Assembly: GCA_013115125.1 (NCBI GenBank)
Contig: JABANN010000169.1
Coordinates: 1 to 58,329, forward strand
Reading direction: 5' to 3'
From: Perkinsus olseni
Taxonomy: Eukaryota
Length of the DNA: 58,329 nt
Positions 1 through 58,329 of this stretch are shown here, piece after piece (positions within the stretch are counted from its first letter, which is position 1; the number at the start of each line of letters is the position of its first letter). The notes below the pieces were generated by a model, which saw only the letters and a program-made list of their open reading frames with translations, was not told the origin of the DNA and made no database searches. The translations under genes were made by a program, and so were the position numbers.

Positions 1-72
1 ATGGCGCGCGACGATTTGTACGTACAGATGTCAATACGTACGGATGAAAATACGTACAGATGTAGGGCTACG
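1..72. mobile_element. Probable end of an inserted element interrupting the adjacent gene
   Basis: Three spaced copies of TACGTAC(A/G)GATG. Similarity to the paralogue at 2436-3286 stops abruptly at about position 73. The rest of the element lies outside the window. Confidence 0.4.
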
Positions 73-547
73 AAATAGAGGCCCGGTGGCCAGGAACTGC
101 GTAAGAAAGAAGCACCGCTGCGAAAAGAAAGATACGAACAATGCAATCGCCCTACAAGGTCCCTTCGAACACCTCAGGTCGTGGACAAGTGATTTCAACT
201 GGTTGTATACCGTTTGTGTGTCGAGCTCTCAACTGCAAGGATTCCTCGTCGGGTGAGAAGAATTTGTGATTTGTGTAGTAGCAAACCGCACTGTTGTCTG
301 CGAGGACGAGCCGAGCTTCGTCCAGTTGAGGGAAGTCCTGAGAACAGCCGAATTGTGAAACACTCAGAGAGTAGTGGTAAGGTTGTTCTCAACAACAGTG
401 CCATTGAAAGCATACGATTGCCAACGAAGCTCATAATTCAGCAGCCATTCCTTGGCGACATACGAAAACACCTGCCGGTCTTACTTTGGCAATGGCGAGC
501 AAAGGAAAAACAGCTGTGGCTAGGATGAAGGTCTGCGTGGTCGGCAT
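73..547 (-). pseudogene. Truncated copy of a secreted hypothetical protein (paralogue of 2436-3286)
   Basis: Exon1 547-485 MPTTQTFILATAVFPLLAIAK (signal peptide); exon2 337-156 DFPQLDEARLVLADNSAVCYY...TCPRPEVFEGT; exon3 starts at 96 (SWPPGLYF), then homology is lost. Exon sizes (63 and 182 nt) match the paralogue. Confidence 0.7.
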
Positions 548-1006
548 TTGAGAGAGTGCCCCCAGTACTGTGTTAAAGATAGTACTGTTATGTTGGCTCG
601 TAGATTTCCTGCTCGATATCCTGCACTGTCAGGAAAACCTCAGTGGCAGTAGTGCGCTCGAGGAATTGGAAGAGATTGGAGCAAGATTCGACAAGTTGCA
701 TGCACAGAGCGGCCTCCCTTTCGCGCGCTTCCATAATCCTTGTTCCAACTTCACAACACTCTCACTCTCTTCGTGTACAGTTTAAATTCGCTAGACTGCT
801 CGGACCTACGCGCAGTCCGCACTTCCGCCAGTCCTCGGGTTCGCTTTTCCTCTGGGTTTTGGCTCTTAGCTGCTGACACTCGCAGTGGAAGGTTTTTATA
901 GGAATTTCCAGTCGCTACTTGCTTGATCAATCTCCGGGATGTCCCAAAATAGGTAGGCGTATAAGTCTGTGAAGCGCAGAACTGCGCTTCTTAGTGATGT
1001 CATCTA

Positions 1007-1538
1007 CACCATTTCCAGACCTACCCAGACCAAATTAGTTAAACCTAAGAGCAATTTAACAAAGCCCAGATCGAAATAGTAAAACCCCAAAGCAATTTAG
1101 GCGGCATGCGAGACGCATCCGGATCGTCCCTCCTCCCGGCCTGGGGACTCCGGCCTTGAGAGGCGGTAGAGCGAAGTCTTGGAAATGCGCTCCTGCCGTA
1201 CTGCGAGATGTAGCTCCGAAAAGGTGTTGAAGCGATTAGTTCAATCACGCCGAGACATTGTACCCTCGTTGCTCAGCTATGCAAGACATGCCAGTCGGAG
1301 CACCAATTCGAATGTTTCACGGTTATGTTTTAACCTGTGATCTGCAGGGTATCGAGGGCTCACTTCATGTAGCCTGACGATTGTAAGTTTTTACGTACTT
1401 CGTAAACTTGACTTGGTGACTTCGTCGAGCTCTACTAAATTGGTCTTTCATGAAACTTAATTGCTTTGGGGTTTTACTGTTTTGGTCTGGGTTTATCAAT
1501 TTGCTTTGAGGTTCTACTAAGCAGGTCTGGAAATGGTG
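1007..1538. mobile_element. MITE / non-autonomous DNA transposon, TA-flanked (Tc1/mariner-like)
   Basis: TA|CACCATTTCCAGACCT ... AGGTCTGGAAATGGTG|TA. The imperfect inverted repeat extends about 85-90 bp (e.g. AGTAAAACCCCAAAGCAATT and its reverse complement). No transposase. Confidence 0.8.
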
Positions 1539-1654
1539 TAGAAGAGGTAGCTCGCCCTCATAAATTGACGCAACCTTCCAGTGCCGAGCAGGATAACGTA
1601 GAACATGCGATAGCACTGCTGTCATAGCAGCGTTCAACGAAGACCCTTCGACTA

Positions 1655-1830
1655 CACCATTGACATTCTTGGTGTTAACAAATTCGATATGCGTCAAACT
1701 TTAACTTTATATTGACATTATTGGTGGTAACAAGTTTGACATGTGTCAAACTTGCGTGTTAATTGTCAAACTAGCTTGTGACATTGTCGTTCTTGCCTGT
1801 TCACTCGTCCAACTTGCACGGGAAATGGTG
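1655..1830. mobile_element. Short MITE with the same CACCATT terminus
   Basis: TA|CACCATT ... GGAAATGGTG|TA. The interior is rich in GTCAAACT and TGACAT subterminal-type repeats. Confidence 0.6.
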
Positions 1831-2435
1831 TAGTAGCAACAGGCCCAGGCCGGGAATGCCAAGGTGCCAATGACCGTCATCAGCGATGTACAACAAGCTC
1901 GCAACGTCAAGGCCCTTGATTCAAGGGCAATTCGGCGAGACGAGCCAGCTCCAGCAACAGTTCCCAGAAATCGCTGGCTTTCCGTTTGATGATGAGCGCT
2001 TCAAGCGTAAGAGTTTACGAGGACTGTACCCGGGGTACGCAGAAGATTCGATACTTTATCGAATAGCGTGTCGCGTAGCAGCAGAGTGGTGGTTGAGAAT
2101 GAGAAAGTGCTTCCCAACATCAATTCACACCTGTGGGCAAACCGTGGTTGCGGATCCTATATCGGGAAGACCAAGTAATGTCAACCCGATTAACTCACAG
2201 TAACCCGATTACATAGATGCCTTCCTACCTACGCCTAAAAGGCATCACGATATCTGCAGGCAAACCGCCAAGCATATCGCCCATTGATAAGACACTGGTG
2301 ACTTATCCTAGAGTAACACTGAATGACAGTAGGATTATTAAGTAACATCATTATCAGCATACATCTCAGTACAGCCCAAATGACTCGCAACATCTCACGT
2401 TCATGATGACAACACCTTGGCGTATGTAACCGTGG

Positions 2436-3286
2436 TCAATCGGGATTTAATGAAGATGAAGGACCGGGGTCGTTACTCTCCGGGCGCAATCTCGCCAACG
2501 CTGTCAGCAGGGCAAGGAGGACAGCCCCGGCGTCTCCCGCTCGTCGTCTGAAATTCCCCGGGGCGTAGGTGTCAACGACCTTGCAGAAGGACTTGAACGA
2601 AGTGAATTTATCCTGCAGCATCTCCCTCACAGCCGCACAAACTGCCTTCAATCTTGCACTAGTCTCCATCCCCTTCTCGCCCATAGCCTCCAAGCGTTCA
2701 TATCCAACGACCATTCCTTCCTCATTATCAGGGGTGTAGTTCAACTCCACGACGGTTGTGTTTAAGCTAGCCAGCTCTTCGCTAAAAGCCGACTCGTCAA
2801 AATAGAGGCCCGGTGGCCAGGAACTACATTAAGAAAGGCAGCGCTACGAGGTGGAAGATGCTAGCAACGCCATCGCCCTACAAGGTCCCTTCGAACACCT
2901 CAGGTCCTGTGCAGGTGATCACAACTGGTTGTATGCCAAGTGTGCGTCCAACGAACAGAGTCAGTGCCTCCTCGTGGCGGGTGAAGTGTTGGTGATTTGC
3001 GTAAACACAAGCCGCAGCGTTGTCTTCAAGTATGAGTGCCACTTTGTCCAGTGGAGGGAAGTCCTGATATCGGATGAATTGTGAAAGGTAAAGACGAGTA
3101 TACAGGTTGTTACGCCCAACGCTACCACCATCGACATGGCAGCATGCGATCGTTATCAACACTCATAATTGAACAGCAATTATTGCTTGCTGGCTTACAA
3201 AGACAGACACCTGCCGGTCTTACTCTGGCAATGGCGAGCAAAGGGAGAGCAGCTGTTGCTAGGATGAAGGCCTGTCTAGTCGGCAT
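2436..3286 (-). CDS. Secreted hypothetical protein, 3 exons, 210 aa
   Basis: Exons 3286-3224 (MPTRQAFILATAALPLLAIAR, signal peptide), 3063-2882 and 2823-2436 join in frame via GT-AG introns (633 nt). Structure is conserved with the copy at 73-547. Confidence 0.8.
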
Positions 3287-3856
3287 TTATGAGAGTGTCC
3301 ACAACACTGTGTGAAGAGATAGTGCTGTAGAAGCATTCCTGCTCGATCTCCTGCACTGCCAGGAAAACCTTCGAGAGAGGAGTGCGCTCGAGGAATTGCA
3401 AGGCATTGGAACGAAGTTGGACAAGTTGCGTGCACAGGGCAGCCCTCCCTTCGCGCTTTTCCATAATTCTCCGCCTTCCAAGAATTTCTCTTTCAGATGT
3501 TTAGGACTAAATCATTTCATACCTTCGAAAACTGAGGTCGTCCAACTTCGCAGCGTTTCTTCCGCTACTAACTCACACTCCACCCGAGCTAAGCTGCTGT
3601 CACTTATCCATTCGCAAAGAATTTCTAGTTTCGTTTTTCCCTCATTCTTGAGGTTGTGGATTGGCCTTTGCTTGCCGTCAGTCGTCAGCGAGAAGTTTTC
3701 TCCTCTGTCGTGCCTCCTTAGGCCAGCAACTCCAGTGAGTAAGCTTCGTATCGTGAACGAAACAGAATCGCCGAAACCAGAAAGATCTTACTGAGGTACT
3801 TCTCACTGCGCCTGGAAATTATCGCATCAACTTTCGTGACGGAAGGAAGTTCAGTC

Positions 3857-5839
3857 TCAGTCATCATCACTATCCAAGTCGATGTCCACCACCTCTCGGG
3901 GATAGGCAGGAGGCAGGTCACCGTGTTTGTGGGCAAGACGATTGCGGACGCTCTTCGAAAGCATTTTGGGCGACTTGTTGTCAGCGTCCTCCAACAGGTC
4001 TATAATAACCTAGATAACAGAGAGATGCTTCACAATGGATACCAAAGGAGAAGACTCCCACGGCGGACCAGTGGGGCGTCCGTTGATCCACTACTGTGCG
4101 ACAGAACCGTAGAGTGAGGGAAAACTGCACCGGACTTACATCCCACCACTCAGGCTGCTGTAGGCGGTCGCAGAGGAGGCGACTTGCAGGCCGGTCCAAG
4201 ATGTTGATTTTCTTAATCTTGGACAGATCAGAGGGAGGCCCTCCTTTGAGAACCTTCCGGTTGTCGGCACGTGGTGAGAAGACTGGGAGATCAAACTGAT
4301 GCAGAGCATCCGTGGCAGACCTAACGTGTCTCTCACTATCCCTCTCACCTGGACCTCGAAGTATTCAAGATTCTCATCAAGTTGGAAACCGAAGGCTCCA
4401 CTCCAGCGTTTAATTATGTCCATCTGATAGCGACCTTCGAGGACCTTGTTCTCAACCTGAACTCCGAGGAAGACATCACCGGAACCGCCAAGGAGAGGAG
4501 AACTCCCATTACCGCGTTGTTCCTCCGTATAACTCCACCATAGACGCATATGAAATCACCCTTTCGGAAATCTTTTGTTGCTACAAGCTTGTATCCAGGA
4601 TACGCAGGATGGTTCTCCTCACAGCGAACAACTGAGATCTGAGAAAGGCCACAGTGTAGTAGTCCGTAAGCACATCGTGGATTGATTGCCACATCTGGAA
4701 CCAAACACAATAATCCTCAAATTTCAAACCGACCGACCCAGAATCGACACCTGAGGGATTCGAACCCTCGCGGGCAGAGCCCAACGGCTTAGCAGGCCGC
4801 CGCCTTAACCACTCGGCCAAAGTGTCTTCGAGAGACAACCGTGTCATGACCTAGCCGCCCCGTTACTATCCGCTCGTCCCGCGACAGTTATTGTTACAGT
4901 CGCGACAGTTACAGTGATTGTCTTCACGGACGCCGACGAGTCAATCTTGCGACCGCTGTGCAGAAGGAATAGATGAAGTTCTTCGCACGGAAACCGAATG
5001 ATGAATACACGCACAGAAGGACAAGTAGGAAGTTGAGAATGGAGGCATGACATCGCCGATGATATGTGCTATTACCCCTTTCTCTGGTCCTGGTTTCAGC
5101 GGGCATGGACGTGAACTAGGCACGGTTCTAAACTCGCCGAACAGGAGCGCCTCTCTCAATGCTGATGTATGACAGCCCCCCTCGGCTGTGACGAATCCAC
5201 CGTCCAAGAGCACCCCGTCATAATAACTGAAGCCCTCTTGCCAAGATGTTCTGCTTATTTTCATACGCCTCTCCTCGGTGAGGCTCGGCTCCGAGTTCAT
5301 CACATTGTCCCAGTAAGTGGGCCCGTAGTGCACAAGGATCTCCTGCTTGCGTCTTATCGGTTTGGTTGCGACCAAACTCATGCATTGAACGGGAAGGCTG
5401 TCGTGCTCCGCCATGGGGTTGTCTGGACAGGCATCGCGACTGCTCTTCAGAATAAAACTGGCATTGGGGTCGTCAGCGTGGTTGGCAAAGCGGCCTTCAT
5501 TGCCTAAGTGTTAAAACGCCCTCCCTGGGATTCGAACCCGCGACCTCTTACCCACCCACTCAGCATCAAGTACTAAATCCCAGCTGTACCGTTCACTTTC
5601 ATCAACGTTGTCAATGCCCGTGAAGTCAATTTTCTCGGTTGTAGGAGCTGAAGGATCGACATCCCCGGTTCGATCCCCCGCACCGGCATCTCACAAAAAT
5701 ATGTCACGTCCTTGCCCCGGGTTGACCTTTTCTGCAGGCTCCTCGCAGCACCTTTCCCTAATCCATCATTCTTGCCCTCAGCAAGATCTTGCCGCAGTTG
5801 GCCTTTAATGAACGATAACATCACGCTGCTCAACTCCAT
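3857..5839 (-). CDS. SET-domain protein (putative lysine methyltransferase), multi-exon; 5' end uncertain, may extend to about 6.8 kb
   Basis: Spliced LVLDAEWVGNEGRFANHADDPNA and LVATKPIRRKQEILVHYGPTYW (SET C-half motifs, 5650-5300); GYKLVATKDFRKGDFICVYGGVI (SET N-half motif, 4605-4525); acidic end VVDIDLDSDDD* at 3857. Confidence 0.75.
4745..4826 (-). tRNA. tRNA-Ser(GCT): tRNA-Ser (anticodon GCT)
   Basis: GACACTTTGGCCGAGTGGTTAAGGCGGCGGCCTGCTAAGCCGTTGGGCTCTGCCCGCGAGGGTTCGAATCCCTCAGGTGTCG folds into a full cloverleaf with a long variable arm, A and B boxes, and loop CTGCTAA. Confidence 0.96.
5504..5551 (-). pseudogene. 48-nt spliceosomal intron consisting of a tRNA 3'-half remnant (sense)
   Basis: GTAAGAGGTCGCGGGTTCGAATCCCAGGGAGGGCGTTTTAACACTTAG: variable-loop AGGTC, exact B box GGTTCGAATCC, then TTTT. 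Removal restores ...EWVG-NEGRFANH. Confidence 0.8.
5648..5694 (+). pseudogene. tRNA-Phe-like 3'-half remnant forming a 47-nt intron of the SET gene in antisense
   Basis: Plus strand CTGAAGGATCGACATCCCCGGTTCGATCCCCCGCACCGGCA resembles the tRNA-Phe(GAA) 3' half. The minus strand reads GTGAG...CTTCAG and its removal joins DVTYFS-PTTEK in frame. Confidence 0.7.
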
Positions 5840-6875
5840 ACCACAACTTGCACAACAATTGGGTTCGCTCAGATGAACAGTAGGACGGGCCTACCTGTAC
5901 ATCCTAGACACTGACGAGGTCGACCAACCCCTCGCTATCAGTCGATCGAAACTGAGGGATGAACTCATTCCTCGACAAACGTCCCTACCACAGTTTCGAA
6001 TACATAGTGAGTAGCGACCAGCGTATCCAACCTATCCGCAACTCACCAGCTTCAACATAAGATACAAACTACCATCCCATTAAAAACCGTATACTCATTT
6101 CCGAACTCCCAGCGCTGAACTACCGCGGAATATTATCCCGAAGGCATGCGGCAGCATTCCAAAGATATCTTCGCACTCGATATATTCCACCCTCCAACCC
6201 CCTCCTATCACCATTCCTGAGACTCCAAGCAAAGCCGTCTATAGTCGCTCGCCGGCAACTCGTGCAGGCCATGGATCGACTCGCGAAGGAACCTGCCCAA
6301 CCCAGTGAGTGGGACGCTTTTCGTGTCACCACGATTACTCCAGGAGCTCCAGATCAACCGTTTCCAGATCTTTCGCGTCCCCTCCCGCCCGCCGAACCCT
6401 GTCCTTCAATCGCTCCCACTCGCCCTGAATTAATTGACACTCCTACACCCATCAAGGGCAGTCCGTACGAGCAGCCTGTCTCCAAGACCGGGCCGATTCT
6501 GCTGCCCTCGAACACTCATCAAGAGCACTATCCGATCACACTTCTCCTCGCACACTTCAATCCATTCATCAAGGTCCTCCTGGGAGACCGCCATCAACAA
6601 CTGCCCCTGCCATTGGTGATTCCATCCAGGACTGTTAACTCGACACCGTAGGTTACTGGATGCTGCTCATTGCGAATTTGGTACCACTTCGAGGAGGCCC
6701 CGAGAGTAATGACCAGTATGCTGCCGCCATCACCGCCTTCGCCGCTGACGCCACTTGAAGGAGCATCATCGTAAGACTTTTGAGGAGAACTGTACGCTGT
6801 TCAACGACGACCATCATCAAATGCATTTACTATAGTAGCTAGAGGTGTCAGAATATTCTTCAGTATTGAAGGCAG

Positions 6876-7685
6876 CTAACCTTCAATAGACTGCCGTACC
6901 TGTGTAAAGCATGCTCGACCTCAAGATTCTCCTCAGTTCAATTACCAGTCTGCGAACCTTCTTCTTGTAGGCTGGATAGTCCTTCTTAAACTCAACCTGG
7001 CAAAAGAGGAATCTTAGCTTGCAGCGTGCAGGATACGGATAGGTCGGAGAATACTTACTGCTGCATCAACATTAGCAGGTGAATCCAAATTGGGCGAGGC
7101 CAGCATAGATATAACAGAAACCAAGATAGACTCCACACTCAGACTGCATAAAATACACCACCCTAGAATTGAACCAGGGACCTTTCGCATAGCATTACAT
7201 TGGTCTCCATCGTTCATCTGCGGACTCTAGTTCATTAAACTGGTCTGTTCCCGGTGGGTGAAGAATTGATATGCACACCCGTCCATCTAAAAACATTTTC
7301 AGTTCTCCCAAACTCCCAAATTCCCACCCTCCCCCGTCTACCAGGATAGACGTTGGGATGCCACATGGGCGTCTCGAAGCGCATCGCGGGCGGGTTATTG
7401 GGGAAGTCCTCAGGGAACTGCAGTATCGCCGAGAAGAGGCCTCCTTCGTAAAGAGAGTCCGGAGGGCCTGTCAGTTACGCGCTGGGAAAGAGGTCGTTGT
7501 TGTTATTATTACCTTCAAAACAGACACGCCACTTGAAGAAGTCAGAATCGTCTTCTAGACCGACCGAAAATCCACAGGAGTCGTCCCTTGTTAACTCTAA
7601 GATTCGACAAAGATACGCCCAACTTGACCTCAAGATTCGCCGTACCAATAAGCTGCTTTTTGAGAAGCTCGCGAGCAACAGACAT
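6876..7685 (-). CDS. Ubiquitin-conjugating enzyme E2, UBE2G/Ubc7 (Cdc34-like acidic loop) family, 7 exons
   Basis: MSVARELLKKQLIELTRDDSCGFSVGLEDDSDFFKW...GPPDSLYEGGLF...[63 protein letters not shown]...VRQSIEG*. All junctions are GT-AG and in frame. Confidence 0.95.
7144..7198 (-). pseudogene. 55-nt intron of the E2 gene consisting of a tRNA 3'-half remnant (sense)
   Basis: GTAATGCTATGCGAAAGGTCCCTGGTTCAATTCTAGGGTGGTGTATTTTATGCAG: T-arm CCTGG-TTCAATT-CTAGG still pairs (one G-U), preceded by AGGTC and followed by TTTT. Removal gives [11 protein letters not shown]. Confidence 0.8.
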
Positions 7686-8366
7686 CAAACTATACGGAAA
7701 CAACTGAGATTAATGAGAACTGTCAGTTAGTGGAGAGACGCGCTGGTATCATAGGTTGAAGGGTGCAAGATACGAAATAGCTCATCGATGCGATCACGAG
7801 TCGACCTCGCAAAGACGAAGCGAACGTCATTGCAACGGATTCTGCAGAGGTGTGGGATGTTCTGAATCTGAACATATCCTGGCACAGGCGTTTACGTAGT
7901 AGAGAGCTGGATTTTTTCGCTCACCGTTTACACGCAGCGCATAATCGTTCGGAATTCTGAAATCGCACCTCGGGGCCATCCCTGGGCTCTCTGCTCACCC
8001 TCGTGAACGCTGGCGGCGTATCCAAGGTCGATGCTTACAACGGACGAATAAAGCACCGAGGATAACGACATCCGTGGCAATAATCGCGAGTTCAGACTTG
8101 TGACGATGCGCGAGTTAATCTCTGGGCACGTCCACTCTGCTTGTCATTGCTTCGAAGTTGAGACCCATTACTGCAGAGCCGCTTGAGCGGACGTGCAGTC
8201 TTCGCAATGGCAGAGGGATAGCTCGTTCGCTCTCCCCCGCGGTGTCGATTGATCTGACCAATGATTCTTGCACTTAATGGTTTCATACTAGGTTTTAAGG
8301 CCGTTATCACAGTTTGTCCCCCAATCCAGTACCACTCCTTCCCCAACTCGTCTCTACACCACACCG

Positions 8367-10879
8367 ATGATCGCCCCGAAAGCGACTATCTTGACCCTTT
8401 GCATCCACTTAACGACGATGGCGTTGTGGGCTGCCTCCCCCCCTCGCCGACGAAAACCCCTCGGCCGCATCAAGGTGGGTGGTCCAATCCATCAGCTGCT
8501 GTTCTATTTCGACGTCCTCTCCTGGATCTCTCAGGTGGGGCCTTTGAACAACGATGGGATCATGGAGTGTATCGCTGTCCGAGAAGGAGATCCAAACTCT
8601 CCTCTCCTCATCTTCCACATCGATCGAGTCAACAGGGGCATCGGCATCAGTACCGTCCGGTGTGGCAGCCACCGCTACGTTCAGTAAGTTGCCCTTCTCT
8701 TCATCCATCTGGCTTCCTCGCCGATCGACGACACAACAGTTCCTGTTTTCCCCTCTGGAATCTTTCAGCTGGCGTCTTTTCAATCCCCCTGTTCTGATCT
8801 CAGAATCGGTTTTCACACGAAAATTGCAGTTTGAACATCAATTTTGTGTCTTAGAATCAGTTTTGATCTGAACGTCCCCAATGTCTCACCTTACATTGAG
8901 GTACCCCTCCCACCATCGGGCCCTTCAGTTACCCTTATCAGCTCGACGACTTCGCTTCGGGAAGGCCGGCCTTACTGGAGCGGGTGGATGATGTCAATGC
9001 AGCCGGACTGATAGTAAAATCAACGCGTTGCCCGGTGGAGATAGGCGACCCCTTCATGCAGCGGAAGTATCAGCGGATTTTCCGGAAAATTTTCAACTTT
9101 TTGAGACTGGAACCCGCGGAGCGATGTGAAGCTGTTCTTATCGGACTTAAGTCGAGAATGGTGGGAGAGGAAGGCACTCATGAGCAGCTTCATGACGCGA
9201 TTTGCCTTCTTTACCTCGAGCTAACCGCCCCCTTAAGGACAGGTTAGTTGTGTATCATGATGTTCGCGATGTCGTTACTCACGCGATGATGTGCTGTTGG
9301 TCTTGTCAATGACGGGACAGGAGCGGTCCACTCGCGTCCTGCCATGGTGACGACCTCATTGGGGATCTTCTGAAGGCGCTCTCTTGCGATGGATGATCAA
9401 CGCCTGCTCGTACGGTGAAGTTTGGTAGCGTTTATGCTCGCATCACCACTGCGACCCTCCTGGACGGGTTGGCTCATCATCACTATCGGTCATCGCAGTG
9501 TTCTCCCACCCACTCCACCATCTAATGCACAGCCCCGTCCCCACCTGGAAGGTCTTCTGTTTGCTCATTAACTGCGCGGCGGCGCTCAAAGGCGGTGAGC
9601 CTAACCTCAAGTTGTCCTCCTTGGACTCCCAGAGCGCTATGGAGGTAGTGTCCGTCTTGTAGCTGATTTTTACATTTCCTGTCATCAGTTGCATGGAGAC
9701 CGCCGCGGGAATAACCTGATTCGATGCACTTGGTGGGAGCAAGGGAGGTCTCCAGACCTGGGGGAGGGTCTCGGCTTCCAGTTCTATGTGGACCAAGTCA
9801 ACGCGGGAATTGGGACTCGTTCTGTTCGTTGTTCGGGAGAGGACTTCAACTAGTAAGTGTCCAGTGGGATCCACTTGGTTAGGATGGACGTTGCTCAGCA
9901 ACGACTACCTACCTGCCATGTTCCAGCGAAGGATTCCGGCGTTTTCGGAAGACCATCCGGGCGTTACCGACCCCCTGATGCATGCCGACTTCCGCGGTCT
10001 GTTTGACGTCTCCTCCGATGGCTGGGAGGACCTCGAGCCAGTCGGAAAGTGCCGCGCTGCGCTTGAAGGGTTGAGGCGAAAGCTGGCCAGACATACCGGG
10101 AGTGATGAGGAACTTTTCAATGCGGTGTGCGTGAGGCATTCTATCATGTCCCTGTCTCTTGAGTAACGATGTTCGTGGAGCTGTTGTTGATGAGCATTCC
10201 ATGCCTTGCTTTCTAACCATCTTATATAGGTTTTCCCTCTCCTCCTGCCAGCTCCGTTCGGACACCCTCGTCCCTATTTCGTACCATGTTCGCCACTCCG
10301 AGAAGTGTACTGTGGGTGTGGCTCGTCATCCCCACCTGCGAAGCGGCGACCAAACTTGGAGGACCTGGCTTGACGGTAGCGTGAATCAGCTTCACTTCAT
10401 TGCTACCAAACCACGGTCAGCAGATGACTGGACAGCATCTGCCGAATGGCCTCACTCTCTGCACTTGGCGGGAGGAGAAACCACGCAAGGCTCTAGGCTA
10501 CACCTTCTACGTGGACCATATCAATGCTGGGATAGGTTCTCGCTCCGCGGGATGCCCAGGAAAAGGATATCGCTAGTAATAAGGGACGCCATTCAACCTC
10601 TCTTGAGCTGCTCCTCGTGCCAGTTACGATTATACTCTCTCTCATTTCTCCAACGGGGAGGCGACTACTATGGATGGTTCGCGTTATCGTCGGGACCCCC
10701 TCATGCAAGCCCGTTTCCATGGACTTTTCGATGCCCGCTCTGAGGCGTGGAGAAGTCTCACGCCGACGGCTAAGTGCTTGAAGGCTCTGGAGGGCTTGAG
10801 GAAGAGGCTGGCCCTCAGTACCTTCGCCGGGAATTACGAACTACTTGATGCCATGTGCCAGCTTCAACCTAAGATATGA
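8367..10879 (+). CDS. Secreted hypothetical protein(s) with three copies of a DP(L/F)M...C...GL...A.C module (one gene or three tandem paralogues)
   Basis: Signal-like MIAPKATILTLCIHLTTMALWA. Homologous segments at about 9047-9215, 9969-10130 and 10694-10860. The apparent stops at 9247 and 10166 coincide with GT donor sites. Confidence 0.6.
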
Positions 10880-13133
10880 TTCTCGTCATGTTGTTGTTCC
10901 CCGGCAAGTTGATGTCTGTGTATGCTTTATGCGTTTTTGTTTTGGGAGAAGCAGCAGCTGTCATTGCCCTTCTCCCAGTTCCCCTATGCGCCTTTCGCCA
11001 CTTGTCTTCCTTGAATGCTTCACACCAACCATCACTTATCCAGAGCAGCCGTCGATGACGCGAGAAACGAGGTATGAGAGAGTCTTTGATGTGACGCCAA
11101 GCCAGTGGCTTGAAGCCACCACGCTTAGGAGGACCGCGGTGGATGAGCAGCAGCATGTCCTGATTGGCGGTGACATGCTCCTACCATTGAGTTCGAACCG
11201 GACAGCCTCGAGAGTTGCTGATGAGGTGGTACTCGCCCGCCGTCCTTCCTAGTAGTCGGCCACTGAGCCCTTTACTCAGTAGAGCGATAATGCGTACACT
11301 GCTGTCCACATCAGCCCGGCCTGGTCCTGGTCCTCCTGGCCCGGTGGAATCATCAAGTGAGCCGCTCTCTCGCTGATCGACCTCACCACCCTCCAGTTAC
11401 ACCTTCCACCCGTACCTTCAACCCTGCGCCAGGTCTGCCTTCTACGCTGGGGCTTCGGTCTGGGAGAAGTAAGAGCTCAGCCACCAGTCTGATCGCAATG
11501 GATGGCCTGGCCAGACACACTTGTATTCGCTTCCAAGAACAGGAGTATACGCCGGACACGACGAGACTATTGCTGGTGAGCTGGGCGACGCTAATTCTCC
11601 GTAGCTCGTTAACGCAAACCGCTTGACTTTGAGGTGAAGTAATACTTGTCAAATATGTTATAGTATGCTAAGGAACGTAGCACAGCGGAAGACAGAAGAT
11701 GTGTCATGGCACAACGTGAACGGTACAACGGTCAGCAGGTGCAGAGTGAAGGCTCCAGCTGCTTCACCACTCTGGGCTACCATTTTGATAATATCCACAC
11801 TATTAATCTTGGCGACGGGTGTAATATTGAGCTTTCTAGCATCACATTCTGATCGATCGGGACAGGTACGAGTCTTGGTACCGTCATTCACGAGTTGGGC
11901 CATGCCATAGGGCTGCCTCATGTCCAGAACAGGCCAGTACTGTCCGCCCAGGATCGTTTTAGGAGAGTCTTGATGCTGCAGGATCGTGACGCTTATGTCG
12001 ATATACTTTGGGGTAACATAGTGCAAGACAAGGAGAAGAACTTCTTTCGGCTGGATAGCGTCCGAAGTCCGTGGCTGAGTGCGGTGAGGGGTGAGCAGGG
12101 CATCGACCTCGGCCCAAGTGGCAGTGGGAGTCCCAGGCACGGTGTACGACTACGAGTCAATCATGCACTATGGCGAGTGCGAATTCAGTGTGAGTAGTGG
12201 GGAGTGCGCCGCTATGGGTCGGCAGTCGAGGAGCAGGTTACCAGCAAGGATTCTCCGTGTGATCCGACCGTCCTCACGCTACAGCCTGAGTAGGGCGGAG
12301 GATGACTGCGAAAGGAGGGAGGCGGTCGTGGTGATCAGATGGCGGCATTCGATCGGGCAGCGGCAGTCCCTTTCTGAGGCGGACATCGCCATCGTTAATG
12401 ACATATATGCCTGTGAAGCGACCTGTGCGGATGGAATCTTGAATCAGCTTGAGTAAGTCTTGCCTTTAGAGCATCTTTCCCTTCGGTGGCGAGAGGCAGG
12501 CTACGGATCTAAGTGGAGACATCGCGTGCTGTGAACGACCTTCGAACTCATCTCGTTATGAACTTTCTTTCTGCTCCATTCCGACGTTGTCGTAACCTGG
12601 GTCTGCGACCTGGAGAGGCCTGTCGTACGACAAACCTTCCGATGCTGTTCTCCTTTTTGAGCACTCGAAGCTTTCCTGGAGCCATAAGAAGCATCGTTGG
12701 GAGGCAATAAGGCGGCCCGTGTCGCAACCCTCTGTAGGTTCGATATCGACTGTGGTGGACAGAGCTGTCGGAAAGACTGCGCTGACCCCACCGGTGAGGC
12801 CTCTCCCCTCCAACCGTCATCATGAATATCTGATAGACGACGGCCTCGCTAAGATAGACGTGGAAGTGTGCGGCTCGACAGGCGGTTCCTCCTGGTGGTT
12901 GTGGATCCTCGCTGGTACGTCGTCAGCGTTCAAGGCCGTTGTTACGCGCCTTTCGGTCTGAGTCAGCGGTGGGTGGTATCATTACCTTGGTGACCATCTG
13001 CTTCCTGGTTGACCGAGCTGTTCGAGGTGGCAAGTCGGCGTTCGACGGTGATGGACTGATGTATGCGGAGGACTACGAGGACGACGAGGAAGAGGAGTGT
13101 GGCGTAGACGAGGAGGGCGAAGGGGAGGAGTAG
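10876..13133 (+). CDS. Astacin-family (M12A) zinc metalloprotease with C-terminal membrane anchor, multi-exon
   Basis: GDMLL propeptide motif, WPGG, TCIRF, HELGHAIGLPH..RPDRD, YDYESIMHY (Met-turn), IGQRQSLSEADI; hydrophobic WWLWIL/GGIITLVTICFLV segment followed by an acidic tail. The start may be 10912. Confidence 0.92.
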
Positions 13134-13258
13134 CGCGTCGCTTCTAGCGGCCGTTAGAGCAAGTTCTCTTCAGGATTTACTCGAGCTCTTCCCCGTACAG
13201 CGACAGTTTGTATGGGAGGGACAGTCCTTGTGACACCGGACGAGCTGACCAGCGCAAC

Positions 13259-13880
13259 ATGACCTTCTTCAGTATTATTCGCTCACACGCCGTCTTTGGC
13301 TGCAGTGGCTGGTAGCAGGTCGTCGACTGGAGTATTCCCCTAACAGCATGGTCCAAGATTAGTGTCCGGTAATGATCGTACTGTGAATGCAGCCGCCGCA
13401 GTCTCGTTTCGAATGAAGCTCACGCCCGATGTTGCCGTGGTACATGAGGACGAGTAACTTCTGTGTTGGTCAATGCTTGGGGTGCCTTCTGGGTGGGAAG
13501 TATTCCTGCTACTGGGTGACCCTATCGAGGTGACCACCAGTGGCGGCCTATGAAGGGAACAGGCATGTAGTTGATGATTGAGAGCCGCCGCGTTCTGCTG
13601 CGTCACTACTGCGTAGGGACCTCGTCTCTCGGCCCCAGCGGATACACTAAAGTGTCTTTTCGAGGGAGTAATCCTCACAACTGTAGAATTGAGGTCGTCG
13701 CGGGGATTTGGCCGGATGCTCACAACGATGATGTCTGCTTTTCCTTATCTATTCCTACCCATCATGGCATACATCATCAAGAGAGCTGTGCAGCACAGCG
13801 TCTTCTTGCCTGAGAGCGAGAGGCCTCCACCAGGGGTGAAGCCTGGACAGGATCTCAAAACCCCACCCCAGGATATGTAA
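13259..13880 (+). CDS. Small hypothetical membrane protein, multi-exon
   Basis: Last exon encodes hydrophobic MMSAFPYLFLPIMAYII followed by a Pro-rich tail. Upstream exons are tentative. Confidence 0.35.
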
Positions 13881-13884
13881 AGAA

Positions 13885-15109
13885 TGACGCTTCCTCGGAG
13901 AGATGGTGATCATTCGGGTTCAGAACAACAACCTACACGACAGCAGCCTCCGCTAGACAGCCCGACCACACCTACTTGCGGCACACTACTTTCACGGACG
14001 CATCCGAGTAGGTGGCCGTTATAGGAGAATGGGGGTCCTTGCATGGCCCTTCTTAGATACGGAAAGTGCTTTGCAAATGTCACCAAAATGGACTGCGTTG
14101 TCCAACGGAAGGACCTAGCGGAAAGATACCACCAACGGCGGTAGGACAAGAGAATCTTAACTCGCCTCTAGCTTCACGCAAAACAGGGAGCGCAAGGCGA
14201 AACGATCCGACCAACTGTCCGAAGGGGCCACCAGCTTCGACCAGAAGGCCCACGAGCTCTCGAGCGCCAGCCACTGGACGGTATCCCTGCCGTCATCTCC
14301 GCCACTTTGGTTGAACTTCTTCTCAGACCTCTTATCGTGCTGATTTCATTGAGGCCCGGAGAGAGGGTGACTGGTCTATTGCCGAAACAAAACCTCAAGT
14401 TAGGGGAGGAATCACGGCTGTCGTACCTGTCAGGTGATAGAGGTGTATCATCAATAAATGACAAGAGATCAACGGTGGTGCGTTCAGATGCGTTACTGAG
14501 GACACCGGCATCTCCTCCTTCACTGAGCGCTTTGGGGAGTATGGAAGCGCTCCGAGAGACCTGATCGCAGAGTGGGTTTAAACGGCGGCTGGGAGAGGTT
14601 ATGTCGTTCTCTTGATAGCCCGAATGCAGCACAGTTGCCAGTGAAGATAACAGCTCTTGAAGACGGAACTACGAAAGGTGGGGCCTTTAGGAGGTCTGTG
14701 ATGAAAGTGGAATCGCTGCTGCCTTTAGGGAAGGCGCACGTTCCCGGTTACCAAGGTTTCATACCGTCCAACGTCCGCAACCCTTCTGTAAGGACGGTCT
14801 GTGTATGACCGCGGATCTCTTCCGCTCAGGTCGTCTCTCAAGCTCTCGGGGAAGATACCAGACAAACCATAGACAAAACGACCATGACTGAGATATACCA
14901 TCAGAATGTGCCCGGCTATGGTGGACACCTTCCCACTGGTACTACCTTAGGGTGGCGGGCACTCTCCGCTGGGGCGCAGGAACTCCCCGTTTTCAGAATC
15001 TAAGAACGACAAGGGGCCGCGGCAGCTCACAACGTCAACCATTTTCGGTTCTGATTATGCCGTGAAGGACTTCAGCAAGAGTGAGGAATCTTCGGATCAT
15101 TCACGCTGA
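13885..15109 (+). CDS. FAM166/CIMIP2-like PGY-repeat (ciliary microtubule inner) protein, multi-exon; ends approximate
   Basis: HVPGYQGFIP (about 14738), CPGYGGHLP (about 14908), and RYGKCFAN and TIFGSDY segments typical of PGYxGxxP...(F/Y)G repeats. Confidence 0.55.
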
Positions 15110-17324
15110 CTCTGGTGCCTGGGTTATAATTGCCATGCAAGAGATGTTGCCCTGTCTGTGGATGCCCAGCTGTTGCTTCAGTGGCTCTCAATAGACACCA
15201 TAGGCACTGGCTCTGTGTTGCTGGTCGTTCTCATCCCTTCGATCATCATGGTTATTGTTAAAGTTCCCTCTCTCCTGCCTCGAAGAGATTCTCGCGGGTG
15301 TGGCGGCATTGCCCGTCCATGTCATGGACAAGAGGCCGGCTCTCGTTTGTGCTTGGCAGTGTCCTTAGCGTCACTTAGACAGACAAGACGCATCGAATGG
15401 CGGAATGCCTGCATCGCCTTGGCAACTTGGAGCCCTTTGCACGGTCTACCTAACACAATTGAACTGTGTGTTGAACACTGTGTTCGCTAGCTTCGTTAAA
15501 CTAGCGTCCTGTTATTAACATATTTAGCCTATTAGCCTGTTCTCTTAATGTTGCGTCCTACCACTACATTCTCCACGAACGAGATCAGGTACATTGGCTG
15601 CCATCAGCGGCACGGTAGTGTGGATAGCGTACGCGCTTGAGGAGTTTGACTCGCTAAAGAATTATCAGCGAATCACTGAGAGCGATTTGAGGTAAGCGTG
15701 GATCAGAGGCATCTCAAGCAGTGCGCCAGTTCACGAGCCGGAAATGCCGCACACCATCCGGGCTCCGGATGCTGGTGTATGTGACACGTCGAACCCCTTC
15801 TTTGATACCTTTAGTCTTTGAGGCTCTGGAGCTGGTCGTGAGTTTCCCTACGCTCTAAGAGAGAGGAGCTAGCTTATATCCTGCCCACTGTACCGCCAGT
15901 GCAGCGGCAAGTAAGTAGTAACACTCGCGCTGGTTGACTCAACAACACCTGGGATGGACAGAAATTCTGTCACGGAATGATTGAGTGCAGTGAGAATTGA
16001 AGCTTCTTACACTCATTCCCAGCGTGACCTACAGCGCGATCTGGATATGGTGGGGATCCTTGGCAGGGTGCATGTACAGCCAATGGTGACCAGTGAGAGT
16101 CTTTTGTACCTAGCATGGCCCTCCTCATCATGTATTCTAGGGTGGAGAATCTCGGCCGTTGAACTTCTCGTCTCCGTGATAGGACAAGGTGCGGGACTCC
16201 ACCGACGTCGGTGAGGTCGACAGGACCTTACAGCGGCAGTGAGGGCAGCGCGAAGGTGAACTATGCGAACGCTGGAAGCCATGCTACAAGTGGCCATCGT
16301 GTTTCGGAAGTCTCCTCTAAGAGAACTCGGTTTAAAAGAATATGAATGCGTCAGGAGGGCGACGCTCACGTACTGAAACCGTTATCGAGCACCCAACGGC
16401 CCAACGAGGTGCCGCGGTAACGAGCGTGTCCCTTTCTTGAGCACTTCGTGGGGACAGCGTGATATGGCATCTCCCCAATCCGGTTTTAGCCAAGATAAAT
16501 CACAGTGGTTTGTGACCGAGTGACTCGGTCACTCAATGTTCGCTCAGCAAGTTACTCCGCTTTGAGCGCTAAACTCGCGGAGAAAGCCTTGTTGAACAGT
16601 TATGGGAACTTTCTCGAGGTGCTGCGACGTAGCGAATCCATTTGGCGCGCTTTTCCACTTCATAGGCGCTTTGGCTAGAGAGGAATAATTTTTGTGCACC
16701 ATACCAGCTATGGGACACAACCTATGGCCATTGAGGTCACATTGCTCGCCCACAGCAGAAACGACTAGAAGATGTGGTGCGTGACCGATGTATATCTATG
16801 ATATTCAAGAAGAGTAATTAAGGGTTTGATGATCAGAGTAATTGCATTCGTAGTGTCTATCCAGTCCTTTTGTGCATCTCTCTCCAATATCGAGTTCGTC
16901 AAGCAACAACCAGGGGCAGGGATTGCCACAGTATCGTTTTATCTGTAAGCATGTAAATTTATGTACACCCGAAAAGACCCGATTTCATATTAAGCGTCAG
17001 GCCCTGACGGGCAGGGCGCCATGGCCAACACACCCGACTGAACGCGGCAGATAAACAGCCCAGACTTAAAGGTCTCTTATGAGATGAATTTTGTTGAAAC
17101 ATAGTTTATGGTATTAGCTGAATGGTCTCTACCTGATAGTATCTCCCACAGAGCTCCAGCATGAAGCTCCGTTACATTGTATCACGCAGCCACGGTAGAG
17201 AGAGTGAACGCCCATTTTCATTCAATATATCAAACTTTTTATTAAAAAGTCGTCAAGGAAGGCCAGCGTTGTCACACGCGTAGTAGTTCAATGTATTATG
17301 ATCATTGGACTGATCTTCACGCGC

Positions 17325-19413
17325 CTAGAGTGCGCGACACCGCATCGTCAGAACCAAGTCCTTAGGGCATGTCGTTAACGCGTTTTCGAACATAGTGGAG
17401 ACGACCTGATCGTCGAGGAGGCGGAAATTGTCGAAGTTTCGCAGCAGGAGAGCAGCGTTGCATAGGAGCTCTCTGATCGCCAGATGCCTTCCCGGGCACT
17501 GTCTCGGGCCACAGCCGAACCCAATAAACTCCAATCGCTTCTCGTCTATCGAATCGCCACTTGGCGTCAACCAACGCTCGGGCCTGACCAATAAGGAGGC
17601 CTCCCACACCGCGACATAAGTACCTCGTGCAAGTTGTACAAGATAGTGCCTTCCCCCTACATGAACTTCTCGCCTTCTTCATAACTCTCCCGCATCATCT
17701 GGCCAATCGGGAAGATGAGTCGAGTGCCGGCTTTCACCACCTTTCCTGCTACTTCACAGTCGACAAGGGCTCCATTGATGCTGACTGGTACGGAGGGATT
17801 GAGCTGAGAACGTTCGATGTATTCGACGAACGATTCAATCACCAAAGTTGGAAATTCCTACTTGGAGTCACCTCAGACTTACTCTAAGAGTCTCCAGAGC
17901 ACACGCCTCAATGAAGGGCATGCTACGGATAGATTCAACTGATAGTTCTTCAAACGAGTCTGCTTCTCTCCTTGCTCTCTGTTGGATCTCCGGATGAAGA
18001 CACAAATTCGACAGCAGCCACGACATGGCGCTGGCGGTGGTCTCTGCCCCAGCACCGAGGTACCTTGGAGAATATGGGTCAGTACCACCACTCCGCTATT
18101 GACAGTACCATACTGATAACATTGAAGTTCAATGATCGAACCGCCTTACATGACAAGCGTATGTGCAAGTTCTTCTTCGCTGAATTCCCTTCCTGCACTA
18201 TCCGGGAGGCTTTTGCACACATGAGGGCGATCCAGCCCATCCCTCGCGCGCCGACGGATGGCGTCTACTATTTTTGACTCGATACGTCGGCAACGCTGCG
18301 CGAACTGATGAACACAGTGTTCCTCAGGCGAGCACCGCTGCAAACTTACCTCTCTAACTCCGGGGAATACTAGTCGATAGAAGAAGCGGTCGTGGTAGAA
18401 GACACAAGAGGGGTTAAGAGTTAGCATGAAGGCATCGCTGATGAGGCTCCAGATCTCATCTTGCATCTCATCGGTGTAAAGTGGATCTGAAAAGCATCAT
18501 GGACGCTCATGAGACGAGTAACCCAACTGCGACCTTCAGAAAGGATTGGGTCGTCCTCGCCCATGTAGACGGCTGAGGCCACTCTCGCAGCACACAGTTG
18601 GAGGTCTCTCACAGGGCGCCATACGATGCGTCCCTCGCGGACAGCAGATTCTTTGAGTCTTCTAATCTGCAACCCAAAGGCTTCGCCGACACAGCTTGAG
18701 GAGCTCCGACCCACCAAATCTTGCGCAGTGCCGCTAATCATGGGCAAGAGTTTGTCCAAGTTGGTCTCCATCAGTGGACGTGACGATATTCTTCGGTGCT
18801 TCTTCCACAAGTCGCCCTCACTCATAGCCATATTGACACCATCCATGATATTCGCAAAGTCGGGTGCGCTGAACTCTCTCGGCCTCCTCTTCATGACGCT
18901 TCGGTAGGTTGGGACGTCGGACACTACTAGCACTTGGCGAGTCGGTGTCCTGCAGAGACGGTATCTCCTTATCACAACAGAATGCCCATAAAGAGAGTCT
19001 GTGGGGCTCACTTTCACGATGCGGATGCCAAGACTCACTTGAAGCAACATATCTTCCCAAACTTCCGTGGCAAGGTCATGAGTTCTTTGAACTGATCTTC
19101 TGTTGACATGAGAGCGAGTCGGAAGACGAAGCTCATCTGAGAGAGTCAGGAACTGGCTTCAAGCGATCTCGCTAGCTCTTCCTAGTTTGCAAAGGAGCCG
19201 GACGTGCACCCAACCATTCTACGGTAGAATTTCTACCCCGGGTCCCGGGAACGGTGTCCGCTCAAACATTCTCTTGACCGCCTTCAACACCTTCAGCCCA
19301 ATAACGCCAGCTGCAGCGGCAATGATTACAGATGACAGATTAAGAGGCGGATAAATCTGCCCGTGCAGCGACCTTGGGAGTGAAGTTCTGAAAGAGCGTA
19401 GGAGCGCTGCCAT
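17325..19413 (-). CDS. Cytochrome P450, multi-exon
   Basis: N-terminal anchor plus PFPGP, WKKHRR, I-helix AGAETTA, K-helix ETLR, PERW, heme motif FGCGPRQCPG. Confidence 0.95.
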
Positions 19414-21174
19414 TGATTGGGCTGCTTCTCAACTGCAAGGGTTATTTCTGGTGGATTCGCCAAACTCATAACTCAATCCCATGCGAATGCGGAATCATGT
19501 TTAAGCTAGTTACTCTAGCCTAGAGTAGACAGGGAGTGCCGCGTCAGGACTGCAGCTGCAATGTTTCGAGAGACGCATGGAAGGGGTCATCCCAGAGTGT
19601 CCTCTCTGCTGCCACAGCAAACTTGAATCTGCTGGATCGTCTTCGCCCCGCAGAGCTGCTGGCCGCCGTCGCAGCTGGTCTCGACGCATGCATGCATTGG
19701 CAAGCTGTGTCCCCGGCGCCCGCCTGCTCTTGTCTACCCGATGTAGAGACGAGCCGGATCGAGTCGCACTCGCACTGAGCAGAGTCTGAAGCTTGTAGAC
19801 CAGTGACTCGCTGTCGCCGAGTGTCGAGGGCGGACTCACGACTCGTGAGTCACGAGTTGAACCCTGAGCTTGAGCAGGAACGCTCTGATCACTCCACTAA
19901 GGATCGACGCCCCATACGATGTGTATGGGGCCCACGGCGCAGTTTGTATGAGCGCACCCTCCCTCACAACCCTTCTGCTGTCACTTCGAAGACCCGTGCG
20001 CTGTGTTGCCTCCCATCCCCAATTTATGGTGGTGCGACCCGCACCGTGTGGAAGGCTTTGTTTTTCCATTACCGAGCTCGCTACCCCTCCGTTACTTTAA
20101 GAGCTTCAAGAGCTTTGAGAGGCTGCTTATGTGCCTGCGTGCGGCGCTGTACTCAAGTGTACGCCACTGGCCTGTCCACTGGCAAACCCTCCAGCGCCTA
20201 GCCCTTCAATCTCACCAAAGAACGTAATGGAGGCGCACACTGCTCGGGAGCGATGGCTGTCGAGGCAGTGTTTCTCCTCTGAATCAGAGGCTGAGCCCCC
20301 GAAGCTAAGACCAGTTTACTGTATCTCAGCGCGAGTTTCGTGTCCCGTGACGACAGGTACGTCATCACCCTGCCAACCTCCCAGTCCTCGGCGGGTTAAG
20401 AGATTTCGCAAGTTTTGGAACTCATTAGTCGAGAACAACTAAATAACGGAGTTAGCTCGCTAGCTGAGTCCCTCACCGAAATCGCGGACCTATTCGGGAA
20501 GGTTTGTGATGACACCGATAGGTCAACGTACTACCCTGTTCCTATGATAATTACTAACTATTAGTTAGGCTGCCCTGGCACACAGTCAGTTAGTCAGCAT
20601 GTTGGGAGCGTAAGCGATGCGAACAAGTAAGTTATAGACCCTATCATATGGTTTTTCCATCATAGTGAACTACGTAATACTCGTCTTGCGCCCATCATGG
20701 GATTGGTTTTGTCACCCAATGTTGGAAGACCGGATATTTCCTGTCACCCGGATGAGTAGTGCTTCCGCCTAGCGATTAGCGGATCAATCGACACCAAGTG
20801 GAGGCTGCCAACATTCTCACCAAGTAGCAAAATGATTATTCGCAGTGTCATTAAGACTCCGTCGCATTGTTCCTTGAGCTGGGCTACGTTAAGCCTTCGA
20901 TTCTTCCATTTCACTGTTGTTGAATATATTCTCTGTCTGCTCTCTCTGAAGAAGAGTTTCGAGTTCAGTACAACCCTATGTCCCAAATAACCCGTCCTAC
21001 TATCAAGAACTCGAAAACGCCTCCCAAGGAAACTAGATGTCCACTACTGAGTTATGTATGCGTAAGCGTATGATAAGAGATTGAGAAGATGGCAATAATG
21101 CCATGATGCTCATGATCCGATCATCGAAGGTGAAGGATCCAAGCTGAATCTTGTGTAGACTATTGGATGAGTGT

Positions 21175-23188
21175 CTATGCGGATCGACGTTTCATTGTTA
21201 TGACCAGATTGTGAGGAGAGGATGATACTAGATTCGATAGTTTCGGGGAGACAGCCTGTTGTTCAGCAAGGCGGAAATCGTCAAAGTGGCGCAGCAAGAG
21301 AGCAGAGTAGCATAGGAGCTGTTTTAGTGCCAGATGCTCTCCCGGGCACTGTCTCGGACCAAAGCCGAACGCGACGAGCTCCAATCGCTTCTCCTCATCT
21401 ATCGAATCACCACTCGGCGTCAACCAACGCTCTGGCCTGACCATAGGACTCGAATTAACACGTTTGCACACGATAGCGAAGACGTGAGCAGCCACGATCG
21501 AGATCGCCATAGGGCTGGTTACCCACATGAACTTATCGCCATCCTCATAACTCTCCCTCATCATTTGACCGATTGGAAAGATGAGTCGGGTGCCGGCCTT
21601 AATGGGCTTCCCTGCCACCTCGCAATCGACAAGGGCTTTGGTGAAGCTTATTGGGGCGGACGGCTTGAGCTGAAGCCCACCAGACAAAATGACGTTCAAG
21701 CCCTCGACGAGGGTCTGAAGCGCTTCAGACGTACTCTGATACTCTCCAAGGCGCACGCCTCGATGAAGGGCATGCTAGTAGCCAGGACATGGCGCTGGCA
21801 GTGGTCTCCGATCCGCCAGCAATATACCTGAGCTGATGGAATGCTAGCTATGGCGTTGCCATGGACAGTGACCATGATCCACCGATAGCAGTTCCGCACT
21901 CCACTACTGGGAGTCGTGAGCTACGCTCCGCTACAGAATACAATTAGGATTCTGATAACTTTCTTACAGCAGGAGCGTATCTACGAGCTTCGTTTCGCTG
22001 TACGCAGTTCCCGCACTTTCCGTGAGGCTTTTGTGGAGATGGTGGCGATCAAATCCAGCCTCCACCTGTCGACGAATGTCGACCGCCATTTTAGCTTGAA
22101 TAAGTTTCAAACGCTGCGCGAACAGAGAAACACAGCGTCTGGGACACCAGCAGGCTGGAGGGGGAGTACCTTCCTAACTCCGGGGAATATAAGCTTATAC
22201 AAGAATCGATCGTGATAGAGGACAGAGTTATCATGAACGCCTCGCCGACGAGGCTCCAGATCTCCTCCTGCATCTCAGGAGTGAATAGCAGGCCTGATAT
22301 GCCATGGACATTCTCGCAGCTAGTGACGCAATGCGTCAGACGCATTGGTGATCTTTTGAAGGAGTCGGGTTCTCTTCGCCCATGTAAACAGCGGTAGCGA
22401 TCCTTGCAGCGCACAGCCGATGGTCTTTCGTGGGGCGCCAAACGACATGTCCGTCCTTGTCAGCGGACTCCTGAAGACTTCCAACCTAAGATGCATTGAA
22501 AGTTCCGAGGGAATCCACGACGAGCGGCTCACCAGTTTCTGAGCAGTCTTGGCCATCATAGCCACTAGCTTGTCCAGGTTGGCCTCAGTCAGAGGGCGTG
22601 ACGATATCCTTCGGTGTTTTCTCCAGCTAGAACCCTCAGTAGTGGACATATTAACAAGATCCATGATATTTTCAAGATCGGATCCGCTGAACTCGCTCGG
22701 CCTCCTCTTCATAACGCTTTGGTAAGTAAGGACGTCGGTTGCTACCACCACTTGACGAGACGGCGTCCTGCGTGGGGCCCATCAGAGCAAGTCTTAGGCG
22801 TTTAGCGTTGCGGCCCACTTGAAGCAGCAGATTTTTCCGAATTTCCTCGGCATGAACATGAGCTCTTTGAACTGGTCATCTAGTGACATGAGAGCAAGTC
22901 GGAAGACAAAACCGACCTGAAGACGCCGAAAGGCTTCTGGCGGAAGCCTGTCTCGAGCACCCTCATAGTTCCACGTCATGCAGGCTCTTAGCGCTGATGA
23001 TGGTCTCTTACCCCGGGTCCTAGGAACGGTGTCCGCTCAAGCATTCTCTTGATCACCTTCAACACCTTCAGCCCAATAACGCCAGCTGCAGCGGCAATGA
23101 TTACAGATGACAGCTTAAGAGGCGAATGAATCTGCCCTCGGAGCCACCTTGGGAGCGAAGCTTCGGAGAAGTGTAGAAGCCCTGACAT
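21175..23188 (-). pseudogene. Cytochrome P450 tandem paralogue, frameshifted
   Basis: Same motifs (GGSETTA, ESIR, PERW, FGFGPRQCPG). Relative to copy 1 it has an 88-nt deletion at about 21777, a 13-nt deletion at about 22224 and a GT to AT donor change near 22352. Confidence 0.85.
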
Positions 23189-25092
23189 TGTTTGAGCTGC
23201 TGGAAAGCTCCAATTACTGGATGTGCGGTCGCACCCCGCACCGCGCCGAATTGTATGCAGGCGATTGGATACACTGGTCGAGTTTGCAAACGGTTCTAGT
23301 CACCGTCATTGGTCGCGTCGCCCGGAAAAGTTGTGGCTCTCCGCTGAGGTAATGGCGAAGTCTCGCTATGCGCATGCGTTCAGTCCGGGGTGCACTATAG
23401 GGACAATTACCTTCATTGCTGCTACGTACCCACCTTGCTCGATCCTGCTGCACTATAACTCAGTACAGTGTGGCTATGTGAGACGGGTCTCAAAGAAAGG
23501 TATAACTGGACTCGAGAGGAGTTCTGTTTCAGAACTTGAGAGAGAACTGATATCGTTGTGGACTACGGTTGAGCGTATGTTGACCTGTCTCCATCGTAGC
23601 CTGTATAGGGCAATGATATCTCAACGCTCTTTGTGCATTGTCTCTAGCTTGAGGCTAGTAGTCACTATTGAGACCCACGTTGTGGTGTCTGCTTACCTAA
23701 GAAGTATCAAGAGTGTAACCTCTCACTTCTATGTCACAGTTTCCGTCGAGTTCTAAGGGTGGCCGCCACCCGGTGGCAAGCTTCCTGCTGTCTCTACTGG
23801 ACGGTTTGGTCAAGCCCGGAACACTACATTGGTACCCGATGCTGGATTTCTTACTTTTACTGATCACGAACACCGACCGATTGGTGGCTCAGGTGAATGT
23901 GGTACTTCTTCAGCTCGGAGTGAGTTTGCTAAAGCGCTTGGGCTTGACGCCTAACTTATTCATTTGCCGAGGCCTGAGAAGATGGAAGCTGTTGGGGCTA
24001 AACTTCGTGTGGGCTTCCCAGTCGCTGGACGGAACCCCCTTCCTAACGCCAGGTCATTCAACCGTAGTAGAGTAAGTTGACCCGACCCTTCTGTTCCGTG
24101 GGGACAATCGCTGTGTCGGACCGACACAACGACACCGACATCGTCGGTATTTGCCCACCCGGAGCTTCATGATGGCCCTGGCTAAGCTTTCTCACGCGTC
24201 ACCGTGACTCCGTCACGTAGTCAGTTCTGGATCCGTTACCGTCCACCTTCCCGAGCGAAGCGCCATCGGACCTATCACGGGTCACCTGTGGCAGCTGTCC
24301 TAGGGGTCGTGTTCTCACAAACGGCGCGCTGTAGCGTCGGCCCGTGCAGATGGAAAGGTACAGACAGAATCACGTGAGCTTTCCTTGCACGGAGACGAAG
24401 GAAGTTCGACGAGGCTTCCTCAAAGTTTCTACACCACTTGTTAGTTGACTTCACAAAATGATGTGCATATTGACCGCAACGCGAATCACAAGATGAGGTA
24501 GCGATAATGCAACGGTGCGACTATTAGTCACGATCCGTGAGTAGACAATTGTCAAGAGCGTCTTCACTCTGCCAGCGTGCTTTAATCATCCAAACAGACC
24601 AATCTTCGTCGTGCTGCTTTTCGCTGCCTCGTGGCTCATTCGCGAATCTTCTCGTGGCTTCCGCTCTGACCTGAATAAGAGTCCCTCTGAGCTTCCCAGC
24701 TCCTAACGAAGCAACCCCAATACCGCCCTAGTCCCCGGGAGACCTCCGTGATCGAAAACTCACTCTTCATCAGCCGAGCTGATATCTTTCTTCGCTGTCG
24801 TGTGAGTATCCGTCTGCTTACTTTGTCCAGTCGTAGTACTGGTCACTGCACTACAGCCTGTAACACTGTGATTCGCTCGTTGCTTCACCACGTGACTGGT
24901 GTCGATGCGGTACAGCTGGATCGAAAGAACGCCGTTGAACAGCGAAATGCCATTAGGCTGCGGCTGAAAGAATATGACATAATTTTCAGAAAATTCCCAT
25001 CAGAAAATTATTTTCTGCTAAGAACTCCGCGATACCGTCCGACCACCGACGGGGCCGCGTCGTGTATGAGAGATGATCAGCAGGAACAGTCC

Positions 25093-25901
25093 TCACCACA
25101 GGCCTGTACATGATGCCAGCGTCGTCCCCTGCTGTGTTGCGCGTCTTGCTGGCCATGGTAGGGCTTCCGAGCCAAAACCAACGATGCACTGATCCATAGG
25201 CGATGGTATTTTCAGTGAAATTGGACCGACTTGCCGCGTCCTCAGGCACGGGCTTGACCAACTGAAAGCACCCTTCATGGACTCCCCGAGGAAGAAGGGG
25301 CAACGCAGGGTGAAGCGCTTACCATGCACGACAGCCACTCCCGTTTGACGACAGACACCTCCACATCATCGAAGGACACACCAGGCTGAGCGGAAGAAGT
25401 TCGAGACCGAGGAGGCCCTCCATTCGACCTACTGCTTCGATATCGATGTGTTTGACGATCGTCCTGCCATCTCGGTCCAGCGTCTCATACACGGTACTCC
25501 TAGGAACCAACGAAGGCTCACCGGCCATGAGGCTCTGCGTCACTGGTACGACTGAGGTAAGGTGAGCTCTGTAACATACAGTGGCCATGAGCTTACCCTT
25601 CCCTGCCTCTCCGATAGTGGACGTGGGGGCGTGGACCACTAGCCTAGCTTCGTAATCACGGCGAGGGGCTGATGGACAACACCCCATCACCGGAAGAAGT
25701 GAAGCTGCTCAGCCTACTCTGAGTGAGGCCAAGCTTCCGACAGATCGTCTCGCCCCATGATGGTGTCTTCTCAGTCCTTGCCTTAACGACATCGACCGTC
25801 ATCAAACCGTCATCACCACAGCACTCAGCAGTCTCTTCAACAGGCGAAGGAGGGGCAGCAGCCTGACGACGGCCCTGCATCAGGAAGGAACAAAACCGCA
25901 T
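25093..25901 (-). CDS. Hypothetical protein, multi-exon
   Basis: Chain of overlapping minus-strand ORFs separated by plausible short introns; no recognisable domain. Confidence 0.35.
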
Positions 25902-25919
25902 CTTACTGTATCAGCTGCG

Positions 25920-27618
25920 TCACCATGCTCATCCACAACGGCGGCAGGGGCCACCACCGCGCAGTACCTTGAAGGCAGAATCGCTTCACCCTTTTCCACG
26001 TCCGCTCACCTCACAAGGGTCTTCTGCATGCCTCTTCTAATCAGATCGATGGGCGAGTTGAGGACGCCACTGACGCCGTCATCAATCGAAGCAGCGCTCT
26101 TGGCCGGTTCGAAGGCTGTAGCCCCGCGTAGCAGAAGTAGCAGCTCGTTCCGGATTTGACGGAGGGCCTAGGGGACGCCAGTGCCACCTACACCTAGCGA
26201 CTCGAACCCACCTCGGCGCTCTCCGACTCGGTTGCTACAGCGTAGTGCTTGGTCATGATGGAGTGGTGCTGCCGCATCCCGGCGGTATCACTGTTGGTCG
26301 CCATAGCCATCCTGGACGGGCAAGCACAGAAGGCGTAGTCCTTATAGGAGGTAGGATGAAGTAGTGGCTGAGAAGAGACGAAGATGAGGAGCCCGACGTG
26401 AGGCAGGAGCTTTACTCTAGAGCCATCACCACCCACAGCGTTGCGGTACAGTGAGCCGAGCTGATGATGGAAGGCCGACAACAGCTGGTCCATATTATTG
26501 CAACCTGACATGACCATACAACAGGCCTGAAAGAGAAGGGCTGCTTCCCACCTGGTATGAGATGGAGCACTGTGACTGGTGTATTGGTCCGTGATGCGCG
26601 GATGAGGACCTCCTCAAGAGCACGCTGCTCATCCACGGTCAGAGACCCCACCACGAAGAATACCTGAAGGGACCGCTGCCATGCCTCAGTCTGTGCCACC
26701 CTCACACCGACATGATCAGAGAGGCTCGCCACAATCTCCTTAACGCAGTCGTAAGTTGCGGCTCGCTCCGCCGCTGACGCTGGTGGCGGGGCTGTCTTCA
26801 ATGCTCCGCTGAGAACAGCAGCAGGCTCTCGACAGGCACGCCAACTCGAAGCCTACCTTGCCACGGCATTAATGGAGCCCCTCGCTCGAAGCATCATCAT
26901 CCCCGTTTGCTGGCCACACGCTGCTTCGTTTGGGTTGTCAGCATTTTCTGAGAGGCCCTTGCCAGAGGGCTCGGTCCCAGTGGTGAGCTGAGAGTAGCAC
27001 CACACAGCATGCAGGACTTCACTGCGGAATCGGGTAACCTACCACGTCGCCACAGACACTGGCCTCCAGACCTGTAGATCCATCACTACGCGGTGAGGGC
27101 TTCGTCCCGAACAGAAGCGCCATGGCCCTATCCTGAACAACAAGATCTGAAAGCCAGCCTTTGAGGGGCTCTGACACGTCTCTCTTCGTGAAGCATTTGA
27201 TCCGATTGGGCTCCTCAGCGTGAGGGAGTCTATGGAATCAGGATATTGACAATGGGGAGATGAGGCTTATTCTCGCTATCATCAGTCATGACAGCGTCAT
27301 GCAATCAGCACAGCTTTATCATGATTGACGATGAGGTGGTAAGGCGGCCCTACTTCGAGGGATGGGCGTTCACGTGAAGCTCCCTCTGCCACAGTAGAAC
27401 ACAGGGCGTTGAGAACAGCACTGTAGATCATAGAGCAGTATGCACAGTGGCCGGTAGCGAGTGAACCCGAGTAGTACCACAAGATGGTCTTCTCCGATCA
27501 CTCCGACAACTGACCCTATCCGAGACCGGTCCAGTACATTATGGCCATCATCAGCGACCACAATAGATGCCCCCTCATCGCAAAGCTGAGTCAGTGACGG
27601 TATGGGAATGGACATGGA
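25920..27618 (-). CDS. Hypothetical protein, multi-exon; ends approximate
   Basis: Protein-like exons (SVVGVIG; LQVFFVVGSLTVDEQRALEEVL; ALRQIRNELLLLL) linked by GT-AG introns; family not recognised. Confidence 0.45.
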
Positions 27619-27719
27619 TGCACTACAGAGAGCCCGCCTGACAGACAATACATCCTCCAGGTTCCGCGGCGGCAAAAGTGTTACCAATCATGTTTACTCC
27701 TGTGCTTCCTCTTACGACT

Positions 27720-28206
27720 ATCGGCCAGGATGAGACCGCCGAGTGCTGCCGCTGCCACCGCTGCTGCTGCAGGAATGGCCGCTGGTCCTAGCCTATCGCG
27801 TGCTGAGAGAACGAGACAGACTTGCCGTAGCGCCTTCCGACGAATAACCTCTACGCCACCATAAGGCGAATCAGGTACGCAATGATATCAACCGTCATCA
27901 AATACGAGCCATAACAGTCTAACCTTCTCACATCCGACAGACCCTGGGGGAAGCATGATTCAGCGGACAGCCAGTGTAGCTCTCGCCTCCCCAGAAGAAG
28001 ACCATAGCCGCCATCTTCACTCCCCCTCCGAGCATAGTACCCAGTTGGCAAGCTGCCAATACTTGGCCCTTGCCTCTCGTGGCTACACTCGCGATCGCTT
28101 CACTTGCTGCATTGAACCTTCTGGAAAGCTCCGCTGTTTGTGGGGATACGATTCTCTCGATTGGTGGTACTGCTTCCATTATATTCAAAAAACCTTCATT
28201 GGCATC
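27720..28206 (-). CDS. Small hypothetical protein
   Basis: ORF 27928-28188 followed by spliceable exons; no recognisable domain. Confidence 0.3.
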
Positions 28207-29187
28207 GTCCCCGACGGCAGAAGCTTGCCGCTACCCGGGATAAACCCTGGCTATACTACGGCGCGGCAGATCAGCCTCGCTAATATGCGCCAACGGACTC
28301 TGTCGATGCTCGAAGGTTCGACGAGCTTCGATTCACAGTAGCAGTACCAGTAGTGCCAGTAGCAGCAGCATCGTAGTGGGGACAATTTGCACAAATGACG
28401 AATCATAGATTTTAGTTTGCGGCCCTTAGACCACCAGCATCATCGGGAATGCACCACGTGGATGAGGTCGCAATCAGGTATACAACCGAATGGCGTTCAT
28501 GGATCCGCGACGTATCGGAATGACGGTGACTCTGAAAACCGCCCCCCTCCCGGTAGTTCGATTAGCCTGTTCTGCTGCCACACAACGCCTCTTGAGGTCG
28601 GAAAAGCATTGGCAGAGCTGCCGGTAGAGCAGCTCAGAGTGCCCGAAATAGAATGGTACAAAGGTTACTGTACTAGCGCTACGTCGGTGGTTGTAGTTGG
28701 TGTAACGCGTGATAGAGCACGAGGGGGACGACGATGACGATGGTCTGCAGTAAATGTTAATGATGATGGAATGATACGAAATGGTGATGAATATAACAGT
28801 AGGCTCGCTCCAGCACCACCACAAGGTGATGAACCTGAAACTCGGCCCAGTCCATGTCGTTACGAACCCTGCTGGGCCATTGCCGCCATCAAGCCCTGGT
28901 CAGCTGTCACGCAAGAAGTTCCGATCCATCATCGTCGTCACGAGGGACGGTTAAGTGGGCGCACAACGTCTCCTAACGCCAACAGCCATTGTTCTTATCT
29001 CCCTCACTATGGCTATCTCTTTCATCAAAACCACTGCAGCCGTGATATAGCGATCAGACCAGGGCGTTATTCAGCCTCCCATGCCCTCCATCCAAAGCCA
29101 AGCACCCTACCCGCATTTCTCCAGCGGCCGCTCCTCAGCGCGTCGACCGTCTATAAATCCGAGTACGCTCAACTCAGACATCACCCA

Positions 29188-32100
29188 TCAGGGACCTTCG
29201 CCTGGGGTGCTGAAGCATACTTCGTCTCCAGCCCCGCAACGTAGCGTAGCCCTACGATAAATCAGCTGCTGGAATTTCTTAGGGCTCCTCCGGATGTCGT
29301 TGCACGCACGCTTGTAGCTGTCCAGAAAGGCCTTGAGCGTGCCGAAGAAGTCCTCAACACTACACCGTCGAGGGTCCTCACCGAAAAACCTGTTCTGGAT
29401 TGACTCTCACATGGCCAGCCACACCGCGTACCGTCGGAGCTCCTTGAGGGACTCCTCGCATGCCGTCCATTCCCCCTTCACCTCCTCCACCCGGGCTGAG
29501 GCATCCCTAGCAAAGCGCTGCAACCTAATGGAGCTCTGGATTGGTCACAGGGGATGGGGGAGCGCACCTGGAGAGGGCCTCGTCCGAGTACTGGGAGGAC
29601 TGCTGTTGGGCCTCTCTCTGGAAGGCCTGGATGTCCCTATCCAGCAACGTCAACGTGGAGACGATAACCTCGGTGTTCTCTCCAGTCGCTGTGACCACCT
29701 TCCATAAACAATATCACCAAAGGGCGGTACCAGCACACTTACAAGACTGAGTTCCTCGGCCAAGTCCATCGGCTGCGACTCGCCTTTGTCACCTTCCATC
29801 AAACGACACGCCACGTAGTGCAGCATCGTGACGCCCGGGACGCTGGTGGACTTAAACTCCATCAACTTCAACAAAGACTCCAGCGTATACCCTCGAGTGG
29901 TCAAATCGGTCGTCCCGTGGTTGACGAAGTTACCAAATTTCAATACCTGCCGATGACCATGGCCCGATCGCCAGCGTGGAGGGCTTACCAAGAACAGGAG
30001 CCTGCGGAGCTTCTGGGAGCTTCTAACCTGGTCAGCTGCCCCCTGGAGGACGCCGATGGACCGCTGCGCTCCGCTCAACTGACGAGGAAATACATCCTCA
30101 CATCCACGGCAGCAGCAGCATCGCCGCCATGATCGCTGGTCACCTGGTCAGGGAAGGTGAGGAACGCTATCATCGCCTTTATTCGGAACTGTGCCCTCTT
30201 CATCACAACCAAGGGCATCAGACGACGTTCTATCGGCCGCAGGAGGGACAGGTCGCCATGGTACGCTCTGAGCTGCTCCGCCTCCTCGGGCGTAGGCAAT
30301 ATAGTCGACAGCTTTTCTAGCATATCCACAGTGGCAAAGCCTTCAGTGGTGGTCTCACTCTGATACACGATTACTGCGAGGAGTGGTACCAGTTGGAACC
30401 CACGCCAGGAGGCGGTCCACTGCCTTGGGAGAAGCTCTCATCGTCATCCTCAGAGGCGTCCACCATATTGTCGGTGTTCAAATTCTCCATCTTTTCCACC
30501 AGCAACTCCACAGGCAGTCGAGCCATCACCAGGCCTGCGTTCTGTGCTCGCTTCTGGTCGAGGATTTCTATCAGCTTTGGCCGGTCATCTGAGGGGTATC
30601 ATCAACGTCGTCAAATGCCGTCGACAGCCACCCTACCAACGATCCTGTTTTTTCTTTCGCCCTTCTTTCCCCCAGGCTGCCCTGATGCCCCGAAAACTGT
30701 CTTCATTTCGGCCACGTCCCTCGCCAAAGTCTCTCCAGCGTGATCGTCCGATGGTGTTGAGGACTGACAGGCACCAGCGAGGTGGAAACAGCGGCGGTGG
30801 TGGCGGTGATTTAGCCGCTCACCCCCTCATCGTCGTAGCTAGCCCAGATGGTAGAGCCAATGAGGCGGTCGGGTATGGCCTTCCAGTGGAGCTTCTTGCC
30901 CAGAGGCAGGGCGGCGGCTTTCTCTGACAACACCAAGGTACTGGGCGGAAGAGGGCGGCGAGAACTCACTCTTGTGGGGGGCGCTATTGGGGGTCCTCCG
31001 GCCTGAAGAATGGGAGAGATGGTACGGCATTTGGGCGAGATCCGCTGGGGGTGGCCTACTTGCTGAGCTTGGGGGCTCCGGCGGAGGCGGGGAGGCCAAA
31101 GGTGGGGACCGCAAGACGAGAGGTGACCCCGCTGCCAAGGGCGGTGTCGTCGCGCCAACTGGAGATGGGCCGCAGGGCGGCACTTTGGGAAGGGGCGGGA
31201 CGCCCTTACCACCGGGCAGAGGCGGTGGCGCCCCTCTGCCAGCTCTAACCTTACTGTGCGGGCTAGGTGAGGCATTGGTACTCAAAAGGGGTGGAGGAAT
31301 ACCCTTGCCGCTACATAGTCGCGGTGGCGTCATTTTGCCACTAGGTAGGGGTGGAACAGTTCCCTTGGGGGCTCCTAGTAGAGGGGGAGGGCTCCCCTTT
31401 GCCGCTCCTGGTAGAGGTGGAGGGGTGCCCTTGGCTCCTGGTAGAGGGGGAGGGGTCCCCTTGGCCGCTCCTGGTAGAGGTGGAGGGGTGCCCTTGGCCG
31501 CTCCTGGTAGAGGGGGAGGGGTGCCCTTGGCTCCTGGTAGAGGGGGAGGGGTCCCCTTGGCCGCTCCTGGTAGAGGGGGAGGGGTGCCCTTGGCTCCTGG
31601 TAGAGGGGGAGGGGTCCCCTTGGCTCCTGCCAAAGGCGGGATAGCCTTCCCTTGCGAGGTTCGTTGAGAAGCTAGCCCCTTCCTACCTCCCAAGGTGAGC
31701 GGCAGGGGAGGGGGTGTACCCTTGGCTCCTGGTAGAGGGGGAGGGGTACCCTTGCTGCTGGGCAGGGGTGGTGGGGTGCCCTTTCTACTGTCGGCTGTGG
31801 CCTCCAACCCCGTCCGGTCATCCAGTAAAGCGACTCCACCGAGCTCATCTCCTCCTTCACCCACCTCCCCACCAGGAAAGCCAGACGTGCCCTTCACAGT
31901 TATAGGGGACAGGTCTCCCAGCCCAGACTCCACTGTAGTCGCCACATCCCCAGCAGAGCCATCATGAAGCTCCCTCGCCACAGCCGCCAGCGTCGGCCCC
32001 CGCAGAGCAGTACAGGTACTATCCTCCAGTGGATGAGGCGGCGATTCTATCACACTGCTACAGACGCTCCTAGCATAGCTTCTCCTCAGCCTCTGCTGCT

Positions 32101-35100
32101 GGTAGTGCCGAAGTGTCCGCCGCTGCTGCAACTCTCGCTGCCGAGCTCCCGTCCTCGCCGAGGGTACTCCTGCCAGCCTCGCTCGAGGCAAGGCCGCAAC
32201 CCCCCCTGGCTGGTAGGACTTCGGGACCGCTCGGCCGGCCAGGGCAGCGTCTTGGTAGTGGCTGTGCGTTACCGGCAGGCCAGCACCCTCCCCTAGGAGG
32301 TGCAGCAGAGGACCGGTGGTGGTGTCACCATAGTGCCTGTCACCCTGCCTAGCGACGTGGGACATATACCGCATCCTGAACCACCCTCCCGAGGAGTCCA
32401 CCAGATGGTACTCGTCATCGTCGTCGTCATCCACGACCCTGCTGGCAACCGACTGGCGTCGAGAACCTTGATAGTGACTGCGTTCCACCAGGGCAAGATC
32501 TTCAGACTGGGTAGCACAGCGAGCGTCCTCACTAGAAGAGATGGAGTCAGTGTTGGTCTCAGCATAGCCTCGCCCTGGCGGGAGGGACGACCGAAAGGAG
32601 CGCTGGCTCGCCGGAGATGACGCCCTCCGATGGCCACCCATGATGTCATCGTCGTAAACACTACTTAGCCTGCCGAGGGGCCGACGGCCCTCCCCACGAC
32701 TGAAGGGGCCGAAGAAGTGCAACCTGTTGAAGTCGTCGATGAGGGAGTCTTCGTCGGCTGCCGCTGCCGGCAGAACTCCCGGAGGGGATGCCTACAACCA
32801 CAAGAACAGGTACCGCCGTGCCGGCCGGTCTCCCAGACGCAATGGAAGCTATTCAAGCCAGCTGTGGCCGAGGAGTCCACTGTAGCCTACTTCATAACAG
32901 TAAGTTCATTCCTTGCGCAACCCACTCAATCATCTACCCCATCTCACGTGTATTCTATGAAAAGTGGTGTGCGTCATAAAATGCAGGATGCAGTACTGAG
33001 GCCGCTATGCCAAGCGGGAGGAGCAGCAGCTGGATGCTCTATCGGCTCATCACTTGATATAGTATTCATCGCTCTCTCGTTCGTTCCACTGCCGTTTGCG
33101 GCGCCCCGTGGCATAGTGGCCCCATTTTAGCATGTTGCATTCTCTCCGCTACAGAGTGTATTTACATTATTTTTTCCCCTCCGGAAGATACTCAAGATAT
33201 TTCTACCGACTATTCATCGACTGTGATGCAGAATACGTCGCCTCATGGCCGACACAATCCACATTCTCTAAGAGCGCCCAGAAGGCGACGAAAGGACGCT
33301 CTACAAATCTCGACCAACAACTCGCGCTCGGTCTCTACATCGCGACCCAGGGGATCCTTGCCACTTACCAAACTGCTGGCGCGGGAGACGGCCCTCCCGT
33401 TCGATCTAGATGTGGCCGCGGCCGACAGAGGGAAGTATCTCTCACAGAAGGCATAGGCTTCGAACAGGTTCATGTCTGATACCTGAAGGGTCAGGTGAAT
33501 CTTGCTCATCTTGCATTTCCTCAACGCTCACCTCCAAAGACACACCAGCATGCAGTCGTTCATATCCCCTGTCCATCAGAGCCGCCACGGGGTCGCAATT
33601 CCGTTGGGAAGGCGTCAGATTGGTGCAGCCGCTGCTGCTGTCCGAGTGATGCCGAGTCTTCGCCCTCACCGAGTCCGCCAGCATGTGGTGGTCGAAAAAC
33701 ACCCTCCTGAAGACGGTCCAACAGGCGAGGCTTCCAGTAGAGTTTGTGTAATGACAATCTCCTCACTATTATCCATGCAACAACGTGGGAGTGCTCACGG
33801 TAATTCTGTCGACTAAGTTACACTAATCCTGGCCCCCCTTCTCATCCCAGATGAGCTCGCCTACACTATCAGGACTATAGTTATTTGCACCATAAATCAC
33901 CGATAATTATTCTCCTCAATGCTGCTGCATCGCGCTGCTGCAGTATGCACTCTCCTCTTTCGAGAATCATCCCACCACCCGAGTCATCTATCACTCACCC
34001 GTCGCCTCGGGGTCTGTGCAGGTTGCTAGTCTCCCTGTTCAATGTTACAGTCGACCAATCACTGCCTTTCCGGACGCCCGAAGGCGACACATCGGAAAGC
34101 TTGCCTACCCTCCGCTGGGTCACTGGCGAACCATCTCCGGATCCTGCACTAATCGAACCTGGATACGTTGATAGGAAGTAACGATCGCACTCTATAGCTC
34201 CTCACGTCTTCGCTCTAAATGCTCTCCCTTCGCAGCTGCCTCGTCCTCAGCCCGTTTCCTCTTCCGCTCCTCGAACCGCTCCTGGTCCTCTATCGTCCAC
34301 CTAACGATACCATTATTCAGAAGAAATCTTCTTTTTCGTTGCGACGTTCGGCTGGGTCCTGCTTGGAACCCAAAGCTTACTTGTTCAACAGCAATGTAAT
34401 CTTGAAATCTTGCGGTATCTCGTCAATTCTCAAACCAGCAACATCCATATCCTCCCTAGTGAGGACCATAATCTCCCCCTCTCCATCGCCGCTGCCCACG
34501 AACGCTGAAAGGATTACCACCAGTCTCAGCGCTGCCCTGAAGGCCTCCTCCCCTACCAGTATTGAAGTAGTATCGCAGCGCAAGTCTTGACTTAGTCCGG
34601 CTCTTCAGCACAATACCAACATCTCCTTTAAGGACCACCGTAAACTCGCCGGCATGGGTCATGTCCACGGTCAAGGACCCCGCGGTTTCGTCAGAGTCGC
34701 TGAAAGAACAACGCCCGTCTCTGCACGTCATCTGATTTTCCTGTGAAAATGAATTCGGACTTGAGGCGATTTTGCTGCACCCGAAACTCTGCAGCGTATT
34801 CCACACTAAGTTAGGGCCACCAGCAATCCATCCTCGAAAAGCAAGCGAGTACTTCCTATTCGTAAGTCGACGGATCCTAATAAATCCCAGAGGACAGAGC
34901 CCGCCGTTGGTCTTACACCACAGCGTAGGTGTTGTCCGTAGCCAGGAGGCCAATCTCCGACTTGAACTGTTCACTTGGGTCTAGTACAAGCTCCCCTACC
35001 TCGATGAAGATGTCAGAGGCTGGAGGGATGAAGTTATCGATGATGACCATCTTGAGGAGGAACCTGAGCTCCGGACTGATGAGCATCTATCCTGTTATTT

Positions 35101-37205
35101 CAGTGCGCTCCGCGTTCCCTTCTGTACGTGGCTTCATATCATTCACGTGCCCGTCTTCTCTCTTTACACCACTCTATATAACGATTTAGTATGCACTCCG
35201 CGGTCTCTCAAGAGTTCGATCACTTTGAGTGCAATACCGCCCCTTCCCCAACTCACGTCGAGGCCCGTCTGCTCACACCAGCATCAGCGGTGACCATCTT
35301 TTGGAAGTACTTAGCATATCTACACAGTGACGTGGTTACTCAGCATTCGGCCAGGGGAGATTCGCTACCGCTGAAGACTTTGCGGCCAATTGGATGGCTC
35401 GATGAACTTGATGGTGGACCGGGAGCTCTCCAGAGAAGAATCTCGCTCGATACTGCTGCTGGAGCGCAGGACCGATGACGGCCCCGTGGCAGCCTGAACC
35501 CACCCATACCGGTTCGGAAGGGGGTAGCAACGACCTCCGGGAAAAAATGTATCAAAAGTAGTGATAGAAACGCGCTGCCGAGGCGAACGGGGCGCTTCTA
35601 AGTACTTCAGCCATGTCGGGCTTGGGGTCGGCACTATTGGGTGTTGAACAATCAGAAACATCGCTGGACTTGAGACGCATATGATAAGGTCGGAGAATCT
35701 TTTTGCGTTCAACAACAACCTGCAAGCTTACCTCGCTGCCAACAGCGTATCTTTCCCTAAGATACGCCACAGCATCTTTAACTTCTGCACAGACCCCCGT
35801 GGACACCAACGCTGCGATGATGAACAACAACGTAGTGGGCTGAGAACATACACAAACAATATCGCGTACGGAATCGTCGCAAACGTGAGCCGACCCACGA
35901 CGAAGTGCAGCTCGCCTGGAATTGCCGTGAGGAAACTACGAATACTGTCAGGGCAATTACATCAGGAATCCTGTTACAGAATAAAATGCACACTGTTAAG
36001 CCAAGGCCCCGAAATGAATCTTTCAAGTGAGCAAACGATGAGAACGATCATATTTTTCCAGGCCGACCAGCAGCAACGGTAGACTCACAGAGGTGTCACG
36101 GCAGTGGATGACGGCGACAAATCTTGTCCGATCGAGTTGGAGCCAAAACATGAGGGATGAACAGAACCGGGTGAGGAGCTCTGAAAAGAATGCGCATCCG
36201 AAAGACTGCAGTCTGCAGGTGAAAGGACTTACCAATGCTTGGGGGAGCCACAGCAAGGCTTTGGCCTTTGACTTCGGTGGTAGGGAGGGCGAAGTTGAGG
36301 ACCTGACGACGGAGACGCCTGGGTGCAGCTATTGCTGAGGGATCTGGTGATGAGATCACGGCGAGAAACTACTGCGAGAATTTCTTTTCGCTGACAGGGC
36401 TGAAATCCGCTGGATGTCTCTCTGGCATTTGAGTTTTCTTTAACGAGCGCTACGGCCTATGATTGGAGCGAGGGCTGACAGCGGCGCGAGGAGTGAAGTC
36501 AACAGCTACTCTCACCCAGTCGACTGATGGGTTGATCGGACACGTACCACCGACTATATGCTCAGATAACGGCCACCGCGCATACACCGATTGCGGACTT
36601 GAATGGGCGCGATGAACTCGCATCGGTTGGAACCCGGGACCTCTCTTGCCTGATTTCTGAACTTCTCCGGTTCCACTAGAGACCTCTGCGAGCGCTCTAT
36701 GTTCCACACGGCGAAATTACAACCGTAGCGCTCCAGGAGATACTCAGACACGACGTCAATGTTATTACGATGGGCCTGACCACCAACACTTTCACAGAAG
36801 ACACAAGTAATCCACTGTGGTGACCACGGGAGGGAAATGAGCGCAACGAAAGAGTACGCGGATTCGTCATTGGAGACATTCGGGATTCCTCGGAGAGAAG
36901 CAATCTCACCAGTGGGCAACGACAACAGGGAGCCTATGACTTGTGTAATGCTAGGCTGACAACGACATAGTTGCTATACACATACGACGCGGCCTCCAAT
37001 ACGGCCGTGGCGATGGAACGTGAGGCAGGCTCACCATGCGGTCACTCGGCATCTGCCATGGGCTTCTCATGAGCACTATCCTATCAGCTAGCTGGTCAAC
37101 ATCAAGATCATCTCGGCTCAACTCCAAACACGGCGAGAGGCCTCTCGCTATTCTACTAGGACTGATCGAGTCGTCACGATGCCCACCGACTGCTGATGAC
37201 TTCAT
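29188..37205 (-). CDS. Formin with N-terminal PTEN-like/C2 region, FH1 and FH2 domains; many exons, 3' end approximate
   Basis: DLDVDQLADRIVLMRSP and HRNNIDVVSEYLLERY (PTEN-like), VVLKGDV (C2), KGTPPPLPGA repeats (FH1), KKLHWKAI..TIW, VLKFGNFVN..GYTLESLLKL..TMLHYVA and FFGEDP..EDFFGTL (FH2). Confidence 0.92.
31363..31785. repeat. Coding minisatellite of 30/33-bp units (formin FH1)
   Basis: Tandem CCTTGG(CCG)CTCCTGGTAGAGG(G/T)GGAGGGGT units encoding KGTPPPLPGA(A) on the minus strand. Confidence 0.95.
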
Positions 37206-38767
37206 GGAATGCTACACCACCGATACCGGCATGAAAACACTGATAGGACCATACCGTTCATCCACTACCGCAACACGAGGCTTGGCACAAGGCAGAAGAG
37301 ACAGTAATCAAGCATGATTATTTCGGCACTGAGAGGACCTAAATTCCCGCTGGCAGAAGAGCGACACAGAAGCCTATCACTCCTCCATCGCGCAAGATTC
37401 GCATACCGTCTATGGACAGGCACGACATATACGCTTATGAAGCCCACAGGCCCTTCCATATGGGAACCCTCCAGAAGACGGATACCGATGAAGAACCTGG
37501 TCAGATGGTCCAGGCTGAGGCCAAAACGGCTAGGGTGTATCCGATAGATGGCCAGTGCCTTGGCACTAAGGCAGCTCTGCAACTGACAGAGACAATACGA
37601 GAAAATTGCAGCCGCGACACTGGCGTCTTGCCGACGTTGGAAGATGCCGCCCCTCCTTCGAAGGCTCGGCTTTGGAACTTGTCACGACTTCTCAGTCATC
37701 ATCAGGAGGGGACTCTCTGGCGCGGTAGGTAAGGTACAGCTGTGTGTCAAGAAATATGAAGCCACCTGAACGAATCAATTGATGACTCGTTGCACAGCCC
37801 GACTGTGCACTGAAGAAAAACGTTCCATTGCCTAACGCCCGGTGTCTATGGCGTTGAGGTGCCGGCATGGTATCCAAGGATGCAGCTCACAGCCCCACCA
37901 TCATCCTTGAAGGCCGAGCCCACCGTCATGTCCATTCGAGGTTGACAGGACAAGAGTCAGGAGGGAGCGGCACACGGCGCCGACCGAAGTCAGGGAACTC
38001 CGGGAAAGAGCCGACCCTAGAAGACTATAGGAGCTTCATGCGCTTCAGTCATATACAAATTTCCCTCCGCAACGCCGTGGCCACAGTTTCTGCAAAGACC
38101 ATGCTATCGTGGTTCATGGGAGCGGTTATACACGGGTTAAACCGCCCTTGGGAGCAGCTATGTTGTCCATGATTAGTCGTGAGACCGCACGAAGGGATGA
38201 TAAAGTGGCATCCAAAATGGCCACGCGCCGCGCCTGTTGCCGTCCCAGGCTGACGTGCACAGGCGTACGGGCGTGGGACATACTAGCGGAGACGTACCAA
38301 GGGTAGCCTTACGGAGGGCTTCTTAGGGCTAGCCAAGGAGGAGAAGGAGGAGGCAAAGCAATGAAGTTGTGGTTGATGATCGAACCGTGACTGTGATGTC
38401 GCCTCGCTCTCAACGGACAATTGGACTTCGTCGGCGGATGAGCATTTTTGAATACAACTGTGATGAGCCCTGAATGCCTCGAACACAACAGGCTCAATTC
38501 ACAAACACAATACGGTGGCACGAGCCGAAAAATAGAAAAGAGGTAAGGGCGAGAGAAGCACAGTCGCGACGAGGATGGACAAATGCCGATGTTGATTACA
38601 ATAATCGTGAGCGTTCGAGGCTTCCCAGCAGGCCTGCAGGCCCGGCACTCGCCTCGAGTGACGAGATGACGTTACGACGGTCGTGTAGCGATGAAGCTGG
38701 GAAAACGGGTAAAAGAATTAAATGGGCGCCCGAAAACTAATCTACCGTCCCGTGAGGATAAAAAATC

Positions 38768-39573
38768 TTAAGCCTTGGTAAGAGAGATACGGCGCTTCAG
38801 GAATCGAGTGTAGATGGTCTTCTCAGTGGCAAAGAAGAGCACCTGCAGGTCCTTGTTTGATCACAGTTCGTACCACTGCAAGACCAACTTATTCCAGAAT
38901 AAATGATATTCCTCATCTCCGAAGCGCACCGTGATGTAGTCACGATCCACGCAAGGCCTACTGTGGAGAGAGAGCTTGAATCGGGAGGAGACAACCACTC
39001 CGTCAGCTTCTACCTCAATCAGCACATCGTCCTCGGATTTCACCGTGCAAGTGACTTTGTATTCAGATTCTTCGGGTTGGTCATAGACGAACTCCCCGGT
39101 ATGTCCGGGAAACCCCTCCTCCTGAAAACCATTCGTCGGTCCTGGAAGCGACTCGCGATAAGTTTGTCACCCCTTGGGAACCACAAAGCCCCGAGGTCAC
39201 AAGGCTGATCACCTGCAGCTGCCGAAAAGGCCTCATCAAGGCCGGTAATGCCGGTATTCTTGAAGAAGGTCTCCAATCGCTTGCACCATTCAACAGCAGT
39301 AGTGTTGGATTTATCGGAGTCGATGAGGAAGCGTCGCCAATGCCTTGGGATGGGCGCGGACCGTAGAGGATACGGCCCGAGCTTCAACACGTTTCTAGTA
39401 ACCCGAACTTGAGGTACATCAAGGTCGAAGGTAACCTGTTTATCTTCGTTGACCTTGTACGTCATAGTGTAGAACGAGCCCTTGTGAGTGAAGTCACCAA
39501 CGTCCTGAGCCGTCGTGACCAGGAAGGGAAGAGAAGCCGATAACATCAGGCAAGTTGGTACGAAGGCGACCAT
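38768..39573 (-). pseudogene. Intronless two-domain secreted protein disrupted by a frameshift and an in-frame stop
   Basis: Signal peptide MVAFVPTCLMLSASLPFLVTTA. Domain 1 (GDFTH..YTMTYKV...DLGALWF..IASRF) is mirrored by domain 2 (GEFVY..YKVTCTV...DLQVLFF..IYTRF). Joining them needs one more G at about 39095 and passage of a TGA at 38861. Confidence 0.7.
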
Positions 39574-40546
39574 TGGTAGAAGGGAGGAGTCTCGTTAAAG
39601 ACCTAGGAAAGAGTTACACTCGAGTATTTGGTTCAACCATTGACGTAAACGATGAGCCGGCATTTGTAGATCCCTGATTCTCGGCCGCAGCGCTGTGGCT
39701 TGGGAGAGTAACGCTATGAGCTACAAGAAAAAGTGCCGATGAAGACGTGGACGGGGCCTCCGAGATTTGAGATGCGATAAAGCGATTTCGGTGAGAGTGC
39801 ATTGACACTGAAACCGTCACACTGTGGTGACACATTCCCGACGGCCCAGTCGACCGGAAGAGGGGTCCAAGCGCGGGTACAACACCTCCAAAGGACTCAG
39901 TGGACAACTTGCACGCATGCACACTTCAGCTTAGGACGACGGCAACCTGTCTCGGCTCGACAGATACCATCACCACTGGTGACTAACTACCACTGGTAGT
40001 CTACCAGTACCTCATACCAACCTGCGTCTTGAACTCACGTGCATGAGGAGACGTGCAGAACTGCGCTTAGCTTAGTAAGCTGTAGATCACATTATGGTTC
40101 AACTCTTCTCGTGTCAAACTCTGCTTTTCTTTGAGCCCCATCTAACAGGTACCACTGAAGCTGTGAAGGGGACCACCGTCCAACGGGTCCGAGGTTCGAC
40201 CGAGAGTGAGGCTGATGGACCGCCGTAGATGGACAGAGCGGTCGATTGAGTCGACACAACCCAATCGTTACGGAGTCTCCGCAGGAAACCACAGTCAGAG
40301 AACAGAAGAAGACCACCTAATTGAACTCATCGATGTACCCATCCGTACAGAAAGCCCGTACAGTGACCACTAGTACAGTCTCACTTCGAATAAGCTCAGT
40401 CACTTATCACGGTCCACATTCGCACAGACCCAACCAACTCTATCACATTTCCAACCATGATAACTACACTATAATCCAACGACAAATACGACAATAGAAA
40501 CCCAGGAATACTATGATGACAACAACAACTGAACAGGAAGCTGTAG

Positions 40547-41057
40547 TTAGCTCTCTCCCCCTCGCTGATGGTAGATCTCAGCGGTGTTCCCTCTGGACTC
40601 GTTGTCTTGTAAGATCTTGGCCTGCTCAGCGTTGTGCTCAGCGAACCTCAAGGCCACTCGCTGCGAATACCCGACGAACTTCTGTACACAACGCTTGGTG
40701 CACTCCATCTAAAGCAGACGGAAAATGGCTAAATATGAATCGCTTCGCTCCGCCCTCGGCACCTCTTCCCCGTTTATTTTCTTCTCTTTGAAGCTCCTCA
40801 CACAAGTAGCGAAGCATCTATTAACCATATTATTGTAGGTGTTCATCGAATCTCGCATCTGGAAAGAAGCCAAATACACTTCCATCTTAATCTCCGCTCC
40901 CCTCGGGGATTAAGACTCCATTAGCATTCGTATCTTCCTCGCATGAACCTTAAGATTCCCTCACCTGCAGCCACTGCATCTCCTGTTCAACAGCCTGACG
41001 ATCAGCATTCGATAAGGCGTTGAAGCCAGGCACCGCACTAGGGTCCATTCCAGACAT
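40547..41057 (-). CDS. TIM9: Mitochondrial small Tim chaperone Tim9, 3 exons
   Basis: ...WLQ-MRDSMNTYNNMVNRCFATCVRSFKEKKINGEE-MECTKRCVQKFVGYSQRVALRFAE: twin CX3C motif in Tim9-like context. Confidence 0.88.
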
Positions 41058-41354
41058 CTTTACTACTTTACAAAATCACAACTGAAGATCTTTGAAGTGA
41101 GAGTTGGAAGTTTCAGTCAAAAGCCTCGCTGGCAACTCGACGATCGTTGCTGACTTGAAAACATCACATGGAGCAAATAACGACACTATTCTCTCCTCTT
41201 CCCCTTCTCTTCGGAACCTGACCAACCACACCTCCACGCCAAACTCTTCGAAAGCACCGATGGTCAATCGCCGAGGATGAGCCATCATCCTAGACCGCAT
41301 ATGGCAAGAACAAGCCTCACGTGTTAAAAAGAAATTTCCGGAGGTCCCCGATCG

Positions 41355-43310
41355 TCACTGCCCTAACGGCTGCCCTACTTCCCTCGGGAGCATCAGCAAC
41401 CCGTCCCTGCACGCCCGCACAACCGGCTTACCATCGCCTCGTTCGACATCCCTTCCGAAGATCCCCAACCCGACCGAGACGAAGATCATTCCAACCATCG
41501 AGCAGGGTGCCAATGGATACCCGAAAAGGATCTGTAAGACTCCCGATATTCCCGAGGTTATACACTCCCCAACTCACAGAACTGGCTAGAGCCGTCGCCC
41601 ACAGCTCCACTGCCGCTGCGATGGACTTAATAATGGACCCGAGGGAACGAAGAACGAACCCTGTTAATATACCTACCACGGAACCCGGCTGCCACGACTC
41701 CAAGCGATTCCAAGGTGAGTCCAATTTTCTCATCTTTGTTCCGCCACATCAAATCCGAGTCGCAACAACACCCTACCGATCCACAGATCCAGCAGACGCA
41801 AAAAGTTGGCCTTCTGCGCAGCTCCCCGGTAGACGTACCAGTAAAAGCAGCATTAATAACAGCGGCCGCAGTCCAGGGCCTCGTAAGAGGCTGAATTAAC
41901 GCATCCCACCGCGTCTGATGATGAGGCGCCACAAAACAGCTCAGAATCAACAGGAGGAGACTGTCAGCGTACATGAACACATTTTGTATCTACAACAGCT
42001 AGAGGTGTCAGAAAGAAAACCACCAGCAACTCACATGAGGATTCACCCCTCGATTTCTCAGAAGTTTCTCACTGAAGATTCCCGCAGCGCTCGACAAGAA
42101 TGCTTGCAAAAACACCGTCATGTAATCCACGACCGAGTGACCGCCAGAGGAGCCGCCTAAAAAATCGCCATCACTCTCGACTGCACCGGAGAGCCTGACC
42201 GAATAGGAGAGCGTAGAGGGCTGGGCCCTCCTGAAGCATCGAGCCTAGCATTATAAAAATAAGTCCAACCCATTGAAGGAGGGACGTCTTCTTAGCGGAC
42301 CCTAGCAGTTGATAGAGGAGGGCTGTCATCACTATGCGGCTTTGCAGCAGTACCTGCATGATGGAAAATGTCGCGCGCCACGAAATTACCCGCCTTACAA
42401 AATAGGTACCCGGAGCGAATCTTTTCAAGCCGTGGTAAGTGAGGACGTTATAAATGCAGTACAGCGCTGCTGGAATCATGTTTCTGACACCCCTAGCTAT
42501 AACAATCAATAGCAGCGGCAACGGGCGTACAGTAGAAGCAGATTTGGATGGCCCTTCACTTGTGCCAAAAGGGCCGCCAAAGTTCCTCCCGACTCCATAC
42601 AGAAGAGGGTGGAGGCTAACACCAACTTGGCCGTCTCCTGCCACATCACGGCGACCTTTGAGTCGACCACCACGCCCTCCTCCTCATCAACGACCGATGC
42701 CCAGTGAACCTAGGAGAGGTCTTATCGAACTTCACAAGCAATCACCGCCAAAGCCAGCGCTGGTGACGGCCGTCGTCCATTCAAGGAGCGTCAACGCTGT
42801 GAGTCCACCATGAAGGGATTGAGACCGCAATCTGATTGCGCTAACGGCGGACATCCTACTGTCCCTCAATCTACTCCCTACTACGGAGAGGTTGGAGCCA
42901 CGGAAAAGAGGGAATGCCCCTCCCGAATGGAATGGCCGCCACTACGTGTCATCATCACAACGTTATTTGCAGGATTCCCAACTAACCCCTCGACCCAAGC
43001 AGACGACTATCATCTTCATGCGACCACCACCACCACCCGGCAGCCTACCAGCACTCCCTGGGCCACCCACACTGCGATGTATCCCCAGAAAAGCAATACT
43101 TCATACCAACCCGTCAGGCCGAGGAACGAGAAAGGAAGAGGAGAATAAACGAAGGCGGGCCTTCCGGCATCACCCAGCCGTGTCACCATTGCAACTGCGT
43201 GGCAAGAGGTCCATCCACCACCACCACCCGCCGATCCAGAAATCACGCGATAACGATCGTAGAAAGCACCCAAGCTGCGAACCAGCGGCAACCTCCTCAC
43301 CACGAGCCAT
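41355..43310 (-). CDS. Nucleotide-sugar transporter (SLC35A / UDP-galactose-CMP-sialic acid family), multi-exon
   Basis: PAALYCIYNVLTY...PGTYF-VLLQSRIVMTALL...LLQWVGL, QNVFMY, LGSIIKSIA, and a terminal TM segment LFGYP..SMVGMIFVSVGL. Confidence 0.9.
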
Positions 43311-43553
43311 TCTCACGCTCAGACCAACTCAATTTTGCCCCACCCATCTGAGCACCCTTAAACTCTACAGCCGAGAATGGTTCTAAGAAACATCAGTATT
43401 GGACGTAGTGGTAGTTGATGACGATGACGACCATCGACTCATCGACGTTGTCGCTTGGCGATACCCTTAGGCTTGGCGAAGCCTCCTCCTTCTCCTGAAG
43501 TAAAATGGAGTATCACATTAAGCACGTATCTCAGAAAACTGATGTGTATAATA

Positions 43554-44201
43554 CAGTGCTCCAAATTGCGGAGCGAGCGAAGCGAGCGGAACATATACTA
43601 CAACAACAGGCATTCGCGCGTTGTGCGTGCGTGCAGACAGTTTCTCGATAATTACCGAGTTTCAGCGGACAAGCTTTACACCATTCGAAAGAGCACGCTC
43701 TAAAACCCCCGTAAAAAATAGGGAGAAATTCAGGCCCGAACTTCCGAGTTCAAAACAAGAGGAAATAACCAAAAATTTTGAATTTACAATGGGGTAAAAG
43801 TGCGATTTTCCCGATTTTCGCAGAATCATTTCGCAATATCGGACGGCTTTACGGCTTAACGAGCCAGGCGGTTCGAGAGCCCAGGAAGCACTCTTTCAAG
43901 CGATAACTCTGTAACAGGAATCACAACCTTTTTCTTGGGTACGTTCTGCATAATGGCAATGCATCAAGATTGGAAATGTAATCAAAACCGTTTCATGAGT
44001 AGTGTAATACAGTGCTCGATTCGGAATAGAATCCAAAAACTTGATTTCGCCTCAACTTCCATGCTTACAGCGGGCACAGAACTTGGAGAGTGCATTCACA
44101 TGGTCGTAACGAATAGTGTGTTAAAGGATCAGGTTCAAACTCTCAATAGCTGAGCCGAAATTAAGTTTTCAGACTACATCCCAAATTGATTTGGAGCACT
44201 C
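43554..44201. mobile_element. Candidate TA-flanked MITE
   Basis: TA|CAGTGCTCCAAAT ... ATTTGGAGCACTC|TA (13-bp TIR, one terminal mismatch). AT-rich non-coding interior with a second TACAGTGCTC end at 44008. Confidence 0.5.
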
Positions 44202-44226
44202 TATGTAGCAACAACGACAATAACCT

Positions 44227-46026
44227 AACTGAGCCATGAGCTCCTACCCTCAGCAGGCTCCTGCGTAGTAGAAGGCGACGGGATGTTCCCCTGGCGTCTG
44301 TTCTTCCGCTTTTTCTTCTGTGGTTGAGTCGCCGTCGCTGCATCATCATCCTTCAGGTCAAACTCCTGCTCGATAAACCTGGTCATCAAGCGACATAATT
44401 CTGTATCACGCAAGGATCAACCTAAGATACTCCTTACTTCAAAGCCTGACTAGCAGCCGATCGTTTCCCCCCTGCCGGAGTGTCTCGGCGGATCTCCGCA
44501 GCAGCCGTGGCACCGTGGCGCCTCTTGCCGAGAAGCCCGCTGACCGGCGCCTGGGGCACCTGATCACACTTCAGAATCCAACCAGCAAGCCCCCTTGTCT
44601 ACTAGGACCCCTTCAGAGGTCAGAACGACGACGAGCCTCACAGCGATGAGAGATCATTCGAAGAATCTCGAAGTCAAGAATCCACCACCGCGTGAGTAGT
44701 AATAGTAGTACTAGAACGCTCTTAAGTAGCACCGCCGCTCTCATGATCCTCACATTAGCATAAGCCTGTCGGATGCTCTTCGGGATGGCGCCCTTCGTTC
44801 CCTTCAGGTGGATAACCTCCGGTGATGGCGGTGTCTCCTTCTCACCAGACGTCACCTGGACACGATTTGCTGGAGTTGTGGTATGACTCAATCACCAGCG
44901 CCTACCTTGACCGGATGCGACACAGTACTCGCCACGACAGGGTTCTCCATCTCAGCCTCCCCTCCTTCCTTCTCCTCAGCGTTGGCTTCCTTCTGCCTCG
45001 CCAAGTACATCGTACTGGCCAACTCCGCAGGGACCTGATCGCTCGAGAGTTTCCTCAAGGCATTCATCCCCAAGACCGCCGCAATATTCATACCACACCA
45101 ATCGCAACTTAAACACCGATCGAGAGTCCCCACAGGCATAGCACTTATTCGCGTTCCACAGGAAGACGGCCGCATCGTATATTGTTGCCTTGCACCATAA
45201 TATCCATACCACACCAATCGCAACTCAAACAGCGATCTCGCAGTCCACGCTCTCCTCCGACCAGAACAATTCCGACCGACGCCGACTCGAAGACTTCGAC
45301 CCACCCTCCCAAGAGTTGTCTCTACCTCAGTAAGGGCGACCCCCAATGCAGCTCGGACACCATCAACAGTCGCGGCGATCTTGCCATCATCCCCGATGGC
45401 GGTGTCCACACTCAGAACGTCCGTAGGACCACTAGGCTGATGGGGTGGTAGGGCACCTGATCACCATCATGAGCGGGAATCCAAAAGACGCCCTTCTCGT
45501 AAGCCCCAGCTACGAAGACAGAAAAACTTCAATCTGGAGCCCCTCCGAGATCTCCACCGTCACCGAAAACGCTCATTCGCCCACTCAAAATTCCGCAAAG
45601 GAGAGATGTATCCCCCACCAACCTCTTCACACCGTCACAAGCTTCCGCGCTGACCAACGGCAGAAAAATAAAGTGAAACAACAGCCACTATAATTCATCC
45701 AAAATTTGCCAATTTTTTTCCAAATATCAATTCGCGACACACAGAAGGCACTTCCCAACCTCGCCGAGGACCAACACACAGTCCCCCCTCACCAGCATCG
45801 AGTGCCTCAATCCGGCTGGGGCTGAGCACCACTGGCTCATCCCTCACACTAGAGGTCGTCTTCCGAGTCCTATGATGACCAGCTGATGCGACGCTGGCCG
45901 GAGATTTCCGCCGCTTCCTCTCGGGCGTGGCTGGAGGCAATGGAGATCTTTGCTGTGATTCTTTGCCGCCTTCCTTAGGAGCCACACCAGCTTCCGGTAT
46001 GGGGGCCTTCGGGTGCGAGGCTGCAT
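44227..46026 (-). CDS. Hypothetical protein, multi-exon, with basic NLS-like segments and a duplicated CxxCxxC motif; ends approximate
   Basis: TPERKRRKSP, two DRCLSCDWCGM copies, QKKKRKNRR near the 3' end; GT-AG introns between ORF pieces. Confidence 0.5.
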
Positions 46027-46523
46027 ACTGAAATCACCGAAGACCATGACCGCTGCGCCACGAAATTCTACAACAGTCGCGAATTCCCCTAGTCTGAGAT
46101 AGTAGATGAAAGTAACGCGACTTCTCCACAGTACTCTTCACCGCTACGAGAGTGCCCCTCAACGATAAGAAAGATGTTCGTAAAAATGATCGCAATGCTG
46201 CTCACGATTACGAAGCAGCTGCAGCACAGCATCATCACCGTTATCGCAGACAGCAGGCAAGAATACATATGCCAGACTGAGCACATGTCCCGCGACGAGG
46301 GACCATCGTGACTTCAAGGAGGGTTGCACTAGATGTGTGCTCATCATAACGCCACTCCAGTCAGTATATTTACTCTATACTACAAAATTAACATTTCCCC
46401 CCCGCAAAATTAAGGAATAGACGAAACTTGAGACTCGAGTAATACTGTCACACCGCGGGCAACAGAGGAAGGAGTCCATATCAAGTTACAAGATTATTCT
46501 GACCAAAAAATTGCGGAAATACC

Positions 46524-49500
46524 TCACTTCCTACACACTTCGTAGTCACTTCCTGTTTCTTCAAAATACTCCTCCCCGACTACGAGGTTGTTGAACTCCG
46601 GTTTCCCGCTACGGAGGTTACGCTGTACACAAATTTTAGGCCCCCGCTCAGCTGATATCTGATGACCCCATTCAACGCCAGCCACTTCAACTACTACTAG
46701 GTGCTGCGCCGACAAGATACAACTAGCACTACGGTAGTGGTAGTTGTACTCCCTCGGAGGTAGAGACACCAGCCCCTTCCTTACTTGGAGGACCGCCAAC
46801 ACCTCATCCGCATTCTCCCGAACCTGCCGAGCCACATTGCCCGACCCTCCTCCGAGAGCCCGCAAGAGCTGCTCCCGGGTCACTGGCTCATCCATAGCAA
46901 TTCTCAATGCCAAACGGTCGGTAAGAATCTGTTCGCGATGACCAAATCGATCACCAGGGCGCGCGCTTTCTCCACGATCCCTACCGAGTTAGGGAATACA
47001 TCTCTCTCCCGTCCGAGCTTGTCGCGCCAGTGCATGAGGGCGGCCAGCATCGGACGACCAACCAATGACAGCGGCGTGTTCGTCTTACAGGACAGCGTTA
47101 TCTGATGAGAGGTAGTGTGAGGACCGGTCTACCATCCCGAGGGAAGCAGAAGCCAACTCATTTTTCTGTGGTTATCAAGATCCGCATGTGGGTGATGAAG
47201 GCTCTGATATCAATACTCATATTATAGAGGAAGAGAAAGCTTTCCTCCGTCATACAAGTAACAACACTCGAAGCGTAAAACCACGCGACAATCGGAATTG
47301 TGAAGGAATGATCGTCGTCAACAGCGGCAGCGACCCCCATGAACCATCACTACCGCATCCTCCATCAAGTCAGAATCGCTGTCTTTGTACGTCTTCAATG
47401 CCACATCGCAGCTACGGTTAATGGTACTCATATACCTGACAAAAATCACCAATATCTTAGCGGAGCGAAGCAGCAACTCAAAACCCCTATCACGACAAAA
47501 TTATGAAAACTACGTTCCCGCTACAGCCGACGAGTCACCGGCCGCAATCTAGGAGACGAGGGAGGCCTTCGACGTTGCCAATGAGACGAGCGGGCGGCGA
47601 CGTAATCGCAAACTTCACAGTGACTACCCACTCTCGCCGCAAACCGATCTCACTACTACTATCACCACCGCGACCCTCCTTCCCCTCGGTTATTATTACA
47701 TTTTCCTCCCGTACGCCGTAACTTTGCCCTCATCAACGCCGCCACCAGCACACAATAGCTGGGCACGCATGCGGTCATAGACATACCTAGAGGGATCAAT
47801 TACTAACGATGGCCCGTGACCGCGCGCCACGAATTTAATTACAGCAGATAATGAACATCATCTCTCGCGTATTGTTTCATTCGGTCCGACAAAGGCCGCT
47901 GCCGCCAGTCCGCCAACTGATTGGCCTTATCCGCTTTGTACCCGCAATAGAAGTCCAAAAGATTCTTCAAACTATACCTGACAAATCGATCACCTGATCG
48001 ATTGCATCCAACCACAAAAGAATCATAAGACCGAACCCTCCCCTTACAACCCGGCAAAAATGAAATAATAATTTTCCCAAAAAAGGCGGAGCGAAGCGAG
48101 GCCGTGAATCTTACCCTCCGCCAAGCTCGAGTACTCGAGCTGCCTGGCCGGTATCAAACATGTTGCAAAGATACGCCGAAAGATCTCTCTGCAGCCACTG
48201 AACGTCCATATCGGCTCCATGCAGCACCTGCTCAATAATCATTTTCCATACCACTCCTCCCACAAATCGTACCTTAACAATACCCGGGTCGCTTGTAATC
48301 CTGTTGAAGTCATGCATTTTGATCATAATGCCCGGGGCCAGGACGTCCACTATATAATCCTTCTTCCGAGTAGCGATCTGAGTGAGACCGAATGAAAGCG
48401 GCAACGCCATGACGAGAAGGTACGAGAGGAACACATACACTTCGAGTGCGGTTCGAACTCACGCCCTCCCGGAAGTCAATTCAGTTCCTTAACCATTACA
48501 CCACACCAGCCGACGACATTCATTACCTGTATAAGGCACGTAAATCCTCGATAACTCTGCATGTTATGATGTTCCAAATCAATCGCCACCTCCGGTGCCT
48601 CTGCCAACTCGTCCAACATCTCATCCACCAACTCCACCGTATCCACCCACATCTAAGGAATACCACACCTCGCCCTATTCCTCGGGCCAATCCTTCCACT
48701 AAATCCTGTCCACCGGCCCAACTCTTCCACTGTCCACAATATTACATTCATAGAAGCGACCGAGGCCCAACCCTTCGCAATAACATTACATCTCCCACGA
48801 CCATCATTACTCTCCCCTAACCCAACCACACCATGCCCAATTCATCCTTCACATAAATCCTAGCCCCCAACCCTCCCATCCATCACCCACTTCTCACAAT
48901 ACCATACTCCCAGTACGCTACTTAGGTCCACTAAAAATTACTCTCTACCACGACCACTCGCCACAATCGATCATTTTCCCGTCGCTCCGCACTACCAGTT
49001 CCGCCCCCTTATTGGGGAGTTGCGGTGTCGGCACTTCCGTCATCTCCCCAACCTCCGCTTCCACCATCTCTCGCCAAGTCCTTATCTCCTCAGCGTACGC
49101 GTGGGGCAGAGGCTCATCCGATACAACTGACAAAACAATAACCGTCACTGCGCCACGAAATTCATCACGACCAGATACAAGTAGCCAACTTTCATCATCG
49201 TCATTTGTGCCTTCCTTCAATCAACAACGCTGGCAATCGGTCCCTCAACGTCAAATTGAAAACAATTTCAAGCGATACTCTGTGCTACCGATATCCATGC
49301 AGGAAGCGTACCAAATTCACCACAATCAAGGTCGAAGTAACCTCTGATACTTCGATCAACAAAGAAAATAACGGGAGACTACTCCGGGAGACCGCCCCGC
49401 GCATGAGATCACGATCCAGCGCGAGCGAAAACGTCTCACAGTTTCCATTCGTCCAGAACCATGCAGGCATAGGGCAAATCCCTGATCACCGGCAATTTCA

Positions 49501-50760
49501 CACGAGCTACATTAAAACCCCATTTCACCCAACAGACACCGTGAATTAACCGATTCCACCTAGCTTCCCCCATACCATACATCCCACAACTCCTATTACC
49601 GCCATTTTGAGCATCCACGATTGCCTTTGGTATGGGTAGGTCGCTATTGTGTTTCACCTTCAATCGGGGCACCTGAGGTGAGCCAATCACGACTATCTCG
49701 GGAGAAGGATCAATCAGCCTACGAATCGCGGACGGTAATTATCAACCAGCTCCTTGAAGTTATCCTGAGGTCGCCACGACAACTCCTTAACTTCAGCTTC
49801 ACGCTTGAAGCCGCCGTCCAATCCTGATAGAAAAAGTGTAAAATCCTACGTACACCCTGGCCACGAGTCGCATAACACTCCATGACGACACCGAACGATG
49901 GACTAGTTCGTTCATCACCCACACGATCCAAAGAACTACTTTAAACTATCAACCATTAAAGGACCCCGAAAATCCGTGATGTCTCTCGACACACAAAAAT
50001 GATTCGCCTCGTAATCTAAATTATACGTCAACAAGTTTAACAACCTCTCCTCACGGGTGGCAATTAAACACTCTCCTAATTACGAGGTGGTTAATTACAA
50101 GCTACACGGTAGCCTCTTAGGACAGCACTGTCTTTGCAACTCAATGGTACGATAACAGCGACTGCGCGACGAACGACGTAGAATAACCGTTGAGTCCCGT
50201 TGACGCGGCAGCCACGACAGCCTGTTCAGCCCCAACACCCCTCCCCCCTCAGAAATGACCGTCCCCTCTTTCTACTACCAGCCCCATCTCGTGTAGCATC
50301 ACCCACTATCTTGTGATCGGCCGCATCCTTGATCTTGAACGCTTCATCAACCCGCCCGAAGAGGTTATCAATAGCGTCTTCGAACTCTCCCCAATCGCCT
50401 ATCCGCTTAGCGTGAACTTCGGGGTCGCTGAAACGGCGGAAAATCAGCACAAATGGTAAAAAATAACAACGAAGCGGCGCCATGAAGACAGAATATGAGA
50501 AGTTCCTTAGTGGACTTCCAATCCGATTGCGGATAGACCGTCCGCTGGTCAGCACATTTCTACTGCTATCGAGAGGAAACGCACATCATCGCGGTTCGAC
50601 AGGAGTCGTAAAAACTGACTTTAGAATTTTCTAGAATTTACCAAATGGCAATGGAAATCATTACAATTGTAAACAACTACCTGAAGGGACTTCTCGCAAG
50701 TTGCATGGCCAACTTCGTGAACCAAGAAGACTAATCGTCCCTTCACGAGAGTGCCATACG
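46524..50760 (-). CDS. RRP6: Exosome 3'-5' exonuclease RRP6/EXOSC10; 5' end uncertain
   Basis: AIDLEHHNMQSYRGFTCLIQIAT, KVLHGADMDVQWLQRD, NMFDTGQAARVL, ADWRQRPLS..MKQYARDDVHYLLYVYD (DEDDy exonuclease); HRDC-like WRDKLGRERD...P.TREQL. Confidence 0.95.
48438..48510 (-). pseudogene. Decayed Leu/Ser-type tRNA inside an RRP6 intron (48378-48526)
   Basis: GCTGGTGTGGTGTAATGGTTAAGG...GGGAGGGCGTGAGTTCGAACCGCACTCGAAGTG: A box and B box in tRNA order; the anticodon arm has collapsed. Confidence 0.7.
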
Positions 50761-52002
50761 GGCTTCCCAGACACCGCTAAAATGACTTTCTCAGAATCCT
50801 TCGCCGGACTTCCCAAACGACGTGATCTCCATGGGATAAACGATGTGCTCCATCCCGTTCATTACAGTTTTTTGAATAGCCTGCCAAGTAGATGAACGAC
50901 CCTCTCCCCGGCTGCTTCGCTCCGCTCACTCATATCTTCAATACTGGACATAACCGAATAATCTGTACCACTGGGTAGGTGTGACGCCGACCTGCATCAG
51001 AAGGACGCAGATAGAAATAAATACCACTCCTCCCCGTCATCACGAATATGAGCCAGCGCCATCTCGACCACTCCGATAGACGACCACGTGAACAGTTGCA
51101 CGACAGTGTCCGGGGAATCACGAGAGCATGCAATTTATTTGAAAATCCGTGGCGTTGATAGGCTTCCCCGGTGGGATGATTTCAGAATCTCTTTGACGAG
51201 AAGTTTGATAATAGTTGTCATCAACGAAAATATCATTTCTCGAAGGAGATATCCGACACTCTTCGCTGACCTGCTACGAGGCGATCATCAAAAGCCCCCG
51301 GCCGAAAGACTCTTGTTAGTTGAGAATACAACAAGTGGGTTGCTATTGGAGAGTGGGCCTGCTCGACTGCACCGTTCCTGGGTGGAAAGGAGCGCTTCAC
51401 GGTGTCCACATTACCGTGTGAATTTACTTTCCCGATAGAATAATGAAATGAAGCGAGAATTGAAATTTTTTAGAGTGGAAACAGAATTTTACACGCCTGG
51501 CATGGCAGATTACACGGATCACAAGTGAAGCGTTCATCAACAGCCTCAACCAGCCAAACAGACAGCGCCCGCGAACAAAGGCCCATCAAAAGTAGGTAGT
51601 ATAGAAGTGCTTGCTAACTACGGTGCCCGAGTCAGCGTTGAATGTGAATGACCTCTCCCGTATTACACTAAGGCCTTCCTCGTCTTGCTGAGCATCTTCT
51701 GAACGAACTCATCTTGACCTAAGATACTCGCAAGCTTCGGGTCAACCTCCGTGCAAGTGGCCATAGAAGTGATAGCAGCAAAGACACCACTGAAGTCTCA
51801 CCATTTACCCAGCACCGGTGGGAAGTAAACAACAACCAGAGCAGACCTCACTACCGAGATGGGGTACTTCCAACGAATCCACGAGACATGCAGCGCTTCG
51901 CTCCGCCTAAAAATCAAGATTTTTCTCGACCGCCCTAAAACAAACACTCCAATCAAAACCATTTTCCCAAACAACTTCAGTTCCGCAACCCCCTACTGTG
52001 AA

Positions 52003-52341
52003 ATGCTCGGTTTCATGCGCTTGCTCATCATCGGTGTCCTCTTCGTCCTCAGTACTCGTGCCTTGGAGGTAAGCATCCGAGGTCGACCCGTAGCTGATAC
52101 GGATATCATGATTCCTTGTCCTTAGTTGACGGGTGGTGGCGCCGGTGGAGGCAGAGGGTTGAGCTCGGGTGCCAAAACAAAGAAGGGCATTTCAACCGTG
52201 AAGGGCGCTTATAAGTTGAAAGATGGTGGAAAGGAGTATCGTGAAGAACAGGAGGAAAAGGAGGCAGCCGCGGGGACTGCTGGTGGTGAAGACGAGAAAG
52301 GCGGTGGGAAACCATGGGCGAAGAGTGCTCGCGGAAAGTAA
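52003..52341 (+). CDS. Small secreted Gly/charged protein (paralogue A); may have further exons
   Basis: Exon1 52003-52068 MLGFMRLLIIGVLFVLSTRALE, GT-AG intron, exon2 from 52126 LTGGGAGGGR... Confidence 0.7.
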
Positions 52342-52813
52342 GACGAGGCTTGTGTTCAATAGAATCATTGTCATCAGCTTTGGCTCTTCAGGTTCTTCTC
52401 GACCAAAAAAGGTGCGGAGAGGAGATGAGAGAGCATGAACCTTGCTGAGGCTATGCTGTTGGATGTTGTAAGCGACGCGGTTGCGTTTCTTGATAGATCA
52501 TCTGAAGGGGCATCAAAGCAGGCTAATCAGCAGCGGGCTATACCACGATCCCCGAACTGGCTTCCTCTATCAAGGAAGCGCGACGCCAAAGGGTTCAATG
52601 GGCCAGTCCGAGCAGCGGTACGGACCAATCGAGAATTCTGAGGAGATTGATTGTGGAGTCTGGCGAGGGCTCTCTTGCAGTGACACACCGATGGTCTCTT
52701 GTTATCAACGGGCGTCGATTTCGCGATATTAACTGCGAAATGTGTTTTCATCTTGCGGGTGAAAGTCCTTTATCCCACGACCAAGGTGCTCAGCTGCTTG
52801 CTTCATCATCATA

Positions 52814-53307
52814 ATGCTTCTTAACATCATCATACGCTTCTTCGTCATCGGAGTGTTCCTCATCCCGGATGCCCATACCTTAGAGGTGAGTTGGAAGGCA
52901 ACTGGAGGTCCATCGGTGCTGGCTCCATCCGTTTTATATTACCTGACTCGGACTACCTCTTTTATCAAGGCACGCTTGTCTGAATTACATCTCGAGATTG
53001 CAACGAAGAGGATATGATGGTTAATGCCCTTACCTCTCAGTTAACGGGCGGAGGCAGTGGGGGTGGTGGCGGGAGGAGTCCCGATGCTAAAATGAAAACC
53101 GCTGTGCGCGCTGTCAGCACTATGCTCGAGTTTCAGCGGCGTGCGAAGGAGCGTCGAGATTCACAGAATGCGAAAGAGAAGCGAAAATCGTGGGCATTCC
53201 GTGCCTTCTCGTCGTGAGTTAACCCACATTCTAAACCCTTTAAGTATTGCCCGCTCAGTAGGACTGTCGACAGAGAGGAAGACACAGATGGGGAGGCAAG
53301 AAAATGA
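52814..53307 (+). CDS. Small secreted Gly/charged protein (paralogue B)
   Basis: Exon1 52814-52885 MLLNIIIRFFVIGVFLIPDAHTLE; exon2 from 53041 LTGGGSGGGGGRSP.AK.K, aligning with paralogue A. Confidence 0.7.
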
Positions 53308-53899
53308 TTACTCATGGTGACGGAGATATGCTGTTAGATGTTAGAATTCACTCGCTTGCGTTTGTCAGTATGTCCTTGCCGAGGACCTCGTGGGCGATTG
53401 ATCTACCCAAGAGGTGCTTGCGGTACACGATGGGAACCATGACGGACTAGGACTGTACTTTAGCCACTCGATGGGCTGAGCCCATTGGGCTCTGAGGTCC
53501 ATCATCGGTGGTGTAGACAGATGGTCTAAGACCATAGATGGCTCGGAAACCGATCGGCCAAGGCTCGGCTCGGCTCGGCGGGAGGTCTGCTCGTGTACGT
53601 CCTGAAGACGGAGAGGCTGCAGCGTTTCTTCAACCACGCAGTTCAGTCAAGCGTAGCAGACGGTTAGACCACGCCACCGAATCGAAGAAACCTCTTTGAT
53701 CTCCTCCTGAATCCCGCACCCACACGCTCGCGCCTTCCGCTGGGATTCCCCAGCAGCCCTCTGCACGCCCAGTGAACTCGGAAGTAGGCTGCTACTATCT
53801 ACTGCTAGTATCCCTCGGCCTGACTTGTTCAGCTCAATCTCGCCCTTGCGAATTGATCCCCGAGTGTCGCAGCTAGAAAGTGCTAGACTCCCTGACTCT

Positions 53900-54318
53900 G
53901 TGCATGAGTCCTCCGAGAACCCGACAGTTGACAAAACGATCTTTGTGTTTGGCATGTCGTTGTTACTGCCTAGAGTGCCGGTCTCTCAGCCGTTATCCGC
54001 CCTCACCGGTTCCACCGCGCGGTATTGCCTGCTCTGTTCCCAGCCTTAGCCAGTGCCCGCGACTTCGGATGTCCGGATGTGATGACTTCCGCCTACCCAC
54101 CCGAGCTTAGTGGCCCCTTGGGATGGGCTGCTGATCTCCGACCGACTCTCGGCACGACACGTCATTCACTCAAATCTCGCCCCCGCATGGGTTACAGGTG
54201 GTCGCTACTCACCCGGCTTACTCAATAAAGGATGTCACGGCTCTATGCGGTACAATGTACACAAGATTGGGAATGGTGTGGTATGACATGCACACATATG
54301 TTTTGTGTAATATGTCCC
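53900..54318. repeat. Direct repeat copy 1 (over 400 bp)
   Basis: High identity to 57912-58329 (CCCGACAGTTGACAAAACGATC ... GGTATGACATGCACACATA), offset about 4012 bp. Confidence 0.95.
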
Positions 54319-54893
54319 GCCTTTTTGTAGATTGGGGCTCTTGCGCTGTCCCCGTATCACCGTTCGCTTGTGGGGATTCAACAGAGCGAACTCGTCCCCG
54401 AGTGACGGTAAGATTGTGACTGAATTCATGTTGTATTGATTTGTGACGCTCAGTAATGGTGCAACCACGACAAACTGCCTGAACCACATACCTCGACACA
54501 CCCTGTGTTTTCAAGCATCGCGCACCTCCTTCGGTTCCGTAACTCTTCTCAGTGATCAATTACGCTGAGATCGATCAAAACACACCGCTCGAACTGAGGA
54601 GTCGAGGGGGTAATTTGAAGTTGCTAGTCCATGATGGTGATTGAGCCAATGGAAATCCCGAGCAGTCAGGACTGCCTGAACACGGAGCCTTTAACAACAA
54701 AATGAATGAAGGCTTATCAAAGTATAAGACTTTCGAAAGCAAGCCTTGGTGTCGTAGAATAAATTAGCCGAAATTCAGGAGGAGCGACCGTGACTGCCGT
54801 CCTCGCTTACGAATGATAAAGTACACCGGTGTCAACTCAAACAGCAGAAAATAGGGGTTTGGGACACCTCATTAGGCAAGAGCGGAGCCGAAG

Positions 54894-56249
54894 TTACTGG
54901 TGAAGAGGTGAATCAGCGTCGCCACGAAGGGCACGTGATGACCTCGACGGCAGCAGACTGATGGCGTGCTGCACAGTTCTAAGAGCATTGATTGCTCCAC
55001 TCCGTATCGTTTGCGGCATCAGGATGGGCATCTCACACACGACAGGATCCACGTTCGCCAGCATCAGAGGCTTTACCAGGCTCGGCTCAACATCCATTGA
55101 TAATAGAATGGCAGCGAGACCAGCGACAATCGGCTGAGCAGCTGATGTGCCGCTGAAGTACCCCAGATTACCGTTCGCGTCACGCCCAGTGAAAATATTG
55201 GTACCATAGGCGGCTACGTCGACCCGTTCCCCCCAACTCGAGAAGGTGTTGAGCACATTCATAGTACTATTATCCTGCAAGTAGGCGACACATATGCCTA
55301 GTGGTCCACCATACCAACAAGGGTAGGTATCAGCCGCACGACCAGAATTGTTACCAGCAGAGGACACTAGCAGGATGCCATTCTCCTGTGCAGCGCGTAG
55401 AGCGTTCAACAGCTGATGCTGTTGAGCCGAATCATAGTAACTGAGACCATAACCGAAGGACATTGATATGATATCTACCTCCAGATCAATAGCCATGTCG
55501 ATAGCTGCCAGAAACTTGGACAGAGGCATACTTTTATCGTCATTTACCATCTGTAGAGCGACCAACGAGACGTTGGGAGCAACTCCAGCAATACCAAACG
55601 AATCGTTACCCTTCGCCGCGAGGATTTTACTAACTTTAGTGCCGTGGGTATTCAAGTTTGTCAGGACGGGCGAATTGGTGAAGAAGTTCCATCCGCCATG
55701 TATATACTCGCCGTTCTTCCTTCGCAATGTTCCCTTCACCGCAGCGAAGTCCGGGTCGGTCCAGTCGATACCGGAGTCGAGAACGGCCACCTTGACCTTC
55801 CGTTTGACATGAGGAAGAGCAAGCCTCCAAACCTCACCCATCTCCATCCATTTCAAATGCTTTTGATACGCGGCACCAGGATCATCAACATGCAGGTCGC
55901 TATCGAAATGACCGAAGGATTCACCGTCGGCATCCTCACCACAGTCGGCTTGGAGTCCGAGCTTGACGCTGGCCGTAGACACGAAGTCGCACAGAGTATC
56001 GCTGTCGATAGTATTGGATGAAGTCTTCACCACTTGTGAATGGACATATCCGAGAGTGGTGACATCAGCGGTATTCAGGAAAGAGACAATCCTTCGGTCA
56101 GTGAATGAGTGACCGGCGTTCACCAACAATTGCGGCAGATGACGGACATCGACATCGTCGGAGCCAGATTTGATGGACACGATTGTGTCACTTAACGGGG
56201 CCGTGGCACCGACTAGAGAGGCGAGGGAAATAGCCGATGAAATGCGCAT
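54894..56249 (-). CDS. Secreted subtilisin-like serine protease (S8), 451 aa, intronless
   Basis: Signal peptide and prodomain; triad motifs VAVLDSG, HGT, GTSAA; oxyanion SAGN. Confidence 0.96.
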   Translation of the reverse strand: MRISSAISLASLVGATAPLSDTIVSIKSGSDDVDVRHLPQLLVNAGHSFTDRRIVSFLNTADVTTLGYVHSQVVKTSSNTIDSDTLCDFVSTASVKLGLQADCGEDADGESFGHFDSDLHVDDPGAAYQKHLKWMEMGEVWRLALPHVKRKVKVAVLDSGIDWTDPDFAAVKGTLRRKNGEYIHGGWNFFTNSPVLTNLNTHGTKVSKILAAKGNDSFGIAGVAPNVSLVALQMVNDDKSMPLSKFLAAIDMAIDLEVDIISMSFGYGLSYYDSAQQHQLLNALRAAQENGILLVSSAGNNSGRAADTYPCWYGGPLGICVAYLQDNSTMNVLNTFSSWGERVDVAAYGTNIFTGRDANGNLGYFSGTSAAQPIVAGLAAILLSMDVEPSLVKPLMLANVDPVVCEMPILMPQTIRSGAINALRTVQHAISLLPSRSSRALRGDADSPLHQ

Positions 56250-56817
56250 AGGAGAACAGGGAATACTGAAGAGCTAGGGACTGAGCCGGCTGTTTGGGCG
56301 ATCCAGGGACGACCACTCCACAGGGATCCCAACTCGATTCCGGGAGATGAGACGTGACCTTGAGAAGCAATTTCTAGAGCATAGTTACGACGAGACGGCA
56401 ACGGGGTGCACTGCACGCGGTGCAGTCTCGTTGGATCCGGCGAGACTGTCTTTTGCCGAGATGGATCAACCTGCGTCTCCTCGCGTCTCGAGGTATCAGG
56501 TGTCTGTCTACGGTGCTGGAACTATGAAGACCTGATGGATGAAGGCGTTCATCGAGGCCATCAGGTCCTGACGAGTGCTAACCAAGGCGCAGTCTGGCTA
56601 TAATGAGTGCTAAGCACTTGGAAGAAGCCCAGACGGGTCGAGATACACTTCGTTGAACCCACGCCCAGTGATTGGCTAGGGCCAGAATCTGTCCCATCAC
56701 ATACATGCCCTCGCCCGTATTTTCCCTCATCTTCCTTCGCTATACTTTAGTGCCCAGCGTAACTCGCCAATATTTTTCCGCTTGCCATTGCTATTCGCTT
56801 CTGTGATTCTTAATTTA

Positions 56818-57200
56818 ATGCTCAGCGTCACCCGCCTACTCCTCATCGGAGCATCAATCATTCCGAGTACTCTTGCCGTGGAGGTGAGCTCGAAGAAACA
56901 GCGACGGCTTCACTTTATTCTTACGATTGTATCGGCACTTCATCCCGGCTAAATACTAATTCAAAATCGACCCTGGGCGTCACATCATCGCAGGTAATTT
57001 TCATTCCGTTCTTATCAGTCGACTAATAGAGGCACGAGTCACTCAAATCATCAACAGCGAACCTTGGGAGCTGTACACCGGGCGGACATTCTTCAACAGG
57101 GCGGAGTCCGCGAGGAATTGGGCGAGGATGGAGCAGCCCGAGACGGCATCGAACAGCAGATGGAGGGAGTGTCTTGGGCGATACGAGAGACGGACAGGTC
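56818..57200 (+). CDS. Small secreted protein (paralogue C); 3' part tentative
   Basis: Exon1 56818-56883 MLSVTRLLLIGASIIPSTLAVE|GTGAG matches the signal exon of paralogues A and B; it lies 4004 bp after B. Confidence 0.5.
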
Positions 57201-57911
57201 AGCATTCTTACTTCTCCTCAAGGACGAATCAATCACCATCATCCGTCCATCAGGTTCCACAGGAAAACAAGGCAGTGAAATGGATAGCTACCATCATTGT
57301 GCGTGTTAATTGTCACACTGTACTCAGTCGCGTTGGATGGTGAGGCCTGCGTAGGCGTTAGTGAATACGATAGCAAGGGTGGAACGACGCGGCTGCTCTT
57401 TCGCATCATCTTCGCGCTGCACAGGATGCGTATTCCTGAGCATAACCCGCGGCAGCACTACCGAATGAATCATGCGCTTTGCACCGTCGACTCCTCAAGG
57501 CCATACTAAGTCTCCTCACGCGATACCGTTCTCTCAACGGACGTTCGGAGTCGATAAGGAGGAATCGATTAATCGAGATTAAGATCGAGACTCCCACTCA
57601 TGTGGCCCCGGCGACCTCCTAGCGGATCGTCAGTGGCGATGGGGTTTGGAACAGCAAAGTATCTTCTGGTGAACTCCCCAGGTCGATCGATCTGCGGTAG
57701 GTCCCCGTTGAAGCTGTTGTAACAGTTTTATGATAATACTCTTACCTGTCGCCATGTCGAGTAACTCACGGTTGACTGCCGGGGCTACCATTATGTATAA
57801 GCAGTCACTGGTCGATAAATCTGTGGCTCAGGGCCAAGTGGCAGAGCCGTAGGATACTAATCGAACAACTGCCCGATCTCGAGTGGGTTCGGAGTCGCTA
57901 CCCTCATTACT

Positions 57912-58329
57912 CTATGGAAGTCCTCTTGAGGCCCGACAGTTGACAAAACGATCTTAGTGTTTAGCATGTCGTTGTCATTGCCTAGAGTGTCGATCTCTCA
58001 GCCGCTATCGACCCTCACCGGTTCCACCGCGCGGTATTGCCTGCTCTGTTCCCAGCCTTAGCCAGTGCCCGCGGCTTCGGATGTTCGGATGTGATGACCT
58101 CCGCCTACCCACCCGAACTTAGTGGCCCCTTAGGATGGGCTGCTGATCTCCGACCGACTCTCGGCACGACACGCCATTCACTCACATCTCGCCCCCGCAT
58201 GGGTTACAGGTGCTCGCTACACACCCGGCTTGTTTAATAAGGGATGTCACGGCTCTATCCGGTACAATGTACACAAGATTGGAAATGGTGTGGTATGACA
58301 TGCACACATACGTTTTGTGTAACATGTCC
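57912..58329. repeat. Direct repeat copy 2 (runs off the window end)
   Basis: Aligns with 53900-54318. Confidence 0.95.

Follow-up and report, generated by a model that had tools for sequence, protein, structure and literature searches.

Intron 12 of a SET-domain gene of Perkinsus olseni is an ordinary GT-AG spliceosomal intron that is accurately spliced. Its interior is probably a decayed and non-functional remnant of a tRNA gene, namely the 3′ third of a class-I gene lying in the sense direction. The intron occupies positions 5504..5551 (minus strand, 48 nt) of the window, by which we mean the whole stretch of 58,329 nt that was analysed. P. olseni is an alveolate parasite of molluscs. The origin of new introns is an old open question, and the elements known to generate them are transposons. 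In the present case the terminal part of a tRNA gene appears to make up the bulk of very short, functional introns, in a genome where a single tRNA can have hundreds of genes. Intron 12 may represent an unusual situation, a working intron largely built from a tRNA-gene relic, with a possible link to intron origin.

Splicing of intron 12 and its place in the SET-domain gene

The last SET exon, used as a protein query, returned P0001, a 684-aa P. olseni protein that is 99% identical, together with relatives from P. chesapeaki and P. marinus. An exact-match exon map divides P0001 into 17 exons. Intron 12, placed by this map and by RNA contigs, has the donor GTAAG and the acceptor TTAG and interrupts the gene in phase 1. 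Exon 12 (5552..5647, minus strand; exon map and RNA contigs) ends with ...DAEWV and the first base of a Gly codon, and exon 13 (5076..5503, minus strand) supplies bases 2–3 of that codon and continues with NEGRFANH.... The codon is split G|GC within ...DAEWVG|NEGRFANH. The Pfam SET domain spans the junction (P0001 residues 350–422), and exon 13 by itself corresponds to SET profile positions 60–105. The exon map and the Pfam match bear out a preliminary description of this DNA, according to which the intron splits the Gly codon of the conserved SET motif. If intron 12 were retained in the mRNA, translation would run through GKRSRVRIPGRAF into a stop; its removal restores both the reading frame and the SET domain.

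The same description regarded accurate splicing at this point as essential, and the junction stood up to the check. Contigs of three RNA runs from three studies (X7, X10 and X8; X10 is recorded as RNA, X7 and X8 are guessed to be RNA) skip exactly the 48 bases at 5504–5551, and those of the DNA run X6 do not. All three RNA runs join the exons across four introns that carry a relic or a tRNA (5504–5551, 5648–5694, 7144–7198 and 4639–5075; 48, 47, 55 and 437 nt), and the four joints have CT..AC ends on the plus strand. No X6 contig contains any of the four joints, and one X6 contig of 11156 nt is continuous across 4804 to 15959. Because the intron 12 junction is joined by three RNA runs and is absent in X6, we take it to be real and accurate in independent data. 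Read contigs were mapped to positions 1–20000 of the window, and introns outside this range are known from annotation or Pfam. The splice joints considered are 15 of 49, and the contigs report the presence of splicing rather than its level. They show splicing of three introns with relics, which belong to two adjacent genes. The annotated E2–SET fusion protein is probably two genes.

A tRNA-gene-like 34-mer inside intron 12

On the minus strand (5551..5504) intron 12 reads GTAAG AGGTC GCGGG TTCGAAT CCCAG GGAGGGC G TTTT AACACTTAG (48 nt), letter for letter as the preliminary description had laid it out. Apart from GTAAG and AACACTTAG, all of it, 34 of 48 bases (71%; 5513..5546, minus strand), follows the layout of a class-I tRNA gene end. 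The 34-mer opens with AGGTC, a common tRNA variable loop, and continues with a T-stem (GCGGG/CCCAG) enclosing the T-loop TTCGAAT, a 3′ acceptor strand (GGAGGGC), a G at the discriminator place and TTTT. Its spacing is also that of class I (AGGTC, a 5-nt stem, TTCGAAT, 5+7+1 nt, TTTT). The likeness begins at the variable loop, immediately after the donor, and three of the five T-stem pairs are kept. The B box GGTTCGAATCC (5528–5538, minus strand) is the exact consensus word and is identical to the B box of a real tRNA-Ser gene 760 nt away. The T4 run (5513..5516, minus strand) stands directly after the discriminator place, with no CCA.

The piece had earlier been called a sense tRNA half. What survives of this claim is the layout of a 3′ tRNA part in sense orientation with T4 at its end; its extent is smaller, only about the last third (positions 44–73). 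The 5′ half, the A box and the 5′ acceptor strand are absent from intron 12, and the nearest A-box word lies in the real tRNA-Ser. ARAGORN finds no tRNA in intron 12 at default thresholds, and Rfam gives no RF00005 match there, even with the search limited to 241 nt and with permissive thresholds. The sole Rfam match in the intron is a 13-nt hairpin, GGGTTCGAATCCC (5527–5539), to tmRNA (E 9.1 and 1.4). A functional tRNA gene is ruled out, there being neither a cloverleaf match nor a 5′ half.

Excess RNA structure was not found in any of the three relic introns (z-scores +0.58, –0.59 and +0.14). The first value is that of intron 12, whose fold is equalled or bettered by 141 of 200 shuffles. Given the missing 5′ half, the broken T-stem and the lack of excess folding, the relic is likely to be inert as RNA. 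A retrocopy of a mature tRNA was rejected as well: the discriminator place is followed by TTTT rather than CCA, which points to a source of the relic in a tRNA gene, or in the primary transcript of one, and not in a mature tRNA.

Related pieces in other introns of the window

Intron 4 of the adjoining E2 (UBC) gene (7144..7198, minus strand, 55 nt), spliced in the three RNA runs, reads from 7198 to 7144 as GTAATGCTATGCGAA AGGTC CCTGG TTCAATT CTAGG GTGGTGT A TTTT ATGCAG. The layout lies at 7150–7183; its T-stem is complete (5/5 pairs) and its B box imperfect (GGTTCAATTCT). That this intron has the same layout as intron 12 had been noted from the letters, and rightly so: the compound pattern is common to both introns and is found nowhere else in the window. 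Formulated as AGGTC-N5-TTCRANY-N13-TTTT, it occurs twice, both times in sense orientation within an intron (12 and E2), and none of 300 simulations had any occurrence, a figure that is generous since the layout was defined post hoc from the two introns, each of its elements being a standard tRNA feature. The simulations used for the layout, for T-arm hairpins and for relaxed ARAGORN calls were first-order Markov sequences and not strict dinucleotide shuffles.

The SET gene has two more introns of this kind on either side of intron 12. Intron 11 (5648..5694, minus strand, 47 nt; spliced in the three RNA runs) harbors an antisense tRNA-like piece that reads ACATC CCCGG TTCGATC CCCCG CACCGGC A on the plus strand and includes an exact B box at 5667–5677. 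The exact B boxes of the adjacent introns 11 and 12 are 140 nt apart. Intron 13 (4639..5075, minus strand, 437 nt; likewise spliced in the three RNA runs) contains an intact sense tRNA-Ser(GCT) at 4745–4826, which is called by ARAGORN and scores 62.5 bits with Rfam RF00005. DNA depth at this tRNA-Ser is 13468 versus 48.4 in the single-copy flanks (about 280-fold). No T4 run is present close by.

Two further introns are known from annotation or Pfam. A 149-nt intron in a gene for a 3′-5′ exonuclease (RRP6-like; 48378..48526, minus strand), inferred from Pfam PF01612 in both flanking exons, contains a weak sense relic that resembles a whole tRNA: an A-box word (48493–48503) and a T-arm hairpin (48446–48462, 4/5 pairs) at tRNA spacing. 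Rfam searches of small stretches with permissive thresholds gave no RF00005 match in this relic or in the E2 intron. An intron of a formin/PTEN-C2 gene (36303..36649, minus strand; annotated from gene models P0005 and P0006) looks like the 5′ half of intron 12. It starts with GCAAGAG AGGTC CCGGG TTCCAAC... (blastn, 15 nt with 1 mismatch, E 0.43). With five sense pieces versus one antisense piece, the orientations are too few to test. The window's two SRP RNA genes both have G-TTTT-G one base past their end, which lends credibility to T4 as a Pol III stop in P. olseni.

Parent tRNA and proposed history of the relic

The sole tRNA in the window, tRNA-Ser(GCT), was considered as the parent of the relic in intron 12 and rejected as unproven: 7/7 loop bases match, but just 12/23 flank positions do. 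The relics agree with one another at 13–15 of 23 flank positions, as tRNAs do, versus at most 12/23 with tRNA-Ser. An exact 22-mer from the 3′ end of intron 12 had no match in 596 Gb of prokaryote genomes and one match in metagenomes (L001), within an open GC-rich frame with no tRNA there. A 25-mer of the E2 intron likewise had no match in prokaryote genomes. These blank word scans weigh little, since the collections contain few or no perkinsids. The preliminary description had named a parent tRNA aligning beyond the 11-nt B box as the critical check, and no such parent came out of the window or these scans.

We suggest that the relic in intron 12 would comprise the variable loop, T arm, 3′ acceptor strand, discriminator and T4 Pol III stop of a former tRNA gene, carried as a passenger in an intron that the spliceosome removes. 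Its presence would be a product of the very high copy number and the scattering of tRNA genes in Perkinsus, where many copies may land in introns and then wear down. Stages of such decay might be represented by the whole tRNA-Ser (437 nt), the weak whole-tRNA-like relic (149 nt) and the 3′ pieces (55, 48 and 47 nt), a series that is a reading of five separate loci and not a traced history. The T run would be what remains of the end of the tRNA gene, i.e. its terminator. All this hints that the many tRNA-gene copies of P. olseni help shape its tiny introns.

Did a tRNA piece create the intron?

The relic might also have made the intron rather than entered it. A tRNA-gene fragment, or a 5′-truncated copy made from a nascent Pol III transcript with its terminal U run, would then have been inserted into an exon and turned into an intron, and tRNA-derived pieces would be intron-generating elements in Perkinsus. 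We consider such an intron gain unlikely, although several observations speak for it. The relic's 71% share leaves little of intron 12 besides GTAAG and AACACTTAG, two further very short introns close by are built alike, and the junction of a donor with AGGTC-N5-TTC recurs in the intron at 36.6 kb. The fragment also ends in TTTT and not in CCA. However, the two borders of intron 12, inspected by eye, share only a likeness of 4–5 nt, with no evident target-site duplication or terminal repeat, and near-identical copies were not found, the best other match in the window being 15 nt with one mismatch. Since the X6 DNA contig is unbroken between 4804 and 15959, intron 12 should share no 31-mer with other loci. 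The unbroken contig and the lack of longer matches together argue against a recent many-copy introner.

A more specific version takes amplified tRNA genes, or copies of their U-tailed nascent transcripts that are truncated at the 5′ end, as intron-building elements whose 3′ third would supply an intron of ~48 nt, with the T run plus an A joining the branch signal. We give this version a rather small chance of being correct.

The T run and the 3′ splice signal

The preliminary description assigned to TTTT the role of the 3′ pyrimidine tract. This part of it did not hold, at least for a tract that is needed. T4 or a longer run occurs in the last 25 nt of four of the 16 spliced introns of the SET and E2 genes and is missing from the other 12. 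Pyrimidine content of the last 20 nt ranges from 0.35 to 0.70 in the 16 introns (mean about 0.5), and intron 12, at 0.40, is second lowest.

A co-opted splicing signal would give the T run a function: T4, alone or as TTTTAAC, would be the pyrimidine tract or branch site on which intron 12 depends. In support of this, TTTT lies 9 nt before the 3′ splice site in intron 12 and 6 nt before it in the E2 intron, and words resembling TTNAY appear, by eye, 5–8 nt before the 3′ end in 6/16 introns, including these two. The 12 introns that lack T4 and the low pyrimidine content of intron 12 argue against such dependence, which we hold to be quite unlikely. The T run may still belong to a candidate branch-like word, TTTTAAC in intron 12 and TTTTATG in the E2 intron. 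In the preferred reading the run would be, in the first place, the old terminator of the tRNA gene.

Chance likeness and lone B boxes

One could also expect a short GC-rich intron to acquire a B-box-like 13-mer and a T run by accident. Several counts are compatible with chance. Rfam recovers only the 13-nt hairpin (E 1.4–9.1), and three of five stem pairs is a modest match: T-arm hairpins of intron 12 quality are not enriched in the window (7 versus 4.1 expected; 20/200 simulations reach 7). Nor does the window have an excess of B-box words that carry one mismatch (17 seen versus 14.8 expected) or of A-box words (6 versus 3.07; 15/100 shuffles reach 6), and the scans made did not find the parent. 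Relaxed ARAGORN reports 8 genes at 85% versus about 7 in 20 simulations, and is useless for relics since the number of calls is the same as in simulated sequence.

Other counts stand against an accident. The exact B-box word GGTTCRANYCC occurs three times in 58 kb versus 0.54 expected, in the real tRNA-Ser, in intron 12 and, on the opposite strand, in intron 11. Two exact B boxes thus lie in adjacent introns, 140 nt from each other and 760 nt from a real tRNA. The compound layout, found twice in the window, is not produced by any of the 300 simulations. Furthermore, 5/7 T-arm-type hairpins are intronic and 2/7 lie within long ORFs, a plain count that carries no exact p-value. Hence we regard chance likeness as very unlikely. 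The least probable reading, and a highly improbable one, is that TFIIIC, without Pol III, would occupy the B boxes of these introns in the manner of ETC sites, with an effect on chromatin or on the tRNA-Ser gene nearby: the exact words at 5528–5538 and 5667–5677 are intact in relics whose outer T-stem pairs are broken, but the B box of the E2 relic is imperfect and B-box words overall are not enriched.

Implications for intron origin and annotation

If such pieces created introns, copies of Pol III genes would be an added source of spliceosomal introns. Part of the tiny introns of this parasite would in that case be tRNA-derived introners, which have not so far been described as a source of introns, and the question of intron origin would become testable in a culturable protist. 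If they did not create introns, the observation is of use for annotation: B-box words in Perkinsus introns would be relics and not tRNA genes.

Comparison with known systems

A literature search, with most subscription journals outside its coverage, turned up no report of tRNA pieces within the introns of Perkinsus. tRNA-derived SINEs are scattered through genomes, often within introns; each begins with a tRNA-related promoter region that carries the A and B boxes, to which a body of unrelated sequence and a tail are joined. Intron 12 shares with them tRNA-derived sequence of the kind that is scattered in a genome and often found in introns. It was nevertheless rejected as a SINE: it holds the 3′ third only and ends at the gene's own T4.

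ETC sites are lone B boxes defined by TFIIIC occupancy, according to the parts of the source available to us (PMC3395662). The exact B-box word of intron 12, isolated and without a working tRNA gene, is similar to them. The B boxes in these introns differ in being accompanied by a variable loop, an acceptor strand and T4, and the presence of such further tRNA-gene parts indicates decay of a gene copy.

Introners, described in Micromonas, Aureococcus, dinoflagellates and Amoebophrya, are short repeats that make whole introns, as far as the available portions of the reports go (PMC9860276, PMC7789003). Amoebophrya, a relative, has invasive intronic elements. In contrast to introners, intron 12 did not yield copies close to identity, and neither inverted repeats at its ends nor a clear duplication of the target were found. 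The words Perkinsus, tRNA and SINE are absent from the main texts of two introner surveys (PMC9860276, PMC12130899). As for introns in Perkinsus itself, the available part of one study reports them in 69.2% of 104 genes (Zhang et al., PMC3101222).

Amplification of tRNA genes has a precedent within the genus. P. marinus has 349 copies of tRNA-Leu-CTT, 116 of tRNA-Gly-GGA and further copies, as reported in the sections available to us of Kojima and Jurka 2013 (PMC3706591); these hundreds of copies of single tRNA genes fit the 280-fold depth of tRNA-Ser in P. olseni. The same sections, which make no mention of introns with tRNA pieces, describe Dada, DNA transposons of 4.7–11 kb inserted at fixed sites in P. 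marinus tRNA genes (PMC3706591). Nothing in the 48-nt intron 12 is Dada-like.

Finally, intron-nested tRNA genes and pseudogene fragments in protein-coding genes resemble our case: what is, or once was, a Pol III gene lies within an intron transcribed by Pol II and leaves the transcript when that intron is spliced. The proportions of intron 12 differ: far from being a minor passenger in a long intron, the relic accounts for 34 of its 48 nt.

Gene structure of the E2-SET locus

Two genes, which would meet on the minus strand within positions 6600-7000, probably underlie P0001, annotated as a 684-aa E2-SET fusion protein. RNA contigs splice out a 46-nt intron with its donor at 6945 and its acceptor at 6900 (minus strand); past this intron the E2 frame reads through ...VRRL VRQSIEG and ends at a stop codon. 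Contigs of the SET transcript start at approximately 6605 on the same strand. The annotated 339-nt intron (6945..6607) is absent among the splice junctions listed (15 of 49) from RNA contigs mapped to positions 1-20000. Further along the gene, one contig of X8, a run guessed to be RNA, covers positions 3983-4154 (172 nt, depth 2.2, n = 1) and leaves the 130-nt intron 16 unspliced, which could reflect either intron retention or DNA carry-over.

Intact tRNA-Ser(GCT) and SRP RNA genes

An intact tRNA-Ser(GCT) lies at 4745-4826 (minus strand) in sense orientation within the spliced 437-nt intron 13. Depth in the DNA run reaches 13468 at this tRNA versus 48.4 in single-copy DNA, and 20 contigs map there; hence, we estimate its copies to be on the order of hundreds. 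No T4 run was found within 50 nt downstream of the tRNA. Two SRP RNA genes, spaced 4 kb apart, are present on the minus strand at 53938-54217 (98 bits) and 57950-58229 (99.3 bits), both scoring slightly below the Plant_SRP gathering score of 105. At each of them G-TTTT-G stands one base past the 3' end.

Introns with tRNA-like or shared sequence

The 3' end of the probable tRNA relic in intron 12 (5504..5551, minus strand) supplied a 22-mer whose sole metagenome match, at positions 151-172 (minus strand) of the 25-kb contig L001, falls in a GC-rich, uninterrupted open reading frame. No tRNA was called on this contig, and the match is probably a coincidence. The 13-mer GAATCTTGAGGTC is common to E2 introns 1 and 6 (7626-7638 and 6917-6929, minus strand; blastn E ~0.03), which could be due to chance or could mark related intron sequences. 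In the predicted 149-nt intron of a 3'-5' exonuclease gene (RRP6-like, PF01612; 48378-48526, minus strand), a distance of 43 nt separates an A-box word from a T-arm hairpin, the spacing of a whole tRNA; neither Rfam nor ARAGORN at default settings recognised a tRNA in it. For an intron of a formin/PTEN-C2 gene (36303-36649, minus strand), two database gene models disagree on the donor, one placing a GC donor at 36649 and the other a GT donor at 36640. It opens with GCAAGAG AGGTC CCGGG TTCCAAC, and this start resembles the first half of intron 12.

Follow-up and report, generated by a model that had tools for sequence, protein, structure and literature searches.

Three minimal spliceosomal introns in two adjacent genes of Perkinsus olseni, a parasite of molluscs, were found to contain sequence resembling the 3′ part of tRNAs, strongly in two of the introns and moderately in the third, and an intact tRNA-Ser(GCU) gene is located within a longer intron of one of the same genes. 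The window analysed was a single stretch of 58,329 nt, in which the two genes are neighbours on the minus strand. The reading that we prefer, with moderate confidence, is that relics of different tRNA genes landed in pre-existing introns and were trimmed there, and that the relic in the UBC7 gene is under constraint, with its B box as the likeliest target. A second Perkinsus species has this relic in almost the same form, and the relic therefore may have a function. The origin of short-intron sequence is seldom visible, and these minimal introns still show their class of donor, namely tRNA genes. A literature search at the level of listings and abstracts returned no description of spliceosomal introns derived from tRNAs, either for Perkinsus or for any other organism.

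Host genes and splicing

The SET-domain gene (3860-6608, minus strand) is split by 10 introns, including two of the tRNA-like short introns and the intron that houses the tRNA-Ser gene. RNA contigs covered the gene from 5076 to about 6603-6608 with six joints, and the loose end at 5076 resumed at about 4638. The annotated protein P0001 was placed on the window over all of its residues (684/684), with Pfam domain PF00856 precomputed for it. The adjacent UBC7-like E2 (E2 G1) gene (6660-7685, minus strand) was identified on the basis of RNA joints, identity to P0001 and P0004, and Pfam domain PF00179; its six introns (7597-7645, 7468-7512, 7287-7341, 7144-7198, 6997-7058 and 6900-6945, minus strand) are GT..AG each. 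Two UBC7 introns other than 7144-7198 have an exact 13-mer in common.

The introns were assigned as spliceosomal (U2-type) by 12 joints, each present in four of four RNA runs and all of them GT..AG on the minus strand. The introns at 5504-5551 (48 nt), 5648-5694 (47 nt) and 7144-7198 (55 nt), hereafter referred to by their first position, were skipped in the RNA contigs of all four runs, and identical coordinates were obtained by the mapping of P0001; the three minimal introns named in an earlier note on this DNA are thus real introns with GT..AG ends. Upstream of the relics, the exons code for conserved protein right to the splice site. Among the 16 introns of the SET and UBC7/E2-G1 genes, three carry tRNA 3′ parts. 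A finder joining ORFs across putative introns over the whole window proposed 410 candidates and recovered only two RNA-verified introns, a level of noise that ruled out its use for a census.

The 437-nt intron of the SET gene (4639-5075, minus strand, GT..AG) was supported by all four RNA runs and by the P0001 mapping; in each run the RNA beyond the loose end at 5076 was the window sequence ending at 4638. Within it, in sense orientation, lies the intact tRNA-Ser(GCU) gene (4745-4826, minus strand), which was detected by ARAGORN and by Rfam model RF00005 (62.5 bits, model positions 1-71), in agreement with the earlier note, which had placed an intact tRNA in this cluster. The intact gene shows directly that tRNA genes colonise introns, as had also been suggested there.

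tRNA-like sequences in the introns

The 3′-half profiles, applied with nhmmer and as covariance model R1, were trained on 24 Escherichia coli tRNA 3′ halves only, and the 5′ half was searched for with R2. The tRNA-Ser gene scored 16.1 bits with R1 and 13.5 bits with R2. The best four of the 30 nhmmer matches listed were 5527-5548 (18.4 bits), 5662-5687 (10.6 bits), the tRNA-Ser gene (10.0 bits) and 7163-7183 (10.0 bits). None of 200 dinucleotide shuffles reached 18.4 bits, and 19 of them had at least one match of at least 10.0 bits; the shuffled windows held on average 0.105 matches of at least 10 bits per window, which gives a Poisson probability of about 2e-4 for three or more. With R1, the top three matches were 5517-5551 (17.1 bits, E 0.0058), the tRNA-Ser gene and 7154-7188 (13.9 bits, E 0.066), the remaining 12 of the 15 matches listed being at or below 9.1 bits.

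An ungapped variable loop, T arm, acceptor strand and discriminator, all above background, were found in introns 5504 and 7144. Intron 5648 was the weaker case, as its R1 score of 7.0 bits at 5654-5688 on the plus strand is at noise level for the whole window, against 10.6 bits with nhmmer. The earlier claim that the intron interiors are tRNA 3′-half sequence holds strongly for 5504 and 7144 and moderately for 5648.

In intron 5504 (minus strand), the tRNA-like alignment begins at intron base 1, and the first 35 nt (5551 down to 5517) cover tRNA positions 39-73 in an ungapped alignment; the B box lies at 5529-5538. Its T stem retains three of five pairs, and a TTTT run (5516-5513) begins directly past the discriminator position. 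In the UBC7/E2-G1 intron 7144 (minus strand), positions 7188 down to 7154 likewise correspond without gaps to tRNA positions 39-73, the B box is at 7166-7175, and TTTT (7153-7150) follows right behind the discriminator position. The T arm of this relic is fully paired (one G-U pair), and the hairpin is present in the minimum-energy fold. In both sense relics the oligo-T run thus starts exactly at the predicted position of a Pol III terminator. In intron 5648 (minus strand), the tRNA 3′-half-like stretch (5654-5688, plus strand; B box 5667-5676) is antisense to the host gene, and two of five stem pairs are broken in the R1 alignment. The folds of introns 5504, 5648 and 7144 were not unusually stable in comparison to shuffles (z −0.59, +0.58 and +0.14, respectively).

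The B-box motif GGTTCRANYC occurs seven times in the window versus 2.15 expected, a count reached by one of 100 shuffles, and four of the seven matches are within 4745-7198. The motif is exact in all three short introns. The earlier observation that the B box survives best is partly an effect of ascertainment, because relics without a B box would escape recognition. Pairwise, the three relics are identical at 17-20 of 35 positions, versus a mean of 19.2 between different E. coli tRNAs. Each intron accordingly resembles a different tRNA, as had been noted before, and since the relics are as dissimilar as different tRNAs, they point to separate events. No further copy of a relic was found in the 58-kb window by R1 or nhmmer.

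None of the short introns amounts to a tRNA gene. The RF00005 gathering score (29 bits) was passed only by 4745-4826 among the tRNA-Ser gene and the three short introns, and a scan of 4400-7600 at E≤10 reported none of the three as a tRNA. When scored alone, intron 7144 gave 11.3 bits, below the gathering score, as a 5′-cut match to model positions 38-71, and introns 5504 and 5648 gave no match at E≤10. Over 4700-7700, only the true tRNA reached 13.5 bits with R2, and signals for a 5′ half beside the three relics did not exceed 4.8 bits, none being found at 5 bits; R2 over the whole window had the same outcome, with no 5′-half or A-box signal in the three introns. Two candidates were rejected, namely A-box-like letters in the exon upstream of intron 5504 (R2 3.6 bits) and a D-arm-like string in a 260-nt intron (6084-6129; R2 5.1 bits, E 2). 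A decayed whole tRNA, proposed earlier for an RRP6 intron near 40097, was not recovered, the scores there (R1 2.1 bits, R2 at most 3.2 bits) being at noise level.

Conservation of the UBC7 relic

The UBC7 relic could be compared with a second Perkinsus species by means of P0015, a read-through ORF from one Logan contig, which was back-translated, so that third codon positions are not determinable. Intron 7144 was identical to P0015 at 24 of 31 determinable aligned positions, whereas three neighbouring introns, with identity at 19/39, 13/35 and 16/34 positions (37-49%; Fisher P 0.001), had diverged as far as background. Within the tRNA-like block, where few positions are comparable, 19 of the 20 that could be determined were identical, as were 11 of 12 ‘codons’. 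The conserved part is not confined to the 11-nt B box but also takes in the variable-loop and acceptor portions, and the changes in the T stem are species-specific, at position 62 in the window and at position 64 in the relative.

This conservation suggests a constrained element, and with it that a 35-nt fragment of a tRNA gene can turn into such an element inside a Pol II gene. It is a new observation, and a constrained element would agree better with a putative TFIIIC or insulator site than with plain decay.

For the SET gene, no read-through ORF across introns 5504 and 5648 was found with the query ORF 5511-5690, and a representative search with ORF 4941-5510 gave four matches, none of which extends into the intron. 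Cluster look-ups yielded P. olseni models only, either spliced or with an unrelated read-through. A metagenome scan with P0004 returned 11 loci, among which genomic sequence from close relatives was absent: two were intron-less transcripts (L001, L002), two were other E2 types (L003, L005), one was a fragment (L011), and six were distant genomic E2 homologues (L004, L006-L010).

Origin and possible role of the relics

According to the preferred reading, different tRNA genes, amplified to hundreds of copies in Perkinsus, would insert into existing introns, and the tRNA-Ser gene in the 437-nt intron would be the arrival stage still visible. For P. marinus, 349 tRNA-Leu genes and 116 tRNA-Gly genes have been reported in addition to other tRNA genes (PMC3706591). 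Deletion toward the usual intron size of 45-60 nt would then leave a 3′ fragment, which is removed by ordinary splicing, as seen in the RNA contigs, with the pyrimidine and branch region probably supplied by the T-run and the nucleotides that follow it. The property under selection would most likely be the B box as a predicted DNA site for TFIIIC that, like ‘extra-TFIIIC’ sites, lacks a complete Pol III gene. Among the points against this scheme, conservation outside the B box is not predicted by a pure TFIIIC-site model, nor would random trimming alone predict that only 3′ halves are seen in the three introns, although the B box weighs heavily in detection.

An unlikely alternative is that the introns themselves were gained, tRNA-gene fragments with oligo-T tails having been inserted into continuous exons, for instance as filler in break repair, with splice signals recruited from insert and flanks. 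In intron 5504 the tRNA-like alignment does open with the very first base of the intron, its T-run lies where a pyrimidine tract is needed, and all six distant E2 homologues from the metagenomes are continuous across the site equivalent to intron 7144, with introns elsewhere. These homologues are, however, only 45-61% identical and come from distant eukaryotes, and therefore intron loss and gain are indistinguishable; among close relatives no orthologue lacking the intron was found. Intron 7144 was moreover already there in the second Perkinsus species, the upstream exons code for conserved protein up to the splice site, R2 found no 5′-half signal beside the relics, no target-site duplication was seen in the flanks by eye, and the intact tRNA-Ser gene indicates that tRNA genes do occupy roomy introns here.

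We give a slightly lower probability still to selection at the RNA level, in which a T-arm mimic or 3′ half in the pre-mRNA or in the excised intron would serve as an enzyme substrate or binding site, a partner of a 5′ tRNA half, a source of small RNA, or a splicing enhancer like the human nimtRNAs. The fully paired T arm of intron 7144 in P. olseni, with its hairpin in the minimum-energy fold, would suit such a role, but only three of five stem pairs are left in 5504 and in 5648, the 5648 relic is antisense to its host, and no fold was more stable than shuffles. The conservation in P0015, which goes beyond the B box to the variable-loop and acceptor portions, is consistent with an RNA element; yet R2 found no partner strand for the acceptor or anticodon nearby. 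In human reporters nimtRNAs promoted splicing, but the whole cloverleaf is reported to be required for their activity (PMC7722341).

It is improbable that the relic was instead kept tRNA-like in both species by ectopic gene conversion from abundant functional parent copies, with no selection on the intron. Very large tRNA gene families are described for Perkinsus (PMC3706591), and the entire 3′ half is conserved, beyond the B box; the tract is, however, just about 35 nt long, and each species has its own T-stem change, which counts against homogenisation because continuing conversion would erase such changes. Least credible is a single dispersed family (tRNA-headed SINE, MITE or introner) or a chance resemblance: introner families are present in related alveolates, and an exact 13-mer is common to two other UBC7 introns, but the relics are mutually no more alike than different tRNAs, lack an A box or 5′ half by R2 and have no further copy in the 58-kb window, and chance is excluded at about 2e-4 even before counting that all matches fall in introns.

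In a bolder reading of low probability, intronic ‘half tRNA genes’ consisting of B box, 3′ strand and terminator could be putative working elements, either sites bound by TFIIIC or pre-mRNA mimics of a T arm, which couple the Pol III/tRNA machinery to Pol II gene expression or splicing, and introns throughout the Perkinsus genome could repeatedly have drawn sequence from inserted tRNA copies, which might even have given rise to new introns. If relics occur genome-wide, Perkinsus would allow a direct test of whether tRNA-copy insertion feeds intron sequence or intron gain, and of whether a solo B box is active within the body of a gene; if they are a local accident only, they would be ordinary debris of amplified tRNA genes.

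Comparison with known elements

Yeasts and mammals have extra-TFIIIC (ETC) or solo B-box sites, whose definition is occupancy by TFIIIC and which are mostly intergenic. Like these, the relics have a consensus B box without an A box or complete Pol III gene, which in the UBC7 relic is conserved between species; unlike these, they are situated in introns of 47-55 nt and are visibly derived from tRNA genes.

Introners (PMC9860276), which form multi-copy families of near-identical elements, are alike in that a recognisable foreign sequence nearly fills a short intron, but the three relics differ from each other (17-20/35) and no other copy was found in the window. A tRNA-derived SINE does not fit either, as there is no A box or 5′ half and the relic ends at the discriminator and TTTT within an intron of 48-55 nt.

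The nimtRNAs, which promote splicing in humans, are tRNA look-alikes that originated from mitochondria and lie in introns (PMC7722341). They share with the relics a tRNA-derived sequence in spliceosomal introns, as well as conservation, which suggests a role and was seen here for the UBC7 relic. They keep the full cloverleaf and come from mitochondrial DNA, whereas the Perkinsus relics consist of the 3′ half alone, with no cloverleaf. The source of the relics looks nuclear, because there is no CCA end and a T-run is directly downstream. From the same genus, a report on P. marinus (PMC3706591) describes Dada transposons that split tRNA genes, along with abundant tRNA genes and fragments produced by mobile DNA. 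These too are tRNA-gene fragments, but Dada inserts at the A box (TAGCTC), which leaves a 3′ piece from near position 8. The P. olseni relics begin near position 39-41, with no transposon present.

Protein-coding genes with a tRNA gene nested in an intron are known in animals, and the SET gene is such a case, with the whole, sense-oriented tRNA-Ser(GCU) gene in its 437-nt intron. The three short introns differ in that they carry only 35-nt 3′ fragments, unable to form a tRNA, and are at the minimal intron size of the organism. The combination, within one gene, of relics in minimal introns and an intact tRNA gene in a longer one may represent a decay series.

Host genes and their introns

Perkinsus olseni is an alveolate parasite of molluscs. 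RNA contigs from four runs were placed against positions 4700-7700 and contained 12 skips, each present in all four runs and all with GT..AG borders on the minus strand. Among these are the three introns claimed in the earlier note, the exact borders of which were thereby confirmed, i.e. 5504-5551 (48 nt) and 5648-5694 (47 nt) in a SET-domain gene, and 7144-7198 (55 nt) in a UBC7-like E2 (E2 G1) gene, all on the minus strand. The same borders, with three further downstream introns, were obtained by mapping the public protein model P0001 to the window. The UBC7 and SET genes, both on the minus strand, have 6 and 10 introns, respectively, and 13 of these 16 are shorter than 70 nt. P0001 fuses the two genes, and its 339-nt 'intron' 6607-6945 is an artefact: the RNA contigs contain an intron at 6900-6945 and two separate transcripts, UBC7 ending at ca. 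6658-6663 and SET beginning at ca. 6603-6608. At the SET 5' end (ca. 6608), one run carried 9 loose letters, the reverse complement of which presumably resembles the 3' portion of the spliced leader of Perkinsus; if this likeness is true, it would indicate trans-splicing at the start of the SET transcript. The 41-residue exon 7343-7465 (minus strand) matches a P. olseni protein at 100% identity, and P. marinus and P. chesapeaki have close relatives of that protein.

A loose end at 5076 resumed in all four runs in window sequence ending at 4638, which adds a 437-nt intron (4639-5075) to the SET gene. The intact tRNA of the earlier note lies within it, as tRNA-Ser(GCU) at 4745-4826 on the minus strand, the same strand as its host, and is the sole tRNA gene of the window.

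tRNA 3'-half sequence in short introns

Seven matches to the B box consensus GGTTCRANYC occur in the window, where 2.15 are expected (seven were reached by 1 of 100 shuffles), four of the matches falling within 4745-7198. For the 3' half, an nhmmer profile of sequence only (tRNA positions 39-73) and a covariance model with the same columns and the T stem (R1) were used, together with a 5'-half model (R2). The training set was small and bacterial, comprising 24 distinct class-I tRNAs of E. coli K-12 only, from 29 detected by ARAGORN in chosen loci, and E-values of these custom models are rough.

The best four nhmmer matches of the window fell in intron 5504, with 18.4 bits, in intron 5648 on the plus strand (10.6), in tRNA-Ser (10.0) and in intron 7144 (10.0). 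None of 200 dinucleotide-shuffled versions of the window reached 18.4 bits, and 19 of them had a match of at least 10.0 (mean 0.105 matches per window). The chance of at least three such matches is about 2e-4, ignoring that all three fall in short introns of verified splicing, a class covering about 1% of the window. With R1, 5517-5551 ranked first (17.1 bits, rough E-value 0.0058), tRNA-Ser second (16.1) and 7154-7188 third (13.9, rough E-value 0.066), while the remaining 12 matches listed scored at most 9.1 bits. Both intron matches align to all 35 R1 positions without gaps, and TTTT comes directly after each of them, at the expected start of a Pol III terminator. Three of five T-stem pairs are intact in intron 5504. 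In intron 5648 two of five are broken and the R1 score (7.0 bits) lies inside window noise. Of the tRNA 3'-half likeness claimed for all three, that of 5504 and 7144 was upheld by both models, and that of 5648 by the profile of sequence only and the B box. The moderate 5648 match is antisense to its host and the other two are sense, in line with the claim of both orientations.

None of the three introns is a tRNA gene. The Rfam tRNA model reported none of them in a 3.2-kb scan at E≤10; on the isolated introns it gave a 5'-cut match to 7144 (11.3 bits, positions 38-71), and to 5504 just T-loop 13-mers of other families. Their folds were not more stable than those of shuffles (z -0.59, +0.58, +0.14). 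They are ordinary spliceosomal introns with interiors made of 3' fragments of different tRNA genes, a derivation strongly supported in 5504 and 7144 and moderately in 5648.

Derivation from one dispersed SINE, the alternative raised in the earlier note, finds no counterpart in the window: nhmmer and R1 detected no further relic copies, and R2 detected the true tRNA-Ser alone (13.5 bits) with no 5'-half signal beside the relics, all of which are thus 3' halves. Pairwise identity among the three 35-mers is 17-20 of 35 positions (10-21 with tRNA-Ser), similar to that between different E. coli tRNAs (mean 19.2/35), in agreement with the claim that each resembles a different tRNA. By these identities the relics are not one repeat family.

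Separately, the 'decayed whole tRNA' proposed for an RRP6 intron near 40097 scored 2.1 bits with R1 and at most 3.2 with R2, and was not accepted.

Conservation of the UBC7 relic

The data of a relative consist of ORFs called straight through introns (P0015, P0003), both on a single Logan contig of 4,732 bases. In their exons they resemble P. marinus, and they run through four introns of the UBC7 orthologue; no read-through ORFs across SET introns 5504 and 5648 were found in the protein collection. The orthologue of intron 7144 lies at the same place and is 53 nt long. When it and the window are translated in one shared non-coding frame, the residues agree at 13 of 17 codons; inside the tRNA-like block the agreement is 11 of 12 codons, and 19 of 20 determinable nucleotides are the same. 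A gapped back-translated alignment gives identity at 24 of 31 determinable positions for this intron, against 19/39, 13/35 and 16/34 for three neighbouring introns (Fisher P 0.001). In the 11 exon bases that immediately precede the intron, a reading by hand already gave two synonymous changes relative to P0015, and neutral divergence is accordingly high. As read from one ORF by back-translation, the relic is strongly conserved. The 3' strand of the T stem has one change of its own in each species, and the ancestral relic probably had a perfect T arm. In all six genomic metagenome loci with this E2 type (L004, L006-L010) the sequence runs uninterrupted across the 7144 site and introns lie elsewhere; these loci are too distant to separate intron gain from loss.

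Proposed origin and role

Copies of tRNA genes may have landed in pre-existing introns and been trimmed toward minimal intron size, with the T-run now doubling as a pyrimidine or branch region. Selection would have retained the relic in the UBC7 gene, the simplest reason being its B box as a putative TFIIIC site. Its conservation is not confined to the B box, reaching the variable-loop and acceptor parts, which brings two further explanations into play: the relic may have an RNA-level role, or may be homogenised by tRNA genes. For the landing of tRNA-gene copies, a large stock is documented in the genus: Kojima and Jurka (PMC3706591) report for P. marinus 349 tRNA-Leu, 116 tRNA-Gly, 46+9 tRNA-Ile and 23 tRNA-Tyr genes, with transposons inserting into them. 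Kindred ideas, i.e. intron-nested tRNA genes, human nimtRNAs, solo B-box/ETC sites and introners (PMC9860276), do not match fully, and the titles and abstracts searched held no report of tRNA-half introns.

Other features

At 4777 within tRNA-Ser, run X7 had T instead of G in ca. 55 of 122 depth units, and several contigs exit the gene at its two ends into differing flanks, which indicates other tRNA-Ser copies in the genome. The 260-nt SET intron 5952-6211 contains a separate 209-nt contig (5957-6165, depth 20.9, run X7 only), which may represent either a small RNA hosted by the intron or simply intron retention; a weak Rfam C/D-box snoRNA-like match (SNORD39, 18 bits, gathering score 35) lies at 6139-6179. 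An exact 13-mer is common to UBC7 introns 6900-6945 (6917-6929) and 7597-7645 (7626-7638) on the minus strand (two matches against 0.07 expected; two reached by none of 100 shuffles), which hints that these introns are related. Two P. olseni models from other contigs, P0002 and P0025, run through UBC7 introns 7597 and 7468 and differ there from the window in several residues, indicating clear intron-sequence divergence among haplotypes or copies within the species. Two full-length SRP RNA genes lie about 4 kb apart on the minus strand (53936-54217 and 57948-58229; Metazoa_SRP model, 97.3 and 104.4 bits), and with tRNA-Ser bring the Pol III genes on the contig to three.
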